The translations under genes were made by a program, and so were the position numbers. A DNA stretch of 64,000 nt from Bacillota bacterium (GTDB lineage: Bacteria; Bacillota; Clostridia; Christensenellales; Aristaeellaceae): assembly GCA_023409955.1 (NCBI GenBank), contig JAEYQQ010000131.1, positions 2,853 to 66,852 on the forward strand. Direction: 5' to 3'. The notes under the pieces are model-generated. The model did not search any database and had not been told where the DNA came from. It worked only from the letters and a program-made list of their open reading frames with translations. Shown piece by piece: positions 1-64,000 of the stretch. Every line of letters begins with the position of its first letter. Position 1 is the stretch's first letter.

Positions 1-122
1 AACAGCTTTTTCTATGTTATATTGACAGCTGATGGCGGAAATGTATTTGAACGGGATGTTTTTGGCATTTACTGCGTTTATTATATGGCTGCATATTTTC
101 ACTGTACAAAGGAGCTGGTTAA

Positions 123-1046
123 ATGATCAAGCGGCGTATTGCATTAACGCTGGCATGTTTGCTTTGTTTTTTAATGATTGGTGCTCACGCACAAGAGCTT
201 CCCAAACCCATTAGCCCCATTGCTTGGGAGGATCTGCCCAAGGTTGTGGAGGGACAGCACCATTATTTACTGATGTGTGTTGATCAATGGAATGGAAATA
301 CCAAGAAATTGGGCAATACCGACGGTTTGGTACTGGTGACAATGGATACACGGACCAAACGCCTGATGCTGACATCCTTCAGCAGGGAAATGTTGATCCT
401 GCGGCCTGACGGCGTAATCGGCCGAGTTAACTTTATTGCCAAAAACTATGGACCAGAGGAACTGTGCAAAATCATCAGCACCCATTTTGGTATCCGTATT
501 GAAAAATACATGCTGTTTGATATGAACCAGGTTGAGGATATCATTAATGCGCTGGGCGGCGTGGATATTACGGTCACCAATGAAGAGGCAGACTATTTGA
601 CCCGCTATGCAATACCCGATGATTCCACCGTACCTAGAATGAGGCGCGGGGGAACATACCGATTCAACGGCCATGCAGCCGTTATTTACATGCGCATTCG
701 CAAGGTGGGGGGAGGCGGCGACCTGATGCGCACCCAGCGTGTGCGGACGGTGTTATCCACACTGGCCAATTCGCACAAATCCATTACCTTCGACCAAGCC
801 ATTGATGTGATGGAGGCAGTGCTGGACAGTAATTTGCTGACCAATTTGAGTGCGGGAGAAATGCTGGAAGCGGTTCAATATGCCATGGAGCTGCGAGGAA
901 CCACCATGGAGGAACTGCAGCTCCCCTTTGAGGGCGCTTATTCGCCAATTAACTATGCGGGGATGTCCACCCGGGAGATTGATTTTGATGCCTGCCGTCA
1001 GGCGCTGTGGGACTTTTTGGAAAACAGTTTTCTTGTGATCGATTGA
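123..1046 (+). CDS. LytR-CpsA-Psr (LCP) family cell-envelope transferase
   Basis: 307-aa ORF, AAAGGAG 8 nt before ATG; N-terminal signal/anchor LTLACLLCFLMIGAHA; LCP-like blocks HYLLMCVDQ, NTDGLVLVTMDTRTKRLMLTSFSREM, IINALGGVDITV. Confidence 0.85.
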   Translation: MIKRRIALTLACLLCFLMIGAHAQELPKPISPIAWEDLPKVVEGQHHYLLMCVDQWNGNTKKLGNTDGLVLVTMDTRTKRLMLTSFSREMLILRPDGVIGRVNFIAKNYGPEELCKIISTHFGIRIEKYMLFDMNQVEDIINALGGVDITVTNEEADYLTRYAIPDDSTVPRMRRGGTYRFNGHAAVIYMRIRKVGGGGDLMRTQRVRTVLSTLANSHKSITFDQAIDVMEAVLDSNLLTNLSAGEMLEAVQYAMELRGTTMEELQLPFEGAYSPINYAGMSTREIDFDACRQALWDFLENSFLVID

Positions 1047-1064
1047 CTTGCGGGTTACCATTAT

Positions 1065-1105
1065 AAAAGGGCCGGTGCAGATTGGTTTGCTGCAAGGCCC
1101 TTTTT
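1065..1105. terminator. bidirectional intrinsic terminator between convergent genes
   Basis: AAAAGGGCC..TGCAG-loop-CTGCA..GGCCCTTTTT: A-tract, long hairpin, T-tract. Confidence 0.6.
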
Positions 1106-1109
1106 GCAT

Positions 1110-2195
1110 TCACATGCTGTATTGATTGCCGTATAGTTTCTCTTCTGCAAAGAGAAACAGTTTCTTTACCTTTGCGATGGTCTGCTCATCCAGCGCATCC
1201 CAGCAAAACCATGGCCACAGGGGGCATTTTAAGGTAACCCCGCCAGGATAGTTCAGCAGCAGCGCAAGCTTTTGGCGCTTTCTGCTTTTATCGGTCTGGG
1301 TGCAATAGCCGCAGTTGTCACAGGCCTTGGTACGCATATAGCACAGCTCACCCAAGGCATATTCCATTTGGTGATAAAAGCCAAGCAGTTTTCGAAAGGC
1401 GGGGACTTTGAACTCAAAGCACATTTGATTCCTGTCCCGCCAACGCAAAGAGATATAAAAGTAGCTGCGCTCCTTGTCTTTGTGTACCTTTTCCCAGCGG
1501 ACCTGGTTATGCCTTTCTTCATTGGTTAAGGAGTAGCCCATACCTTCAAAAAAGGACTCCAAATCAATAAGCCATGCACTGTCTGTGTATAGCTTGCCAA
1601 ACATCTGGGCAGCCCTGTATGGATGGTCAGGGGTGGTACCATACAGAAAGCGGGTCAGTATGGCAATGGCCTGTCCGCCGGGCGCTGAGGCGGCTTCGCT
1701 TCGATGTTTCCATGCAGGGAAAAGGTTTGGGAACTTTGAGCAGCGGATGATCATGCCCTGCGGAACAGATTCGTATGTCAGACCCAGCTGGTTATATTTA
1801 TCCAACAGTTTAGCTGTTACCATCCAGCTAGACTTGGCGATGAACAAATGATTATCCATGGGAAGACCTGCGATGCCCAATTTGTGCAGGGGGGCAAGCC
1901 AGTCAAAGAGCTTCTTCTCAGCTTTCATCATGGCATCCATCAATTCCGGATTGGTTTTATTCAGATGCCAGCGTTCCTCAAAGCATTGGTCAGGCAAAAA
2001 GGGAATACCGGTACATTCGGGGTTTTGATAGCAAATGGAGATGGCTTCATGAAGGAATTGATGCATTTGATGCTTCGACAATGAATCGTCATCGCCTGGG
2101 ATTTCCTCAAAGGCAGGATAGGATTTAAGATAGGCATGAATGATCCTGGCGCCAAGGGAAGGGTATGATTGACTCAAGAGAAGCTGCTTATGCAT
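1110..2195 (-). CDS. hypothetical protein with C-terminal CxxCxxC...CP cysteine motif
   Basis: Long ORF (track 1110..2231); ATG at 2195 has AGAGGA 7 nt upstream and is preferred over 2231; no family recognised; CDNCGYC ... KCP near C-terminus. Confidence 0.55.
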   Translation of the reverse strand: MHKQLLLSQSYPSLGARIIHAYLKSYPAFEEIPGDDDSLSKHQMHQFLHEAISICYQNPECTGIPFLPDQCFEERWHLNKTNPELMDAMMKAEKKLFDWLAPLHKLGIAGLPMDNHLFIAKSSWMVTAKLLDKYNQLGLTYESVPQGMIIRCSKFPNLFPAWKHRSEAASAPGGQAIAILTRFLYGTTPDHPYRAAQMFGKLYTDSAWLIDLESFFEGMGYSLTNEERHNQVRWEKVHKDKERSYFYISLRWRDRNQMCFEFKVPAFRKLLGFYHQMEYALGELCYMRTKACDNCGYCTQTDKSRKRQKLALLLNYPGGVTLKCPLWPWFCWDALDEQTIAKVKKLFLFAEEKLYGNQYSM

Positions 2196-2395
2196 AAGTA
2201 AATCCTCTTTACATATTCTGTGTTTATCCATTCATCTCTGCGACACAGTATAATGATTTGAATGCGTATATGCAATAGGAGATGAAAACGCTAAAGTGTA
2301 TGAAGTTTGGTATTGTTAACGGAAAGGCAACGGGAAAGACACTATGTGGTATAATGTCATTTATCCAGCTACATTTGATAAAGGAGGCAGGCAAT

Positions 2396-2887
2396 TTGAT
2401 TGAAACGAAGGAAACGTATCCTAAGCAGAAGACGCAAATGTATGACCTATTAAAAAGGCAGCTTTATGCGCTGATGGAAGGGGAAACCCATCCGCTGCCC
2501 CACTTGAGCAATATGGCTGCGCTACTAAACGGCGCGTTGCAGGATATCAATTGGGTGGGCTTTTATCTGATGACGCAGGGCGATTTATTGCTGGGGCCAT
2601 TCCAGGGAAAGCCGGCCTGCATCCGTATCCCAGTAGGCAAAGGGGTATGCGGCACAGCTGTTGCACAGAACAGGACGCAGCGGGTAGCGGATGTTCATCA
2701 GTTTCCTGGCCATATTGCCTGCGACAGTGCATCAAATTCGGAGATTGTAATTCCGATGCGTGCAAACGGAAGTGTTGTAGGCGTGCTGGATATAGACAGC
2801 CCCAGCTTCTCCCGCTTTGATGAGCAGGATCAGCAGGGGCTGGAGGAACTGGTTGAAATTCTATGCACAGGCTGCCTATGGAGCTAA
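2396..2887 (+). CDS. GAF domain protein, free methionine-(R)-sulfoxide reductase-like
   Basis: Track ORF 2282..2887; AGGAGG 2382-2387 then TTG 2396 (ATG 2438 is the alternative); blocks INWVGFYL, GPFQGKPACIRIPVGKGVCG, IACDSASNSEIVIP, GVLDIDS. Confidence 0.8.
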   Translation: MIETKETYPKQKTQMYDLLKRQLYALMEGETHPLPHLSNMAALLNGALQDINWVGFYLMTQGDLLLGPFQGKPACIRIPVGKGVCGTAVAQNRTQRVADVHQFPGHIACDSASNSEIVIPMRANGSVVGVLDIDSPSFSRFDEQDQQGLEELVEILCTGCLWS

Positions 2888-2890
2888 AGC

Positions 2891-3886
2891 TCAATTAGGA
2901 AGGCTGCGGCTTTTTTGTGCCTTGAACACTCCGGACACGATCTCGATGGCTGTGCCAATCAGAGAGAGGATGCAGAAGGCTGTGATGCCATTTTGCCAGT
3001 AGCTGTTCATGGCTTGTAATTCAATGTCAAAAGCGTTGGCAGCGCGCTGGATGAATGCCGGGTTAAACGTATTGGCACCTGTTAAGAAAAGAATGGAGGC
3101 GGCTGTCCACAAAATGCTGTTGATGCCGGATAAAAGAGCGATTGGGTAATTCCAACGGGCATAGTAGAATTTTACCGCTGCCACCGCCCAGGAGATAATG
3201 GTCAGCCCAGCAAGATAGGGGATATACCGGTTTACTGCCAGGCTGTTAAAGAGCGGCAGGCTGATGCTATTCAAGCCATACTCATGCCAGCCGATCAAAG
3301 ACTGATAGCGTACCATGATCACCAGAAATACCGCTGAGAATACCATACCGATGACGGTTTCTGCTCTGGAGATTTTGATATGATTCTTGGATGGCAGATT
3401 CGGCAGATCTTTTATCGACCATGCATGGCTTCCTTTGGCAGTTTGGAAGTATTCCGCCAGTCCAAAGCTCAGTGTTACCCATAAAAAACCATTGGTGATG
3501 GCGGAAAACAGTGCGCTCAGTATCCCCGTGAAAGCGCTTGTAAGCCCCTGGCCAAAGGTTCCGCCTGCCGGAGCGTCCACCAAGGTGCCAAAAACGCTTA
3601 GAACAGAGAAGATGACTGCCAGCAGTGAGATGACTAGCTTTAAAATAGTCAGGTAATCGTCAAAGAGCGACGGAGAGATCAGATACCGGGGCTTTACCCT
3701 GTATTGCTCCGCCAGCTTTCCCGGATCGCCCAGGGAGTTCAGCACACGTTCCACATCAGATGCCGTAGGGCTTTCTGGCAGCATATCGCTGATGTTTGCT
3801 TTTAGTTCACGTTCCACATCCGTACGGTTTTGCTCCGGCAGCCTGCGGATGACATCATAGACATAACGGTCAATCAAGAGATTCAT
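2891..3886 (-). CDS. membrane protein with N-terminal HAAS/DUF1700-like domain (PadR partner)
   Basis: 331 aa; start overlaps PadR stop by 17 nt; N-terminus MNLLIDRYVYDVIRRLPE..DVERELKANI typical of PadR-associated membrane proteins; several TM segments. Confidence 0.7.
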   Translation of the reverse strand: MNLLIDRYVYDVIRRLPEQNRTDVERELKANISDMLPESPTASDVERVLNSLGDPGKLAEQYRVKPRYLISPSLFDDYLTILKLVISLLAVIFSVLSVFGTLVDAPAGGTFGQGLTSAFTGILSALFSAITNGFLWVTLSFGLAEYFQTAKGSHAWSIKDLPNLPSKNHIKISRAETVIGMVFSAVFLVIMVRYQSLIGWHEYGLNSISLPLFNSLAVNRYIPYLAGLTIISWAVAAVKFYYARWNYPIALLSGINSILWTAASILFLTGANTFNPAFIQRAANAFDIELQAMNSYWQNGITAFCILSLIGTAIEIVSGVFKAQKSRSLPN

Positions 3887-4229
3887 ACTCGTCCTCCTTC
3901 AAAAGGCCTTCCATTTCTTCGCATATGCGCCGCCATTCGTTTTTTAGGGTTTCATACATTTCAAGCCCTTGCCTGCTAAGCAGATAGTATTTGCGCGGCC
4001 GGCTTTCTGCTGTGTCCCATTTGCTTTCCAATAGCCCTTGGGCCTCCATTCGTCGAAGCAGTGGGTACAGTGTGCCAGGTTCAACGTTTGTTCGCTTTTT
4101 CTCCAACTGCTGTAAAAGGGAATATCCATAGCATGGCTGCTTTAGCTGACTGAGTACTGCCAGGGTCAACGTGCCCCGGCGCATTTCCAAAAGAATGTTA
4201 CTTAGCAACGCCGTATCATCCAAGTTCAT
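3870..4229 (-). CDS. PadR family transcriptional regulator
   Basis: ATG 4229 with GAGGTG RBS (track ORF runs on to 4415 through an implausible N-terminus); winged-helix block CYGYSLLQQL...GTLYPLLRRMEAQGLLES. Confidence 0.85.
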   Translation of the reverse strand: MNLDDTALLSNILLEMRRGTLTLAVLSQLKQPCYGYSLLQQLEKKRTNVEPGTLYPLLRRMEAQGLLESKWDTAESRPRKYYLLSRQGLEMYETLKNEWRRICEEMEGLLKEDEYESLD

Positions 4230-4443
4230 CACCTCAGATTCATTATAATGTGCGACGCACACTATTGTCAACAATAAAATATAAAGAAAAAGCCAATATA
4301 ATAGAAGTTCGAATACGGCAGGCTTTGCGTATAGAAAATGGTGTTTATACGGCATGTGCAGCATAAACACCACTTCTGTATCAATTATCACCCGTATAGA
4401 GTGATATATCACCACTTGGTTAAGGTTTTATGATGTATTTTAA

Positions 4444-4830
4444 TTATAAGTACACCACATGCGTTTGGGTATTGGGGAGACGGGAGTTCAGTATCCCTGC
4501 GATATCCCTGCGGGTATTGCCTTCTGGTTTTCCTGATCCCAGGATGATATGTGCGGCATTTTGCTCCATGGCATATTGAATCAGGCGTTCTACAGGGTCG
4601 GGTGCTCTCAGTACGGCCATTTCTGCGCCGGCTTCACAGGAGAGGCCGTACAAATAATTCAAAGCATCGCTCTGGGTGGAGCCGCCCAGCAAAAGTGCAC
4701 CGGCAGGTGCAACATGGACTACCAGAAGCGGAGCGCAAAGTTCTTTGGCAAGGTCAACCCCTTTTTGAATGAGTCTGTCGCATGTTTTTTGGCCAGTCAC
4801 GCAGACCAGCACAGGGCGTTCTTCATACAC
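4444..4830 (-). CDS. universal stress protein-like (KdpD-type Usp domain) protein
   Basis: 128 aa, GTG start with AAGGAG 9 nt upstream; VLVCVTGQKTCDRLI...LLVVHV...HIILGSG pattern. Confidence 0.6.
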   Translation of the reverse strand: MYEERPVLVCVTGQKTCDRLIQKGVDLAKELCAPLLVVHVAPAGALLLGGSTQSDALNYLYGLSCEAGAEMAVLRAPDPVERLIQYAMEQNAAHIILGSGKPEGNTRRDIAGILNSRLPNTQTHVVYL

Positions 4831-4869
4831 GGAGATAGTCTCCTTTTCGCTGATAGAGCAGGTTGTGAC

Positions 4870-5343
4870 TTAATTGGCTTTGCGGAAGTCAGCTACTGCT
4901 TTATCATGAGATATGACTGTGATTCTGTCACCTGGTACAAAAGGCGGTGTCCCCTTTTGCACATCGTAATAAAAGAGGCGGTCATCGGCATCGTCGTCTT
5001 TATCGCCAACATTGATGCTCATGGGGTAGTATTCCACACCTTCACGAATGCAGGATTGCTCTGCGATCTCCCTCACGCGGCCGGTGGTTTCTCTGGTACG
5101 CCCTTGCAGCACATTTTTCAAATGACGGCCGTAGCTGACAACCGGGCTGATGAACATGCTATAACAAAAAATTGCCAGAGAACCGCCTAAGATGGTCAGC
5201 AAGATGGTCAGCCATTGCAGCCTGATGGAAGGGAGCAGCGATATGACAATGCCCGCCAAGAAGAATACCAAGGGGATTGATAATGCAAGAACCCGCCGTT
5301 TAAGCTGTTGGTGATTTTCTTCCCAGTTGCTTTGCTGATACAT
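4870..5343 (-). CDS. hypothetical membrane protein (2 TM plus soluble C-terminal domain)
   Basis: 157 aa, GGAGGA 7 nt before ATG; two hydrophobic helices; no family recognised. Confidence 0.6.
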   Translation of the reverse strand: MYQQSNWEENHQQLKRRVLALSIPLVFFLAGIVISLLPSIRLQWLTILLTILGGSLAIFCYSMFISPVVSYGRHLKNVLQGRTRETTGRVREIAEQSCIREGVEYYPMSINVGDKDDDADDRLFYYDVQKGTPPFVPGDRITVISHDKAVADFRKAN

Positions 5344-5515
5344 TGTTATTTCCTCCGTATGCTATGCTGAAAGACAGAGCATCATGCGCCCACCTATTAT
5401 TTATACGTCAAAACCATCTCCTTGTAAAGGGTTAATGTACAGCATGTCGGCAGACAAACATCATTTATGCAGAAAGCAGGTTCACCCATTCATGTGGAGG
5501 ATGGCAGCCAGGCAT

Positions 5516-5544
5516 AAAAAACCCCCCGCTTTTGAAGGCGGGGG
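5516..5544 (-). terminator. intrinsic terminator after oadG-like gene
   Basis: minus strand CCCCCGC-cttcaaaa-GCGGGGG followed by TTTTTT. Confidence 0.7.
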
Positions 5545-5583
5545 ATAACTTGTGCTTGGATGCAATTAGGTGATGGCTAAAGC

Positions 5584-5784
5584 CTATTCCTTGATACGCT
5601 GCATGATTTTGATCACGACGAAGAAAATGCACAAAACCAAGAAAACGCCGGCAAGGCCCAGTACAGTGGTAGTCAACCCCTTGCCCAGCAGCGAATCGGC
5701 AAAAGCAGGTGCGGCAGATGCGGCAGGAGCAATAGCGCTTTCAGCCGCGGCGGATGCAAACAGCCATTTGAACATGATCGTCAA
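5584..5784 (-). CDS. OadG-family small subunit-like membrane protein
   Basis: 66 aa, GAAGG 6 nt before ATG; C-terminal TM LTTTVLGLAGVFLVLCIFFVVIKIM resembles OAD_gamma; Ala-rich N-terminus ending AFA-D looks signal-peptide-like. Confidence 0.6.
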   Translation of the reverse strand: MTIMFKWLFASAAAESAIAPAASAAPAFADSLLGKGLTTTVLGLAGVFLVLCIFFVVIKIMQRIKE

Positions 5785-5809
5785 ACCTTCTTTCTTGCGG
5801 CCTTGCAGA

Positions 5810-6997
5810 TTATTTCAAGAGCATGGAGACCAGGGTGATGACCATGCCGCCGGCAACAACTGAGCCTAGCTGGCCGGATACATTGGCGCTGATGGCCTGC
5901 ATGAGGATAAAGTTGTAAGGATCGTCTTCCTTGGCCAATTTTTGAATAACCCTGGCGCTCATGGGGAAGGCGGAGATGCCGGCAGCGCCGATCATGGGAT
6001 TGACCTTGTTTTTGCGGAACAGGTTGAGGAACTTGGCAAAGAGAACGCCGCCGGCGGTGTCAAAGACAAAGGCGAACAGACCCAGCGCCATGATGAGCAG
6101 CGTGTTCCACTGCAGGAAGTCGTTGGCTACCATGGTAGAACCAATGGTCAGGCCCAGCAGAATGGTTACCAGATTGGCCAATTCGTTCTGGGCGGTTTTG
6201 CTCAACCGCTCCAGCACGCCGCAAACGCGAATGAGGTTACCAAACATCAGCGAGCCAATCAGCGGTGCACTCATGGGAACCAAAATGCCGGAAACCAAGG
6301 TAACAATAATGGGGAAGAGGATCAAAGCCAGCGAAGAGGCCTTCTCTTCCTTGTATTCCATGCGGATGGTGCGCTCCTTCTTGGTGGTGAGCGCCTTGAT
6401 AACCGGGGGCTGAATGATGGGAACCAAGGACATATAGCTGTAGGCGGCCACAGAGATGGGAGCAATGTATTTAGCTAATTGAAAATGGTTGGCTACATAC
6501 AGTGTGGTAGGACCGTCTGCAGCGCCTATGATGCCGATAGCAGAGGCCAGCTTCATAATCATTTCAGGGGTTTCATTGGGGACAACGATGGGCAGCAGCA
6601 GCAAAGAGAGAAGGAAGGTGGCAAAGATGCCGAACTGTGCTGCAGCGCCGAAGAAGATCATGGAAGGATCCTTCAGCAGGGGGGTGAAATCTACCATTGC
6701 GCCGATGGCGATAAAAATCAGCAATGGGAAGAGTTCATTTTTGATGCCGGCGTTGAATAACACAGTAAGGAATCCATCCGGGCCCAGCACGGCAGGCAGT
6801 GCGGTTTCCATTACCGGAGGCAGATTGGCCAGGATGGCACCGAAGCCAATTGGCAGCAAAAGGGCTGGTTCATAATCCTTTTTGATTGCCAGATAAATCA
6901 ATACGCCGGAAATGAGAAACATGACCAGCGTTCTCCAACCATCTGCCGTAAACAGGTAGATGACACCGGAAAATAACTCCCGTAGAAGATCTCCCAT
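5810..6997 (-). CDS. sodium ion-translocating decarboxylase subunit beta (OadB/GcdB/MmdB family)
   Basis: ATG 6997 with GGGAGG RBS and consensus promoter just upstream (track ORF to 7159 is an over-extension); polytopic; blocks GFGAILANLP, GAMVDF, GAADGPT, ISAFPMSARV. Confidence 0.85.
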   Translation of the reverse strand: MGDLLRELFSGVIYLFTADGWRTLVMFLISGVLIYLAIKKDYEPALLLPIGFGAILANLPPVMETALPAVLGPDGFLTVLFNAGIKNELFPLLIFIAIGAMVDFTPLLKDPSMIFFGAAAQFGIFATFLLSLLLLPIVVPNETPEMIMKLASAIGIIGAADGPTTLYVANHFQLAKYIAPISVAAYSYMSLVPIIQPPVIKALTTKKERTIRMEYKEEKASSLALILFPIIVTLVSGILVPMSAPLIGSLMFGNLIRVCGVLERLSKTAQNELANLVTILLGLTIGSTMVANDFLQWNTLLIMALGLFAFVFDTAGGVLFAKFLNLFRKNKVNPMIGAAGISAFPMSARVIQKLAKEDDPYNFILMQAISANVSGQLGSVVAGGMVITLVSMLLK

Positions 6998-7040
6998 AAG
7001 TGGTCCTCCCTTATAGCATTGACGTGCAAAAAGCTGCATT

Positions 7041-7069
7041 ATTATAGCATATGGAAGCAAAACTGTCAA
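7041..7069 (-). promoter_or_regulatory. sigma-70-type promoter for oadB operon
   Basis: minus strand TTGACA (7069..7064), 17 nt, TATAAT (7046..7041): perfect consensus. Confidence 0.6.
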
Positions 7070-7120
7070 ACGAGCCGGGATGGGCATGGAGTTGAGCGAA
7101 GAGCCTTCCGAAATGAACAA

Positions 7121-7149
7121 TTGCATTTGCGACGGATGTATGTTATAAT
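7121..7149 (+). promoter_or_regulatory. sigma-70-type promoter for CNNM/CorC leader
   Basis: TTGCAT (7121), 17 nt, TATAAT (7144) preceded by TGT (extended -10). Confidence 0.55.
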
Positions 7150-7239
7150 CATTCATCATTTGGGCATAGAGGTGTAAAACTTGGACGAACCTCCCAGTCC
7201 GGAAGGACGAACGTTTCTTTCAATCATTAGGGATACAAA

Positions 7240-7286
7240 GCGCAGTTGGACAAAACGCAGGCGTTGTTTTGTTGATGCGCTTTTTT
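7240..7286 (+). terminator. intrinsic terminator inside 5' leader (attenuator)
   Basis: GCGCA/TGCGC plus ACAAAAC/GTTTTGT helices with internal loop, then TTTTTT; lies between the promoter and the ATG at 7342. Confidence 0.6.
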
Positions 7287-7341
7287 CATGCACAAAAGAA
7301 ATACAACCAACTTTTGTTGATAAGAGAAAGGGATTGAATTC

Positions 7342-8625
7342 ATGGATCTGAGCGCTTTCCTGCTGGTGGCAGCCATTGTGCTGTGTACTTTGCTGTCTGC
7401 GTTTTTTACTGCTGCGCAAACTTCCTTGGAGGAAATGAACCGTTCCCGTTTGAAAAGCCTTGCCTTTGGGGGGAACATGCAGGCGGAAAAGGCCTATGCC
7501 ATTGTTGAAAATCATGAGAAGCTGCAGCCCATCATCCTGCTTGGAGGAAGGCTTACCTATATTCTGGCTATTTCCATCAGCGGTATGCTGCTGGATGGCG
7601 GTGTGTCAGGCGGTTCCTTTCTGCTGGCAATGGCTCTTGCAGCGGTGGCCATCAGCCTATTCAATGAAGCTGTTCCCAGGGCACTTGTCAAGGGCAGTCC
7701 GGAGGATTTCCTGATGAAGATGGCAGGGCCACTGAAACTTGCGGTGAAAGTGCTGGCCCCCCTGGGCTTGCTGCATCGCATTTGGCTGCTGATGGCAGGC
7801 AGGATTGGCAAACCGGCAGAGGAGCCTTTGATGATTGAGGATGAGCTGATTACCATGGTGGATGAAGCTCAAAGCGATGGTGATATGGATGAGCATGAGG
7901 GTGAACTGATACGCTCTGCCATTGAGTTTACCGATCAGGACGCAAGGGATATACTGACGCCCAGGGTTGATGTGGTCGGCCTGGATGTGGAAAGCAGCAT
8001 CGGTGAGGTTACAAAGGCCTTCCTGGAGCACGGCTATTCACGGCTACCGGTGTATAAAGAAACCATGGACAACATTGTTGGTATTCTGCATGAAAAGGAT
8101 TTTTATGCTGCCACCCATGAAGGGAAAGACCGGGTGGAAGAGATGATGAAGCCGGCTCTGTTTGCGCCAGCTACACTGAAAATCACCAAGCTTTTACAGC
8201 TTTTGCAAAACAGTAAAAACCATATGGCTGTGATACTGGATGAGTTTGGCGGAACCGAAGGTATTGTGACCTTGGAGGATGTGCTGGAAGAGCTGGTTGG
8301 CGAAATTTATGATGAGCACGATGATGTGGCTGAATTTATTCAGCAGCAGGAGGACGGAAGCCTGCTGGTGGATGGCAGCGCCGACTTAAAGGAGTTGCTG
8401 GAGCTGCTGCATGTGGAAAAGGAATATGAGGCGGATACCGTTGGCGGCTGGGTGGCCGAAGAGATGGGCCAGATTCCCAAGGTGGGTGAGGGCTTTGAAA
8501 TTACCGGCATACGGGTTCAGGCCACAAGGGTATGGAAGCGCAGGGTGACACAGGTTCGCATTGTATTGCCGGAGAATCCGCAAGATCAGCCCTCAACTTT
8601 GTTGGGCTATGAAAGAAATAATTGA
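7342..8625 (+). CDS. CNNM/CorC-HlyC family protein (DUF21 TM domain, CBS pair, CorC_HlyC domain)
   Basis: 427 aa; N-terminal TM region, PRVDVVGLD...GYSRLPVY...VGILHEKD...AVILDEFGGTEGIVTLEDVLEELVGEI, C-terminal transporter-associated domain. Confidence 0.85.
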   Translation: MDLSAFLLVAAIVLCTLLSAFFTAAQTSLEEMNRSRLKSLAFGGNMQAEKAYAIVENHEKLQPIILLGGRLTYILAISISGMLLDGGVSGGSFLLAMALAAVAISLFNEAVPRALVKGSPEDFLMKMAGPLKLAVKVLAPLGLLHRIWLLMAGRIGKPAEEPLMIEDELITMVDEAQSDGDMDEHEGELIRSAIEFTDQDARDILTPRVDVVGLDVESSIGEVTKAFLEHGYSRLPVYKETMDNIVGILHEKDFYAATHEGKDRVEEMMKPALFAPATLKITKLLQLLQNSKNHMAVILDEFGGTEGIVTLEDVLEELVGEIYDEHDDVAEFIQQQEDGSLLVDGSADLKELLELLHVEKEYEADTVGGWVAEEMGQIPKVGEGFEITGIRVQATRVWKRRVTQVRIVLPENPQDQPSTLLGYERNN

Positions 8626-8647
8626 CAGTTGGTCCATAGGCTTGTTC

Positions 8648-8676
8648 TTGTGACGAGGCAAAAAAAGTGCTATAAT
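8648..8676 (+). promoter_or_regulatory. sigma-70-type promoter
   Basis: TTGTGA, 17 nt, TGcTATAAT (extended -10). Confidence 0.5.
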
Positions 8677-8858
8677 GTAGCGGGATTTTATCACCAATGA
8701 TGCTGTACTTACACAGGCTTATCTTTGCATTTTGAATAGCAAATTCGTAAGTCTGATGAGTGGTGGGTGAAGGCTCATAAGCAGGTTTTATAATGGTTTT
8801 TCAAAGGGATATTTATTGTTTATATAGTATTTCATATATATGTGAAAGGAGCCAATAT

Positions 8859-10130
8859 ATGAAAATAAGATATAAACTGTGCCGTACGCTTTTAACTGCC
8901 GCTGTTTTTCTGGCTGCCGTCATGCCTTTAACCGGCGCCACAGCCCAGCAGGCGGTCAGTACCGGCGCCCTTCAATACACTGTTACTGACTACGGCTATC
9001 TACCGGGGTTGCAAACCATTGCACCTGGTGAGGGAAACCAATTTCTATCTGTTAACCTCATTGTGAAGACTGCAGATGAAACAGGTTCGGCTGTTAACCC
9101 GGAGCAGTATTTGCTGGCCTTGGACGACAGCGGCCGGGGGTATACGCCGTTGCTTTTTAACAGCAGTTCATCCTTTACGGCTTCCCTTGCTCCGGATGAG
9201 AGAGCGGTTCGTGCTTTGTTTGAGATTCCCAAGGCGGCGGCCAGCTACAAACTGGTAATAACTGATGAAAATGGCAGCATCGCAGGGGACATCAGCCTGG
9301 GCAGGAGTGCTGGGGCTGTGCTGGCTGTAAGCAGCCAAGAGCCAATTGTATTTCAGGCCGAGGGGTATGACGTGACGGTTTATGGTGTGACGCAAAGCCT
9401 GGGGGCCTATGGCGAAGACATGCAAAGCGGCATGAAGTATATCTGGATAGATGCCGCCATTACTGGCACAGGCACACAGGAAACACCGGCGAAAATCATA
9501 TCACAATGGACACTTGGCAGTGGGTCTTCGTTGGTGGAAAATGTGGTTCCGGCCCGATCCAGCAACATGCTGGCGTTGATAAATGCAGGGTTTGGAGAGA
9601 AGATGCCTTTTGCCCGGGGATATGTATGCTTCCTGGTCCCCGATGATTTGACTAAGGTCAGCGAGCTGATGGCCGGGAAAATACTTGTGAGTCAAGCCAT
9701 CCCTATCGGCGGAGCTGTCAAGGAGACAGGTTATGCCAAACCGAATGCCGATGGTGCATACCAGCAGGCAGGATGGAAGATCACCATCCATGATATGGAA
9801 CTTGCCGATAAAGGAACGCTTGCCGATCCGCCTGCCGGATATCAATATGTGATGGTGAACCTTACCGTTGCTAATCAAGGGACACAGAACCTGACGGTAT
9901 CCAGCGAGTTGGCCTTTGCAATGACTGATGAAAGCGGGAATGAGCTGGCCCAGGCATGGTTTGCCGATCTAACGGAAACGCTGGATGCATCCCTGCTGCC
10001 AAGCGAATCGGTTTCCGGGAAAATTGCCTTCCTTCTGCCGGAAGGCGCAAAAGTTGGCGCATTACGGATACACTTAAATATGCTGGGAGAGCCGCTGCTG
10101 ATTGATGCGGCCGATTATTTGGCAGAGTAA
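8859..10130 (+). CDS. secreted protein with repeated DUF4352-like Ig-fold domains
   Basis: ATG 8859 with AAAGGAG (track start 8793); signal peptide LLTAAVFLAAVMPLTGATAQQ; repeated pattern ...NQFLSVNLIVK..., ...YQYVMVNLTVANQGTQ...SGKIAFLLPEG. Confidence 0.7.
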   Translation: MKIRYKLCRTLLTAAVFLAAVMPLTGATAQQAVSTGALQYTVTDYGYLPGLQTIAPGEGNQFLSVNLIVKTADETGSAVNPEQYLLALDDSGRGYTPLLFNSSSSFTASLAPDERAVRALFEIPKAAASYKLVITDENGSIAGDISLGRSAGAVLAVSSQEPIVFQAEGYDVTVYGVTQSLGAYGEDMQSGMKYIWIDAAITGTGTQETPAKIISQWTLGSGSSLVENVVPARSSNMLALINAGFGEKMPFARGYVCFLVPDDLTKVSELMAGKILVSQAIPIGGAVKETGYAKPNADGAYQQAGWKITIHDMELADKGTLADPPAGYQYVMVNLTVANQGTQNLTVSSELAFAMTDESGNELAQAWFADLTETLDASLLPSESVSGKIAFLLPEGAKVGALRIHLNMLGEPLLIDAADYLAE

Positions 10131-10143
10131 AGGAGAAGGTTTC

Positions 10144-10272
10144 ATGTCTGTTTCAAGCAAGAAGAAGGAATCCCGCAAGGTTCTTGTCGTTCGCATCGTT
10201 TGCCTGGTCTTGGTTGTATTGCTTGTATTGCCCATTCTTTTTTCCACAATTTTATCTGGCTTATACTGGTAA
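10144..10272 (+). CDS. small single-TM protein (42 aa), not in ORF track
   Basis: AAAGGAGAAGG 5 nt before ATG, 13 nt after previous stop; MSVSSKKKESRKVLVVRIVCLVLVVLLVLPILFSTILSGLYW. Confidence 0.4.
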   Translation: MSVSSKKKESRKVLVVRIVCLVLVVLLVLPILFSTILSGLYW

Positions 10273-10309
10273 GGTGCAAGCCAATACATATAAGCGCATG
10301 AGAAAACGA

Positions 10310-10348
10310 GGGAGCATTTCTTACATGGAAGAATGCTCCCTCGTTTTA
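10310..10348 (+). terminator. intrinsic terminator
   Basis: GGGAGCATT-loop-AATGCTCCC then TCGTTTTAT. Confidence 0.55.
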
Positions 10349-10364
10349 TGATGGAGATAAGAAC

Positions 10365-10387
10365 AGAGCCGCCCAATGGGCGGCTCT
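10365..10387 (-). terminator. terminator-like hairpin after nifJ
   Basis: AGAGCCGCCC-aat-GGGCGGCTCT perfect 10-bp stem; T-rich but interrupted tail on minus strand. Confidence 0.5.
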
Positions 10388-10411
10388 GCTTAAGTGATGA
10401 TTTAAATGGGC

Positions 10412-16296
<5,885 letters not shown>

Positions 16297-16349
16297 GTAA
16301 GGGAAGATTAGAGGCACATTAGTTTTCCATTAATTTCTTTCGTTTTTCA

Positions 16350-16377
16350 TTGACAACTTATGGGTTTCCTGTATAAT
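16350..16377 (+). promoter_or_regulatory. sigma-70-type promoter
   Basis: TTGACA, 16 nt, TATAAT. Confidence 0.5.
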
Positions 16378-16378
16378 G

Positions 16379-16412
16379 GCCACGATATCGTATGAATCGC
16401 GGCTATTTTTTT
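16379..16412 (+). terminator. intrinsic terminator of upstream gene, overlapping the next promoter's start site
   Basis: GCCACGAT-loop-ATCGCGGC (one mismatch) then TATTTTTTT. Confidence 0.5.
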
Positions 16413-16442
16413 GGCTGGCGCAAGTGCGCGGAGGGATAGGGC

Positions 16443-16838
16443 ATGAAAAGGTTTCTTAAAGCGGCGGCGATCTTTATTACAGCACTTGTGATACTCTTTG
16501 CGGGCTTTTTTGTGTATTTAATGCAAGGGCTTGCGGCTAACAGCCAGCCAAATCTACAAGGAGCAACGGCAAATGGACTAAGAGATGGTGTTTATGATGG
16601 CGGGTATAACGCAGGACGATTTACAAACAGGGTAACAGTAACTGTTTCCGACGGCAGAATAACGGATATTATCGTTGCTCAGGATGTTTTATTTCCGCAG
16701 GAGCATGTGACAAGAGCGTTATTTCAAAGAGTGGTGGATGCAAATTCTACGAAAGTTGACGTGGTTTCTGGTTCTACTATTACCAGTAATGCATATTTAC
16801 AATCAATTGAAAATGCACTGATTAAGAAGGGGGATTGA
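16443..16838 (+). CDS. FMN-binding domain protein (membrane anchored)
   Basis: 131 aa; N-terminal TM; DGVYDGGY...VTVTVSDGRITDI...VDVVSGSTITSNAYLQSIENAL. Confidence 0.8.
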   Translation: MKRFLKAAAIFITALVILFAGFFVYLMQGLAANSQPNLQGATANGLRDGVYDGGYNAGRFTNRVTVTVSDGRITDIIVAQDVLFPQEHVTRALFQRVVDANSTKVDVVSGSTITSNAYLQSIENALIKKGD

Positions 16839-16841
16839 AAT

Positions 16842-17321
16842 ATGGCTTTGTTGATAGCTTATGCCACCAAGCATGGCGTGACGGAAAAATGCGCAAAGGC
16901 ACTGAAAACGTCGTTGGCCGGCGGTGCAGATTTGGTGAATCTAAAAGATAGGACGCCGAATCTATCCAATTATGATGCTGTCATTTTAGGAGCATCGGTC
17001 TATGCCGGGATGCCCCGCAAGCAAATAAAGGCTTTTGTGGCTCAGCATGCACAGGTGCTGAAACAGAAAAAGTTAGGTTTGTTTTTGTGCTGCCAGGCAG
17101 ACGGTGAACAGGCGGAAAAACAAATGGATGCTGCATTTACGCCTGAGCTTCGCCGGGAAGCTACGGCACAAGGGGTGCTGGGCAACGGCTTTCATGTGGA
17201 AACTATGAACTTTCTAGAAAAGTTTGTGATAAAGAAGATTAGCGGCAAAGCACCTGAGGAAAGCTTTACAATTAATAAAGATGTTTTTGATGCATTTGAG
17301 CGGGCGTTTGGGCAGGCGTAG
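16842..17321 (+). CDS. flavodoxin-domain protein
   Basis: 159 aa; MALLIAYATKHGVTEKCA...YDAVILGASVYAGM... Confidence 0.75.
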   Translation: MALLIAYATKHGVTEKCAKALKTSLAGGADLVNLKDRTPNLSNYDAVILGASVYAGMPRKQIKAFVAQHAQVLKQKKLGLFLCCQADGEQAEKQMDAAFTPELRREATAQGVLGNGFHVETMNFLEKFVIKKISGKAPEESFTINKDVFDAFERAFGQA

Positions 17322-17358
17322 GCCATGAGGATAGCAAAAGCATAAAGGACAAGAACGG

Positions 17359-17391
17359 CCTGCTGCCTGATATATGGGTGGCAGGCTTTTT
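17359..17391 (+). terminator. intrinsic terminator
   Basis: GCCTGC..GCAGGC stem then TTTTT. Confidence 0.55.
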
Positions 17392-17493
17392 ATAATAGAA
17401 AAAGACAAAATAAAAATAATTATGCAATACACATAATCCATTCACGGAGCCATGGGTATATGATATAGTAAGGTATACCATTTGGTGAAAGGA

Positions 17494-18324
17494 ATGTGGC
17501 AGAAAGTGGAGTTATCATCTGTTTTATTTGCGTTTTCCCTGACCTTGTTTGCAGGCTTGTCTACAGGCATTGGCAGCTTGATCGCCCTGTACAGCAAACG
17601 CACCAATACCAAGTTCCTATCCTTTGCCCTGGGCTTTTCTGCAGGCGTTATGATCTATGTATCATTTGTGGAGATATGGGTAAAGGCAAAGGATAGTTTG
17701 ACAGCATCACTGGGCGTTGTTACGGGAAACTGGGTTACGGTGGCATCTTTCTTTGGCGGCATGCTTTTGATTGCTGTGATAGATAAGCTGGTTCCATCCG
17801 GGGAAAATCCCCATGAGGCACGCAAGGTTGAGGAACTGTCGGATGAAGCCCGTGCCGTTGAGCAGAAGAAAGGCAAGCTCATGCGGATGGGGCTTATGAG
17901 TGCTTTGGCCATTGCCATTCACAACTTCCCGGAAGGCCTTGCCACCTTTACCTCGGCACTGAAAGATCCATCCCTTGGTATTGCTATCGCCGTAGCTATT
18001 GCCATTCACAATATTCCTGAAGGCTTGGCTGTTTCAGTACCAATTTACTTTGCGACAGGCAACCGGAAAAAAGCATTTTGGTATTCTTTCCTCTCAGGCA
18101 TATCGGAACCTGCAGGTGCTTTGCTGGGTTTCGTGCTTTTTTCTACTTTTTTCAATGACGTTACATATGGAATTTTGTTTGCTCTGGTAGCAGGCATTAT
18201 GGTTTTCATCTCCCTGGATGAACTGTTGCCTACCGCACGTGAATATGGCGAATCCCATATCTCCATTTATGGCTTGGTCAGCGGCATGGCTGTAATGGCT
18301 GTTAGCCTGCTGCTGTTTATTTGA
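17494..18324 (+). CDS. zupT: ZIP-family zinc transporter ZupT
   Basis: Track start 17482 (TTG); ATG 17494 chosen, start uncertain; twin HNFPEGLA / HNIPEGLA motifs, 8 TM-like segments. Confidence 0.85.
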
Positions 18325-18347
18325 TTCGCTATTGATATACGTAACTT

Positions 18348-18401
18348 ATTAAAAAATGATCCCTGCATACCGCTTGAAGGAAGCGGTGTGCAGGGATTTT
18401 T
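18348..18401. terminator. bidirectional intrinsic terminator
   Basis: A-tract, GATCCCTGCAtACCGCTT-gaagg-AAGCGGTgTGCAGGGAT, T-tract. Confidence 0.7.
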
Positions 18402-18456
18402 TTGTTTATGGGGTTGCTTAAGCGTATCCCATAGGAGGTGCGTTAGGGGGATGCGC

Positions 18457-20109
18457 TTACATCTTGATTTCTTTTTTGCCGCTGACCTTGAAGAATACGG
18501 CTAAGGCGATGATGGTAGAGAAGGTCAGTATGGAGGAGATAGCGGCGGCAATGCCGTCGTTGCCGCGGATGATCTGAGAATAGATCTCCAAGGTCATGGT
18601 TTTGGTTTTGGTGGTGTACAAAATGATGGAGGTTGACAGTTCCGTAATGATCATGATCCAGCTTAGTATGGCACCGGAGATCACGCCGGGGAGCATCATG
18701 GGCACTGTCACCTTGAAGAAGGTTTTCATGTTGGATGCGCCCAGGCTGATGGAGGCCTCCTCAATGGAGGGGCTGATCTGCTGGAGGATGGCCGATGAGG
18801 AGCGAACAGTATAGGGCAGACGGCGAATGACATAGCTTAGAATCATGATGAAAGCCGTCTGGCTGAAGTATAGGGGTTTTTTGCTGAAGGCCATCAAAAG
18901 CGCAATGCCTAGGATGGAGCCAGCCACCGTTTCCGGGAACATTGTGACCACATCCAACGTGCTGTTTAGGGCGTTGCGCCGGCGTACGACCACATATGCA
19001 ATCAGTATCGCTGCCACAACAATCGCGGCTATGGAGATAAAGCCCAGCACATAGGTGTTGACAATGGATTTGCCTACTGTTGAAAAGGCTTCCACATAGC
19101 TGTTTATAGAGAAGCCGGGGACAAACAGCTTGCCGTTGGTTTTACGGAAAGAGGAATAGATAACGTACAGCTGCGGCAGCATGGCGATGCCTACAACGAT
19201 ATAGCAGTACAAATGCGCCAATAGGGAGCCGATGCCTTTTAGCTTTTTGGGCTGGATGGGATGAAGCGCGCTCATGGAGAATTGCTTGCGGCTGACCACT
19301 AGTTTTTGGAATAGGAATACGCCTGTGGTAATGACAACCGCCACAATGGAGATGGCTGCGGCCAAACCGTCGTTGCCACCTACCTCGCCCATGAACTCAT
19401 TGTATACCAGTACGGGCAGGGTGATGTAGCCTTCACCAATTAACCTGGGGGTGCCATAATCGGCAAAGGTGCGCATGAAGACCATCAATGCGCCGGCCAA
19501 CAGCGTAGGCATAAGAAGTGGAAGTACGATTTTGAACATCTTGCGTATACCGGTGCAGCCCATGGACTCGGAGGCTTCGATGAGGGAATTGTCCATGTTC
19601 TTGAATGCGCCGGAAACGAACATGTACACCAGGGAGTAAAGCTGCAGCGACATGACCAGCACAATGCCAGGAAAACCATAGATATCTGGCAGGACCAAGC
19701 CGATGCTGTTTTTCAAGAAGGTGGTCACAGAGCCGCTACGGCCAAAGAGCATGATCCAGGAATAAGCGCCGATGAAGGGCGCGGACATGGAGGAAACAAG
19801 CACCAATATCTCCAGCATGGCTTTACCGCGGATTTGGTACACAGCAAGCAGGTACGCAAGGGGCGTTGCCAACAGCACGGAGAAGAGGGTTACTGCCAGT
19901 GTAACTTTAAAGCTGTTGCCCATGGCCCGAAGGTAATAGGCTTTGGAGAAAATACGCTGGAAGTGTTCCAGAGAAAAGCCGCCCTCTTTGCCCATCACGC
20001 TTTGGGAAAGCAGTGTGAACATGGGGTAGAGGAGGAACAGGGCATATAGTAGCAGGGCGGCGATGGAGATAAACAGCCACACTTCCCAGCGGACGGCCTT
20101 AGCGCGCAT
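18457..20109 (-). CDS. ABC importer permease, two fused transmembrane domains (Fe3+/thiamine/polyamine-type)
   Basis: 550 aa, two binding-protein-dependent permease repeats (EASESMGC..., EEASISLGAS... EAA-like loops). Confidence 0.85.
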   Translation of the reverse strand: MRAKAVRWEVWLFISIAALLLYALFLLYPMFTLLSQSVMGKEGGFSLEHFQRIFSKAYYLRAMGNSFKVTLAVTLFSVLLATPLAYLLAVYQIRGKAMLEILVLVSSMSAPFIGAYSWIMLFGRSGSVTTFLKNSIGLVLPDIYGFPGIVLVMSLQLYSLVYMFVSGAFKNMDNSLIEASESMGCTGIRKMFKIVLPLLMPTLLAGALMVFMRTFADYGTPRLIGEGYITLPVLVYNEFMGEVGGNDGLAAAISIVAVVITTGVFLFQKLVVSRKQFSMSALHPIQPKKLKGIGSLLAHLYCYIVVGIAMLPQLYVIYSSFRKTNGKLFVPGFSINSYVEAFSTVGKSIVNTYVLGFISIAAIVVAAILIAYVVVRRRNALNSTLDVVTMFPETVAGSILGIALLMAFSKKPLYFSQTAFIMILSYVIRRLPYTVRSSSAILQQISPSIEEASISLGASNMKTFFKVTVPMMLPGVISGAILSWIMIITELSTSIILYTTKTKTMTLEIYSQIIRGNDGIAAAISSILTFSTIIALAVFFKVSGKKEIKM

Positions 20110-21205
20110 CGCTGACCACCCCCGCGGTAAGGCTTACATTGCCGTCGTCGTTAAATACGTTGATTTTGTCCAGCTTCAAGCCAAGGTTTACCTTGGTGCC
20201 GTTTTCCAGGATGCTGGAGATGGAACTCTCTTCCACGATCTCTACTGTATCACCGTTAAAGAGCTTGACAAAATAGGTGGTGTTCAGCCCCAGGAAGACG
20301 CTGGAGAGAATTTCTCCCTCAATGCCTTGATCGCTGTTTTGTATTACAAACTCTTCCGGGCGGATGGAGACCTTCACCTTTTGTGCGGCCTTTACATTTG
20401 GCGTAAGGCAGTCATATGGCACTTTGTAGCCATTGCCGAAGGTTAGATGCGGTTGACGATCCGCAAAGGAAAGGTCTGCATCCAGGGTATTGCTGCGGCC
20501 AATGAAGTTGGCGACAAACAGGTTGGCAGGCCGCTGGTATATGGCCTTGGGAGTTCCCACCTGCTGGATGACCCCTTTTTCCATAACGGCAATACGGTCG
20601 GAGACAGCCATGGCTTCCTCCTGGTCGTGAGTTACATATATGGTGGTGATACCCACTTCCTTTTGAATCAGCTTGATGGCATTGCGCATTTCAATGCGCA
20701 GTTTGGCGTCCAGGTTGGAAAGCGGTTCATCCATCAAAAGCACATTGGGATGAATGACGATGGCACGGGCCAGGGCAACACGCTGCTGCTGGCCGCCGGA
20801 GAGCCTGTCAGGCATGCGGGAAGCATACTCAGTTATCCTGACGGTATCCAAAATGGCATCCACACGCTTTGCGATTTCCGCTTTGGAGATGCCCCGGTTT
20901 TCCAGACCAAAGCCTACGTTCTGACGAACGTTCATGTGGGGGAACACGGCGTAGTTTTGGAATACCATGCCGATGTTGCGCTTGGCAGGGGGAATGTCGT
21001 TGATGACCTGCTGGTCAAAGGCGATTTTCCCGCCCTCGATGGAGTTGAAGCCTGCCACCATGCGCAGAAGTGTTGTCTTTCCGCAGCCGGATGGACCCAG
21101 CAGCGTGAAAAATTCGCCTTTATGAACGGTTAAGGATAATGCAGGAATAATTACATTGTCGCCGTACTTTTTGTCGACATCAGTAAATGTTATTGAAACG
21201 CTCAA
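20099..21205 (-). CDS. ABC importer ATP-binding protein (PotA/FbpC-like)
   Basis: GPSGCGKTT Walker A, LSGGQQQRVALARA, LLMDEPLSNLD, C-terminal TOBE-like domain; overlaps permease start by 11 nt. Confidence 0.9.
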   Translation of the reverse strand: MSVSITFTDVDKKYGDNVIIPALSLTVHKGEFFTLLGPSGCGKTTLLRMVAGFNSIEGGKIAFDQQVINDIPPAKRNIGMVFQNYAVFPHMNVRQNVGFGLENRGISKAEIAKRVDAILDTVRITEYASRMPDRLSGGQQQRVALARAIVIHPNVLLMDEPLSNLDAKLRIEMRNAIKLIQKEVGITTIYVTHDQEEAMAVSDRIAVMEKGVIQQVGTPKAIYQRPANLFVANFIGRSNTLDADLSFADRQPHLTFGNGYKVPYDCLTPNVKAAQKVKVSIRPEEFVIQNSDQGIEGEILSSVFLGLNTTYFVKLFNGDTVEIVEESSISSILENGTKVNLGLKLDKINVFNDDGNVSLTAGVVSDAR

Positions 21206-21240
21206 GTGCTATTCTCCTTTACTTTTAAGAGAATTGGAAA

Positions 21241-21271
21241 GGGGCATGCCTATTGCCTTCAGGCATGCCCC
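21241..21271 (-). other. intercistronic stem-loop between substrate-binding protein gene and ATPase gene
   Basis: GGGGCATGCC-loop-GGCATGCCCC perfect 10-bp stem, T-rich tail on minus strand; second hairpin GACGAGG-gggtt-CCTCGTC at 21296..21314. Confidence 0.5.
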
Positions 21272-21337
21272 TGGCTTTGGCAGCCTTTGGGGATTGACGA
21301 GGGGGTTCCTCGTCTATCAATTGTTCAAGGGTTTGGA

Positions 21338-22339
21338 TCAGATACCCATCATGATATCCTGAACTTTTTCCTTCAGCTCAGCGGTATGGCTGGTGACATA
21401 TTCGGAATCTTCAAAGATCAGGGCGATGTCGGCCATGGGGGTCATATACTCATTGCCGGCTTCCACAACACGGATGGGGCGGCTGGTTGTGTTTTCGGCC
21501 AGGAAGGCCTGGGCTTCTTCAGAAAGCATGTAGTCAATGAAGGCCTGGGCGTTTGCCACGTTCTTGGCATTTTTGACAATACCGATCTGAGCAGGCAGGA
21601 AGACAGTGCCTTCTGTGGGGTACACGATCTTGATGTTGGTGGCGCCGTCCTTCAGCAGGGTGACGCAGGGGTCTTCATAGGTGAGGCCTACCACGTATTC
21701 GCCGTTGTAAACGCCTTTGTACACTGCGCTGGAAGAGCTGACAACCTTGCCGTTGATGTTCTTGAACAGGTTCTCAACATAGGTCCAGGCTTCTTCGGAT
21801 TCATAACCGCCCATGGCCAGTAGCATGTTGGTGAGCTGGCAGAAGGCAGAGGAGGAGGCGGTGGGATCGGCGGTAACGATTTTGTCTTTCAGCTCAGGCT
21901 GGAGCAGATCGGCATAGCCGTTGATTTCAATGCCCAGTTCTGCCAGCAGTTCTGTGTTCACCAACAGCACAGAGCCGTCTACGGTGTAGTTGGTGGAGTA
22001 GCCCAGCTTGTTTTGATACTCGGGCATGAGGTTTGCATCCTCAGGGGAGAGGTACTCCTGGAACAGGTCCTTGTTGGCCACATAGTTGGCCAGGGAGCCG
22101 CCGTACATCAGGTCGAAGGTGGGATTATCCGCTTCGGTGGCAATACGCTTCATGGCATCGCCGGTGCCCAGGGATTCCACAGTGACTTTAATACCGGTCT
22201 TCTCTTCAAACTTGGGGATGATGGAGAGCAGGCCGTCACTGTTGGGCGAAACGATGAACAGTTCGCCTTCTGCCATGGCGGATGCCGAAAAGCCAAGTAC
22301 CATGATGGAAACCAAAAGAAGGGACAAGAGCTTCTTCAT
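21338..22339 (-). CDS. ABC importer extracellular solute-binding protein (family 1, Fe3+/polyamine-like)
   Basis: 333 aa, signal peptide LLSLLLVSIMVLGFSASAMA; first gene of substrate-binding protein-ATPase-permease operon. Confidence 0.8.
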   Translation of the reverse strand: MKKLLSLLLVSIMVLGFSASAMAEGELFIVSPNSDGLLSIIPKFEEKTGIKVTVESLGTGDAMKRIATEADNPTFDLMYGGSLANYVANKDLFQEYLSPEDANLMPEYQNKLGYSTNYTVDGSVLLVNTELLAELGIEINGYADLLQPELKDKIVTADPTASSSAFCQLTNMLLAMGGYESEEAWTYVENLFKNINGKVVSSSSAVYKGVYNGEYVVGLTYEDPCVTLLKDGATNIKIVYPTEGTVFLPAQIGIVKNAKNVANAQAFIDYMLSEEAQAFLAENTTSRPIRVVEAGNEYMTPMADIALIFEDSEYVTSHTAELKEKVQDIMMGI

Positions 22340-22514
22340 GTAATGAAAGCCTCCAAATATCTAGATTCAGAGATGTTCCGTAACGATCCCCGTCTACTTG
22401 TAATTATAATACATGGTTCTTATATAAACAATACAAAGGGGGGTATGAAAACAAAAAAATCGCTGGAATATTGTGCATAATGCAAACATTCATGGCGATT
22501 TCAATTGATCCAGT

Positions 22515-23867
22515 TTAATTATTAGAATGCTTTCCGGAGGCGTACATTTTCTCGGCAGCTGCCCTCAGGGTGTGCTTTTCGTTGGCTAGCCTGCCTTCCA
22601 TGACCCGTTTCAATAACTCCTGAAGGAGGTTGCCTACTTGCTTCCCTGGCGGGATGCCAATGGCAATTAAGTCATCTCCGGTCACGGCCAAATCCTTCAA
22701 GCGGTAGGGCAGGCCTTGATTGATAACCGTTTTGATACATGCTTCCAAACGGCTGATATCGCCAAGTTTGGCTTCCCTTTTATCCGGATGCTGAGCGGCG
22801 GCATCGGCACGTTTAACAGGCAAAAGCTGCATAAGCCGTGTTTCACCAATGCGATTGAGCCATTTGAGTACATTCTTGGGCTTTGCCGGGATTGTTGCGT
22901 CATGGTGGAGCACCAGCTCCTCCACCGCCTTTTTCGTATCATTGTCAAAGCGCAGCCTGTCCATGATGGCTTTTGTAATTTTCAGGCTAACCTCAGGATG
23001 GCCGTAGAAATGGCCGACTCCTTTTGCATCTTTAAAAAAGCAGGCAGGCTTGCCGGAATCGTGCAAAAGCATGGTCAGGCGAAGAATGGGGTCTTGGGGT
23101 GCGGCGGCAACGGCTGCCAGGGTATGCTCCCACACATCCAGATAGTGATGGGGGTTATACTGGTAATGCCCCCGCATGGACGCAAGCTCCGGCAGAAAAA
23201 CATCCAGTACAGGGGCGAAGGCCCGCAGAATGTCTGCCGCACCAGCACCGGTTAACAGCCGCAGCAGCTCTTCCCGAATGCGTTCCGGAGCGATTAAGCG
23301 CAGGCGCTCCTTGCAATCCAAAATGGCCTGAGCTGTTTTTTCTTCAATGGCAAAGCCAAAGGTGGAGGCAAAGCGCATAGCCCGAAGGATTCGCAAAGCG
23401 TCTTCTTCAAATCGCGCTTTGGCATCGCCTACGCAGCGGATGATTTTATTCTTTAAGTCATCTTCTCCGCCAAAGGCGTCATACAGTCCGCGCTCTGGAT
23501 GATAGGCCATGGCATTGACTGTAAAATCCCGCCGGCTTAAATCATCTTGTACATGGGTGACAAAGTCTACGCTGTCTGGCCGGCGGCTGTCACTGTATAC
23601 GCCATCGGTACGGTAGGTGGTGACTTCATAGGATTCATTTTCATACAGTACCGTTACTGTGCCGTGCTTGATGCCTGTTTCTATGACCCGGTGTCCCTGA
23701 AAGATGCTTACTGTCTGCTGAGGCTTGGCGCTGGTGCAAATATCCCAGTCGTTGGGTGCTAGGCCCAGCAGGCTGTCACGTACACAGCCGCCTACAGCCC
23801 AGGCCTCAAAGCCTGACGTTTCCAGCAACCGTATGATATGGGCCGCGCCGATGGGAATACCGGTCAT
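22515..23867 (-). CDS. cca: CCA tRNA nucleotidyltransferase (PolyA_pol head plus HD domain)
   Basis: GGCVRDSLLG..NDWDICT, RDFTVNAMA, LLHDSGKP HD motif. Confidence 0.85.
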   Translation of the reverse strand: MTGIPIGAAHIIRLLETSGFEAWAVGGCVRDSLLGLAPNDWDICTSAKPQQTVSIFQGHRVIETGIKHGTVTVLYENESYEVTTYRTDGVYSDSRRPDSVDFVTHVQDDLSRRDFTVNAMAYHPERGLYDAFGGEDDLKNKIIRCVGDAKARFEEDALRILRAMRFASTFGFAIEEKTAQAILDCKERLRLIAPERIREELLRLLTGAGAADILRAFAPVLDVFLPELASMRGHYQYNPHHYLDVWEHTLAAVAAAPQDPILRLTMLLHDSGKPACFFKDAKGVGHFYGHPEVSLKITKAIMDRLRFDNDTKKAVEELVLHHDATIPAKPKNVLKWLNRIGETRLMQLLPVKRADAAAQHPDKREAKLGDISRLEACIKTVINQGLPYRLKDLAVTGDDLIAIGIPPGKQVGNLLQELLKRVMEGRLANEKHTLRAAAEKMYASGKHSNN

Positions 23868-23945
23868 GATTTCACACCTTTACATGAGATTACTATTTAG
23901 TATATCATGTTTTTCAAAAGACAGCCAATTAAAGCGCCAGAATGG

Positions 23946-23970
23946 AAAACCCCGGCTGCATGAGCCGGGG
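23946..23970 (-). terminator. intrinsic terminator
   Basis: minus strand CCCCGGCT-catgc-AGCCGGGG then TTTTCC. Confidence 0.55.
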
Positions 23971-23984
23971 AGGGTAAATGATGC

Positions 23985-24374
23985 TTATTGATCTGGGTTT
24001 GATTCAGTCGGTACTGGGGGCTGTTCGTGCTTAGATACGTGAAATGCTCCATTTTGAATTAGGTACCATTCCTTCAGCATATCTAGGGCAAGGCCTATTA
24101 GCGATACGGCCATCACCGCTAACAGTATGTACACCCAAAGTGGCATGGATAAAGTGGCGGTATCTTTGAAAAAGCGAACGAACAGCATAAATGCCAAAAT
24201 GATGATCCAAATCAGTGTATCCCAAATGATTTGGTTCCTGGCTTTAACAAAGAATATCTCCTCTTTGCAGTTTTTGCAGCGGAAGGGCTGTGCCAAAATG
24301 CCATCTTTTTTGAAGTATTGCCTGAGAAATTCTCCAAAGCGGATCTCCGCTGTATGAACACATTTTTCACTCAT
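23985..24374 (-). CDS. hypothetical membrane protein with N-terminal Cys pair (CKNCKEE)
   Basis: 129 aa, GAGGGGG RBS; two TM helices; no family recognised. Confidence 0.55.
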   Translation of the reverse strand: MSEKCVHTAEIRFGEFLRQYFKKDGILAQPFRCKNCKEEIFFVKARNQIIWDTLIWIIILAFMLFVRFFKDTATLSMPLWVYILLAVMAVSLIGLALDMLKEWYLIQNGAFHVSKHEQPPVPTESNPDQ

Positions 24375-24549
24375 TTACCAGGCCCCCTCATCCTTTTTTC
24401 TGACAGCATCATCATACGTTATTTTGAAGCGCTTGTCCAGAATTTTCCTAGTTATGAGTGAAACATTAGCAATATAGCAGGAAGCCGCTGGCGCACCTAT
24501 GGTTCAATAGCTATTGTTTTGACAGGCTGTTAATATGCCCAACAACAAG

Positions 24550-24573
24550 GGGCGGCTCCAAACGGGGCCGCTC
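24550..24573. repeat. 24-nt direct repeat, copy 1 (contains GCGGCTCC-AAAC-GGGGCCGC hairpin)
   Basis: GGGCGGCTCCAAACGGGGCCGCTC identical to 24784..24807; preceded by TTTTGACAGGCTG plus 20-nt insertion. Confidence 0.8.
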
Positions 24574-24581
24574 AGTGTTTC

Positions 24582-24677
24582 AAAAAAGTGGGCCTGCCAC
24601 TTTTTTTGGGTTTTTCCCTCGCCACACTGCACTGCGGCTCCGCCTTTGTGCGGCCGTTTGCTCGGGCAAGGAAGGAA
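24582..24677. repeat. about 95-nt hairpin-containing repeat unit, copy 1
   Basis: AAAAAAGTGG-gcctg-CCACTTTTTT then ...TTTTTCCCT..ACTGCGGCTCCGCCTTTGTGCGGCCGTTTGCTCGGGCAAGGAAGGAA; aligns with 38518..38600. Confidence 0.7.
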
Positions 24678-24733
24678 TTTCTTCGAAATTCCTTCGAAAA
24701 CCACCGCACATGTCGCTGGTTTTCGATCTAAAA

Positions 24734-24755
24734 TTGGAGGGCTTCGGCCCTCCAA
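24734..24755. repeat. perfect 9-bp hairpin with TTCG loop
   Basis: TTGGAGGGC-TTCG-GCCCTCCAA; on the minus strand it is followed by AATTTTAG. Confidence 0.6.
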
Positions 24756-24783
24756 TACTTCCTAGTAGGTTTTTTGACAGTCT

Positions 24784-24807
24784 GGGCGGCTCCAAACGGG
24801 GCCGCTC
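24784..24807. repeat. 24-nt direct repeat, copy 2
   Basis: identical to 24550..24573; preceded by TTTTGACAGTCTG. Confidence 0.8.
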
Positions 24808-24847
24808 TTTATGGATATTCATATGGAAGAGATGATTTCGCAATTTG

Positions 24848-25051
24848 CTAGAAATGCTCTGGATCGGTGGGATTGTTCAGCACGCCGAAGGCCACCAGTG
24901 CGGCCAGCAGCGACTCTACAAGCGTTTGCCATGTATCGTTGTTAATCCCCAGTAAATTGTACAGGCCATAATGGCTGAATAGAAGGCCTACCAGGCCCAG
25001 GAGGGATGCCCATGCGGCTTTGGAACGCCAGCGGCTTTGCGTATCCTGCAT
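24848..25051 (-). CDS. small holin-like membrane protein
   Basis: 67 aa, AAAGGAG 8 nt before ATG; two TM helices and C-terminal GVLNNPTDPEHF reminiscent of SPP1-type phage holins (from memory). Confidence 0.5.
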   Translation of the reverse strand: MQDTQSRWRSKAAWASLLGLVGLLFSHYGLYNLLGINNDTWQTLVESLLAALVAFGVLNNPTDPEHF

Positions 25052-25252
25052 GATCTTGACTCCTTTCCTTAATCATCAGGCAATTGTATGCCGGATGCAT
25101 GAAATTATTGCATGATCCTGAGATGGTGCAATGTAAGTGCTTGGACAAATGTTTACATGTATTTCTTCTACTTACCATCATAAACGCATACCGTTTACCA
25201 TCAGTTCGCCGATCGTTGGCTGCCTATCTGACGGAGTATGGAGGAATGAGTC

Positions 25253-26347
25253 ATGAAGCAACGTAACCTGAACCTGCTGATCATTTTGCTAATCTGCCTA
25301 TTTGTCCCCAGCATGGCCTTAGGCGAAACATTTAACGACAAACTACACCTACCGGATTTTTCCCTGGCGGACTATCCCGCAACCACATCCAAAGCCAGCG
25401 TCGAAATTTCGTTTTCCGGATCAGACGGCTATACTTATGTACTGGAGCATCAGTACAAGGGGGTTTGGCTTGCTGCAAAATCTGTGCAGCTAAGCGGCAG
25501 CACCGGTACGTTTACGGTGGAATGCCTGCCGGGTGCCAATAAGTTTGTGCTTCGTAACCATGGCCAAAGCCGAAGTGCAAAAAGCTCAATCATATTTACC
25601 ATTGCCTGTACAGCATCCGATATACCGGCCACAGTACAGCTTCCCACCCCGACACTGCGCAAGGGCAGCAAGGGTGCGGCAGTGAAAGCGCTGCATCAGG
25701 TGCTGACAGATCTTGGCGTGTACGATGGTGCCCTTTCCACCACTTTTACCGAGGCAACCCGCAAGGCCGTGATTGCGGCCCAAGCGCTATTTGCCATCCA
25801 AGAGGATGGGGTGGCAGGACCGAAGACACTGCATTTGCTGGATTTGACAACCTATACGGTAGCTTCAAGCTCCATCGGCGGCTCATCATCCGGTGGCCAA
25901 GACATAGGTTCCAGTTATCTGAAAAAGGGTTCCAAAGGGCAGGACGTCCGTAAGCTGCAAAAGCGGCTGTTAGACTTGGGTTATGCGCCAGGCACAGCAG
26001 ACGGCATCTTTGGTGATATGACCTTGGAAGCAGTACTGCTGTATCAAAAGAATGCCAAGATCACTCAGGACGGTATCGTAGGCCCTGTGACCTGGGCAAA
26101 GCTTAACAGCGGCGCTGCCTCCCTGGTGCCCAAGCCGCCCCAATCCCGCTATCTGAAAAAAGGAGACAAGGGCGATGACGTGGTCAAGGTACAGGCACGA
26201 CTGATTGTGCTGGGATATTTGGATGATATCGCCGATGGCATCTTCGGCAAGCTGACCTATGCTGCAGTGATAGACTATCAAAAGGACGAGAATATCAAGG
26301 TGGATGGCATTGTGGGGCCTGTGACCTACGGAAGGCTGTTTCCGTAA
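25253..26347 (+). CDS. secreted protein with three PG_binding_1 peptidoglycan-binding repeats
   Basis: signal peptide; three repeats LxKGSKG..V..LQ..L..LGY....DGIFG..T..AV..YQ......DGIVGP.T. Confidence 0.85.
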   Translation: MKQRNLNLLIILLICLFVPSMALGETFNDKLHLPDFSLADYPATTSKASVEISFSGSDGYTYVLEHQYKGVWLAAKSVQLSGSTGTFTVECLPGANKFVLRNHGQSRSAKSSIIFTIACTASDIPATVQLPTPTLRKGSKGAAVKALHQVLTDLGVYDGALSTTFTEATRKAVIAAQALFAIQEDGVAGPKTLHLLDLTTYTVASSSIGGSSSGGQDIGSSYLKKGSKGQDVRKLQKRLLDLGYAPGTADGIFGDMTLEAVLLYQKNAKITQDGIVGPVTWAKLNSGAASLVPKPPQSRYLKKGDKGDDVVKVQARLIVLGYLDDIADGIFGKLTYAAVIDYQKDENIKVDGIVGPVTYGRLFP

Positions 26348-26370
26348 GTGATGGTTTTACAAGAACAAAG

Positions 26371-26410
26371 AAAACGGCAGAGAATGCAAAATGCACATCT
26401 CTGCCGTTTT
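26371..26410. terminator. bidirectional intrinsic terminator between convergent genes
   Basis: AAAACGGCAGAGA-loop-TCTCTGCCGTTTT perfect 13-bp stem. Confidence 0.7.
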
Positions 26411-26444
26411 CATATTGACCCATTTGGCGGTAAGAAAAACCTGT

Positions 26445-27098
26445 TTACCAATAGCGTCCGAACTCATCCTTTTCGTTTTCCTCAGCCAGAGCTTTGGCAA
26501 GACGGGGCGGCATCGCTTGCGTATCATGAAATAGGTATACCTTTTTGTTGCCGGTTTCCACCTTACCAATATCCTTGTTTTCTTCCTGACGCATAAGGGT
26601 GATAATGGCTTGCTCCACCTGAACCTGGGTAAAGAAGTATGGATACTGTGTGAACTTGTCGGCTGATGTGGGCAGATGATAGGTCTTTTCGTTAAAGCGG
26701 ACCATATCTACGATGGTTTTGGGAATGTTCTTATCCAGCACCAACGCGGCGATCATGGCGAAATTGTCCGACATATATGTAATGGAATAATAATAATCAT
26801 TCTTAGTGCCTTTGCGATGACGGATATCTTCATTGGACGGATCATTTAACATTTCAGCGGTTACCTGATCGATCTCTACGGTTTCGTCCCACTCAAGCTC
26901 GGCAGCAAAGGCACTTTTGCATGCCAATTGAGCGCCCTTAGAGCGCATACGGACATATGCCGCAAGACGATTGGCCTGGGTAAGTTCAGTTGAAGTCTCC
27001 TCAGGAGCAGGGGGAATAGGTATACCCTCAAATGGATCGGGTACATCCTCAAGGCTTTCCAGGTAATCCTTTAAATCAACTCGATCTTGATTATCCAT
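26445..27098 (-). CDS. hypothetical acidic protein, third gene of AOR operon (YdhW-like by position and size)
   Basis: 217 aa, AAGGAG RBS; no motif recognised; follows the AOR gene after a 73-nt structured spacer. Confidence 0.6.
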   Translation of the reverse strand: MDNQDRVDLKDYLESLEDVPDPFEGIPIPPAPEETSTELTQANRLAAYVRMRSKGAQLACKSAFAAELEWDETVEIDQVTAEMLNDPSNEDIRHRKGTKNDYYYSITYMSDNFAMIAALVLDKNIPKTIVDMVRFNEKTYHLPTSADKFTQYPYFFTQVQVEQAIITLMRQEENKDIGKVETGNKKVYLFHDTQAMPPRLAKALAEENEKDEFGRYW

Positions 27099-27107
27099 GA
27101 AACGACT

Positions 27108-27151
27108 CCTTCATGGGATAGCGGAGAGGAACCATGAAGGAACCTCTCCGC
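27108..27151 (-). promoter_or_regulatory. two interleaved perfect 9-bp inverted repeats overlapping the RBS of 26445..27098
   Basis: plus strand CCTTCATGG(27108) GCGGAGAGG(27121) CCATGAAGG(27132) CCTCTCCGC(27143); pairs are 1 with 3 and 2 with 4. Confidence 0.6.
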
Positions 27152-27171
27152 TTTTGTAATGCAATCTGTTC

Positions 27172-29271
27172 TTAGCCGACCAGGAGGCCCTTCTTCTCCA
27201 AATCATCAGCCATGAACTTCAGGTCGAATTTCTCCAGAGTAGCCCGGGTGGGTGCGCCTGTGGCAATATCCCAACCCATGGCCTCATAGAGCATATCCAA
27301 CGCCTTTTCCCAATCTTCCCGGTCCATTTTATAGGTGCCCTTTTCAAAAGGCTTCATATCCGGGTCCATGGTAAAGTGCCATTCTGTCACCTTGTCATGG
27401 GCATTGCGCATATCGGTTGTGCCAAAGGACATGATGGTGATAACGCGAAGCATCTGTGTGATTTTTTCGGAATACCAGTCCACTTTCTCGGCAGTCCATT
27501 CTTCACCCAGCACGGCAGACATGTACTTGGCATCCAGGCTCAGGTCGCCGCGGTAGCCGCGCTCCTTGGAGGGGGACAAAGACATGGGCCATACCCAGTT
27601 GCAAAGGGTTGCAGAGTCATGCCACTGCTTTGTCAGCAGACCCCATTTTGCAAAGCGGACCTTGGCTTCGTTAATGGGGGTGATTTCCTTGGTGGAGGCA
27701 TCCATAAAGCCCTTGCCCCAGATTTCTTCGCCGTTGCGGATCAACAGCTCGGTGGGGAGGCCGTTGCGGGTGTAGGAGGAGGATGCATGCACCATGCAGT
27801 CGCGGTTGTAAACGATGTTGTACAAAAGGCCTGCCTGACCAACCTGGTCGGTAGAATGGTGCTTTGTATAACCGTTGTAGGTGACCTTGTTGACGGAAGC
27901 ATCGTCCCAATACTCAGCGCCTAAGCCCCAGCGCTCTGCCATCAGATAAGAACCGTCGCCCAAATGGCTGAACTCACCAATCTTTAGGGAGATGCGGCGG
28001 ACCACTTCCTGGCCCCATCGGGGATCGCCTTCCTGCATCCAATGCCAGGGAATCTCCTTGAACTCTTCTGGGGGCAGCACTTTCTCAAAAATGCCATGGG
28101 CAAGACACCAGTCAAAGTCCAGATCCAGGTCAGAATAGCCGGTCCACAGGCCGTAATCATCCAATGCTTGGGTGGTTACGATGCCCAGAACCATGGGGCC
28201 GTCGCCTTTTACTTCAAAATCGTGGACGCCATCCCCATAGAACTTGGTTTTGGCCATGCCGCCGCAGGTGTTTGTGGTGGTGGTGGGCAAGCCCATTTCA
28301 GCCAGCTTTTCATAGCGGTAAACGGGATAGCAGCGAACAGGACAGGAGGAGCAGCCCTGGTTGCGAATGGTGTATGGCAGGGAAACCTCGCCGATATCAA
28401 AGATGCCCTTCATGGTCCGCCAGGCGTTTTTGGTGATATCGCCAACGGGCTGTTCGCCAGAATCAATGGGGCCGCCTTCCGCAAGACCCAGGGCTCTGCC
28501 GGGAGCACCCTGCCAGCGGTTTTTGCTGGTGGCGGAATACTCAGCCCAGGATTGGGGCACGTTGGGGACAGGATGGTTGTTGTTTGCGCCAATGATCTCC
28601 CGAAGCTGATAATCCTGCAGCTCCTTGAGCTTTTTCGGATCCGCCACTTGCACAGACTTTGTGCCGCGGCAGGAGATGGCCTTTACCTTCTTGGAACCCA
28701 TGATGGCACCGCAGCCGCCGCCAGCAACATTGTTATTGGAGCAGATGACCAGGGACATGTTCACCAGGTTTTCACCAGCAGGGCCGATGCAGGATACGCA
28801 GTATTCGGGACCATCCTTCTTGCTGATGGCAGTCATGGTAGCCTCCGTGCCAAGGCCCCATACATCACTGGCATCTTCGATGCTGACTTTGTCATCATCT
28901 ATTTTGAGATATACAGGTTTATCGGAAGCACCTTCCAGCACGATGGCGTCATAGCCGGCATATTTCATGGCATGGCCAAAATGTCCACCCATATGCCCAT
29001 CGATAATGGAAAAGCCCTTGGTCCAGGAAGAAAGCATGGTGATGTTTGTTCTGCCGGAGCAGGGAACGCCGGTTCCAGTTAAGGGGCCAACGCCGAACAC
29101 GACTTTGGATGCCGGATCATATGGATGGGTGGTTAAGGGTACTTCATCATAAATGATTTTATAGCCAAGGCCCATGCCGCCGATGTATTCTTTGTATTCG
29201 CTGGTATCCTGTGTGCGGATTTCGCCTGTGGTGAAATCGACTCTCAGGATTTTTCCTGCCCAACCGTACAT
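27172..29271 (-). CDS. aldehyde:ferredoxin oxidoreductase family protein, long YdhV-like form
   Basis: 699 aa from ATG 29271 (AAGGAGG 8 nt upstream); MYGWAGKILRVDFTTGEI, GGMGLGYKI, GPLTGTGVPCSGR, GANNNH, CSSCPVRC, TLCNWVWPM. Confidence 0.9.
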   Translation of the reverse strand: MYGWAGKILRVDFTTGEIRTQDTSEYKEYIGGMGLGYKIIYDEVPLTTHPYDPASKVVFGVGPLTGTGVPCSGRTNITMLSSWTKGFSIIDGHMGGHFGHAMKYAGYDAIVLEGASDKPVYLKIDDDKVSIEDASDVWGLGTEATMTAISKKDGPEYCVSCIGPAGENLVNMSLVICSNNNVAGGGCGAIMGSKKVKAISCRGTKSVQVADPKKLKELQDYQLREIIGANNNHPVPNVPQSWAEYSATSKNRWQGAPGRALGLAEGGPIDSGEQPVGDITKNAWRTMKGIFDIGEVSLPYTIRNQGCSSCPVRCYPVYRYEKLAEMGLPTTTTNTCGGMAKTKFYGDGVHDFEVKGDGPMVLGIVTTQALDDYGLWTGYSDLDLDFDWCLAHGIFEKVLPPEEFKEIPWHWMQEGDPRWGQEVVRRISLKIGEFSHLGDGSYLMAERWGLGAEYWDDASVNKVTYNGYTKHHSTDQVGQAGLLYNIVYNRDCMVHASSSYTRNGLPTELLIRNGEEIWGKGFMDASTKEITPINEAKVRFAKWGLLTKQWHDSATLCNWVWPMSLSPSKERGYRGDLSLDAKYMSAVLGEEWTAEKVDWYSEKITQMLRVITIMSFGTTDMRNAHDKVTEWHFTMDPDMKPFEKGTYKMDREDWEKALDMLYEAMGWDIATGAPTRATLEKFDLKFMADDLEKKGLLVG

Positions 29272-29298
29272 ATTGATACCCTCCTTCAGTTTCATAAG

Positions 29299-29922
29299 TT
29301 ACATTGCTGCAGCAACGTCTTCCCATGGAATTATCTGCAATGCGCCGGATACGCAACCTCTGGCGCAGGCACCGCATGCAACGCATTTGGTGGACTTTTT
29401 GGTTTCAGGATTGATGGTGGGCATCTGCCAGGGGCAGGCTTTCACACACAGGCCGCAGCCTACGCATTTTTCTTCGTCGATTTTGCGAACGCCTGTTACT
29501 TCGTCTGCATAGATGGCTTTCATGGGACAGGCATTGCCGCAAGCGGGGTCGGCGCATTGCTTGCAGGTGTCGGGGAAAGACCTGTAGGTAAAGGAATACA
29601 GACCGCTCTTACCATCGTCTGCATAGAACAGCTTGCGTGTGGTTTTCACACGGGACATATAGCTGCCTACCTTGCCATCGTTTACCAGTGTGCAGTTGCT
29701 TTCACAACGCTGGCAGGCTGTACATTTGGCTGCATTGACAACCAGCAGCCCCTGTGGCAGCGCCCATGTGGTAACAGCACCGGAGTCGGCTTCCGCCTGG
29801 GTTGTGGCAAACAGTGATAACAGCGATGAAGATAACGCTACGCCTGCCAAACTCTTTCCTGAAATCTTCAGGAATTGGCGTCTTGTAAACTCCCTGGACA
29901 TGAACCCCTTTGCTTCGGACAT
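29299..29922 (-). CDS. Tat-signal 4x[4Fe-4S] ferredoxin-type subunit (YdhX/HybA/DmsB-like)
   Basis: ATG 29922 with AAGGAGG 8 nt upstream (track ORF to 30150 is an over-extension); TRRQFLK twin-arginine motif; four CxxCxxCxxxC(P) clusters. Confidence 0.85.
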   Translation of the reverse strand: MSEAKGFMSREFTRRQFLKISGKSLAGVALSSSLLSLFATTQAEADSGAVTTWALPQGLLVVNAAKCTACQRCESNCTLVNDGKVGSYMSRVKTTRKLFYADDGKSGLYSFTYRSFPDTCKQCADPACGNACPMKAIYADEVTGVRKIDEEKCVGCGLCVKACPWQMPTINPETKKSTKCVACGACARGCVSGALQIIPWEDVAAAM

Positions 29923-29981
29923 GTTCCAAACCTCCTTAAATCGACCTATATGCAACGGCTGACAGCCGTTTACATTTAAAG

Positions 29982-30115
29982 AAAGGAGGACCTGACATGC
30001 ATCAAAAGCAAGCCAGGTCCTCCTTTGCAAAAGCAGGCTGTACGGTTGCCCGTTCAACCCATAGGTTTGCATACCACAGGGGCACTTGCAAACTCGGAGA
30101 ACAGATACGCTGTTA
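29982..30115 (-). promoter_or_regulatory. structured 5' leader: candidate Moco/Tuco-class riboswitch plus 13-bp terminator hairpin
   Basis: minus strand ..UUCUCCGAG-GUUUGCA..UGCAAAC-CUAU-GGGUUG..CAACC-..-AAAGGAGGACCUG-loop-CAGGUCCUCCUUU-CUUUAAAU; class assignment from memory only. Confidence 0.35.
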
Positions 30116-30121
30116 GGAAGG

Positions 30122-30150
30122 ATTATACTGGAATCATATTCTATTTGCAA
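30122..30150 (-). promoter_or_regulatory. sigma-70-type promoter for AOR operon
   Basis: minus strand TTGCAA, 17 nt, TATAAT in an AT-rich region. Confidence 0.5.
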
Positions 30151-30368
30151 TCGTTAAATAAAAAATTAACGAAATATGTGATTATAACAAAAATGGACAG
30201 AAAATATATGGTAAAAATAACTATGATTATGTACTGATAATGCAGTGAATAATTCCTGTGGTAAACATTAATGAACCCATAAAAAGTGATGAAAAAGCGT
30301 ATAGTGATGTGGACTAATGGTACAGAAATTCGGGACTGTTGGCCTAATGCAATGCAGATACAATACAC

Positions 30369-30400
30369 AAAAAACCGCCCTCATGCTGTATGAGAGCGGG
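30369..30400 (-). terminator. intrinsic terminator after 30412..30669
   Basis: minus strand CCGCTCTCA-loop-TGAGGGCGG then TTTTTT. Confidence 0.6.
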
Positions 30401-30411
30401 TGAAAATCTAT

Positions 30412-30669
30412 TCAGTTTTCCGGCCCGGATAACCCAGCTTGTAACGGCTTGATTCCAGGCGTTGTATCGGGCAGGCTTCCCCCCAGGGCTAACCATGCTT
30501 TAATGGTCTGCTCCATGTACTGGCCAGTGGTCAAACCCTGACTGGCTGCACGGTTGCAAATGCCAAAATAAAAATCCCGGTCCATCCGCAGACAAATGCA
30601 AATCTGATCCGGCGGGCAGGTCCAATGGCTGTCAAAGTCCTGGGTGTCGGTAAACAAATGGCTCCTCAA
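30412..30669 (-). CDS. putative ribbon-helix-helix-like small protein
   Basis: 85-aa ORF, non-ATG start uncertain; ICICLRMDRDFYFGICNRAASQGLTTGQYMEQTIKAWL fits a strand-helix-helix pattern; own terminator. Confidence 0.35.
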   Translation of the reverse strand: MRSHLFTDTQDFDSHWTCPPDQICICLRMDRDFYFGICNRAASQGLTTGQYMEQTIKAWLALGGSLPDTTPGIKPLQAGLSGPEN

Positions 30670-30827
30670 ACTCCTCCCTCCCCTGGCATCCTATGAGGGG
30701 GATAAAGGGGTGGTTCCTGGATTGATATCAGCATTGCAGCATAATTTGCGAAAAATGCAATCCGGGAAGAGTGAGAGGGGGGAGGGCATCATAAAGAAGC
30801 CCCCCCGATGATTTTCCAAATCGCATT

Positions 30828-32075
30828 TTATTGTACGCTTCTGCCTACGCTGGTGTTGTCGGCTTTGCGGTTTTGCAGACCGACAACAGGGTTGGGGGCT
30901 GTTTCCCAGCGGTAATCCTGACCTTTTTGGCGGATGTACATATCGATCACATGATGGCTGGGTACGGCATCCACATTATGATTCATTTTGTTCTGGAACT
31001 TAAAGAATTCATAATCGTGGGGCAGCATGTTGACTGGTTTGAATATTTCTTTTTCTGCTGTAAAGTCCACCATGTTCAGTGCGCTGCGGACATAGTCGAT
31101 GTTGGATTTAAATCTGAGGGCTTCGGGAAATTCGCCGTTGCCTACCACCTGCTGCCACTGCTTGTTTTCCCGCTGGGCCAGCATCTGGGCAGCTTTGTGC
31201 AGGTGGGATACCTCCATGTCAAAACACTGTTCCCAAATCTTTTTCACATTGGCGTCAGTTTCATCCTGCATCATAGACCAGTACAGGTATGCCTCGGTAT
31301 ATTCGTGCATAACCCAGCTTTCCAGCCAGGTACAGTTGACATCCATCAGGCTTTCATATTGGGTCACGTGCTGCTCTTCAATGAGTCCGATCTCCTGATA
31401 CAGGCGGCGGCCCAAATCTGAACCATAGAAGGCACCGGTGTTCATGTAGTAGTTCATGGTCTGCTGCTCGGCAGCGGTAATGATATTAATATGGAGCTTG
31501 GTGGAAATATCGGCCATTTTCGAATCTATCGGCTTGCAAAGGGCATCAAAGGGAAAGCGGTGCTCGGAGATAGTGGGCCGGCCTGGCATGATCTCAGTAT
31601 AGTGGCCAACGATGCGTTCCGCTTTTACACCCTGCTCCATTTCCAGCAGGTCCGCATAGCGGTACAGATGGTCAAAGTCTTCAAGCAATGCAAAATCCAG
31701 AGCAGATTTGACGGAGGCATCCATTTCCCTCTGGGCCAAGATAGCCGTCAGGTCAACGGCTACCTGCTCGTAGCCGATGGTGTGCTCCAAGGCGTTTTCA
31801 TTCAGGGGTTTTAAATTGGCAATCTTTTTTTGCTGCTGTTGTTCCTGGCGGCGGATGACTGCCAGCTCCCGGCGAAGGTTGTTGCAGCCTTCATGCCTGG
31901 CAAATTGATGGGAGAATTTGACGGCTTCAAATTCTGTACCATTCATCAAAATAATGCGTACCCTGGTGTAGGGATCGATTTCTTCTTTGTCGTAAGGTTT
32001 TGGGTACAGTTGGTTCCAGTCCATGAAACCGTCATTGATGTTCATGGGTTTTAGGGAAAACGGATTCACATGCAT
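30828..32075 (-). CDS. ferritin-like (di-iron four-helix-bundle type) domain protein
   Basis: about 415 aa; start uncertain (ATG 32075 or GTG 6 nt downstream); repeated E..H helices: LLEDFDHL, AAEQQTMNYY, IEEQHVTQY, DMEVSHLH. Confidence 0.55.
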   Translation of the reverse strand: MHVNPFSLKPMNINDGFMDWNQLYPKPYDKEEIDPYTRVRIILMNGTEFEAVKFSHQFARHEGCNNLRRELAVIRRQEQQQQKKIANLKPLNENALEHTIGYEQVAVDLTAILAQREMDASVKSALDFALLEDFDHLYRYADLLEMEQGVKAERIVGHYTEIMPGRPTISEHRFPFDALCKPIDSKMADISTKLHINIITAAEQQTMNYYMNTGAFYGSDLGRRLYQEIGLIEEQHVTQYESLMDVNCTWLESWVMHEYTEAYLYWSMMQDETDANVKKIWEQCFDMEVSHLHKAAQMLAQRENKQWQQVVGNGEFPEALRFKSNIDYVRSALNMVDFTAEKEIFKPVNMLPHDYEFFKFQNKMNHNVDAVPSHHVIDMYIRQKGQDYRWETAPNPVVGLQNRKADNTSVGRSVQ

Positions 32076-32198
32076 CGCTCCTTTAAAATTGGGTCTACTC
32101 CATTCTTTCCTCAACTTTGCCGGAACATGCGTAAAATTGCCGGTACCATGGTATAATCAGGCATGAGATTACTACTTGATACCAAAGAAGGCGATAGG

Positions 32199-32726
32199 AT
32201 GATAACAACCCCGCGTTTGATGATTCGGCGTTTTCTCCCTTCTGATGCGGCTGAGCTGCATGAGTACCTATCCGACCAGCAGGTGGTGAAATACGAGCCC
32301 TATGATCCGCTGTCGTATGCTGAGTGCGTAAAGGAAGCGCAAAGACGCGCCTATGACGATGGATTCTGGGCTGTTTGTTTAAAAGACAGCGGCAAGCTCA
32401 TCGGCAATATCTATTTTGCCCGGCAGGAGTATGAAGCCTTTGAACTGGGATTTGTTTTTAACGCTGCATACCAAGGCAAGGGTTATGCGTATGAAAGTGC
32501 AAAGGCTGTCATGGAATATGCTTTTTTGAGTTTGGGCGCACGTAGGATTATTGCCATGTGCAACCCGGATAACTCAAAATCCTGGAGTCTGCTGGAAAGG
32601 CTTGGCCTTCGCCGGGAAGGCCATTTTAAGCAGAACGTTTATTTTCGCAAGGATGAACACGGACACCCCATCTGGCAGGATACGTTTGTGTATGCCATTT
32701 TGGCGAAGGAATGGCTTTCCATCTAA
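32199..32726 (+). CDS. GNAT family N-acetyltransferase (RimJ/RimL-like)
   Basis: MITTPRLMIRRFLPSDAAELHEYL..., QGKGYAYESAKAVMEYAF; ATG 32199 with GAAGG RBS. Confidence 0.85.
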   Translation: MITTPRLMIRRFLPSDAAELHEYLSDQQVVKYEPYDPLSYAECVKEAQRRAYDDGFWAVCLKDSGKLIGNIYFARQEYEAFELGFVFNAAYQGKGYAYESAKAVMEYAFLSLGARRIIAMCNPDNSKSWSLLERLGLRREGHFKQNVYFRKDEHGHPIWQDTFVYAILAKEWLSI

Positions 32727-32837
32727 GAGGGTTGATGGTTTTTGCGGTGCTTTGCCAGCATTTTATGCCTCCTTTGTATCCTTCGCTATTTTATGGTAAA
32801 ATACTAAGGAGGCATTACAGCCACTTTGGAGGAACGC

Positions 32838-35411
32838 ATGAAGGAAACATTTTTGATCGTGGATGGCAACAGCCTGATACACAGGGCCTTTCACGCGCTG
32901 CCGCTGCTAAATACATCATCCGGCGTGTATACCAACGCCGTTCAGGGTTTTTTTAGTATGCTATTTAAGGTCATGCAGGAGGAAAAGCCCCGCTTTTGCG
33001 CCGTGGCCTTTGACGAGCATGGTCCCACCTTCCGCCATGCGGTATATGCAGAGTATAAGGCGGGCAGGTCGGAGACCCCGGCGGAGCTTCGGCCGCAGTT
33101 TGGACTGATCCGGGAGCTGCTTGCAGCTTTGCATATTGGCGTATACAGCCTGGAAGGTTATGAGGCTGACGATCTCATTGGCACCATCGCCAAAAAGGCG
33201 GACGCGGAAGGGTACCGGGCGCTTTTGCTAACCGGTGACCGGGACGCATTGCAGCTGGTGGATAACAACATCAACCTACTCTTTCCTAAAAAAGGCTTTT
33301 CGGAAACCATGCTCTTTACGCCTATGACGGTGAAGGAGGAGTATGGAATTACCCCGGAACAGGTCACCGACTGGAAGGGTCTCATGGGGGATTCCAGCGA
33401 CAATATCCCCGGTATCCCAGGGGTGGGGGAAAAGACGGCGGTGAAGCTATTGGCCCAGTTTGGCACCATGGAAAAGGTGCTGGAAAATGCGGATAGCATC
33501 CCTGGCAAGCTGGGGGAGAAGGTTCGGGCGAACATGGACCTTGCCCGTTTTTCCAAGGACTTGGCCACCATCCGTCCCACCGCACCCAGTGATGTGAGCT
33601 TTCCCGATTGCCGTTTAAACCGTTTGGGCGAAGGGCTTGCGCTTTTTAAGCAATATGAATTGACCAGCCTTTCCCGCAGGCTGGCCGCTTTATCCGGGGA
33701 AGGGGAGAAAGAGGCGGAGGCGGCTCCGGCCGATATGGCACCGAGCGCCTATGGCCCCTTTGAGGAGCTTGCAAGCCTTAAGGAGATTCAGGAAACTGCC
33801 AACCAACTGGTAAAGGAGCAAGGCCCAGTGTCCCTGTTCCTTGGCGACAGCTTGACGCTGGCAGCCAATGGACGCCGCTACCGTGTGACCCTGCAGGGTG
33901 ATTTGCTGAGTCCAGGCCTGTCCAGGGGCGATGTGCTGCTGGCGCTCTCACCCCTATATACAGAGAAAGAGCTGGTCGTTCATGACCTGAAGAATCTGCT
34001 GCACAAGCTGGCGGATATTTCAGCGCCGCTGCCTGATAAGGTGATATGGGATACCATGATCGCCGCGTACCTGGTCAATCCTCAGGAGCGCAGCTATGCG
34101 TTGCACAATTTTACCCCCGGCGGCGAGGAGGATGCATCCTGCCTGCTGCCACTTTACCAAAACCAGTTGGCTCTGCTTACCCAAAGTGAGGGGCTTTCAC
34201 TGATGCTGGATATAGAGCTGCCCCTATGCCGGGTGCTGTTTTCCATGGAGCGGGCCGGTTTTGTTGTGGATAAGGAAACCCTGGTTCGCCTAGGCACTGA
34301 ATTCACTGCGCAGATCGAGTCTTTGCGTGAGCAGGTGTACGAGCTGACCGGCGTGCGTGGCTTCAACCTCAACAGCCCTCAGCAGTTGAGCAATGTGCTG
34401 TTTGAAACCTTAAAGCTGCCTGCGGGGAAGAAAAGCCAAAAGGGCTATTCTACCAGCGCTGACATACTGGAAGGGCTGGCGGACCTGCATCCGGCCATTA
34501 CGCCACTGCTGAACTACCGGCAAATTGTTAAGCTGAACGGGACCTATATTGAAGGCTTGCTACGGCTGATGGGCCAGGATGGCCGGGTACACACCACCTT
34601 TGACCAGGTGGGCACTGCTACGGGCCGCATTTCCAGCAATGACCCCAATTTGCAGAACATTCCTGTACGTTCGGCTCTGGGCCGTGAAATCCGTCGGGCC
34701 TTTGTACCCAAGCCAGGTTGGGTCTTATTGGATGCCGACTATTCTCAAATTGAGCTGAGGGTTCTGGCCCACTTGAGCGGCGATAAGAACATGGTGGAGG
34801 CCTTTAGGTTAGGGCAGGACATACACACTCGCACAGCCGCTGAAGTATTTGGCGTGCCCATGGCCGAGGTAACCTCGCAAATGCGCTCCAGTGCCAAGGC
34901 GGTGAACTTTGGCCTGGTGTACGGCATCAGCGACTTTGGCCTGGCTAGGAACACAGGTGTTACCCGCAAGGAAGCTGCGGAATTTATGCGCAGGTATTTT
35001 GAACGCTATCCCGGTGTGAAAACCTTTATGGAGGAAGCAGTAAAAATGGGCAAGGAAAAGGGGTATGCCCAAACCTTGCTTAACAGGAGGCGAAACCTGC
35101 CGGAGCTGAAAAGCCCCAACGCCAACACAAGAAACTTTGGCGAGCGGGTGGCCATGAACGCGCCGGTGCAGGGCACGGCGGCAGACATTATCAAGCTGGC
35201 CATGGTCAGTGTGTACAATGCCTTGAAGAAGGAAAAGCTTCAGGCCCATTTGACGCTTCAGGTTCACGATGAACTGCTCATTGAGTGCCCGCCGGAGGAA
35301 GCGGAGCATGCCGCCAAGCTGCTGAAAGACTGCATGGAGCAGGTGGTTACGCTGGATGTACCGCTGATTGCAGAGGTCAATCAAGGGCCCAGCTGGTACG
35401 ATACAAAATAG
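32838..35411 (+). CDS. polA: DNA polymerase I
   Basis: ATG 32838 after GGAGG; 5' nuclease LIVDGNSLIHRAFHA, GIPGVGEKTA; polymerase motifs DYSQIELRVLAH, RSSAKAVNFGLVYG, QVHDELLIE. Confidence 0.95.
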   Translation: MKETFLIVDGNSLIHRAFHALPLLNTSSGVYTNAVQGFFSMLFKVMQEEKPRFCAVAFDEHGPTFRHAVYAEYKAGRSETPAELRPQFGLIRELLAALHIGVYSLEGYEADDLIGTIAKKADAEGYRALLLTGDRDALQLVDNNINLLFPKKGFSETMLFTPMTVKEEYGITPEQVTDWKGLMGDSSDNIPGIPGVGEKTAVKLLAQFGTMEKVLENADSIPGKLGEKVRANMDLARFSKDLATIRPTAPSDVSFPDCRLNRLGEGLALFKQYELTSLSRRLAALSGEGEKEAEAAPADMAPSAYGPFEELASLKEIQETANQLVKEQGPVSLFLGDSLTLAANGRRYRVTLQGDLLSPGLSRGDVLLALSPLYTEKELVVHDLKNLLHKLADISAPLPDKVIWDTMIAAYLVNPQERSYALHNFTPGGEEDASCLLPLYQNQLALLTQSEGLSLMLDIELPLCRVLFSMERAGFVVDKETLVRLGTEFTAQIESLREQVYELTGVRGFNLNSPQQLSNVLFETLKLPAGKKSQKGYSTSADILEGLADLHPAITPLLNYRQIVKLNGTYIEGLLRLMGQDGRVHTTFDQVGTATGRISSNDPNLQNIPVRSALGREIRRAFVPKPGWVLLDADYSQIELRVLAHLSGDKNMVEAFRLGQDIHTRTAAEVFGVPMAEVTSQMRSSAKAVNFGLVYGISDFGLARNTGVTRKEAAEFMRRYFERYPGVKTFMEEAVKMGKEKGYAQTLLNRRRNLPELKSPNANTRNFGERVAMNAPVQGTAADIIKLAMVSVYNALKKEKLQAHLTLQVHDELLIECPPEEAEHAAKLLKDCMEQVVTLDVPLIAEVNQGPSWYDTK

Positions 35412-35578
35412 TGAAGAGGCGCTACCCTTGAGAAACCCGGCATTGGATACGATCCCATGCAAAAAAAATCGCATTACATGGTAAGCAAGAAAAACGAAAT
35501 TCCATACGTTATATCCATATCCTCCATAGGCTTATATATATATAAAACGCATACAGATGATAACAGGGAGGGCAAACA

Positions 35579-36193
35579 ATGTATGTTATCGCCCTCACCG
35601 GGGGCATTGCCAGCGGTAAGACAACGCTGCTGACTGCGCTTTTTAAGCATGGCGCACCGGTGATAGATGCGGACCAAATATCCAGATCACTCACAGCGCC
35701 GGGGGGCCAGGCGCTGCCAGCAATACAGGCTGCCTTTGGCGATGGGGTATTTGCGGCAGATGGTACCCTTGACCGAAAGACGCTGGCTGCCATCATCTTT
35801 GCGGATGAAGCAGCCCGCCGCAAGCTGGAAACCATCATCCATCCCCTGGTAGATTGGCATATCCGGCAGGAGCTGCAAACTCTGTCTGCAGGCTACAAGG
35901 CTGCCATCGTGGATATCCCACTTTTGTACGAGGCTGGTATGGAATCCATCGCTAATGAGGTTTGGTGCGTATATGTTCCCCGGCAGGAACAAATACGAAG
36001 ACTATGTGCCCGGGACAGGCTGACCCGTGAACAGGCATTATTGCGTTTAAACAGCCAAATGGATCCCCGGGAAAAATGCCGCAGGGCGGACCATGTGATC
36101 CGAACCGACGGTACGCCGGAGGAAACCGCCGCCAAGGCAGTGGTCCTTTGGCAGAATGTGCTCAATTCGCTGGGAGGAACTCATATTGACTGA
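35579..36193 (+). CDS. coaE: dephospho-CoA kinase
   Basis: MYVIALTGGIASGKTT P-loop; 204 aa; GGGAGGG RBS. Confidence 0.9.
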   Translation: MYVIALTGGIASGKTTLLTALFKHGAPVIDADQISRSLTAPGGQALPAIQAAFGDGVFAADGTLDRKTLAAIIFADEAARRKLETIIHPLVDWHIRQELQTLSAGYKAAIVDIPLLYEAGMESIANEVWCVYVPRQEQIRRLCARDRLTREQALLRLNSQMDPREKCRRADHVIRTDGTPEETAAKAVVLWQNVLNSLGGTHID

Positions 36194-36203
36194 CACCCGT
36201 TCC

Positions 36204-36890
36204 ATGACAACACCAACTGCTGCCCGCACCCCACGCCGCCATAAAGCGAGAATGGCCCGTTGGCTTTCGGTATTGTTTATTGTGTTGTTGCTTATATTTA
36301 TTGGTTTAGTATTAGCCAAGGCGTTGATGGAAACGTATTTGTATACCCAGGAAAAAGCAAGGCAGATAGCGCATGAACAGCTGCTGTCCCAGCATCCGCT
36401 GCCTAATCAGTATGTTGAGGCCATAATGCAGGCAGCCCAGGAAAACAATGTGAATCCTGCTTTTCTGGCTGCCATTATCCTATGTGAAAGCTCTTACCGA
36501 AAGGATGCAGAAAGCAACGTAGGTGCCAGGGGGCTGATGCAGGTAATGCCGGATACGGCAGCCTGGATTGCCGATAAGCTTAACGAAGAAGATTCATACA
36601 ATTTCGAGCGCATGTACGATCCCATGGTGAATATTCGGTATGGAAGCTGGTATATTGGCTACCTGTCCCAGCGCTTTGGCGGTGATCCCATTTTGGTTGC
36701 AAGTGCTTATCACGCCGGACAGGGCGAGGTATCCGGCTGGCTGCAAAATTCTGACTATTCCCTGGATGGGCGTACCATACGGATCAATGACATGATTGAT
36801 GGACCAACAAAGCAATATGCACAAAGGGTGGTTTCGGCCTATGCAATTTACGAACGATTGTACTTTACCAAGGAGGAACCTGCTTCCTAA
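36204..36890 (+). CDS. lytic transglycosylase (SLT domain), membrane anchored
   Basis: ILCESSYRKDAESNVGARGLMQVMPDTAAW, AYHAGQG; start uncertain (TTG 36186 with GGAGG is an alternative). Confidence 0.8.
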   Translation: MTTPTAARTPRRHKARMARWLSVLFIVLLLIFIGLVLAKALMETYLYTQEKARQIAHEQLLSQHPLPNQYVEAIMQAAQENNVNPAFLAAIILCESSYRKDAESNVGARGLMQVMPDTAAWIADKLNEEDSYNFERMYDPMVNIRYGSWYIGYLSQRFGGDPILVASAYHAGQGEVSGWLQNSDYSLDGRTIRINDMIDGPTKQYAQRVVSAYAIYERLYFTKEEPAS

Positions 36891-38436
36891 GGCACTGTGC
36901 CTTGCACTGGGCCTGATGCTGGTTGCAATAGCGGGTGCTTCGGCATCCAACATAGGCTCATCCATGTTACTTGGCCTTATCTCTACAAAGACGGAAGAGG
37001 TCTATCCATTGGAGCCGGTGGAGAGGGATCTTACTTCACTGTATGATCTGGTATATGAAGGCCTCTTTACCATCAATGATGATTATCGGCCGGAAGGAAA
37101 GCTGGTGGAGAGCTGGGTTGCGCCTACCGGCAACGGAAAGACATGGACTTTCCGCTTGAAAAGCGGCATCATGTTTTCAGATGGAACGCCGCTGACAGCT
37201 GGTGATGTGGTAGCCACCACCCAGTACATATTGGACAGGGCCAGAGACGAATCAGCCTCATACAAGGGGTATTATGGCAATCTGCGGTATTTTATAGAAA
37301 GCGTTCGTGCCGAAGACGACTTGACGGTGGTCATGAAGGCTTCGCGTTCCTACTACGGGCTTTTGTATGCACTGACGTATCCCATTCTTCCTGCGGACCG
37401 GGTGGATCAGCCGAACCCGCCTGGAACAGGGCCCTATGTCATGAATTTCCTACCCCGGGAGCATGCGGCGCTGACGGTGAACAGCAAATGGTGGCACCAG
37501 CCGCCCAAGGTAAAAGAGATATTGGCTGTCTTTCATGTGAACAACCGAGATATTATTGACAGTTACGAATACGCCAGGGTGGATACAGTGTTTACGCGGT
37601 CCATATCAGCTGCGCAATACAAAAGCGGCACGACCTCCCTGCGCCTGGATTACCGTTCCCGTCAGCTGGAAACACTTCTTATGAACAATTCACGCCTTGA
37701 GTTTCAGGATGTAAGGGTTCGACAGGCGATACGCTATGCCATCAATATCGATCAGATCGCCGCTTCTGTTTACATGAATATGGTCTTGAGAACAGATACA
37801 CCGTTGCCGGCCGGCAACTGGCTTTATGCTGATAACGTAAGCGCTTATGCCAATGATCTTGAAAAAGCGAAAGCTCTTTTAGAGGAAGCCGGGTGGCGCG
37901 ACCCTGATGGCGATGGGATGCGAAACATGGTGGTGGATGGAAAGCCGCGTAACTTGAATGTGCAGCTGTATGTGTATGAGGATAGCGAGAACAGTGTCCG
38001 GGTGGAGACAGCCAACATGATCAAGGATATGCTGGCCAAGGTGGGGATACGGGTGAATATCAACATCGAAACATTTGCGGATGTTGCTAACCGGCTGCCC
38101 AACGGCTCCTATGATATGGCACTGGCGTCCTATCAATTGGATTTGGTACCCGATCCCGGATTCTTGCTGATGAGCGGCAATGTCAGTGCAGGCAACTACA
38201 GCCGGTATCGAGATGAAGAAATGGATCGCCTTTTTAAAGAACTGCGAACCAAGGTAGACCCTGCTGCGTTTTCACAAACACTCAATGCCATCCAGCAGAA
38301 ATTTACCCAAGATGTGCCGTTTATCTGCCTTTTCTATCGAAGTGGTGCTGTGTTGACGCGTAAGATGTATACAACGGCAAGGGATGTTCGTGAACTGGAG
38401 CTCCTGCGTGGGATTGAGAATTTTGCCGGCAATTGA
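36841..38436 (+). CDS. ABC transporter substrate-binding protein, family 5 (peptide/nickel type), orphan
   Basis: signal peptide ..RRNLLPKALCLALGLMLVAIAGASAS; WTFRLKSGIMFSDGTPLTAGDV; start uncertain (36841 ATG, or CTG 36880 after AGGAGG); no permease genes adjacent. Confidence 0.8.
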   Translation: MQFTNDCTLPRRNLLPKALCLALGLMLVAIAGASASNIGSSMLLGLISTKTEEVYPLEPVERDLTSLYDLVYEGLFTINDDYRPEGKLVESWVAPTGNGKTWTFRLKSGIMFSDGTPLTAGDVVATTQYILDRARDESASYKGYYGNLRYFIESVRAEDDLTVVMKASRSYYGLLYALTYPILPADRVDQPNPPGTGPYVMNFLPREHAALTVNSKWWHQPPKVKEILAVFHVNNRDIIDSYEYARVDTVFTRSISAAQYKSGTTSLRLDYRSRQLETLLMNNSRLEFQDVRVRQAIRYAINIDQIAASVYMNMVLRTDTPLPAGNWLYADNVSAYANDLEKAKALLEEAGWRDPDGDGMRNMVVDGKPRNLNVQLYVYEDSENSVRVETANMIKDMLAKVGIRVNINIETFADVANRLPNGSYDMALASYQLDLVPDPGFLLMSGNVSAGNYSRYRDEEMDRLFKELRTKVDPAAFSQTLNAIQQKFTQDVPFICLFYRSGAVLTRKMYTTARDVRELELLRGIENFAGN

Positions 38437-38517
38437 ATACGCCCCATGCAATACCCACTTCACATCGCTTGTAAAGTGAAATTCGCCTGAGAATGTGCTA
38501 AGGCTCAGCGTGTTAAT

Positions 38518-38600
38518 AAAGTGGATATGCTACTTTTTTGAGTTTTTCCCTACACTGCGGCTGCACCTTTGTGTGGCCGTTTGCTCGTGTAAGGAAGGAA
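38518..38600. repeat. about 95-nt hairpin-containing repeat unit, copy 2
   Basis: AAAGTGG-atatg-CTACTTTTTT then ..TTTTTCCCTACACTGCGGCTGCACCTTTGTGTGGCCGTTTGCTCGTGTAAGGAAGGAA; aligns with 24582..24677. Confidence 0.7.
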
Positions 38601-38601
38601 C

Positions 38602-38628
38602 AAAAAAAAGCCCATCCGTTGGATGGAC
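38602..38628 (-). terminator. intrinsic terminator after pfkA
   Basis: minus strand GTCCATCC-aac-GGATGGGC then TTTTTTTT. Confidence 0.75.
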
Positions 38629-38655
38629 TTGATTTGGCAGCACTCGTTACGTTAT

Positions 38656-39705
38656 TTACAGTTGGTTCGCCAGGGTGTAAAGCTTTTTATTAAAGCGGCG
38701 TGTGCATTTCAAGGCACGCTCAATGGGCATGTGGAAAACCTTTCCCTGCTTAACGCCTATGACTTGGTTGCTGATGCCATCCCGCAAGAGCTGAACAGCC
38801 ATATTGCCGGCTTCAAAGGCAAAGGCGCTGTCCCGGAAGGTGGGGCTGGCACCGCGCTGAGTATGACCCAGCACTGTGGCACGGGCTTCCACCATGCCGC
38901 ATTTGCGCTTTAACACGGATGCGAATCGCATTGCACTCATAGGTTCGCCTTCAAAGCATTTCTTGCCGTTTGCATTAAGGAAGGTGCAAAAATCAAAAGG
39001 CTTCATGGATTCCCAGCAACCCTCTGCAACCACAATGGTTGCGCGGGTGTTGCCACCGGCAATCAGCTGATTTAAGCGACGGGCCACAGAGTCCACACTC
39101 CAGGAAACCTCGGGAACAACCACAATTTCAGCGCCTGTAGAAACAGCGGTATTCAAAGCAATATCACCGCAATGCCGACCCATGACCTCTACCACAGCAG
39201 GCCTGTCATGACTGCGGGAGGTGGCACGGATGGAGCGAACGGCATCAACACAAACATTGACAGCGGTATCAAAGCCCAGTGTCATTTCTGTATAGGGCAG
39301 ATCGTTGTCGATGGTTCCGGGTATACCGATGCAGGGTACGCCTAGCTCGCTAAGGCGCATAGCACCCTGAAAGCTACCGTCACCACCGATGACCACCAGG
39401 CCGCCAATCTCCTGATCCTTAATAAATTGGGCAGCTTTTGCCCTCACCTCAGGGTCGAGAAATTCCCTGCACCGGGCGGTGCGAAGGTATGTTCCAGGAA
39501 GATCTGCAATATCCAGAACAGTGTCCAGCTGCAGTTCCAGCAAATCATCTTCAATTTTTTCGTTTTTGCGAAGAAGGCCGTTATAACCGCGCTTGATACC
39601 AATAAGCTGCATACCGTACATGGCTGCACTGCGGGCTACCGATACTACGGCGGCATTCATTCCAGGGCTATCCCCGCCGCTTGTCAATACACCGATTTTT
39701 TTCAT
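38656..39705 (-). CDS. pfkA: ATP-dependent 6-phosphofructokinase
   Basis: ATG 39705 (track start 39765); MKKIGVLTSGGDSPGMNAAV, GGDGSF, IGIPGTIDND, MGRHCGDIAL. Confidence 0.9.
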   Translation of the reverse strand: MKKIGVLTSGGDSPGMNAAVVSVARSAAMYGMQLIGIKRGYNGLLRKNEKIEDDLLELQLDTVLDIADLPGTYLRTARCREFLDPEVRAKAAQFIKDQEIGGLVVIGGDGSFQGAMRLSELGVPCIGIPGTIDNDLPYTEMTLGFDTAVNVCVDAVRSIRATSRSHDRPAVVEVMGRHCGDIALNTAVSTGAEIVVVPEVSWSVDSVARRLNQLIAGGNTRATIVVAEGCWESMKPFDFCTFLNANGKKCFEGEPMSAMRFASVLKRKCGMVEARATVLGHTQRGASPTFRDSAFAFEAGNMAVQLLRDGISNQVIGVKQGKVFHMPIERALKCTRRFNKKLYTLANQL

Positions 39706-39918
39706 ATAACTAACGCTCCTGGTTTTAGATAAATAGAACACATGTATTTGTATGAATGGTTGCAAACAAGAAGACCATATCAGTATCGATTATAGCACGT
39801 TTACCTATGTGTTTCCAGTTCTTTTTTTCACAATCAAAGGGGAAGAATTTTGTTGAAAACAGGAGTTTTTCAAGCTGCGGCGAACTTCTTTTGATGGGCT
39901 TACACGGGAGGTGCTAAA

Positions 39919-41229
39919 GTGGGAAGATGGAAACCCAGAGTGGATGGCGATCACGCAGCACAGATTCTTTCCAGGGCTGTGGCGTGTCATACCATATCAT
40001 ACAAAGACAGGGAGAGTGATCTTGCACCCTTCCTGGCGCTGCATCAGCTGCTGAAAGAGGCGTATCCGACACTCTTTTCAACAGCCCATGCACAGGCAGT
40101 CGCTGGGGGATCGCTTTTACTACTGCTGCCTGGCGCTCAAAAAACCAGGCCGCTTTTGTTCCTGTCGCATATGGATGTGCGGCCTGTGGATGATGCTAAT
40201 CTAACACTATGGGAGTATCCTCCTTTTTCAGGCACTATTTCAAAAGGGGTTGTGCATGGCCGTGGTGCGTTTGAAGGTAAGGGTCGTATCATCGCCTTAT
40301 GCGAGGCGGCTGAAAGCCTGCTGGTAAACGGCTGGCGGCCCAGTGCGGATATATGGTTCGCTTTTTCGCAGGACTCCCAGGTTTATGGCCCCAGCGCAAA
40401 GCAATTGTGCCGTATCCTCCAGGCACAAAGCGTGGAACCGGCTTTTATACTCGATGGCGGCGGAGCGGTAGAGGGCCGCTTTGCAAAAATCGGCGTGGCC
40501 GAAAAGGGATATGCCGATATCGCATTGACTATATTGGGTGAGGGGGGCTTTGCATCCCAGCCCCTGCTGAACACCGATTTTCAGGATCTGATTAAAGTGG
40601 CAGCCAGAATATCAAAAACCACCATGAAGCCAAGGCTTTGCCAGCCGGTTAGCTGGATGCTGCAAGCCATGGCTCCACATATGCCCTTTTTCAGGCGATT
40701 GGCCTTTGGTCATCCCGATTGGTTCTGGCAGTTGCTTTGCAGGTTGAAAAGGGACCCTGATATCCATCCGTCTTCTTTTTTCAGTACCATCGTACCTACC
40801 CAAATGGCCGCCAGTTCGGCACCGGATATCATGGCTCGGCGGCATACGCTGACATATCATTGCAGGTTGATGCCGGGGGATACGGTGGAGAAGGTGATCG
40901 CTCATCTACGTTCTGCCATTATGCCGGGGGATATCCGCCTGGCGGTGCTGGGGGCGGAGCATCCAAGCGGAGTAGCGCCTGCCAGCGGCGGAGCCTGGGA
41001 TGCCCTTGCAACGGCCATACAAATCCTGTTTCCGGAAGCCGTTACGGTTCCATGCCTGATTGAAGGCACGACCGATGCCCGCTGTTATGAAGAGCTGGGG
41101 GGCACAATTTATCGGTTCTCGCCCTTTCGCACCGGGAAGGATGAAGGGCATCGTCTGGTAAATGAATGTATTTCACAAGAGAATCTTGAACTGGGCATCC
41201 AATTTTATCAACAGATGCTGCAGGCATAA
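39919..41229 (+). CDS. M20 family metallopeptidase (ArgE/DapE/CPG2-like)
   Basis: GTG 39919 after GGAGG; LLFLSHMDVRPV, WEYPPFSG...GVVHGRGAFEGKG. Confidence 0.8.
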   Translation: MGRWKPRVDGDHAAQILSRAVACHTISYKDRESDLAPFLALHQLLKEAYPTLFSTAHAQAVAGGSLLLLLPGAQKTRPLLFLSHMDVRPVDDANLTLWEYPPFSGTISKGVVHGRGAFEGKGRIIALCEAAESLLVNGWRPSADIWFAFSQDSQVYGPSAKQLCRILQAQSVEPAFILDGGGAVEGRFAKIGVAEKGYADIALTILGEGGFASQPLLNTDFQDLIKVAARISKTTMKPRLCQPVSWMLQAMAPHMPFFRRLAFGHPDWFWQLLCRLKRDPDIHPSSFFSTIVPTQMAASSAPDIMARRHTLTYHCRLMPGDTVEKVIAHLRSAIMPGDIRLAVLGAEHPSGVAPASGGAWDALATAIQILFPEAVTVPCLIEGTTDARCYEELGGTIYRFSPFRTGKDEGHRLVNECISQENLELGIQFYQQMLQA

Positions 41230-42002
41230 TGCGAAGGAGCATATACGGGTATATGAGCAATACAAGCATTCCAATTACGCAAAAAGCGGCCTTGAAGGCC
41301 GCTTTTGCGCAAACACTTCCTGTTATGGCAGGGTATTTGTTTTTGGGTTCAGCCTTTGGCCTATTGCTGCGGGGGAAAGGATATGGCCCTGTATGGGCTT
41401 TTGCCATGAGTCTTACCATTTATGCGGGATCCATGCAATTTGTGGCGGCTGGGCTGTTGGCGGCCACTTTCTCACCAATGACAGCGCTTGCAGTGACGCT
41501 GATGGTGAATGCAAGACATTTGTTCTACGGTCTTTCCATGCTGGAGTCTTTTGGAAATATGGGATGGCGCAAGCCCTATATGATTTTCTCCCTGACAGAT
41601 GAGACGTATGCGCTGCTGTCTGGCATGAGAGCACCGGCCATGGCAGAGGATTATGATACCTTCTTTTTTATTTCTGTTCTGAACCAGAGCTACTGGGTGG
41701 TTGGGTCTGTGATAGGGAACCTGGCGGGGGAGTTATTGGCTTTTGATACAGAAGGCATAGCTTTTGCCATGACAGCATTGTTTATGGTCATCTTTACGCA
41801 GCAATGGCTGGGAGCGGATAAGGAAAGATGGGTAAGGGGATTTTTCAAAGCGCACGGCCCTGCGCTCATTGGTATTTTTGTTTCGATAATCAGCCTGCTG
41901 ATTTTCGGACCGGATTATTTTCTGCTGCCTTCCATGGGCGGGTTGCTAATACTGTTCGCTGTTTTGCGCAAGTACTTTGATGGGGAGGTTACGGAATCAT
42001 GA
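41229..42002 (+). CDS. azlC: AzlC family branched-chain amino acid exporter subunit
   Basis: LPVMAGYLFLGSAFGLL...SLTIYAGSMQF...NARHLFYGLS; start uncertain (41229 or 41253). Confidence 0.8.
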   Translation: MRRSIYGYMSNTSIPITQKAALKAAFAQTLPVMAGYLFLGSAFGLLLRGKGYGPVWAFAMSLTIYAGSMQFVAAGLLAATFSPMTALAVTLMVNARHLFYGLSMLESFGNMGWRKPYMIFSLTDETYALLSGMRAPAMAEDYDTFFFISVLNQSYWVVGSVIGNLAGELLAFDTEGIAFAMTALFMVIFTQQWLGADKERWVRGFFKAHGPALIGIFVSIISLLIFGPDYFLLPSMGGLLILFAVLRKYFDGEVTES

Positions 42003-42322
42003 GCAGTATGCAGGCAGCGGTTACTGTGGGCATTATTGCACTGACTACGCTATTGATCCGTGCAGCGCCTTTTGTACTGTTTCCCAAAGCACAAAATGCC
42101 CCGCCCTTTATACGGTATCTGGGCAGGGTTCTACCCCGTGCTGTAATGGGGATGCTGGTGGTATATTGTTTTAGAACCTTGCGCTTTGACGTGTATCCTT
42201 ATGGGCTGCCAGAGATGGCAGCCGGTGCTGCTGCGGCTTTGCTTTCTATCGTAAAGCGCAGTGTGATACTGAGCATTGCGGCATCCACTATCATGTATAT
42301 GATAGTGCTGGGTGTCTTATAG
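41999..42322 (+). CDS. azlD: AzlD family small membrane subunit
   Basis: 107 aa, ATGA overlap with azlC stop; LLIRAAPFVLF motif. Confidence 0.75.
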   Translation: MSSMQAAVTVGIIALTTLLIRAAPFVLFPKAQNAPPFIRYLGRVLPRAVMGMLVVYCFRTLRFDVYPYGLPEMAAGAAAALLSIVKRSVILSIAASTIMYMIVLGVL

Positions 42323-44413
42323 ATCACCGATTTCCTGACCCATGGCCAACATGGCGCTGCGAAGGCCATTGACAATGCGCATCTTTTCTTCGGTAGGCTG
42401 GTTCTCCGGATCGTATTCAATGCATTTGCCAAAGGTGATAACGCGCTTATCCTGGCTGGCATATACGGGCACAAAAATGGCCTTTTTGCCAGTTTTGCTG
42501 TAATACAAGGGAGCCAGCATGGCAAAGCCTGAAAAGAATTCGCCTATCCCCCGGCGCAGGTATCCCGGTTTGCCAAGACTGGGTGCATCCGGGTCTTCTG
42601 GAAAGATGAGCAGGTTATCCTCCGCCTGCATGGCCTCCACCGAAAGGCGGAAGGTGGTCATCAGCTCCCGCGGCTTGTGGCGGTAAACAGGAATACTCTC
42701 GATGGAATGCATGGTCCAAATAAACAGCGGCGCCAGCATGCGGGATAAGGGCATCTTTAGCTTCTCCGGCAGCCACTTTTGCCGTTTGAAGGTGAATTTG
42801 TAGCAATATTCGGTGACGTTTTCCAGGTTATCCATCATGTCACTGATGGTCCAGGGACGGAAGGAAAAGGGGATATACAGGTTGGTTACCACAGGGCCGT
42901 ACAGCTCGCCATGATTACAGACAAAAATCAGCTTTCCATCTGCATTGGCTGGCACATTTTCCCGGCCTTTTAGTTTGTGGTAGTAGAGGGGACGCAGAAA
43001 AAACATAATGATCTTGATACCAAAGCGGCGGGGATGGCGGCGTATGACCACCGTTTCCAGCTGCTTTTTCATGGGTACGTTTTCTTCGCCTTCTGTCTGC
43101 AACTGTAAAAAGCGCCTAAGCTTTTTAAAGTGCCGTTTTGTCAGCGGAAACTTCAAAACACTAAGCATCGCACCAAACACCAGAAGAAGGGCCGGGACCA
43201 CCAGTATGGGCCTGAAGCTTCTGATAAGGCTGTCAGCATCCCTGGGCAGGTTAAAATCATTAACATTAACAAGGCATAAAAAGGTCAACAGCAAAAGGGC
43301 AAGCATCTGTCCAAGGAGCACAGCGGCTTCCCGGACGGCATTGCGGATGACAGGGTATTTGCTCAAATCTTCACCGGAACCAAACTGAGCAACCCTGTAC
43401 ATATCACGTTCCATGCCTGCAAGGCAGGTGGTGCTGATGGAGGCGCCGGCCGAGCACATGGCCAGCGAAAGGTAAGCACTGATATAGCGTAAATTGCCCG
43501 CCAGCTGCTGAGAAAAGAGAATGAGACCATACAGCCAGCAGCACAGACCCACCAGCAGCAAATAAGCAGGATCAGGGTCCTGCCTTTTGGTATGTGTGAG
43601 AATAAAGTCCGTCAGCTCTCTGGCGGCCAGCGTGCATACCAGGGACAGCAGCATGCATGTGAGTATCTCTTGCGCGGAAGTGCCGATAAAGCTGTACGCC
43701 ATTACCAGTGTTACTTGTAAGGCCATAAGGATCAGGTTATGAAACAACTCATACCTGTTAAAGGCGTTTACCTTTTTAAGCCCCTGGGATAGTGAACGCA
43801 AAGCGTCTTCCAGATTGGGCTGGGGTTCGTATTGATGAAGCTGTTCCCTGTCTTTCCACAGGGAGTAGGCTTCCAGCACAGCACTGAGTAAAAATCCGCC
43901 GAACATTTGCCAGGCCGGCAGTGACTCTACGCTCCAAGTAAGCAGCAGCGCCACAACTATAGCGGGGACTGCATGACATATGCCTGTGAATAACAAAAAC
44001 TGCTTTTTGGTTAAGCGGTCGTTGACATATCTTCTCATAATGCGTCGGCATAATGTGCCGCGCATGGTGATGCCAAGGACAATGGCAAACAAAATCCACA
44101 CCGCCGGGTTCTCTAGGGTGATGGGATAGATCATTAACAGAAAAAAGTTGGACAGCAGCAGAATCGTCAGCATGACAGGGGCCAGCCAGCGGGCGCTCAG
44201 GCTGATATATGTTCTGGATTCTTCTGTATAACCACGGAAGAACACGGATGCTGACTGACCGCTCATAAACAAAGCGCCGCCAAAGATGGGCATGGAAACC
44301 AGGCTGTTGGACACCAGCATAGAATACATAAATGCATATAGATTGCTTAAAGACATCAGCGACATCATAGCGCTGCGTGTACGGGCAATGCTTGCGAATT
44401 TTTTGGTAAGCAA
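42317..44413 (-). CDS. large polytopic membrane protein with C-terminal PlsC-like acyltransferase domain
   Basis: about 700 aa (GTG 44419 or TTG 44413 after GAGGAGG); over 10 TM helices, then FVCNHGELYGPVV and LLIFPEDPD motifs. Confidence 0.7.
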   Translation of the reverse strand: MLTKKFASIARTRSAMMSLMSLSNLYAFMYSMLVSNSLVSMPIFGGALFMSGQSASVFFRGYTEESRTYISLSARWLAPVMLTILLLSNFFLLMIYPITLENPAVWILFAIVLGITMRGTLCRRIMRRYVNDRLTKKQFLLFTGICHAVPAIVVALLLTWSVESLPAWQMFGGFLLSAVLEAYSLWKDREQLHQYEPQPNLEDALRSLSQGLKKVNAFNRYELFHNLILMALQVTLVMAYSFIGTSAQEILTCMLLSLVCTLAARELTDFILTHTKRQDPDPAYLLLVGLCCWLYGLILFSQQLAGNLRYISAYLSLAMCSAGASISTTCLAGMERDMYRVAQFGSGEDLSKYPVIRNAVREAAVLLGQMLALLLLTFLCLVNVNDFNLPRDADSLIRSFRPILVVPALLLVFGAMLSVLKFPLTKRHFKKLRRFLQLQTEGEENVPMKKQLETVVIRRHPRRFGIKIIMFFLRPLYYHKLKGRENVPANADGKLIFVCNHGELYGPVVTNLYIPFSFRPWTISDMMDNLENVTEYCYKFTFKRQKWLPEKLKMPLSRMLAPLFIWTMHSIESIPVYRHKPRELMTTFRLSVEAMQAEDNLLIFPEDPDAPSLGKPGYLRRGIGEFFSGFAMLAPLYYSKTGKKAIFVPVYASQDKRVITFGKCIEYDPENQPTEEKMRIVNGLRSAMLAMGQEIGDL

Positions 44414-44603
44414 TCGCACAGCCTCCTCATAATTCGACAGATAACGCAGTGTTTATTGTAGCATAGGCATCGGGCAGGCGCAACCGCCCTACTTTTTATA
44501 CCTGTAAAGCTTACGGAAAAATGTATATCACAAATGACATCATAACGCCCACAGAAGCGGCTACTTAAAAGCATAAGCAATCATGTGTATGCTCAAGGTA
44601 ATT

Positions 44604-44633
44604 AAAAAAGGCTGCTGTTTCCAGCCGCCTTTT
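44604..44633. terminator. bidirectional-looking intrinsic terminator (serves lipoprotein gene on minus strand)
   Basis: AAAAAA-GGCTGCTG-tttc-CAGCCGCC-TTTT. Confidence 0.65.
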
Positions 44634-44651
44634 ACTGATGAAAAAATGCCA

Positions 44652-45449
44652 TTACTTGATCAGTTCCAATGTTTCTTTGATCTTTGCGTGAATCTTTAAG
44701 TAATCCGTATTGTAATTGGCAGGGTGTGACATATGCAGTATGTACAGCGTTTTGTCAATGCATGTTACATGTACCCGGCCTCGGACGATGGCTCCGTTTG
44801 CCAGTACGCCGCGGTAATCGGCATAAACCCCTTCTTTGTCAAGCAGATCCCTTTTTGCGGTGGCGGAGGGCCTGAAATCATCGGTATAGTTTGTGGAGCG
44901 GATGGTTGACAAAATACCCTTGACTTCATTCTCCATGTCGGCAATGGAATAAGTGCTGCTTACAGATGTTTTACGCAGGCTGATAAAAGCGGAGTAATTA
45001 TCCTTCTGCTCTTGCGCCGGTTCGTTGAGCACGATTGTATCTCCGGCAGACTCGTCGATGGTCCAGCCGGCAGGCCCTTCGAACTTCAGCCCAAGAGCGG
45101 TGGATTCAACCAATTCGTAATTGAAGGTCAGCTCAGAGCGGGGGGTAGGGGTAGGCATGTCGATGGGATCCAGCGGAAGGGGTGTTGCGCCTGCATAGAT
45201 ATACGATTCGGATGAAGCAACATACTGGGACTGCGGGGGCTGGTAATCGCCGATTCCCTCTTCATCCATGGGATTACCCTCATATTCACCGGTATCCCCC
45301 TGAGGGATATCAATTTGGTCCGTCGGTGGGGCTTGCACTTGGTTTTCAGGCTGTTTCGTAACTGTTGGAAAATACTGTGGTGAGGAGCAGCCAGACAAAA
45401 CGGCCAACAGCACACACAGTAGCAAAACCATGATGATTTTGCGCATCAT
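44652..45449 (-). CDS. lipoprotein, function unknown
   Basis: 265 aa; lipobox LLAVLSGCSS; no family recognised. Confidence 0.7.
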   Translation of the reverse strand: MMRKIIMVLLLCVLLAVLSGCSSPQYFPTVTKQPENQVQAPPTDQIDIPQGDTGEYEGNPMDEEGIGDYQPPQSQYVASSESYIYAGATPLPLDPIDMPTPTPRSELTFNYELVESTALGLKFEGPAGWTIDESAGDTIVLNEPAQEQKDNYSAFISLRKTSVSSTYSIADMENEVKGILSTIRSTNYTDDFRPSATAKRDLLDKEGVYADYRGVLANGAIVRGRVHVTCIDKTLYILHMSHPANYNTDYLKIHAKIKETLELIK

Positions 45450-45609
45450 TGTATTTCCTCCATCCGTTGCCTATTACATGCGTAATGGTGCATCAAATAT
45501 GATAACGAGTTATGAAAGCTGTTTATTCCCACATGAATGAACGCACTTGTATACGTAAAACGCCGCCTTCATTGTACCAGCAGATGAAAGCGACGTCAAC
45601 CGATACTTA

Positions 45610-46587
45610 TCATTTAAGCTCCCCGACACCCGTATCGCCATCCAGGTTGCTATATCTGGGATGATATACACGCCTGTCCAGGGACCAAATCTTCTCGCTA
45701 AATGCACCTTCTGGAACCCTATCCAATATGCCTTGCATCTCGTTCATGCGGGCATCCAGCAAATCGATCCAGTGCAGTGCCTCTGCCTCAGGGAACATGG
45801 GCCTGCGGGGGCTGCCGTACTCCGGCTCGCCGTGGTGGCTGATAATCATATGTTCCAGCAAGAGAACCAGTTCTCCATCTACCGAAACCCTGGAGGCAGC
45901 TTCCCTAAGCTGTGCCACCCCCCTAACCAAATGGCCTACCAGCAGGCCGTCAGCCGTATAGTCACTCACGTTGCCGAAGCTGTCACTGTCCATTTCGGAT
46001 ATTTTACCAAGATCGTGAAGGATTACCCCTGCCCGAACCAGGTCCCCATCCAGGAATGGATAGCATGCCAATACGGCATCTGCGGTGCGGAGCATGCTGG
46101 TTGTGTGGTGCAAAAGGCCGCTGCGCTCAGCATGATGAAGCCGCTGTGCGGCAGGGTAGTAGGACAGCTGTTCACCAGCCATTCGCAGCACTTCAGTCAG
46201 CAGTGCTTTCAGCGGTTCCCGGGTCATGCTGGCGATCACTTTTTGAAGCTCATCCTGCATTTCCTCCGGCGGGTTCGGGGCGCAGGGTGTAAGCAGGGAT
46301 ATATCCATATCATCTGAAGGCTCTGCAGGCCGCATTTTGTCCACACGCAGCTGAAGACGGCCATTGTATTCCAGCACCATGCCGCGGATTTTGATGGCTG
46401 TCCCTGTCTGGGGGGCGGGAGTGGTGCCATCCCACACCTTGGCATTGATTTCCCCGGATTTGTCGGCCAGGTTCATATCCAAATAGCGGCTGCCGCTGTT
46501 GGCTGTACGCTGCTCAGCGGAGCGAACCAGCAGGAAACCTTCAAACCGCATATCCTTGGAAAACTGGGAAACTGTCGTCTGCTCCAT
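45610..46587 (-). CDS. yhaM: 3'-5' exoribonuclease YhaM-like (OB fold plus HD domain)
   Basis: N-terminal OB fold (FLLVRSAEQRTANSGSRYLDMNLADKSGEINAKVWD), HHAERSGLLHHT, ILHDLGKI. Confidence 0.8.
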   Translation of the reverse strand: MEQTTVSQFSKDMRFEGFLLVRSAEQRTANSGSRYLDMNLADKSGEINAKVWDGTTPAPQTGTAIKIRGMVLEYNGRLQLRVDKMRPAEPSDDMDISLLTPCAPNPPEEMQDELQKVIASMTREPLKALLTEVLRMAGEQLSYYPAAQRLHHAERSGLLHHTTSMLRTADAVLACYPFLDGDLVRAGVILHDLGKISEMDSDSFGNVSDYTADGLLVGHLVRGVAQLREAASRVSVDGELVLLLEHMIISHHGEPEYGSPRRPMFPEAEALHWIDLLDARMNEMQGILDRVPEGAFSEKIWSLDRRVYHPRYSNLDGDTGVGELK

Positions 46588-46613
46588 AAGAGGGAGCCTC
46601 CTTTATTATTCCA

Positions 46614-47963
46614 TTAAAATGGCGCATCGCTCATGGGCATATCAGCATATGTGGCAAAGTCGCTTAGCCAGCTGACTTTTACAATACCCAGCGGGCCGTT
46701 ACGCTGCTTTTGCAGGATGATTTCGCCGGTGTTGTCTTCCTCACCGCTGTTGATATTATAATAACCTTCCCGGTGTATGAACATGACCACATCGGCATCC
46801 TGCTCGATGGAGCCTGAGTCTCTCAAGTCACTTAGCATGGGCCGTTTATCCTGCCGGCTGGCCAGGGCACGGGAAAGCTGAGCACAGGCAACAACAGGAA
46901 TCTTGAGCTCAAGGGCAATACCTTTGAGCTGCCTTGATATTTCGCTGACTTCCAACTGCCGGTTTTCCGATTTTTTATCGCTGCCCATCAACTGTAAGTA
47001 ATCCACCACAATCATGTCCAGGCCTTGGTCCATCATCAGACGGCGGCAGCGGCTGCGCATTTGGGAGGGGGTTAAGCCGGAGGTGTCGTCAATATACATG
47101 GGGGAGGCAGCGATAGGCCCCAGAACCTTGGCAAGCTTCATCCAGTCCTCATCTTTCAGAGTACCGGAGCGAACTTTTTGCATATTGACTCTGGCCTCAG
47201 AGCATAGCATACGCAAAACAATTTGATCTCGAGGCATTTCCAGGCTGAATACAGCAACTGTTTTATTGGCTTTAAAGCAGGCGTGCTGTGCAATGTTCAT
47301 GGCAAGGGCGGTTTTACCCATAGAGGGGCGGGCGCCAACCAGTATCAGTTCGCCGCCGTGCATGCCTGTAAGTAAGTTATCCAGTTGGGTAAAGCCTGTA
47401 GGGACGCCGTTGATCTGGCCCTTCAACCGGGCCATTTCCTCGATTTTTTCATAAGTGGTGGTGAGGATTTCATCCACACGCACCAGCGCGTCGCCGCCAG
47501 AGCGGCGCATGACGATATCGAAGATTGCTTTTTCAGCATGATTTAAAATATCCGGCACCGGGTCCTGCTGGGAATAGCTTTCTGCGCTGATCTGCTGGGA
47601 AGCGGTGATGAGCCTGCGCAGTGTGGATTTTTCTGAAACAATGGAGATATAGGCCTTGATATTGGCCGTTGTGGGTACGTACTGGGAAACTTCAATCAAA
47701 TATGCTGTGCCGCCGATGCCGTCCAATGTACCGCGCCGGCTCAGCTCGCTATCTACCGTTACCAAGTCTACTGGGCTGCCGGACATGTACAGCGTGCGCA
47801 TGGCAGAAAAAAGCTCCCGGTGGGTTGGAGCATAAAAATCCTCCGCCGTAAGCAATTCCGCCGACATCATAACCGCTGCGGAGTCCTGCATCATGGCACC
47901 CAGAACCGAGCGCTCGGCTTCCAGGCTGTGAGGGGGCACAGCCCTGGTCAAACCAGTTTCCAT
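46614..47963 (-). CDS. dnaB: replicative DNA helicase
   Basis: ATG 47963 with AGGAGG 8 nt upstream; PPHSLEAERSVLGAM, GARPSMGKTA Walker A, VVDYLQLM, SRQLKGIALEL. Confidence 0.95.
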   Translation of the reverse strand: METGLTRAVPPHSLEAERSVLGAMMQDSAAVMMSAELLTAEDFYAPTHRELFSAMRTLYMSGSPVDLVTVDSELSRRGTLDGIGGTAYLIEVSQYVPTTANIKAYISIVSEKSTLRRLITASQQISAESYSQQDPVPDILNHAEKAIFDIVMRRSGGDALVRVDEILTTTYEKIEEMARLKGQINGVPTGFTQLDNLLTGMHGGELILVGARPSMGKTALAMNIAQHACFKANKTVAVFSLEMPRDQIVLRMLCSEARVNMQKVRSGTLKDEDWMKLAKVLGPIAASPMYIDDTSGLTPSQMRSRCRRLMMDQGLDMIVVDYLQLMGSDKKSENRQLEVSEISRQLKGIALELKIPVVACAQLSRALASRQDKRPMLSDLRDSGSIEQDADVVMFIHREGYYNINSGEEDNTGEIILQKQRNGPLGIVKVSWLSDFATYADMPMSDAPF

Positions 47964-47984
47964 CCGCAAGTCCTCCTGGTGTTA

Positions 47985-48437
47985 TTACTTTTCGGAGGCA
48001 GTCACGTTCACCTTCATGGTGGTGGTGATGCCGGGGTAAACCCATACAGTCACTTCCACCTCGCCAACATGCCGGATGGGATCGGGCAGCTCGATTTTGC
48101 GCTTATCTACTGTAACGCCATGCTGCTGCTTCAAAGCGTCAGCAATTTCCTGTGAGGTGATACTGCCGTACAGGCGGCCTTTTTCGCCGGTCCTGGCGCT
48201 GATTTGAATGACTTTGCCCTGCATTAGGTGGGCTTTGGCCTGAGCTTCTGCACGCAGGGCAGCTTCCTTTTTCGCTTCGGCTTCACGCTTGCGTTCGATT
48301 TCCTTCATCGCGCTCGGTGTGGCCTCTACTGCCCATTTTCGGGGGAACAGATAGTTACGGGCGAACCCGTCGGATACGTTGATGATTTCATCCTTGACGC
48401 CGGAACCTTTAACATCCTGAAGCAAAATGACCTTCAT
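47985..48437 (-). CDS. rplI: 50S ribosomal protein L9
   Basis: [36 protein letters not shown]; 150 aa. Confidence 0.95.
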
Positions 48438-48438
48438 G

Positions 48439-49626
48439 TCAAACTTCCTCCTTATTGTGTGTCTTTCTCAAGCCTCGTATATTGATAAATTGATCAGCAA
48501 TACCCATCAGTAAAAGCAACTGTGGGAAAGCAACATACAGCAAGCATATCCATACCCTTCTTAAGGAGGAATTCTTGCCGGTACGCAGTTGAAAAAAGTC
48601 TATCAACGCAGCCCCTTGAATGGTAAAAACAGTACTGAATGCGGCCGACATCATATTGCCTGCCAGCAGAAGCCAAGGATTGAAGGAGCCGGACATGATA
48701 GTGTTTGGATTGGTAAACAAAATGGGCAACATATAACCAAATCCCAAGAGCATAACCTTCCAACCTGCGCCTTTGGAAAGATGCCATGCAGAGAAAGGCA
48801 TCAAGGTGATAACGGGCTGCTTTTTACGCCTTAGGGCCGTGGCGGGGAATGCAACGCCAAAGGTACCCATGAGCAGGGATGTGTTTACGATGGCGGAAGG
48901 GATAAAGGAATACAAAGTGGTTTGCATAAGCCGCCGCAGACCGTTGAGCAGCTCGTTTCGCAATGGCTCTGAAAACAAGCTTGTGCTGACATTGGATACA
49001 AATGCGCTCATCCACTCCGGAGGAGTATCCCCATTGGAACGCAGCATGTTTTGCAGGTTGCTGACGATGCCGGCGGTTCCTCTGAGCAGGGTATCTTTTA
49101 GGGAAACGCTGTTTTCCAGCATTTCGGTGGGCACTGACAGCAAGCCCATTTGATATAGCTGCAGCAGAAACTGATCACCATAGGTAGACTGCGAAATTTG
49201 CTGCACCAGATACGCTGCGCCGCCGATGAACAAATCGCCGCCTAAGTATGGCCGGATAATGGTCAGGATCCCTGTGATGCTGATGGCCAGTACCGCCACA
49301 TGCATAGCCGCTGCCTGCCAAAAGGGAAGCTTACGGTAAAAGCAAAACGCATGTACGATGAGAAAGGGCCATAGGTACACCATGGTCAGTGTGGGGATCA
49401 ATAAATTGCCGGAAGTCAGCCATGCCGCAGCCGTTGTAAGCAATGCGCTGATTCCAAGGGGGATCAAGCCGCTTTGCACGCCAAAGTAAGCCAGCAATAT
49501 GGGGGATAAGAGGCATAAAGCTGCAAACAACGGTGGAATAAAAGAAAACACCCAAAGAACAAGCGCGTAGGCGATGAGCCATATAAGCGCTACCTTTGCG
49601 TTGCGCACCAGGGGATAATAAGCCAT
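48439..49626 (-). CDS. polytopic membrane protein, YybS/DUF2232-like by synteny
   Basis: 395 aa, about 10 TM helices, stop abuts rplI start; position upstream of rplI-dnaB matches yybS in Bacillus. Confidence 0.6.
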
Positions 49627-49684
49627 GGGACAGCTCCTTTAACACATGGGCATGGCCCGCTTTGCATGGCCATGGATTCTATAT

Positions 49685-49713
49685 ATTGTAAAGCAAAATG
49701 CGGGGCGCGTCAA
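49685..49713 (-). promoter_or_regulatory. sigma-70-type promoter for yybS-like/rplI/dnaB operon
   Basis: minus strand TTGACG, 17 nt, TACAAT. Confidence 0.5.
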
Positions 49714-49837
49714 CGTTGAACGGATGCGGTATTGAAAAGTCCTTTGAACCAGATTTGCTGCCGGAAGGATATTACCATTTGCTATGATCTGGCATTCTCG
49801 GAAGCGGCATTCAAGGAGTGTATGTCCTGTATATTAT

Positions 49838-49868
49838 CAAAAAAGGAGTCCTCCCTTCAGGAAGGCTC
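49838..49868 (-). terminator. intrinsic terminator after GT-A-like gene
   Basis: minus strand GGAGCCTTCC-tgaag-GGAGGACTCC (8 of 10 pairs) then TTTTTT. Confidence 0.5.
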
Positions 49869-49899
49869 CAGATTATTGATTTGGATTTCTGGGTGATAA

Positions 49900-50745
49900 C
49901 TACTGATGAAGCAGCGTGTCATACTGATTCTTGAAATACTCCTTGTGCCACTGGCTTTGATGCAGCATGGTCAAATGCTTCAGACCCATTAAGCCGTATT
50001 GCTTGACCAATCCATTAAAATTGATGGCAGTATTCCCGCTCATCCCCAGCCTTTGCCCGGCAACAGCATGGTATACCACGGTATTGAAGTTGATCTTTGG
50101 GCGCCAGCCTCTGGCTGTTCCATAATAATAAAAATAGCCAAGGAGCATGCTGTCATCCTCAAAGCACTGCGGGCCTTTGAGATAATCGACTTGATATCCG
50201 CCTGTTTCCTTGAGAATATCGGAGACATGGATGCATGGATTGGTAAAGCCCTCTATTACGGTTTCCATCCTTAAGCTTTTGAGAAAGGTATTGAACCCGT
50301 CCAACGAACTGGGCAAAAAGGATGAGGTTTTTTGGATAAATGGCATCTGGCCTTGCTTGTCAATGATGCCGCTGCTGACCATGGGCTCCGGATTGCTTTG
50401 AAGGTATGCTACCAAAGGATCTTCCCATTGCTCTGGGAAAATCATGTCCAGATGCAGTTCACTGATATAGCTGCAGCCTAAGAAGGTGTTCCAAATATAC
50501 TGGAAGCAGCTTTGCCGCCCGGCGGCTGTGCCCACGTTGGTACCCTCGCCAATAATGTGTGTCTCCAAATTAAATGCGGATAAGAAAGCATTCAGCCGTT
50601 CATTGGTCCAGAAACCCTGGTTATAGACAACCACCGTAGTATACGTGCTTTTCTCCAGGGATTTAAGGCAGTCGGTGGCAAACGCTAGATCTTCTGTCAT
50701 CCGGTATTCCCGCAGCATAAATAGAAGCGTGTGTACCAGTTTCAT
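49900..50745 (-). CDS. GT-A fold (family 2-like) glycosyltransferase, divergent
   Basis: ATG 50745 forms an ATGA overlap with the pseB-like stop; VVVYNQG...GTNVGTAAGR and FEDDSML resemble GT2 nucleotide-binding and DxD regions. Confidence 0.55.
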   Translation of the reverse strand: MKLVHTLLFMLREYRMTEDLAFATDCLKSLEKSTYTTVVVYNQGFWTNERLNAFLSAFNLETHIIGEGTNVGTAAGRQSCFQYIWNTFLGCSYISELHLDMIFPEQWEDPLVAYLQSNPEPMVSSGIIDKQGQMPFIQKTSSFLPSSLDGFNTFLKSLRMETVIEGFTNPCIHVSDILKETGGYQVDYLKGPQCFEDDSMLLGYFYYYGTARGWRPKINFNTVVYHAVAGQRLGMSGNTAINFNGLVKQYGLMGLKHLTMLHQSQWHKEYFKNQYDTLLHQ

Positions 50746-51764
50746 TTTTCGTTCCACATCCTCAATTCCTCCGCTACATATTTGCAGCGTAGCAGCTTTT
50801 CGTTTAGCTCCTTCTGGCTTAGCTGATAGGTGTTGCTGGAAGTATATTCATCGACAGTGGATACGCTTTGACTTCCGTCGCTGATATACTTGGCGTAATT
50901 GAGGCCGCCTGCATCTGCTGGGATACGGAAGAACCCGCCCATGTCCTGGGCTGCTGCGCTTTCTTCCCGGTTTAAAAGCGTTTCATGCATCTTTTCCCCT
51001 AGCCTGATGCCCATGATATTTACTGGATTGTCGGCATGAAAAAGCTCTTTAAGGGCCTGGGCCAAATCACCCACTGTGCAGGCAGGTGACTTTTTCACCA
51101 TCAGATCACCGGAATGGGCATGGGTAAATGCAAAGATCACCAGATCGATGGCTTCTTCCAAATCCATTAAAAACCTGGTCATGTTTGGATCTGTAATGGT
51201 TAGGGGCTGACCGGACTTGATCTGGTTGATAAAGAGGGGAATCACCGAGCCTCTGGAGGCCATGACATTGCCATAGCGTGTACCGCAGATCAGGTTTTTG
51301 TACTCATCTACCGTTCTGGACTTGGCAACGACGATCTTTTCCATCAACGCTTTGGACATGCCCATGGCATTGATGGGATAGACGGCCTTGTCTGTGGAAA
51401 GGCAGACGATTTTTTTTACACCTTCTGCAATGGCAGCAGAAAGGACATTTTCTGACCCCAGTACGTTGGTCTTTACGGCTTCCAGCGGGAAAAACTCACA
51501 GTTGGGCACTTGCTTGAGTGCTGCTGCATGGAATATATAATCAACGCTGTACATGGCGTTTTTCAGACTGCTTAAATCTCTGACATCTCCAACGAAAAAC
51601 TTGATTTTTTCACTATTGTATTCTTTACGCATGTCATCCTGCTTTTTTTCATCCCGGGAGAAGATACGGATCTCTCCAATGCCGGTATGCAGAAAGCGCC
51701 GAAGGACGGCATTGCCAAAGGAGCCTGTGCCGCCTGTTATCAAAAGGGTTTTGTTATCAAACAT
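50742..51764 (-). CDS. UDP-GlcNAc 4,6-dehydratase (PseB/CapD/SpsM-like short-chain dehydratase)
   Basis: MFDNKTLLITGGTGSFGNAV, IFSRDEKKQ, FFVGDVRD, FHAAALKQVP; start 51764 or 51791. Confidence 0.85.
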   Translation of the reverse strand: MFDNKTLLITGGTGSFGNAVLRRFLHTGIGEIRIFSRDEKKQDDMRKEYNSEKIKFFVGDVRDLSSLKNAMYSVDYIFHAAALKQVPNCEFFPLEAVKTNVLGSENVLSAAIAEGVKKIVCLSTDKAVYPINAMGMSKALMEKIVVAKSRTVDEYKNLICGTRYGNVMASRGSVIPLFINQIKSGQPLTITDPNMTRFLMDLEEAIDLVIFAFTHAHSGDLMVKKSPACTVGDLAQALKELFHADNPVNIMGIRLGEKMHETLLNREESAAAQDMGGFFRIPADAGGLNYAKYISDGSQSVSTVDEYTSSNTYQLSQKELNEKLLRCKYVAEELRMWNEK

Positions 51765-51947
51765 TGGTATCAAACCTGCTTTCCTTTGCATGGGCCGGCG
51801 GTAAATTACTGCCGGCCTTTGTATATCCTATTCCAAAATGCAAAATTCGCCCGTTTGGGATTGCAGGCTGGATAACGCAAGTGCTAGACAATCATAAAAT
51901 ATAAGGAGTGGAAATGCATTTTGCTTTCTATGAAAGGATGAAAATCC

Positions 51948-52913
51948 ATGCTTGTGCTGCTTATTGGTGACATATTGTTTTCTTTGGATATGGCGTGGGG
52001 GTTTGAACAGCTGGGTCACAAAACTACAAGGGCAGACCCCCGGGATGTTACGCAGTGCAAGGAGACTGGTGCCCACCAGGAACCCGATCTAGTCATCACC
52101 ATGGGTTCTCCGTCCTATTTTGTACGTGAGACTTTGGCATATTTGCATGCCAGGCCGTATTCAAAAGCAAAGTATATCCATTGGGATACGGATGGCATTA
52201 CATGGAAGGACATTGAAATGAATCATATTCTGCTGATGAAGCCGGATATGGTATTCACCGTATGCCCGGAAATGCTTGACCTTTTGCGCATACAAGGCAT
52301 ACAAAGCCATCTGCTGCCATATGCATATTGCCCCCAAACGCACCATCCGGGTGCCGTACAGCCGGAGTTTTTCCATGCCATCAGCTTTACCGGAAGTGCC
52401 TATCCTCAAATTGTTGAAGTGCAGGCAGAGCATTACCGCCGCAAGTCACTGAATGTTTTATTCAAGCCGCTTCTCAATAATGGAATACGAATTGACCTGT
52501 ACGGTGATGATCGTCACGGGCAGGTGCTCAAAGCACTGTATGGAACGGATATTCCGGTGGAGTGGATTCACGGACAATGCCCTTATGAGAAGACATGGCA
52601 GATATACAGCGGCAGCAGCATTAATCTGGTTACGCAAAATCATGAGCATACCATCACCAAGCGAACTTTTGAAATTATGGGCTGCGGGGGATTGGCGCTG
52701 AGCTTAGGCAATACCGCTATTCGGGAAGCATTTTCGCCGGGCAGGGACCTTGTGGTATCATCCAGCCCTGAAGAAACGCTGGAGATGGTGAATGAACTGA
52801 TGAGAAACCCTGATAAGTGCACTGCCATACGGGCAAATGCACTGCTTCGTATGGGGGAGCATACCTACCGGCAGCGTGCTGAATATATCATCAGCCGGAT
52901 TTTTGCCGGCTGA
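51948..52913 (+). CDS. CgeB-family (DUF3880 plus GT1-like) protein, paralog 1
   Basis: 321 aa; YIHWDTDG, INLVTQNHEHTITKRTFEIMGCGG, VSSSPEETLEMV, EHTYRQRAEYI. Confidence 0.65.
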   Translation: MLVLLIGDILFSLDMAWGFEQLGHKTTRADPRDVTQCKETGAHQEPDLVITMGSPSYFVRETLAYLHARPYSKAKYIHWDTDGITWKDIEMNHILLMKPDMVFTVCPEMLDLLRIQGIQSHLLPYAYCPQTHHPGAVQPEFFHAISFTGSAYPQIVEVQAEHYRRKSLNVLFKPLLNNGIRIDLYGDDRHGQVLKALYGTDIPVEWIHGQCPYEKTWQIYSGSSINLVTQNHEHTITKRTFEIMGCGGLALSLGNTAIREAFSPGRDLVVSSSPEETLEMVNELMRNPDKCTAIRANALLRMGEHTYRQRAEYIISRIFAG

Positions 52914-52926
52914 TGAGTGGAATGAT

Positions 52927-53922
52927 TTATGCCGGGTATTTTTTCAGCAGATCCAGAATATATCCTGCTCGCTGCTGATAGGTGTGTTCTTTCACGCTTA
53001 GCACCGCATTGTTTCGTACTTCGCGCCACTTATCCATGTTTGTCTTATAGTATTCCACCAGCTCCAGGGTTTGTTCTGGGCTGGAGGATACGGCGATGTC
53101 ACGGCCGGGTACGAACAACTCGCGGATGGCATGATTATCCATTGAAAGGGCAAACCCGCCGGAACCCAATATTTCAAAGGTGCGCTTGGTAATGGTATGC
53201 TCATGGTTTTGTGTGACCAGGTTGATAAAAGCACTGTTATATGCGGCGCAGGTTTTCTCATAAGGAAGATAGTAGTGATACACCATGTTTGGCACATCTT
53301 TACCCATTAGTTGCATAAGCAGCTGCCGGTACCCTGTATCGCCGTAATAATGAATTTGGTATCCGTTTTCCAGCAGCGGCTTTATCAAAACGTTGATGGA
53401 TTTTAACCGAAAGTGGTCAGGGTGGGCCTTTATGATTGTGGAGTAGGAGTTGCCGATGAGATTGATATAAAACTGATCATTGTCCAGGCCTTGCATTGGG
53501 CGGTGAGATAGGGGGCTGTAGGCGTAATGCATCATTTCACAGGGAAAGTTTCGTTTTACTATAAAATCATGCATCTCAGGGCACATGGTCAGCACAAGGT
53601 CAGGCTTAGACAAAGAGATGACATCCATTTCAATACCCTCGCCGCTGGCGGAGCTGAAATATGTGCTGGATATGCCATCGGTATCCCAGTGGATATATCT
53701 CATGGACGACCTGCCGCGCTCACCCAAAGCTTTCAGCGCATTGGGCGCAAGCTCTGTTGGTGCGCCTAGTGTAATCAAGAGGTCCGGTTTCTCATGTGTA
53801 AGGACCATGCGCATTTCTTCTGCTCCAGATGCTGCTATGATGTTGGTTTCATGTCCCAGTGCGGCAAAGCCCCACATCATATCAACGGAGAACAACCTAT
53901 TTCCCCAAATGAGTACTTTCAT
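52927..53922 (-). CDS. CgeB-family protein, paralog 2
   Basis: 331 aa; same blocks (YIHWDTDG, INLVTQNHEHTITKRTFEILGSGG, VSSSPEQTLELV, EHTYQQRAGYI); stops of the two paralogs are 13 nt apart. Confidence 0.65.
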   Translation of the reverse strand: MKVLIWGNRLFSVDMMWGFAALGHETNIIAASGAEEMRMVLTHEKPDLLITLGAPTELAPNALKALGERGRSSMRYIHWDTDGISSTYFSSASGEGIEMDVISLSKPDLVLTMCPEMHDFIVKRNFPCEMMHYAYSPLSHRPMQGLDNDQFYINLIGNSYSTIIKAHPDHFRLKSINVLIKPLLENGYQIHYYGDTGYRQLLMQLMGKDVPNMVYHYYLPYEKTCAAYNSAFINLVTQNHEHTITKRTFEILGSGGFALSMDNHAIRELFVPGRDIAVSSSPEQTLELVEYYKTNMDKWREVRNNAVLSVKEHTYQQRAGYILDLLKKYPA

Positions 53923-54279
53923 ACTATCACCTTTCGTACAGTTCAGGATGCATTCCAGCTACAATCTATGAATGTCAAGAACCGGCGGTTCCGAATACCG
54001 GAATTGGGGAGAGAAGGCAGCAAATATCAGTTCTCATAAGCACTTGTATTTGTGCTTGCTGTGTGACGTGGTTGATAATGCTTATGAAATTATATGGTTA
54101 TAGATAATAATATATTTATGAAAGTACAATAAATATTTGGTTGACATGCCATAAAAGCCGTGATACACTTGGAAAACCATTCGGCGATGAAGGGCATATA
54201 TATCAGGGCTGAATGTGTATGATTGAAAGCAATAAAATCTCCATTTGTTGATAGATTAATGAGAAGGAGAAGGTTATCC

Positions 54280-55143
54280 GTGATCCACATTCTGACGGAC
54301 GGTATATCTGACATCAAGCCGCAGGAAGCATTAAAGATGGAAGTGCAGGTGCTACCGCTGCATATTCACTTTGAAAATGAATACATTGAAGATATTTTAT
54401 CCATTAATGAAGAGGAATTTTATCGGCGGCTGGCAGTGGCAAGTAAGCTGCCCAAAACAAGCCAAGTGACGCCGGAGGCATTTTATGATGCATATGTACA
54501 GGCGTTGGAGCGTAAGGATGAGGTGCTTGTCATCACTGGGTCCAGTGAATTGAGCGGTACATTTCAATCAGCAATGATCGCCAGAGACATGCTTTCCGAA
54601 GAAGACCGGGAGAGGGTTTATCTGGTGGATTCCCAAAGCGCCTCATTAGGAGAGGCAATGCTGGTTTATGAGGCTGTTCGTTTGCGGGAACAGGGTGAGG
54701 AGATAAGAACCATTCAAAAAGCAATTTTAACGCTGATTCCCCACCAGGTTTTGGTGGGTTTTGTTGAGGATTTGAAGTACTTGGTCATGGGCGGCAGGCT
54801 TTCATCCGTTGGTGCCAAGGTGGGCACCATGCTGCGCATTAAGCCTATGCTCCGCCTGAGGGACGGAAAACTGGATATGGCAGGAATTGCCCGGGGTACA
54901 CGCAATGCATATGATTGGTTGCTGCAGCAGCTGAAGCAGACACCGCCTGACCTTGCATATCCCGTGCATATCGCCAGTGCCCATGCTTCGGAGGCTTTGG
55001 AGGAGTTGAAATCCCACCTGATAGATCGAGGTGGGCTGACTGGGATGATTCGCACCATGGGCATTGGGCCGGCGACGGGTACGCATACAGGGCCAGGCTG
55101 CCTGGTAATCAGCTGGATATCCAAAGCTATTAGAAGAGCATAG
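54280..55143 (+). CDS. DegV family fatty-acid-binding protein
   Basis: GTG 54280 six nt after AAGGAGAAGG (track start 54223); VIHILTDGISDI, PKTSQVTPEAF, ITGSSELSGTFQSA, GPGCLVI. Confidence 0.85.
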   Translation: MIHILTDGISDIKPQEALKMEVQVLPLHIHFENEYIEDILSINEEEFYRRLAVASKLPKTSQVTPEAFYDAYVQALERKDEVLVITGSSELSGTFQSAMIARDMLSEEDRERVYLVDSQSASLGEAMLVYEAVRLREQGEEIRTIQKAILTLIPHQVLVGFVEDLKYLVMGGRLSSVGAKVGTMLRIKPMLRLRDGKLDMAGIARGTRNAYDWLLQQLKQTPPDLAYPVHIASAHASEALEELKSHLIDRGGLTGMIRTMGIGPATGTHTGPGCLVISWISKAIRRA

Positions 55144-55176
55144 AACAGCCTGCACAAGGATAGCGCTCCATTTTAT

Positions 55177-55212
55177 ACCACAGAGATGATGAATCATTTC
55201 TGTGGTTTTTTT
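55177..55212 (+). terminator. intrinsic terminator after degV
   Basis: ACCACAGA-loop-TCTGTGGT then TTTTTTT. Confidence 0.7.
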
Positions 55213-55309
55213 CTGTTTAAAGCAATTGATGATATGGCAGGGTGGCAGATGGGCTTCACTTACATATGATATGAGTGAAGGGTAGAAAAGACTGCAAAGG
55301 AGTACTAGC

Positions 55310-56392
55310 ATGGGACGCTACAAAATATGTGTATACGCCATTTGCAAAAATGAAGAGAAGTTTGTGGACCGTTGGATGGATGCAGTCAGCGAGGCGGATT
55401 TGGTGGTGGTGAGCGATACCGGTTCCACCGACCAAACGGTGAGCAAGCTGCGGTCAAGGGGGGCGCTGGTGTATGAAGATACGATATCCCCCTGGCGTTT
55501 TGATGATGCAAGAAACGCCGCCATGGATCATATCCCAGATGATGTTGATATTTGCGTTTCCAACGACCTGGATGAGATTTTTGAGCCGGGCTGGCGCCGT
55601 AAGCTGGAGGAGGCCTGGCGGCCCAACCATACCCGGGCGCGTTACCTTTTTACCTGGAGCCATAAGCCGGACGGTCAGCCAGATAAGCAATTTCCTATGG
55701 AAAAGATACACCGGCGCAAGGGATTTCGTTGGGTTCATCCTGTGCATGAGGTGCTGGCATACAAAGGACCGGATAAGGAAGAGGTGGTCTTTGTAAAAGG
55801 CATGGTGCTGAACCATTATCCGGACCTGTCCAAGCCCAGGAGTCAGTATCTGCCTCTTTTGGAGCTGTCAGCAAAAGAAAACCCTACGGATGATCGAACC
55901 ATCTTCTGGCTGGGCCGGGAGTATATGTACTATGGGAAGCATGACCAAAGCATAGAAACATTGAAACGGCATTTACAGCTGCCAGGAGCCCTGTGGGATG
56001 TGGAGCGCAGCGCATCCATGCGCTATATAGCCAAATGTTATCAAGCGAAAAATGATATAACAGAGGCAAAACGCTGGCTTTACAGGGCGATTGCCGAGTG
56101 TTCGGTGATACGTGAGCCTTATCATGATATGGCAAGGCTTGGATATATATTAAATGATTGGCCGCTGACATTTATGATGGTAGAGAAGGGGCTTGCAGTC
56201 ACGATGCAGATCGGAGGTTATCTTTTGGAGCCGTCAAGCTGGGGCTACAGCCTGTATGATCTTGGGGCCATTGCATGTTATCAGCTGGGTCTTTACAAAA
56301 AAGCTCGTGATTATGCAAGAAAAGCCTATGATCTGGAGCCTGCGGATCAGAGGCTGAAAAACAATTTGATGCTGATAGAAGCGAAATTATGA
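55310..56392 (+). CDS. glycosyltransferase (GT-A N-terminal domain) with C-terminal TPR-like repeats, paralog 1
   Basis: KICVYAICKNEEKFVDRWMDAVSEADLVVVSDTGSTDQTV, DDARN, SNDLDE; helical repeat C-terminus. Confidence 0.7.
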   Translation: MGRYKICVYAICKNEEKFVDRWMDAVSEADLVVVSDTGSTDQTVSKLRSRGALVYEDTISPWRFDDARNAAMDHIPDDVDICVSNDLDEIFEPGWRRKLEEAWRPNHTRARYLFTWSHKPDGQPDKQFPMEKIHRRKGFRWVHPVHEVLAYKGPDKEEVVFVKGMVLNHYPDLSKPRSQYLPLLELSAKENPTDDRTIFWLGREYMYYGKHDQSIETLKRHLQLPGALWDVERSASMRYIAKCYQAKNDITEAKRWLYRAIAECSVIREPYHDMARLGYILNDWPLTFMMVEKGLAVTMQIGGYLLEPSSWGYSLYDLGAIACYQLGLYKKARDYARKAYDLEPADQRLKNNLMLIEAKL

Positions 56393-56411
56393 TATTGCAG
56401 AGGATGTCGTT

Positions 56412-57512
56412 ATGGCTGGATATAAAATATGTGTATATGCCATTTGCAAAAACGAGGCAATGTTTGTAGACCGGTGGATGGATTCCATGAGCGAGGCTGA
56501 CCTTGTTGTGGTAACGGATACCGGCTCCACTGACGGCACGGTGGAAAAGCTGAGGGCACGGGGGGCGAAGGTTTTTGTCCATCCGGTGAAGCCCTGGCGT
56601 TTTGATGTTGCCAGAAATGTATCTCTTGACAATCTGCCCCCGGATACGGACATTTGTGTTTGCACCGATTTGGATGAGCTGTTTGAAAAGGGTTGGCGGG
56701 CCAAGCTGGAAGCGGCCTGGCTCCCGGATGCGAAGCAGGCGAAATATATTTACAACTGGAGCCTGAAAGAGGATGGGACGCCTTATGTGCAAATGCATTA
56801 TGCCAAAGTCCACGCACGTCAGGGGTTTGTATGGCAGGACCCCGTACACGAATGGTTGAGCTACCGGGGAACGGAGCCTAAAGTCACAGTATTTGTAGAA
56901 GGTATGGTGCTCAATCATTATCCGGATGATGCAAAATCCCGTGGGTCCTATCTTCCGCTTTTGGAGCTGGGGGTAGAGGAAAGCCCGTTTAGTGACCGGC
57001 TGAGGTATTATCTGGGCCGAGAATATATGTACAAGAGCGAGTGGGAGAAGTGCATTGATACCTTAAAGGCGTATTTGAAGCTTCCCACAGCCACATGGAA
57101 TGAAGAGCGGAGTGCTGCCATGCGCTGGATTGCAAAATCCTATCATCAAATGAACAATCAACCTGAGGCGTATGCATGGTACTACCGGGCTATTGCAGAA
57201 GCGCCTTATATGCGGGATGCGTATGTGGAATGCGCCAAAATGGCCTATCAGCTTTCAGATTGGCCAACCGCATTTTTTATGGCGGAGGAAGCGCTGAAAA
57301 TCCGGGAACGTTCTAAAACCTATGTGAACATGGGTTATTCCTGGGATCATACACCAAATGACCTGGCAGCCATTGCCTGCTTCCAGCTGGGAATGTATGA
57401 GCGGGCGGCAGACCATGCCCAGGCAGCATTATTGATGACCCCGGAAGACGAAAGGCTGAAAATCAACCTAAAGCTGATACGGGAAAAGATCAATGGCCTA
57501 GCAAGCATATAG
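56412..57512 (+). CDS. glycosyltransferase (GT-A N-terminal domain) with C-terminal TPR-like repeats, paralog 2
   Basis: KICVYAICKNEAMFVDRWMDSMSEADLVVVTDTGSTDGTV, CTDLDE; tandem to paralog 1. Confidence 0.7.
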   Translation: MAGYKICVYAICKNEAMFVDRWMDSMSEADLVVVTDTGSTDGTVEKLRARGAKVFVHPVKPWRFDVARNVSLDNLPPDTDICVCTDLDELFEKGWRAKLEAAWLPDAKQAKYIYNWSLKEDGTPYVQMHYAKVHARQGFVWQDPVHEWLSYRGTEPKVTVFVEGMVLNHYPDDAKSRGSYLPLLELGVEESPFSDRLRYYLGREYMYKSEWEKCIDTLKAYLKLPTATWNEERSAAMRWIAKSYHQMNNQPEAYAWYYRAIAEAPYMRDAYVECAKMAYQLSDWPTAFFMAEEALKIRERSKTYVNMGYSWDHTPNDLAAIACFQLGMYERAADHAQAALLMTPEDERLKINLKLIREKINGLASI

Positions 57513-57743
57513 CGACATGGAATGATATGGCAATTGGGAAACTGGATTGCAAAAAGCAACGCCTGCGCTAGGCGTTTGATGCATAGCGCAGGCAGTGCGA
57601 TACAAGAACTAAGTCAAATGTCAGTAAATCAAACGAGCTCCCTGTTTTTTTAAACCATCTCTCAAATCATTGTTTTGCATTCACCGACTTGATCCAAAAC
57701 TAAACCATTTGGCAAGTACACACAAATTTTTCCCATTTAGGGG

Positions 57744-57772
57744 TTGACAATTTTATGGCAGAATGGTAATCT
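57744..57772 (+). promoter_or_regulatory. sigma-70-type promoter for ABC cassette leader
   Basis: TTGACA, 17 nt, TGgTAATCT. Confidence 0.55.
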
Positions 57773-57829
57773 GATTCCGCTGGTGAACATCACTGCGCCC
57801 TAAATTGAAGGAAAGGAGGCACGAACTCA

Positions 57830-57931
57830 ATGACAATCAATCGAGCAAACAAACTGGCAATCGGTTTTGGAATTCGACAGATGGGCAGAGATCGTGTCTC
57901 TGCAGCATATAACTTCAAATTGGGCGCCTAG
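57830..57931 (+). CDS. 33-codon leader ORF (not in ORF track)
   Basis: AAAGGAGG 10 nt before ATG; MTINRANKLAIGFGIRQMGRDRVSAAYNFKLGA; lies between promoter and leader terminator. Confidence 0.4.
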   Translation: MTINRANKLAIGFGIRQMGRDRVSAAYNFKLGA

Positions 57932-58040
57932 TGCTAAGATACGTGGAATGACGAAGCACTTGGTGCATAGTCTGACCACGCCATGATTGTCAGCGAAATA
58001 GCGGGATACCTGTGATACATGGGTATATGCGAGCTTTTTC

Positions 58041-58073
58041 ACGGCGGGGTTGTATAACCACCGCTGTTTTTTT
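58041..58073 (+). terminator. intrinsic terminator inside leader (attenuator) upstream of ABC genes
   Basis: ACGGCGGGGTT-gtat-AACC(a)CCGCTGT, about 11 bp with one bulge, then TTTTTTT; ABC RBS follows 30 nt later. Confidence 0.65.
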
Positions 58074-58115
58074 GCGCAAAAAAGATCTAGGCAGACCATG
58101 TAAGGAGAAAACGCC

Positions 58116-60377
58116 ATGAAAACCCACATTCCCGAGTACATGCTATCGGCCTTTCAAAGCCAGGGCATTGATGCCCAAAAGCTGATCTACGCCATTCATG
58201 CTGATATGGCGCTGGATGGCAGCCATGCCGACACGTATGCGGCCATTGACAAAGAGCATCTGTATATCCTCTATGGTTTAGAGAAAGTGGTGAAGGTTAC
58301 CGGGGCCCGGCGCATTGTGTCGGCCTATGAGCTTCACAGCATGGATACCTTTGCGCTCAAAGACCTGGGCGAACTAAAATGCGAGCGGCTTTTATCCACC
58401 GGCCGGATGTATAGTGAAAAGGATGGCGATGCCAAAATCCTCATGCTTTTCTCCGTGGGATATTTGTCCTATGTGGAGCGGCTGATCAAGGCTGTTCAAA
58501 ACATTCGCAATGGAATTGACCCATTGACTGAAATCCTTGTGGATGAAGAGCTTTTCTGCAACAAGTGCGGCACGCGGTATCCAGAGCCGGAGCGCAAGCT
58601 TTGCCCCAAGTGCATGGACAAAAAGTCCATTTCCATGCGGCTTATGGGCTTTTTCAAAGATTACTGGCGCAAGGTACTGGTGATTTTCCTGGTCATGCTG
58701 GGGAGCACGGTTTTCTCCATCGCAACGCCTTATGTCAGTACCAAGCTGCTCTTTGATGATGTTTTGGTGGAGGGCGGCCAGTATTATGGCCTGGTATTGG
58801 GCATTGTAGGCATGATCCTGCTGGTGAGGGTGCTGGGCGTTAGTATGAATATACTGTACTCCTATGTTCTGTCCCGTACTGTGCCATGGATCGTATACGA
58901 TTTGAAGGTGAAAATCTTTGAGGCGATGCAGCGGCTGTCTGTTGGCTTCTATACCTCCAAACGCACCGGCGCGCTGATGAACCGTATCAATAAGGATGCC
59001 ACCAACATTTATTGGTTCTTTGTGGACGGCCTTCCCTATGTGGTGATGAATGTACTTACCTTTTCGGGCGTTGTCACCCTTATGTTCACCCTCAACACCA
59101 CCCTGGCGGTGATCTCCCTGGTGTTTATCCCCGTTGCGATTTTGCTGTTTCGTATATTGTGGGGCGTTTTCCGGCGCTTCCACCACAAAAACTGGGTGTA
59201 TGGATCGCAGCTCAACGCCATGGTATCCGACTCTGTCAACGGCCAACGGGTAATCAAGGCCTTTGCCCGGGAGGATGACGAGACATCCCGGTTTATGGAT
59301 GTGGGCAACAAACAAGCGGGTGTTGATGCAGCGTCCTTAAATGTTGGATTTACGGCCTTCCCGCTGATATATCTGTTCATGTTTGCAAGTCAGGTGGCGA
59401 TAACCATTGTGGGCGGCATGATGGTGCTAAGGCAGGAGATCAGCGTCGGTATGCTGCTTACCTTTATTGCATACCTGCAAATGCTTCACGGGCCGCTGGA
59501 GTTCATGTCCTGGGTATCCAACTGGTGGGCCCGTTGCGTAGATGCTGCCCAACGTGTATTTGAGATCATCGATGCCAAGCCGGATGTGGCGGAGCCGGAG
59601 AATCCCATTGCGCTGGATCACTTTGCCGGCCGGATTGATGTTAGCAACGTATGGTTTGAATATGACCCGGCAACACCTATCCTAAAGGGCATTGACCTGC
59701 ATGTGGAAGCTGGCAAGATGCTGGGAATTGTAGGCAAGACCGGTGCGGGAAAATCTACCCTGGCGAACCTGATTGCCCGGTTGTACGATGTCAACCAGGG
59801 CAGTGTAAAAATCGATGGCGTGGATGTTCGCCAGCTTTCGCTGAAGATGCTGCGCGGCAGTATCGGTATCGTGTCACAGGATATTTACCTGTTTATTGGC
59901 ACCATTGCAGATAACATCCGTTATGCCAACCCCGGCGCAAGCATTGAAGATGTGATCAGAGCTGCCAAGGCTGCTTCGGCCCATGATTTTATTATGAACC
60001 TGCCGGATGGCTATGAAACCAGGGTGGGCGCAGGCGGCCAGGATCTATCCGGTGGTGAGAAGCAGCGGCTGTCCATTGCCCGTACCATTATTCAAAATCC
60101 CAAGATTCTTATACTGGATGAAGCTACGGCGGCCATGGATACAGAGACCGAGGGCAATATCCAGCTGGCGCTGGCCAAGCTGCAAAAGGGCAGAACCACC
60201 ATTTCCATTGCACATCGCCTGTCCACCTTGCGGGATGCCGATAGTCTGGCAGTGATCAGCGAGGGGAAGGTTGTGGAAACCGGTACCCATGCAGAGCTTA
60301 TTGCCAAGAAGGGCGAGTATTACAAACTTTACAACATCCAGATGGAGGGGCTGAAAGTCATTTCCATGGAAGCGTAA
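58116..60377 (+). CDS. ABC exporter half-transporter (TMD-NBD) with about 170-aa N-terminal soluble domain ending in a zinc ribbon
   Basis: 753 aa, AAGGAG 8 nt before ATG; CNKCG-x11-CPKC at 58557..58613; six TM helices; GKTGAGKST, LSGGEKQR, ILILDEAT. Confidence 0.9.
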   Translation: MKTHIPEYMLSAFQSQGIDAQKLIYAIHADMALDGSHADTYAAIDKEHLYILYGLEKVVKVTGARRIVSAYELHSMDTFALKDLGELKCERLLSTGRMYSEKDGDAKILMLFSVGYLSYVERLIKAVQNIRNGIDPLTEILVDEELFCNKCGTRYPEPERKLCPKCMDKKSISMRLMGFFKDYWRKVLVIFLVMLGSTVFSIATPYVSTKLLFDDVLVEGGQYYGLVLGIVGMILLVRVLGVSMNILYSYVLSRTVPWIVYDLKVKIFEAMQRLSVGFYTSKRTGALMNRINKDATNIYWFFVDGLPYVVMNVLTFSGVVTLMFTLNTTLAVISLVFIPVAILLFRILWGVFRRFHHKNWVYGSQLNAMVSDSVNGQRVIKAFAREDDETSRFMDVGNKQAGVDAASLNVGFTAFPLIYLFMFASQVAITIVGGMMVLRQEISVGMLLTFIAYLQMLHGPLEFMSWVSNWWARCVDAAQRVFEIIDAKPDVAEPENPIALDHFAGRIDVSNVWFEYDPATPILKGIDLHVEAGKMLGIVGKTGAGKSTLANLIARLYDVNQGSVKIDGVDVRQLSLKMLRGSIGIVSQDIYLFIGTIADNIRYANPGASIEDVIRAAKAASAHDFIMNLPDGYETRVGAGGQDLSGGEKQRLSIARTIIQNPKILILDEATAAMDTETEGNIQLALAKLQKGRTTISIAHRLSTLRDADSLAVISEGKVVETGTHAELIAKKGEYYKLYNIQMEGLKVISMEA

Positions 60378-60439
60378 TAACGGCTTCCATCCGCCAAATC
60401 CGCCCTGTTATCTGCTAAAAAAATGTGGAGGATCAACGT

Positions 60440-60985
60440 ATGCAAACCGTTGCAGCAAACAGCATGCAAAGTCTATCAGATGCCATTGACATTGGGTTTC
60501 TGGAGGTAAGTCAGGCTAAGTTCTTTAAAACTGAAGGCGGTTTTACGGGGCTTCATTACAAAGGGACGGAGTACAAGCGCATTTGCCTTCGGCGGGCGCT
60601 GCCCCTTGGTGATCCCAGCGGCTTTATCTCCATTGCAGATCATGAGAACAAGGAGATCGCCATCATCCGCAGCCTTGCCGATTTTTCGGGCGAGCAGCTT
60701 CAAATTGTGCTGGATGAGCTGGATAGCCGGTATTATTGCCCCCAGATCCATGAGATCAAGTCCATCAAGGATAAGCTGGGCTATGTGTACATGGAAATGG
60801 TTATCGGAGGCAAGGATGGTAAAAGTGAAAGGACTTGTGCCATCAAGGATGTGAACAGGAATATCCGCATGCTGAAAAATGATAAGCTAATCATTTTTGA
60901 TGTGGATGGAAACCGGTATATCATCCCCTCACTGGAGGGTCTGGAAAAGAAGAGCCTGAAACGTTTGGAGCCATTCCTTTTCTAA
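60440..60985 (+). CDS. small soluble protein, DUF1854-like (from memory)
   Basis: ATG 60440 seven nt after GGAGGA (track start 60425); 181 aa; ...RRALPLGDPSGFISI.D..NKEIAIIRSL..., IIFDVDGNRYIIPSLE. Confidence 0.55.
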   Translation: MQTVAANSMQSLSDAIDIGFLEVSQAKFFKTEGGFTGLHYKGTEYKRICLRRALPLGDPSGFISIADHENKEIAIIRSLADFSGEQLQIVLDELDSRYYCPQIHEIKSIKDKLGYVYMEMVIGGKDGKSERTCAIKDVNRNIRMLKNDKLIIFDVDGNRYIIPSLEGLEKKSLKRLEPFLF

Positions 60986-61051
60986 GCCAGGCCAAGCTGC
61001 TGGAAAAGGTTGAAGCTGTGCCCTCTTTCGACCAGGTTAGGAGTTGATTTT

Positions 61052-63205
61052 TTGAAGGTTTATACCTTTGCCTATGATTTGGGGCTTGATATGAAACCGG
61101 GCTCAGGGGAGCTCCGCTTTGACGAGCAGGGGAGTATTGCCCTTTGGTGGGAAGGAAACCAGTTGGATGCGTTTTCTGCTGAAGGGGTCAAGGAAGCTGC
61201 TGTCATTGCCGGAGTGGGCTGCGGTCAGTTATTTGTCACCATGGCGGATGATACAGAGAAGGTGCTTTGCCGCTTTACCATGTCCGGGCTCAAGGACGCC
61301 GGGGAATTTTGCAAGATCGTCAACTACTATGTACAGACCAAAATCCCCCTGATCCCGGATGAAAAGGAAGTGCATGTTTGCGAAACCTGCGGCCGGCCGC
61401 TGGTCGAGGGCATGAAGATATGCCTTTTCTGCTACAACAAGCGCGGCTTGCTAAAACGTACGGGAAAGCTGATGAAGCCTCATGCCAAGAAAATGATATC
61501 CTCTCAGCTGTTCATGACGCTTTCCTCTGTGCTGTATCTGTTGGTACCGCTGTTTAATAAGATACTCATCGACAATTACCTGCAGCCGCTTAAGGGCACC
61601 TTGGGTGATATACTTGCCCTGGGGCTGGGCATGCTGATGGCCAGGGTGCTGGGAGAAGTGATCTTTATTCTCAGCGCCAGGGTCTATAATCGCTCTACTG
61701 TGGCATTCTCCAATGAACTTCGTACCATGACCTATGACAAGGTGCAAAAGCTCTCCATGACATCCCTTGCCAAGCGTACCCCCGGTGATCTCATCCGCCG
61801 GATCATGGAGGATACAAACACCATCAAGGATTTCATGACCGACGCAGGACGCTGGGCAGTGGAGCAGAGCATCACCTTTGTGGTGGTAATGACGGTTCTG
61901 CTGTTAACCAATTGGAAGATGGCCTTGCTGGTCTTCCTGCCTGTGCCTATCGTTATGGTGGTACTGTCCAGGTTCTGGAAGTATATCCACGTACGGTATG
62001 AGCGGCAGTGGCGGAAAAATTCCAGGTGCCAGTCCATCCTCCATGACATCATACGAGGCATCCGTACCGTAAAGGCCTTTGGCAATGAGGATATCGAGAT
62101 CGCCAAGTTCTCCAAAGCCACAAAGGAGTTGGCGCAGGTATCCTCCGATAATGAGGCCATGTGGTCGATTCTGTTCCCCAGCATCACCTTCTTCACAGGC
62201 ATTGGTGAGTTCCTGGTGCTATACTTTGGCGGCCAGGCTGTGCTTGGCGGAACCATGAGCATTGGTACGCTGACCCTGTTTGTGATGTATATCAACTATA
62301 TCTATGCACCCCTTCGCTGGTTGGTATCTTTCCCGCGGTGGCTGGCGGATGCCATGACCTCCATGGTGAAGGTCTTTGAGGTGCTGGATGAGGAGCCGGA
62401 TATTGCGGAAAAGGATACCGTAAACAATGTGCCCATCTCCGGCAGTGTTGCCTTCGATGGTGTAACCTTTGGTTACAAATCCTACGAGCCGGTTTTGAAG
62501 GATGTAAGCCTTACCATTAACCCCGGTGAGATGGTGGGCATTGTAGGCCGCTCGGGAACGGGCAAATCCACCCTGATTAACATGCTCATGCGACTGTATG
62601 ACCCCAATACCGGTAAGATTTCCATCAACGGTGCAGATTTGCGGGATATGTCCCCCCGGCACCTGCACGAGAACATTGGCGTTGTATTCCAGGATTCCTT
62701 CCTGTTTGCTGGCACCATATTCGACAACGTAGCTTATGGTAAGCCTGATGCCACACCCGAAGAAGTCATCGCAGCATGTAAGGCTGCCAATGCCCATGAC
62801 TTCATCATGCAAACAGCGGACGGCTATAACACCCTGCTTGGTGAAGGCGGACATACCATTTCCGGCGGTGAGCGCCAGCGGTTGGCCATTGCACGGGCGA
62901 TTATTAAAAACCCGGATGTATTGATTCTGGATGAAGCCACCAGCTCCCTGGATGTGGAAACCGAATCCTCCATTCAACAAAGCCTTAACAACTTAACCAA
63001 AGGCCGCACAACAGTGGCCATTGCCCATAGGCTTTCTACCCTGCGCAGCGCAAACCATCTTCTTGTGCTGGATAAAGGACGGGTAGCTGAGGTGGGTACC
63101 CATGTGGAGCTGCTGAAGAAAAAGGGCATCTATTACAAGCTGGTAATGGCTCAGCGGCAAACCAGTAAGCTTTCCAAGGATGAAAACATCAGTGCCGCTG
63201 GTTAA
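61052..63205 (+). CDS. ABC exporter half-transporter (TMD-NBD) with about 150-aa N-terminal soluble domain ending in a zinc ribbon
   Basis: TTG 61052 eight nt after AGGAG (ATG 61091 alternative; track 61010); CETCG-x10-CLFC; GRSGTGKST, ISGGERQR, VLILDEAT. Confidence 0.9.
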   Translation: MKVYTFAYDLGLDMKPGSGELRFDEQGSIALWWEGNQLDAFSAEGVKEAAVIAGVGCGQLFVTMADDTEKVLCRFTMSGLKDAGEFCKIVNYYVQTKIPLIPDEKEVHVCETCGRPLVEGMKICLFCYNKRGLLKRTGKLMKPHAKKMISSQLFMTLSSVLYLLVPLFNKILIDNYLQPLKGTLGDILALGLGMLMARVLGEVIFILSARVYNRSTVAFSNELRTMTYDKVQKLSMTSLAKRTPGDLIRRIMEDTNTIKDFMTDAGRWAVEQSITFVVVMTVLLLTNWKMALLVFLPVPIVMVVLSRFWKYIHVRYERQWRKNSRCQSILHDIIRGIRTVKAFGNEDIEIAKFSKATKELAQVSSDNEAMWSILFPSITFFTGIGEFLVLYFGGQAVLGGTMSIGTLTLFVMYINYIYAPLRWLVSFPRWLADAMTSMVKVFEVLDEEPDIAEKDTVNNVPISGSVAFDGVTFGYKSYEPVLKDVSLTINPGEMVGIVGRSGTGKSTLINMLMRLYDPNTGKISINGADLRDMSPRHLHENIGVVFQDSFLFAGTIFDNVAYGKPDATPEEVIAACKAANAHDFIMQTADGYNTLLGEGGHTISGGERQRLAIARAIIKNPDVLILDEATSSLDVETESSIQQSLNNLTKGRTTVAIAHRLSTLRSANHLLVLDKGRVAEVGTHVELLKKKGIYYKLVMAQRQTSKLSKDENISAAG

Positions 63206-63220
63206 TGGAATCAAAGCGCA

Positions 63221-63254
63221 AAGGCTGTGGGGTGAATTGCTCCGCAGCTTTTTG
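63221..63254 (+). terminator. intrinsic terminator after ABC cassette
   Basis: GGCTGTGG-loop-CCGCAGCT (one G-T pair) then TTTTT. Confidence 0.6.
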
Positions 63255-63560
63255 CTTACCTCTTATTGATTCTGGAAATACATCTAAAACGTTTTATTGT
63301 CTAAAAGAAGCAGCCGCGTTTTGAGAATAATCATATTGAAACTATGGATGCTTCTGCTTTGCTTGGGATGTTCAATCAGGTCTGATATACACCAACAAAT
63401 ACGAATTGGACCATGAATGAATATGTTTTTTTCGATTTATACTGGTTAACTACTTGTTTTTCGAGAGTTTTCGCTGTATGATGCTAATAGGATTGAAGTG
63501 GAATTCTGCACAAAACCGAAAACGATTTCGATCATCCTGAGTAGCGGAGGTTGCACAGCA

Positions 63561-64000
63561 ATGTCGTATGGTTATTTTGACGATGCCAATAGGGAATATG
63601 TCATCTTAAGGCCGGATACGCCTTACCCCTGGATTAACTATCTGGGCAGTGAGGACTTTTTTTCGTTGCTATCCAATACATCCGGCGGGTATAGCTTTTA
63701 TAAGGATGCCAGGCTGCTTCGCCTGACCCGGTATCGCTACAACAACACGCCTGCCGATATGGGCGGCCACTACTACTACATCAAGGATGGCGAAAACGTT
63801 TGGAATCCTGGCTGGATGCCGGTTATGACAACCCTTGACCAGTATGAATGCCGTCATGGTCTTGGATATACCATTATCAAATCTGAAAAGAATGGCTTGA
63901 AAGCCAGGCAGACGGTACTGGTACCCAGGGGGAAAACTGCAGAAGTGACCCAATTGGTACTTGAGAACACAACAGACAGGGATAAGCAAGTCAGCCTGTT
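63561..64000 (+). CDS. GH94 cellobiose/chitobiose phosphorylase, 5' part (runs off window)
   Basis: open frame not in track (no stop before the window ends); GGAGG 10 nt before ATG; [62 protein letters not shown]. Confidence 0.85.

Follow-up and report, generated by a model that had tools for sequence, protein, structure and literature searches.

Our results suggest that the leader of an ABC-DUF1854-ABC transporter operon in an uncultured member of the Clostridia, represented by a metagenome-assembled genome, is probably a transcription attenuator that depends on a ribosome engaged on a short leader ORF. The leader occupies positions 57744 to 58115 of the window, by which we mean the whole 64,000-nucleotide stretch of DNA that was analysed, and all the features described here lie on its forward (+) strand. 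It most likely represents a known kind of control exerted by a previously undescribed RNA family, one that is not in Rfam: a scan of positions 57300-58400 with Rfam 15 gave no family, and its two chance-level matches (E = 3.6 and 4.2) fell outside the element and far under the gathering scores. A preliminary description of the locus had already proposed a leader-peptide attenuator, made up of a translated ORF and a terminator and analogous to bmrB-bmrCD. That proposal is now supported by comparison with related genomes, which points to a conserved reading frame, a conserved placement of the ORF end and stop codon, a covarying alternative pairing and a candidate antiterminator.

The promoter, the ribosome-binding site, the 33-codon ORF with its quoted peptide, the 11-pair terminator with its U7 tract, and the Shine-Dalgarno (SD) sequence and ATG of the ABC gene were all found where the preliminary description had placed them. 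The promoter (57744..57772) consists of a -35 TTGACA (57744-57749), a 17-nt spacer that ends in TG (57764-57765) and one further G, and a -10 TAATCT (57767-57772), with transcription predicted to start at about 57779. Both the promoter and the terminator of the leader are absent from the output of a simple consensus pattern scanner, the former because its -10 hexamer has three of six matches to TATAAT and is weak, though extended by the TG, and the latter because of the bulge in its stem. The TTGACA and TGGTAA of the promoter show no variation in the genus alignment, and the layout TTGACA-N17-TGnTAnnnT is also present in other lineages. Since nothing promoter-like was listed by the scanner for 58074-58115, from the terminator to the start of the ABC gene, the earlier view that transcripts from the leader promoter must cross the terminator to reach the ABC genes appears sound.

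The leader is found consistently at this operon within the genus. It was matched at 73-76% identity in all four genomes of the genus within a 200-genome sample of the family, and each of the 12 genus genomes with the cassette has it ahead of the orthologous ABC gene. The promoter, SD, ORF, downstream RNA and terminator are each conserved in these 12 genomes and turn up in other genera with sequences that have diverged; a small ORF and terminator ahead of orthologous cassettes, named beforehand as something to look for, are thus present in 12/12 relatives. Covariance models run against 80 GenBank loci of uncultured Clostridia matched in 28 of them, and only directly upstream of the orthologous first ABC gene. 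The window's own genome carries a single copy of the motif. Weak matches of a broader model (24-31 bits) in other families, and one in the same genome, were rejected as generic GGCGGGG...CCCCGCC-U terminators without P1, the hairpin described below. No consistent combination of leader ORF and terminator was seen at 40 DUF1854 loci from other families of Clostridia, which indicates that the leader is clade-specific.

The leader ORF, MTINRANKLAIGFGIRQMGRDRVSAAYNFKLGA, runs from the ATG at 57830 to the TAG stop at 57929-57931 (57830..57931, 33 codons) and is preceded by the ribosome-binding site AAAGGAGG, whose GGAGG (57815-57819) lies 10 nt ahead of the ATG. All 12 genus relatives, and the majority of the other lineages, keep this arrangement of ribosome-binding site and short ORF. 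In the genus relatives the frame is open in every case, at 33-39 codons and with all indels in multiples of three, and neither of the other two frames is ever free of stops (one to five). An SD-led ORF ends 10-30 nt 5′ of P1 in 10 of 13 lineage representatives, compared with 0.47 expected; one lineage, L054, has the conserved RNA and no clear leader ORF. The peptide itself behaves quite differently from the frame. Variable sites among the genus relatives are spread over codon positions 1, 2 and 3 as 21, 22 and 23, pairwise codon differences comprise 641 nonsynonymous and 176 synonymous changes, and the leader peptides of other genera are wholly unrelated sequences of 9 to 60 residues. What is conserved therefore appears to be an open and presumably translated frame rather than a peptide sequence. 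The in-frame bias towards AAY (Asn) codons across lineages, detailed below, likewise counts in favour of a translated frame. The alternative that the ORF encodes a functional basic micropeptide, also raised in the preliminary description, is contradicted by the equal variation at the three codon positions and by the complete change of peptide between genera. The conservation that does exist in the C-terminal half of the peptide within the genus is accounted for by pairing of the RNA, both with the 5′UTR and SD and with the strands B and C of P1.

The first of these pairings involves a 5′UTR strand (57795..57823) and the 3′ part of the ORF (57893..57927). In the minimum free energy fold GCGCCC (57795-57800), UUGAAG (57805-57810) and GGAGGCACG (57815-57823, which holds the SD) pair with GGGCGC (57922-57927), CUUCAA (57913-57918) and the anti-SD CGUGUCUCU (57893-57901), respectively. 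The GCGCCC:GGGCGC and GGAGGCACG:CGUGUCUCU pairings are preserved, with GU/GC exchanges, in the RNAalifold consensus of 12 relatives. The 342-nt leader as a whole folds better than 100 out of 100 shuffles (z = -3.35).

The second pairing is the one that we consider central to the switch. A strand that we call A-ext (57923..57935; GGCGCC-UAG-UGCU) contains the leader stop codon and is predicted to pair with B and C together (57955-57967). B (57955-57960) and C (57962-57966) are parts of the hairpin P1 (57942..57980), which has the base CGUGG/CCACG, the middle GAC/GUC and the apex GCAC/GUGC, so that the A-ext pairing excludes the apical stem of P1. The duplex of A-ext with B and C has an energy of -19.1 kcal/mol (p = 0.007 against shuffles; -17.6 as a hairpin), and P1 alone has -14.5 kcal/mol. 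Within the genus 95% of cells are paired for A-ext, with compensatory changes at three pairs, and P1 is 94-100% paired. Beyond the genus, other lineages achieve an equivalent A-ext complementarity, and preserve the architecture of P1, with different sequences. Over 21 sequences compared, the duplex between A-ext and the P1 interior ranges from -15 to -24 kcal/mol, and about 14 of them give p < 0.05 when tested against shuffles. In several other lineages P1 is directly followed on its 3′ side by five or six U residues, which gives it a terminator-like look and suggests that P1 is the OFF structure. When the pairings are taken as sets, the 'ON' set is 95.6% paired in the genus with compensatory changes at seven pairs, matched by none of 500 shuffles, and the 'OFF' set is 95.9% paired.

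The position of the stop codon ties these helices to translation. The start of A-ext is at most about 6 nt past the first base of the stop codon in every lineage examined, and the strand that contains or borders on the stop codon has an alternative pairing that is conserved and covaries. In the window the stop codon is inside A-ext, and the position of a ribosome on the leader ORF therefore overlaps the predicted switching strand. The footprint of a ribosome extends about 13 nt downstream of its A site. The distance from the stop to P1 is 13 nt here and 23-29 nt in most other lineages.

Downstream of P1 the leader contains a predicted intrinsic terminator (58039..58073) with an 11-pair stem (58041-58067) interrupted by one bulged A and ending in U7 (58067-58073). 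Its fold has an energy of -17.6 kcal/mol (-15.5 for 58039-58073), it is 98% paired in the genus, and its 5′ arm GGCGGGGU is conserved across genera. The preliminary description had called for the RNA to be folded in search of an antiterminator, and a good candidate emerged in the 3′ strand of P1. The strand GACCACGCCAUGA (57974..57986), which overlaps that 3′ strand, is predicted to pair with the terminator 5′ arm at 58039-58051, and this pairing ranks at the top of 211 upstream windows (-14.4/-15.2 kcal/mol). That top rank holds across the genus and in three further lineages; in some lineages the terminator arm pairs best with the interior of P1 and not with its 3′ base. The pairing is 99% maintained in the genus, with two conserved mismatches and a single compensatory change (AU to CG), found in the divergent genus member L022. 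The weak antiterminator candidates suggested earlier (58001-58016) did not survive comparison, as they belong to a separate covarying hairpin at 58001-58030 and their pairing with the 3′ arm is not conserved in relatives. That hairpin varies in sequence (-11.4 kcal/mol, compensatory changes at three pairs), is followed by the invariant GCUUUUUCAC with U5 at 58035-58039, and, as a unit (58001..58039), may be a pause site or a spacer. A pairing of a GCCCU in the 5′UTR with the terminator arm was discarded as specific to the window and not conserved.

Judged from these predicted helices, A-ext:BC is mutually exclusive with P1, and the pairing of the P1 3′ strand with the terminator 5′ arm is mutually exclusive with the terminator. 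We propose the following mechanism. Transcription would begin at the conserved promoter near 57779, and the strong SD would drive translation of the 33-codon ORF, whose final codons and stop form the switch strand at 57923-57935, which can pair with the two strands that make up the P1 apical stem. As an antiterminator, the 3′ strand of P1 (57974-57986) could then pair with the terminator 5′ arm (58039-58051). As to the direction of the switch, we infer that a ribosome following closely behind RNA polymerase would reach the stop codon and cover A-ext, so that P1 folds as an anti-antiterminator and sequesters the antiterminator strand; the terminator would then form and transcription would stop at 58073. 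If the ribosome is late or stalled further upstream, A-ext would be free to capture the emerging apex of P1, and the released 3′ strand of P1 would pair with the terminator 5′ arm and allow the polymerase to proceed into the ABC genes. The ON state might be triggered by translation inhibitors, by a shortage of charged tRNA or by slow initiation. The 3′ part of the ORF, once made, may fold onto the SD and restrict later loading of ribosomes.

Folding calculations are consistent with this model at the step where the choice would be made. Before the 3′ arm of the terminator is made, the antiterminator conformer is ahead of the P1 conformer by 3.5-11 kcal/mol when A-ext is free; with A-ext masked, 10 of 12 sequences show either a tie or a lead for P1 of at most 2.7 kcal/mol, and masking shifts the balance by +5 to +10 kcal/mol in all 12. 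In equilibrium folds of the full-length leader with a ribosome mask placed at many codons, the terminator forms at every ribosome position and thermodynamics alone produces no switch, which means that any switch must be kinetic. Whole-leader folds cut before the 3′ arm gave, over many lineages, noisy partners for the terminator arm and spurious long-range pairs to the 5′ end, and in truncated local folds for 18 lineages the availability of the terminator 5′ arm changed little, and not consistently, between free and masked A-ext (up in 11, down in five, unchanged in two). A greedy co-transcriptional heuristic with a barrier threshold yielded P1 and the terminator with a ribosome at the stop, no terminator without a ribosome, though not by way of the proposed antiterminator, and A-ext:B together with the terminator when the ribosome was stalled at codon 28.

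The operon that follows begins with an SD (AAGGAG, 58102-58107) and the gene for a 753-residue ABC half-transporter (58116-60377; 58102..60377 with the SD), in which Pfam ABC_membrane and ABC_tran domains follow an N-terminal extension of about 175 residues with a CxxC...CxxC motif. The DUF1854 gene (60425..60985, 186 aa; PF08909, E = 3.7e-30) and a second ABC half-transporter gene (61010..63205, with a start at 61010 (TTG) or 61052) come next. The best-scoring named families share the general composition of this system, namely an ABC half-transporter with an N-terminal extension and a DUF1854 protein. The top NCBIfam match of the first ABC protein is NF052233, 'cyanophycin metabolism-associated ABC transporter', and the two ABC proteins score 528 and 508 bits against its curated equivalog cut-off of 880, whereas the DUF1854 protein reaches 61 bits against the 150 of NF052234. 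With scores so far under the cut-offs, the proteins are by sequence related to these families and not equivalogs of them; the system here also differs in having a heterodimer pair and in being unlinked to cphA, which in this genome is on another contig. DUF1854 has been proposed, from mutant fitness data, as a subunit of an amino-acid-polymer exporter (bioRxiv 10.1101/072470).

This affiliation bears on one other explanation, which we regard as unlikely, that the leader senses charged tRNA-Asn and thereby the supply of amide nitrogen, with ribosomes that pause at Asn codons reaching the stop late and turning the operon on. Among the leader residues of 19 lineage representatives 10.1% are Asn, compared with 3.2% in the adjacent ABC proteins, and across lineages AAY codons account for 46 of 456 codons in frame and 28 of 874 out of frame, a 3.1-fold difference (p about 1e-11). 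Codon -6 of the leader is Asn in 11/11 main-clade sequences (AAC in nine, AAT in two), and a ribosome paused at the cluster of Asn codons 6-7 codons ahead of the stop would just leave A-ext free. The nearest named relatives of the cassette being 'cyanophycin metabolism-associated' transporters, and the genome encoding CphA, would fit as well. Nevertheless, the leader in the window has no run of Asn codons (three of 33, one of them near the end), the leaders of some lineages have zero or one, part of the enrichment is at codon 3, where A-rich codons may merely aid initiation, and the positional preference near the stop is statistically weak. No very Asn/Gln-rich ORF was present upstream of the cassette in 80 + 40 related loci, and we know of no link between this transporter and asparagine. 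If an Asn sensor did operate, it would be a classical amino-acid-type attenuator in Clostridia, in which such sensing is normally left to T-boxes. It would turn on an exporter-fold ABC/DUF1854 system as charging of tRNA-Asn falls, and would connect a transporter family that is still uncharacterised with the metabolism of nitrogen or of amino-acid polymers.

It is quite unlikely that the RNA itself, through A-ext, P1 and the G-rich hairpin, binds a metabolite or protein in the manner of a riboswitch and that the ORF is accessory or incidental. Such a reading could draw on the strongly structured leader, on the presence of the RNA without a clear ORF in L054 and on a very high nucleotide conservation within the genus that extends to unpaired stretches past the stop, such as CCAUGAUUGUCAUCGAAAUAGC. 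Across genera, however, the conserved nucleotides are all in the alternative helices, and as conservation does not extend to the unpaired loops, there is no apparent ligand pocket. The stop keeps its position relative to the switch strand even though the ORFs are unrelated, codon bias is frame-specific, and Rfam provided no match.

We give very little credence to a sensor based on nascent-peptide arrest (ErmCL/TnaC/SecM type), in which a drug or metabolite would cause the motif R-N/D-R-V-S...N-F-I-x-G-A to stall the ribosome on or close to the stop, and the stalled ribosome would remodel the RNA. The C-terminal half of the peptide does look conserved within the genus, and with 13 nt between stop and P1 a held ribosome would touch the base of the hairpin. 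Pairing of the RNA explains that conservation, however, and the longer stop-to-P1 distance of most other lineages means that such contact is not general. A conserved arrest motif under selection at the amino-acid level, as in ErmCL, TnaC, SecM and MifM, was not found, and we discarded arrest-peptide and micropeptide readings alike on the codon-position statistics and the unrelated peptides given above. Finally, it is barely credible that there is no regulation and that the leader is a structured 5′UTR with a leaky terminator and a small ORF that encodes a micropeptide or nothing, as the terminator seen in every state of the equilibrium folds would allow, because each of two mutually exclusive pairings is conserved and shows compensatory changes, the placement of the stop codon is non-random, the peptide sequence is not under selection and the operon lacks a promoter of its own 3′ of the terminator.

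The attenuator that we favour resembles E. coli trpL and other classical attenuators, whose logic is summarised in PMC4191407, in having an SD-led short ORF just behind the promoter, with its stop next to or in a strand that has two alternative partners. The proposal shares with trpL the logic that a ribosome completing the ORF masks a strand and leads to the terminator while one held upstream leads to the antiterminator, and in both the decision would be kinetic and would rely on coupled transcription and translation. The leader here differs from trpL in having an approximately threefold enrichment of Asn instead of a run of codons for a single amino acid, in the relay hairpin P1, which in this genus connects the ribosome-sensitive strand to the terminator and brings the number of successive alternative helices to four, in the predicted folding of the 3′ part of the ORF onto its own SD, and in that the genes controlled would be those of a transporter rather than biosynthetic ones. 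With B. subtilis bmrB (yheJ) it has in common a leader ORF, predicted here to be translated, and an intrinsic terminator before the genes of a heterodimeric ABC exporter. In bmrB three alternative stem-loops and the terminator are inside a 53-codon ORF, translation is required for induction, and the ribosome is the proposed sensor for bmrCD, with read-through when translation slows (PMC4191407). In contrast, the ORF here ends (57931) 110 nt before the terminator (58041), our model predicts read-through without translation, and a DUF1854 gene and zinc-ribbon domains at the N-terminus are part of the cassette. The likeness to bmrB is thus, on the basis of this layout, one of analogy and not homology. 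The ermC and cat-86 leaders also have a short ORF on which ribosome occupancy re-pairs the downstream RNA, but they control access to a ribosome-binding site and not termination, and they need drug-specific stalling by the nascent peptide, whereas the peptide sequence here is not conserved.

A conserved ribosome-sensing leader would hint at when the cell wants the transporter, namely when translation is slowed and possibly when Asn-tRNA is scarce. To our knowledge leader-peptide attenuators have rarely been described in clostridial lineages such as that of this host, and the present one would be an example from uncultured Clostridia, where such devices are little documented. It would act as a multi-step relay, in which several successive alternative helices connect the ribosome-sensitive strand to the terminator, and as the strands of the RNA model are defined, compensatory mutations can be designed directly. 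The operon appears to be closed by a terminator of its own (63224..63253; GCUGUGGGG-UGAAUUG-CUCCGCAGC followed by U5; z = -3.76). ABC-DUF1854-ABC cassettes are frequent in Clostridia, where DUF1854 was present in 71 of 400 sampled genomes, and the leader offers a handle on this uncharacterised transporter.

The leader RNA ahead of the ABC-DUF1854-ABC operon is a new RNA family that most likely belongs to a known kind, ribosome-mediated transcription attenuation. The promoter, leader ORF, intrinsic terminator and ABC start listed in the preliminary description were all found at their coordinates. As read from the sequence, the promoter has a -35 element TTGACA at 57744-57749, a 17-nt spacer with TG at its end and TAATCT at 57767-57772, and the ribosome-binding site AAAGGAGG serves a leader ORF of 33 codons with a TAG stop (57830-57931). 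The predicted leader terminator is a GC-rich hairpin of 11 pairs with one bulged A (58041-58067; -17.6 kcal/mol), followed by U7 to 58073, and the SD and ATG (58116) of the 753-aa ABC gene lie 3′ of it. A consensus scanner passed over both this promoter and this terminator, since the -10 agrees with TATAAT in just three of six positions and the stem is bulged; in the stretch from the terminator to the ABC start it listed no promoter either, and Rfam 15 contained no family for the leader region. The 342-nt leader as a whole folds better than 100 of 100 dinucleotide shuffles (z = -3.35). At 58067-58083 the terminator U-tract is able to pair with the A-run just 3′ of it (UUUUUUU-GCGC-AAAAAA), and the equivalent, UUUUUGUAUGCAAAAA, is conserved in most genus relatives. 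Further upstream, a hairpin (AACGCCU-GCGCU-AGGCGUU, 57558-57593) 3′ of the glycosyltransferase-TPR gene, with only a chance-level match in Rfam (COG2908 RNA, E = 3.6), is probably a weak end of the upstream transcription unit.

Conservation upstream of orthologous cassettes, which the attenuator proposed in the preliminary description implies, was evident in all 12 genus genomes, each of which has the promoter, SD, ORF, downstream RNA and terminator. When the N-terminal domain of the first ABC protein was used to recognize orthologous cassettes, 22 of 401 family genomes had one; of the 12 other genus genomes sampled, 11 were among them. The same domain matched 235 stretches in species-representative GenBank genomes, all from uncultured Clostridia (digesters, termite guts, rumen, enrichment cultures), and the best 80 of these formed our comparison set. 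Within the best 80 GenBank loci, covariance models built from the genus (R1) and more broadly (R2) matched at 28, in each case immediately before the first ABC gene and nowhere else, and the window's own genome has a single copy of the motif; weak R2 matches in other parts of the order are ordinary G-rich terminators. At the DNA level, a 200-genome family sample has the leader in each of its four genus genomes, at 73-76% identity, and in no others. Since 40 DUF1854 loci from other Clostridia families had no consistent leader, the leader belongs to one cassette clade.

Two predicted foldings around the leader stop codon exclude each other, and both are conserved. The first, OFF, combines the terminator with two hairpins, P1 (57942-57980, -14.5 kcal/mol) and a variable one at 58001-58030; 95.9% of its cells are paired across the genus, and compensatory changes occur only in the variable hairpin. 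In the second, ON, a switch strand that we call A-ext (GGCGCC-UAG-UGCU, 57923-57935) pairs with the two strands that make up the apical stem of P1 (57955-57967; -17.6 kcal/mol scored as a hairpin), and GACCACGCCAUGA (57974-57986) pairs with UCACGGCGGGGUU (58039-58051) as an antiterminator. In the genus 95.6% of ON cells are paired, against 31-46% for slid controls, and seven pairs have compensatory changes, a result reached by none of 500 shuffles. L022, a divergent member of the genus, has a broken apical stem in P1 but keeps the pairing of A-ext with the 5′ apical strand (B, 57955-57960) via three compensatory changes. Other genera keep the complementarity despite sequence change, with AGUGC:GCACU becoming AGCGC:GCGCU, UGCG:CGCA or GUGCGCG:CGCGCAC, and GGCGCC:GGUGC becoming GGCA:UGCC or GGCAA:UUGCC. 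These duplexes range from -15 to -24 kcal/mol, about 14 of 21 sequences beat their shuffles at p < 0.05, and in every lineage the stop codon lies within A-ext or at most a few nucleotides 5′ of it.

The antiterminator, for which the preliminary description had proposed a search by folding, is a candidate pairing of the P1 3′ strand with the terminator 5′ arm. Of 211 upstream windows in the genus, the one with this strand pairs best with the arm (-14.4 kcal/mol); it also ranks first in three other lineages, and in the remaining ones the best partner usually still falls within P1. On transcripts ending before the terminator 3′ arm, the antiterminator conformer is favored over the P1 conformer by 3.5-11 kcal/mol when A-ext is free; when A-ext is masked, 10 of 12 sequences show either a tie or a P1 lead of up to 2.7 kcal/mol. 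All 12 shift by +5 to +10 kcal/mol. In several other lineages U5-6 directly follows P1 (CCACGCUUUUU), making it terminator-like, which independently marks P1 as the OFF structure. This arrangement is seen at loci L044, L047 and L067 and in a termite-gut group (L051, L055, L065, L068, L072), whose elements sit ~150 nt upstream of the ABC start (position 1501 in the locus) and include a conserved GCGGGG hairpin that lacks a U tail and precedes another hairpin, this one with U6; lineages thus differ in how many terminator-like elements they have and where these lie.

A ribosome reaches about 13 nt downstream of its A site. One tightly coupled to RNA polymerase would cover A-ext on arriving at the stop codon, so that P1 would fold first and retain the antiterminator strand, and the terminator would form. 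A late or stalled ribosome would leave A-ext unmasked to capture B and C (57962-57966) as they emerge; the P1 3′ strand could then pair with the terminator 5′ arm, allowing polymerase to read through. Folding of the 3′ part of the ORF back onto the SD may limit the decision to the first ribosome. We infer this direction of the switch rather than report it as a result, because the terminator always wins in full-length equilibrium folds, masking A-ext in local truncated ensembles has small effects that are inconsistent across lineages, a greedy co-transcriptional heuristic gives no clear switch outcome either way, the predicted antiterminator carries two conserved mismatches, and one lineage has no obvious leader ORF.

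The leader is closest in logic to the classical trpL-type leader-peptide attenuators, matching the trp leader with one extra relay hairpin in the window's genus, and closest in gene context to B. subtilis bmrB-bmrCD. The 53-codon ORF of bmrB contains both the terminator and the alternative stem-loops, and induction needs translation (PMC4191407), whereas the ORF described here ends 110 nt before the terminator and our model predicts read-through without translation. The bmrB-like attenuator suggested in the preliminary description is therefore retained as an analogue of bmrB but not as a member of its family.

The leader frame is open in all 12 genus genomes, where each other frame has 1-5 stops per sequence, and its lengths of 33, 34, 35, 37 or 39 codons differ only by in-frame changes. 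Of 13 lineage representatives, 10 have an SD-led ORF, 9 codons or longer, that ends 10-30 nt before P1; the expectation from shuffled leaders is 0.47. AAY triplets make up 46 of 456 in-frame codons and 28 of 874 out-of-frame triplets, a frame-specific excess that is further evidence that the leader frame is read. The leader is compatible with sensing of tRNA-Asn charging, but a bmrB-like sensor that responds to slowed translation in general is no less likely. Asn accounts for 10.1% of leader peptides from 19 lineage representatives and 3.2% of the adjacent ABC proteins (His and Arg are also up, Asp and Glu down); it is concentrated at codon 3 and again 6-7 codons ahead of the stop, and codon -6 is AAC or AAT in 11 of 11 main-clade sequences. 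These features and the AAY excess fit tRNA-Asn sensing, but there is no run of Asn codons and the positional signal is weak. A search of 120 related loci for ORFs extremely rich in Asn or Gln turned up none. Both a functional micropeptide, the alternative raised in the preliminary description, and a specific arrest peptide are argued against by the even spread of variable sites over codon positions in the genus (21, 22, 23), by 641 nonsynonymous against 176 synonymous pairwise codon differences, and by the ORFs of other genera, which are unrelated in sequence and 9 to 60 codons long. We would argue, on sequence grounds, for translation as such, and not the peptide, being what matters. The C-terminal half of the peptide is seemingly conserved (R-N/D-R-V-S...N-F-I-x-G-A) because the 3′ part of the ORF pairs at the RNA level with the 5′UTR and SD (GCGCCC:GGGCGC, UUGAAG:CUUCAA, GGAGGCACG:CGUGUCUCU); its last codons are also part of A-ext. 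Locus L043 (~1360-1450) has a 10-codon SD-led ORF plus a second of 21 codons (MKWRIERDWVKFALRRHRNHA) that spans the entire P1 hairpin, with its stop immediately after CCACGCC, and may be fortuitous.

The operon comprises two ABC half-transporter genes (58116-60377 and 61010-63205) flanking the DUF1854 gene (60425-60985), and ends 19 nt past the second ABC stop in a strong intrinsic terminator (GCUGUGGGG-UGAAUUG-CUCCGCAGC plus U5, 63224-63253) that the pattern scanner did not detect. The best NCBIfam matches, both far below cut-offs, are 'cyanophycin metabolism-associated ABC transporter' and the matching DUF1854 protein, and DUF1854 has been proposed from fitness data as an exporter subunit for an amino-acid polymer (bioRxiv 10.1101/072470). 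The window's own genome (G000), a 3.09-Mb MAG that is 89% complete, encodes a bona fide cyanophycin synthetase, cphA, on another contig (C101:18436-21018, locus L115; TIGR02068 at 1165 bits, cut-off 850), unlinked to the cassette, whose closest relatives with a name are the 'cyanophycin metabolism-associated' proteins. Of 400 Clostridia genomes sampled, 71 have DUF1854 genes, some of them with 2-3 copies; the gene is mostly preceded by an ABC gene of 720-790 aa, and a long N-terminal extension is therefore the rule. In the first ABC protein this extension of ~175 aa (58116-58655, alignment A2) is conserved across genera and ends in an invariant, zinc-ribbon-like CxxC...CxxC (C148, C151, C163, C166) directly before the first transmembrane helix.

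What the first reader, a model, noticed from the sequence alone, without database searches (positions are those of the whole stretch)
58116..63205. ABC-DUF1854-like-ABC cassette in which both half-transporters carry an extra N-terminal soluble domain ending in a zinc ribbon
Seen: 58116..60377 (753 aa) and 61052..63205 (about 717 aa) are both complete TMD+NBD exporter halves. They carry Walker A GKTGAGKST / GRSGTGKST, signature LSGGEKQR / ISGGERQR and Walker B ILILDEAT / VLILDEAT. In both, TM1 starts only near residue 175 / 160. Sequences that look like ordinary exporter N-termini (MRLMGFFKDYWRKVLVIF..., MKPHAKKMISSQLFM...) are preceded by a soluble domain, in frame and without a stop. That domain ends in CNKCGTRYPEPERKLCPKC (58557..58613) or CETCGRPLVEGMKICLFC, i.e. 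CxxC-X10-11-CxxC. A 181-aa soluble protein (60440..60985) sits between the two genes; I recognise it only as resembling the uncharacterised DUF1854 family (memory, not searched). Inference: the two extensions and the small protein form a cytoplasmic regulatory or substrate-delivery module on a heterodimeric exporter. I know of no characterised exporter with this layout. This is my best candidate in the window for an undescribed system.
Basis: partly seen in the sequence, partly recalled or inferred. Interest (0 to 1): 0.7.

Follow-up and report, generated by a model that had tools for sequence, protein, structure and literature searches.

The report
ABC exporter pair with PH–zinc-ribbon domains
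This is a real, widely conserved three-gene unit of gut and anaerobe Clostridia: two ABC exporter halves, each starting with an extra PH-like domain plus zinc ribbon, flanking a small DUF1854 partner protein; the family is already named in databases but has never been studied biochemically.

Summary
58116-60377 (753 aa) and 61052-63205 (717 aa) are complete ABCB-type half-transporters with canonical ATP-site motifs, and 60440-60985 is a true DUF1854 protein (PF08909, E 3.5e-30).

Both N-terminal extensions are homologous: a PH-like domain followed by a four-Cys ribbon. They are translated (dN/dS 0.06-0.14), and the four Cys are the only invariant columns across divergent relatives.

The triad is not a one-off. 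It recurs in 70 Bacillota species genomes found through DUF1854, and in 33 of 33 informative metagenome loci found through the ribbon motif alone. In some relatives DUF1854 is fused behind the NBD.

The layout is only partly undescribed. NCBIfam names the nearest families 'cyanophycin metabolism-associated', and Price et al. proposed DUF1854 as a transporter subunit. Here both cut-offs are missed and no cyanophycin synthetase lies nearby.

No neighbour is conserved, so the substrate is unknown.

I also found a conserved leader upstream: promoter, 33-codon ORF, four-segment attenuator and terminator. This suggests inducible expression like B. subtilis bmrCD.

Verdict: a new variant of a known kind, of moderate interest.

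The parts
57744..57772 (+). Promoter-like site: TTGACA (57744-57749), 17-nt spacer, TGnTAATCT extended -10 (-10 hexamer 57767-57772)
   Evidence: Read. TTGACA and TGGTAA are invariant in 11 related leaders (alignment A3). The generic scan did not list it.
57830..57931 (+). Leader ORF, 33 codons (MTINRANKLAIGFGIRQMGRDRVSAAYNFKLGA), preceded by a GAAAGGAGG RBS
   Evidence: Intact in 11 of 11 related leaders. All indels are multiples of 3. The C-terminus (S/N)R(D/N)RVSAxNNFIxGA-stop is conserved, and the stop codon sits a fixed 111-112 nt before the terminator. A 34-codon equivalent exists in L014, and shorter, unrelated ORFs in L018 and L023.
57932..58073 (+). Leader RNA with four-segment attenuator: seg1 ACGTGG 57941-57946, seg2 ACCACGCC 57975-57982, seg3 GGCGGGGT 58043-58050, seg4 + U-run 58056-58073 (terminator hairpin 58041-58067, U-run to 58073)
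   Evidence: Nearly invariant in 11 leaders. Alternative folds are predicted in all 11. Covariance model R1 finds four more copies, each immediately upstream of an ABC1 gene. In 15 leaders, pairing 1:2 + 3:4 is 96.6% and pairing 2:3 is 98.1%, against 33-59% in slid controls. No Rfam family matches.
58116..60377 (+). ABC1, 753 aa: PH-like domain + Zn ribbon + type IV (ABCB-like) TMD + NBD
   Evidence: PF00664 residues 188-461 and PF00005 residues 523-672. Best NCBIfam hit is NF052233 at 528 bits, cut-off 880. More than 120 full-length orthologues at 64-100% identity.
58116..58508 (+). ABC1 PH-like domain (residues ~1-131: short helix, 7 strands, C-terminal helix 114-131)
   Evidence: AlphaFold2 model, pLDDT 84.6. 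Nearly all top Foldseek PDB hits are PH domains (probability ~1.0, TM 0.35-0.53). No Pfam or NCBIfam family matches.
58557..58613 (+). ABC1 four-Cys ribbon CNKCGTRYPEPERKLCPKC (residues 148-166), about 10 residues before the elbow helix/TM1
   Evidence: Conserved in all complete orthologues. The four Cys are the only invariant columns in A6. Pfam zinc-ribbon models score below threshold (DZR 17.3 bits against 27.3).
60440..60985 (+). DUF1854 protein, 181 aa, soluble, two beta-rich halves each ending in a helix
   Evidence: PF08909, E 3.5e-30. NF052234 scores 61.5 bits, cut-off 150. AlphaFold2 pLDDT 83.8. No fold relative in the PDB. Fused to the C-terminus of the ABC in P0294, P0331, P0366 and L091.
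61052..63205 (+). ABC2, 717 aa (TTG start): shorter PH-like domain + Zn ribbon + TMD + NBD; paralogue of ABC1 (35% identity, collinear from the extension onward)
   Evidence: PF00664 residues 153-421 and PF00005 residues 482-631. BLASTP against ABC1 gives E 8e-136, aligned from residue 33. N-terminal profile against the PH-Zn profile: hhalign probability 99%, E 4.5e-18.
61379..61432 (+). ABC2 four-Cys ribbon CETCGRPLVEGMKICLFC (residues 110-127)
   Evidence: Conserved as CxxCGRPxxExxxxCxFC in all complete ABC2 orthologues. C110, C113, C124 and C127 are invariant in A7.

Best explanation
The region is a self-contained three-gene operon encoding one ABC export machine.

Composition:
- ABC1 and ABC2 are paralogous ABCB-type (type IV fold) half-transporters. 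They most likely pair as a heterodimer with two catalytically competent ATP sites.
- Each half begins with a cytoplasmic PH-like beta-sandwich. A four-Cys zinc ribbon follows, about 10 residues before the elbow helix/TM1. This places two such modules at the membrane-cytoplasm interface beside the transmembrane domains.
- DUF1854, encoded between the two halves, is a soluble two-lobed beta-rich protein. It acts as an obligate third subunit on the cytoplasmic side, near the C-terminal end of ABC1's NBD, where it is covalently fused in some relatives.

Family:
- This is the duplicated, heterodimeric Bacillota branch of the family whose beta-proteobacterial members sit next to cyanophycin-synthetase-like genes.
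- Here, and in more than 100 other Bacillota lineages, that link is absent and the unit travels alone.

Expression:
- Expression is conditional. The operon has its own promoter and a leader with a translated 33-codon ORF.
- The leader ORF's stop lies 12 nt before segment 1 of a four-segment terminator/antiterminator.
- A ribosome lingering at the end of the leader ORF would therefore favour read-through, as in bmrB-bmrCD.

Inferred working model:
- The two PH-Zn modules plus DUF1854 form a cytoplasmic collar.
- The collar recognises or gates a cytoplasmic substrate or signal and couples it to ATP-driven export.
- I judge the unit most likely to be a stress- or xenobiotic-inducible exporter of a specific, still unknown compound rather than a cyanophycin pump.

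Shown:
- gene content, domain folds and conservation
- co-occurrence and natural fusions
- purifying selection on the extensions
- leader anatomy

Inferred:
- heterodimer formation
- DUF1854 docking site
- metal binding
- direction of transport and substrate
- the signal read by the leader
For: Architecture:
- ORFs and motifs. Pfam and NCBIfam assignments.
- ABC1 and ABC2 are collinear paralogues, including the extension.
- PH-like fold of the extension.
- The four Cys are the only invariant columns.
- The extensions are translated and constrained.

Module status:
- The triad, with both ribbons, is present in the 70 species-level loci found through DUF1854.
- 33 of 33 informative loci found only through the ribbon DNA motif carry the full triad.
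- The PH-Zn domain is rare: 231 clusters in 1.84 billion representatives. Every full-length hit but one (P0349, 4927 aa, unexamined) is an ABC transporter carrying the ribbon.
- Three representative clusters and L091 fuse DUF1854 behind the NBD.
- In the human-gut lineage the ABC1 stop overlaps the DUF1854 start by 4 nt (L144, 7788/7785).

Self-containment and lack of a cyanophycin link:
- No conserved neighbour.
- No cphA among the ten largest window ORFs scanned, nor among the ten 850-947-aa non-ABC ORFs of the 70 loci scanned.

Inducible or efflux flavour:
- Leader ORF plus attenuator.
- Precedent: bmrCD regulation (PMC4191407, title and abstract).
- The human-gut lineage sits in an MMPL-TetR-[triad]-ABC-ABC cluster.
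- GNAT, SAM-methyltransferase and APH-kinase genes are inserted inside the operon in termite-gut lineages.

Family precedent for DUF1854 as a transporter subunit: Price et al..
Against:
- The PH assignment has low TM-scores (0.35-0.53), and the ribbon part of the model is only moderately confident (pLDDT ~65).
- The efflux or stress reading rests on lineage-specific contexts, each seen in a minority of lineages.
- The high sequence conservation of all three proteins across orders fits a specific housekeeping substrate better than a promiscuous drug pump.
- The attenuator has essentially no covariation. Its helices are conserved, not compensated.
- Thermodynamic folding alone does not show that ribosome masking flips the switch: the full-length masked RNA still folds the terminator.
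- The leader element was found only in lineages with 73% or higher ABC1 identity.
- The nearest named relatives point to cyanophycin-type polymer metabolism, which cannot be excluded genome-wide, because only the contig was available.
Confidence: 0.6

Rival explanations
1. It is what the nearest NCBIfam names say: an exporter tied to cyanophycin, or to a related Asp/Arg poly-amino-acid. The PH-Zn and DUF1854 parts would recognise the polymer or its dipeptides, and the synthetase would simply be encoded elsewhere in the genome.
For: - The best NCBIfam hits for all three proteins are NF052233 and NF052234.
- DUF1854 and its ABC partner are cofit with cphA/cphA' in two beta-proteobacteria (Price et al.).
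- A cphA-cphA-ABC cluster has been noted in sludge taxa (PMC10687191).
Against: - Scores are far below the curated cut-offs: 528 and 508 against 880, and 61.5 against 150.
- No cphA-like gene among the ten largest ORFs of the 64-kb window that were scanned.
- None of the ten 850-947-aa non-ABC ORFs in the 70 related loci that were scanned is cphA-like.
- None among 115 immediate neighbours from distinct lineages.
- Only 3 of 23 PH-Zn fragments touch the N-terminal part of NF052233, and weakly.
- Sharon et al. 2023 state that no cyanophycin export process is known.
Confidence: 0.12
2. The small upstream ORF is not a regulatory leader but the cargo. It would be a 33-aa peptide (bacteriocin- or pheromone-like) exported by the triad. 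The PH-Zn domains would act as cargo receptors, as the C39 and C39-like domains do in PCAT and HlyB exporters. The terminator would only set the precursor-to-transporter ratio, as in lantibiotic operons.
For: - A conserved, translated-looking small ORF lies directly upstream, with a terminator between it and the transporter genes.
- N-terminal accessory domains on ABC exporters are typical of peptide exporters (established knowledge of PCAT1 and HlyB).
Against: - The ORF sequence is conserved only in the closest clade. It is replaced by unrelated 16-19-codon ORFs in L018 and L023, while the RNA segments persist.
- The triad exists in more than 100 lineages without this leader.
- There is no double-glycine leader motif in the peptide (read directly) and no Peptidase_C39 domain.
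- The 111-nt near-invariant untranslated spacer with mutually exclusive pairings fits an attenuator.
Confidence: 0.07
3. The cassette exports a glycan or glycolipid made by the neighbouring sugar enzymes, acting as an MsbA- or ChvA-like flippase. The neighbours are the CgeB-like GTs, two GT-TPR-like proteins upstream, and GH94 + GT2 downstream.
For: - Neighbours in the window and its identical contigs are glycan-related.
- The GT-TPR pair recurs in 10 related loci and GH94 in 8.
- A GH94 gene also sits next to the triad in an unrelated human-gut lineage.
- MsbA and glucan-exporter models are strong secondary hits.
Against: - The triad has its own promoter, leader and terminator after a ~600-nt gap.
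- These neighbours vanish outside the closest clade.
- An 811-aa GH94 is the size of a catabolic cellobiose phosphorylase (my own knowledge).
- The MsbA and ChvA similarity is the generic ABCB core, and all scores are below cut-off.
Confidence: 0.08
4. The extensions are annotation artefacts: translation really starts at the internal Met just before TM1, and the upstream in-frame sequence is non-coding.
For: In-frame Met residues lie just before TM1 in both genes (M174/M177 in ABC1; MKPHAKKM in ABC2).
Against: - dN/dS is 0.06-0.14 with dS ~1 across the extensions.
- RBSs sit at the annotated starts.
- Protein-level conservation runs from residue 1 in 70 species.
- The Cys residues are invariant in relatives at 21-33% identity.
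- The domain gives a confident fold prediction.
Confidence: 0.01

Closest known systems
NCBIfam NF052233 / NF052234 'cyanophycin metabolism-associated ABC transporter' and 'DUF1854 family protein' (the beta-proteobacterial cphA-cphA'-ABC-DUF1854 clusters; Price et al. 2016/2018 fitness study)
   Same: - Same Pfam content: PF00664 + PF00005, plus PF08909.
- Both are the best NCBIfam hits for the window proteins.
- The ABC model is 766 positions long, so it too has a long N-terminus.
- DUF1854 was proposed as a subunit of the transporter.
   Different: - Scores are well below the equivalog cut-offs.
- The system described there has one ABC gene; here there are two paralogous genes flanking DUF1854.
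- No cyanophycin synthetase is linked in the window or in about 125 Bacillota lineages.
- Homology of the N-terminal domain to that of the proteobacterial proteins is only weakly supported.
Firmicute heterodimeric type IV ABC exporters: BmrCD (B. subtilis), TM287/288, EfrCD, TmrAB
   Same: - Same core fold and half-transporter pair in one operon. TM288 is the best bacterial PDB hit (E 4e-115).
- BmrCD is controlled by a leader peptide and ribosome-mediated transcription attenuation (PMC4191407). The leader found here has the same logic.
   Different: - Those proteins are ~575-620 aa, with no N-terminal soluble domain and no DUF1854 partner.
- From my own knowledge, not tested here, most of them have one degenerate ATP site. 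Both sites here carry consensus motifs.
ABC exporters with N-terminal cytoplasmic accessory domains: PCAT1 (C39 peptidase), HlyB (C39-like domain), IrtAB (siderophore-interaction domain)
   Same: A soluble domain sits in front of TM1 of a type IV exporter. In those systems it recruits or processes the cargo (established knowledge). This is the best analogy for what the PH-Zn module could do.
   Different: - The fold is unrelated: PH-like plus zinc ribbon, with no C39 or FAD-binding domain.
- Both halves carry it.
- There is an additional separate subunit, DUF1854.
C-terminal regulatory or recognition domains on ABC ATPases: MalK/MetN/ModC regulatory domains, Wzt carbohydrate-binding domain
   Same: Beta-rich modules are attached behind the NBD and sense substrate or cargo and tune ATPase activity (established knowledge). 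DUF1854 is beta-rich and is fused behind the NBD in some relatives.
   Different: - No sequence or fold match was detected.
- Those systems are importers or type V exporters.
- DUF1854 is usually a separate polypeptide.

Membership tests
ABCB-type (type IV fold) ABC exporter half-transporter | One six-helix ABC_membrane (PF00664) domain followed by one ABC_tran (PF00005) NBD on the same chain | tested here: met
   PF00664 scores 127.5 and 141.1 bits; PF00005 scores 115.1 and 127.8 bits; full-length alignments to ABCB1, TM288, Sav1866, TmrAB and MsbA.
ABCB-type (type IV fold) ABC exporter half-transporter | Consensus Walker A, ABC signature, Walker B D-E and H-loop His (catalytically competent site) | tested here: met
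   Read: GKTGAGKST/LSGGEKQR/ILILDEAT/IAHR in ABC1 and GRSGTGKST/ISGGERQR/VLILDEAT/IAHR in ABC2. The Walker A, signature and Walker B motifs also hold in nearly all of the 27 divergent relatives (the signature regex failed in P0395 and picked a non-consensus match in P0369). ATPase activity was not tested.
DUF1854 (Pfam PF08909) | Score above the Pfam gathering threshold over the full model | tested here: met
   105 bits against 26.8, covering model positions 1-130 of 130.
NF052233 cyanophycin metabolism-associated ABC transporter (equivalog) | Whole-protein score at or above the curated cut-off of 880 bits | tested here: not met
   528.4 bits (ABC1) and 507.6 bits (ABC2). Ten divergent relatives score 453-553 bits.
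NF052234 cyanophycin metabolism-associated DUF1854 protein (equivalog) | Whole-protein score at or above the curated cut-off of 150 bits | tested here: not met
   61.5 bits.
Cyanophycin-associated ABC/DUF1854 system | Genomic linkage to cyanophycin synthetase (cphA / cphA') | tested here: not met
   No such gene was found among the ten largest ORFs of the 64-kb window that were scanned, among the ten 850-947-aa non-ABC ORFs of the 70 loci that were scanned, or among 115 flanking genes. Presence elsewhere in the genome could not be tested.
PH-like (pleckstrin-homology superfold) domain | Seven-stranded antiparallel beta-sandwich closed by a C-terminal alpha-helix | tested here: met
   the model has strands at 25-113 followed by helix 114-131, pLDDT 84.6; nearly all top 50 PDB matches are PH or PTB domains at probability ~1.0, but with TM only 0.35-0.53. 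This is fold-level similarity only: no Pfam bPH family matches.
Zinc ribbon | Two CxxC knuckles 10-11 residues apart, invariant Cys, metal bound | tested here: inconclusive
   The pattern is present and the Cys are invariant. Pfam ribbon models score below threshold (DZR 17.3 bits against 27.3). The ribbon region of the model has pLDDT ~65. Metal binding is not testable here.
Peptidase-containing ABC transporters (PCAT) / T1SS HlyB type | N-terminal C39 peptidase or C39-like domain | tested here: not met
   No Peptidase_C39 hit appears. The HlyB, bacteriocin_ABC and NHLM models align only from the TMD onward.
Leader-peptide (ribosome-mediated) transcription attenuator, bmrB-bmrCD type | Short translated leader ORF with an RBS, upstream of an intrinsic terminator, with a mutually exclusive antiterminator pairing | tested here: met
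   The ORF is intact in 12 of 12 close leaders (11, plus L014). Terminator-state pairing is 96.6% and antiterminator pairing 98.1%.
Leader-peptide (ribosome-mediated) transcription attenuator, bmrB-bmrCD type | Read-through induced by ribosome stalling (e.g. by translation inhibitors) | not testable with these tools
   This needs reporter fusions, Term-seq or Ribo-seq.

The most novel reading that the evidence does not exclude
The PH-Zn/DUF1854 triad would define a distinct class of ABC exporter. A dedicated three-part cytoplasmic receptor (two PH-zinc-ribbon modules plus DUF1854) would select a macromolecular or peptidic cargo and hand it to a fully active heterodimeric pump. This would be functionally analogous to PCAT and T1SS cargo recruitment, but built from unrelated domains. 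It would be switched on by a nascent-peptide-sensing attenuator of a type not in Rfam.
Probability: 0.2. Interest if true: 0.75.

Novelty: new variant of a known kind. Interest (0 to 1): 0.5.

Why it matters
ABC exporters are among the best-studied membrane machines, yet this branch has had no structural or biochemical work. It is conserved across many Clostridia, including abundant human-gut and termite-gut lineages. It carries two accessory elements of unknown role: a PH-like domain with a zinc ribbon on each half, and an obligate DUF1854 subunit.

This study leaves the system as a well-defined target:
- the module boundaries are now clear;
- natural fusions indicate how the parts assemble;
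- a candidate on/off switch is identified.

Working out what the cytoplasmic module binds would have two pay-offs:
- It would reveal the substrate.
- For the proteobacterial cousins, it would test whether a cyanophycin-type polymer is exported at all. The cyanophycin field currently regards that process as unknown (PMC9974463).

Tried and rejected
1. Searching the N-terminal 180 aa with the word-index search returned only fragments. It was replaced by a full-length search and the exhaustive HMMER search.
2. PDB sequence searches with the extension (single sequence and profile) and with DUF1854 gave only trivial ribbon hits or nothing.
3. The DUF1854 fold search gave no credible match. hhalign of DUF1854 against either PH-Zn profile, and of its two halves against each other, was negative. 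So the ideas 'DUF1854 is another PH domain' and 'DUF1854 is an internal duplication' are not supported.
4. tblastn of DUF1854 against PLSDB plasmids, done to find an annotated proteobacterial locus, gave no match.
It was replaced by a back-translated ribbon DNA pattern.
6. Apparent exceptions to the triad (L093, L155, L160, L161, L147, L103, L158) turned out to be artefacts of my greedy ORF picking. Long antisense ORFs were masking real genes.
7. A hint of peptidase neighbours (M20/M42) dissolved into one family's synteny block plus unrelated enzymes.
8. Rfam search of the leader gave nothing.
9. RNAalifold found only one compensatory pair, so no covariation claim is made.
10. The 'ABC exporter + zinc ribbon' literature hit (PMC6588880) was irrelevant.

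Full report

Yes. The three ORFs are at the stated coordinates:
- ABC1, 58116-60377, 753 aa
- the small protein, 60440-60985, 181 aa
- ABC2, 61052-63205, 717 aa from a TTG start with an AGGAG RBS

Gene calls on identical metagenome contigs give the same three lengths.

Pfam finds ABC_membrane + ABC_tran in both, and PF08909 (DUF1854) in the small protein at 105 bits.

Solved homologues align only from residue ~171 of ABC1 onward. The N-terminal ~170 residues of ABC1 and ~130-150 residues of ABC2 are therefore extra. The two CxxC-X10-11-CxxC motifs lie at 58557-58613 and 61379-61432.

**2. Are the extensions real protein?**

Yes.
- Each annotated start has an RBS.
- Orthologues in 70 species-level genomes align from residue 1 and keep both ribbons.
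- Between the window and relatives with saturating synonymous divergence (dS ~0.9-1.5), dN/dS of the extensions is 0.06-0.14. This is about the same as the transporter core at 0.04-0.10.

**3. What are the extensions?**

*Fold of the ABC1 extension.* With an alignment of orthologues, AlphaFold2 gives a confident model (pLDDT 84.6). It has a short helix, seven beta-strands and a long C-terminal helix (residues 114-131), followed by a less confident ribbon. Foldseek against the PDB returns almost only PH and PTB domains (BRAG2, TBC1D23, CARMIL, RhoGEF PH domains). Probability is ~1.0, but TM-scores are modest at 0.35-0.53. No Pfam or NCBIfam domain model covers the region, and no PDB sequence does.

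*ABC2 extension.* It is a shorter homologue of the same module: profile-profile probability 99%, E 4.5e-18 over 130 columns. The full-length ABC1/ABC2 alignment is collinear from the extension onward. The two halves are therefore paralogues that inherited the module, not two independent fusions.

*Conservation in the wider family.* Among 23 relatives only 21-33% identical to the window's domain, the four cysteines are the only invariant columns. That is what a structural metal site looks like. Zinc itself is inferred.

**4. How common is it, and do the parts belong together?**

An exhaustive HMMER search of 1.84 billion representative proteins with the domain profile finds only 231 clusters. 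Every full-length hit but one is a 740-820-aa ABC transporter carrying the ribbon. The exception is P0349 (4927 aa, nine partial stretches, no ribbon, not examined). Three clusters of 935-972 aa carry DUF1854 fused behind the NBD.

I tested co-occurrence from two independent directions:
- **Through DUF1854.** A scan of one genome per GTDB species gave 70 loci, all from Bacillota (Oscillospiraceae, Defluviitaleaceae, Caldicoprobacterales and others). Wherever the contig is complete, the order is ABC1-DUF1854-ABC2 with both ribbons.
- **Through the ribbon.** I back-translated the ribbon of divergent members into a DNA pattern and scanned the metagenome collection. This gave 120 loci in 54 lineages. 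Of 33 loci with enough flank to judge, all 33 carry the full triad. The apparent exceptions were long antisense ORFs hiding real genes in my ORF picking.

Locus L091 again shows an ABC1-DUF1854 fusion. In the human-gut lineage the ABC1 stop overlaps the DUF1854 start.

The three genes are therefore one module, and DUF1854 very probably sits at the cytoplasmic end of ABC1.

**5. DUF1854 itself**

The model (pLDDT 83.8) shows two beta-rich halves, each ending in a helix. It has no credible structural relative in the PDB: best E 0.04, TM 0.37 or below. It is not detectably related to the PH-Zn module, and it shows no significant internal repeat. Its fold is effectively unclassified.

**6. Relation to what is known**

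The layout is not wholly undescribed.
- NCBIfam has NF052233, 'cyanophycin metabolism-associated ABC transporter'. Its profile is 766 positions long, so it too has a long N-terminus. It also has NF052234, 'cyanophycin metabolism-associated DUF1854 family protein'. These are the best hits for the window proteins.
[quoted passage not shown] Their basis was cofitness with cphA/cphA' and an ABC transporter in Acidovorax and Cupriavidus. They also noted the fusions.
- A cphA-cphA-ABC cluster was noticed in activated-sludge taxa.

Even for those relatives, however, nothing is established. Sharon et al. [quoted passage not shown]

The window's proteins fail the membership tests for the cyanophycin-linked equivalogs:
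- ABC scores are 528 and 508 bits against a cut-off of 880. DUF1854 scores 61.5 bits against 150. Ten divergent relatives score 453-553 bits.
- No cyanophycin synthetase was found among the ten largest ORFs of the 64-kb window that I scanned.
- None of the ten 850-947-aa non-ABC ORFs of the 70 loci that I scanned is one.
- None appears among 115 immediate neighbours from distinct lineages.

Whether the proteobacterial N-terminus is the same PH-Zn module is only weakly supported. Only 3 of 23 fragments hit NF052233, with best E 0.0017.

**7. Context and function**

Outside the triad nothing is conserved.
- In the DUF1854-derived set, the best recurring neighbours are the GT-TPR pair (10 of 64 loci) and GH94 (8 of 64). 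Both are confined to the window's close relatives.
- In the ribbon-derived set, no neighbour cluster spans more than a few of the 54 lineages.
- A batch Pfam scan of 115 flanking genes gave 139 families, none in more than 5 proteins. A peptidase hint dissolved into one family's synteny block.

What does recur, lineage by lineage, are signs of conditional, efflux-type expression:
- The abundant human-gut lineage has MMPL, a 665-aa protein, TetR, the triad, and then a second conventional ABC exporter pair.
- Termite-gut lineages have GNAT acetyltransferases, SAM methyltransferases, an APH-family kinase and a MazF toxin inserted inside the operon.
- ECF sigma factors and Rrf2 regulators flank a few others.

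**8.

The ~600-nt gap upstream of ABC1 is organised:
- a TTGACA-17-TGnTAATCT promoter at 57744-57772
- a GAAAGGAGG RBS
- a 33-codon ORF at 57830-57931
- ~110 nt of nearly invariant RNA
- a strong intrinsic terminator at 58041-58073
- then the ABC1 RBS

*The leader ORF.* In 11 related genomes the ORF is intact and all its indels are multiples of three. Its C-terminus (S/N)R(D/N)RVSAxNNFIxGA-stop is conserved, and the stop-to-terminator distance is fixed at 111-112 nt.

*The RNA.* It contains four segments:
- segment 1, ACGUGG, 12 nt after the stop codon
- segment 2, ACCACGCC
- segment 3, GGCGGGGU
- segment 4, the terminator's 3' arm plus a U-run

Pairings 1:2 and 3:4 (termination) and pairing 2:3 (read-through) are mutually exclusive. 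Both states appear in folding of all 11 leaders. Across 15 leaders they are 96.6% and 98.1% paired, against 33-59% for slid controls.

*Distribution.* A covariance model built from the 11 leaders finds four more copies (L014, L018, L023, L021; E 4e-10 to 2e-3). Each is on the sense strand and ends 17-72 nt before an ABC1 start. There are none in the more distant ribbon-derived loci. The distant copies keep a small upstream ORF but not its sequence. This favours a regulatory leader over an exported peptide.

*Caveats.* There is almost no covariation. Thermodynamics alone does not show what flips the switch: the full-length masked RNA still folds the terminator. Rfam has no match.

The closest precedent is ribosome-mediated attenuation of the heterodimeric exporter bmrCD by the bmrB leader in B. 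subtilis (PMC4191407).

**9. Most likely mechanism**

*Shown:*
- a three-gene module with its own promoter and leader
- two paralogous type IV half-transporters with consensus ATP sites
- two homologous PH-like + four-Cys modules tethered ~10 residues before TM1
- an obligate DUF1854 partner that is sometimes fused behind the NBD

*Inferred:*
- ABC1 and ABC2 form a heterodimer.
- The two PH-Zn modules sit at the membrane-cytoplasm interface beside the TMDs.
- DUF1854 docks near ABC1's NBD.
- Together they form a cytoplasmic collar that recognises or gates a substrate or signal and couples it to ATP-driven export.
- A ribosome dwelling at the end of the leader ORF masks segment 1 and allows read-through.

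I rate the architecture and module claims as very likely. I rate the reading 'inducible exporter of a specific unknown compound, not a cyanophycin pump' as the best available but only moderately likely. Overall confidence is 0.6.

Rivals:
- cyanophycin-type polymer export, 0.12
- glycan or glycolipid export with the neighbouring GT and GH94 genes, 0.08
- the leader peptide as cargo, 0.07
- annotation artefact, 0.01

**10. Verdict**

It is also less novel than claimed, since the DUF1854-ABC partnership and the family names already exist.

What appears new:
- the fold assignment of the N-terminal module (PH-like + zinc ribbon)
- its presence on both halves, with strict three-way co-occurrence
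- the heterodimeric, cyanophycin-independent Bacillota branch
- the leader-peptide attenuator

I class it as a new variant of a known kind, with interest 0.5.

Noticed in passing
window 57744-58115: A conserved leader lies upstream of ABC1. It comprises a promoter, a 33-codon ORF with a strong RBS, ~110 nt of near-invariant RNA forming a four-segment terminator/antiterminator, and an intrinsic terminator. There is no Rfam match. A covariance model finds further copies only directly upstream of ABC1 orthologues (L014, L018, L021, L023). This is a candidate new cis-regulatory leader.
   Followed up: yes
window 55310-56392 and 56412-57512 (+): Two tandem paralogous ~360-aa proteins have a GT2-like N-terminus (YKICVYAICKNE...) and faint TPR signal, but no Pfam family at E<=1e-5. 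The pair is conserved immediately upstream of the triad in 10 close relatives only.
   Followed up: partly
window 51948-52913 (+) and 52927-53922 (-): A convergently oriented pair of CgeB-like Glyco_trans_1_2 proteins sits next to an epimerase and a DegV protein (54223-55143). This looks like a spore- or surface-glycosylation neighbourhood unrelated to the ABC operon.
   Followed up: no
window 63562-64000 (+), continued in L001 13122-15557: A GH94 phosphorylase (811 aa, the size of a cellobiose phosphorylase) followed by a GT2 lies downstream of ABC2. A GH94 gene is also adjacent to the triad in a distant human-gut lineage (L112 8657-11095). This may be coincidence or old synteny; no functional link was shown.
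   Followed up: partly
L015, L017, L019, L044, L049, L055, L057, L058, L066 (between triad genes): In termite-gut Oscillospiraceae and Defluviitaleaceae, small genes are inserted inside the operon: several GNAT acetyltransferases, SAM methyltransferases, an APH-family kinase and a MazF toxin.
   Followed up: partly
L144 606-14014 (also L112, L122 and many human-gut contigs): A very common human-gut lineage embeds the triad in a cluster of MMPL/RND-like protein, 665-aa protein, TetR regulator, the triad, and a second conventional ABC exporter pair (574 + 577 aa). There, the ABC1 stop overlaps the DUF1854 start.
   Followed up: partly
P0294, P0331, P0366 (WP_066712443.1, Clostridium sp. Marseille-P299); L091 1-2900: Natural single-chain forms exist with the order PH-Zn-TMD-NBD-DUF1854 (935-972 aa). 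They would be useful for structure work, and one comes from a cultured strain.
   Followed up: partly
window 58392-59315 (-), 62219-62980 (-); L103 4949-7717 (+): Long antisense ORFs run inside the ABC genes: up to 307 aa in the window and 922 aa in L103. They have no family hits and are almost certainly spurious. In related loci they masked real genes in naive ORF picking.
   Followed up: yes
window 42317-44419 (-): A 700-aa ORF with no Pfam family at E<=1e-5.
   Followed up: no
L015, L020, L027 (~90-110 nt upstream of ABC1): Termite-gut Oscillospiraceae share a different conserved hairpin + U-run (UCGYGGCAnnACC...GCCGCGA) upstream of ABC1. A separate leader/terminator type may therefore exist for the same operon.
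   Followed up: no
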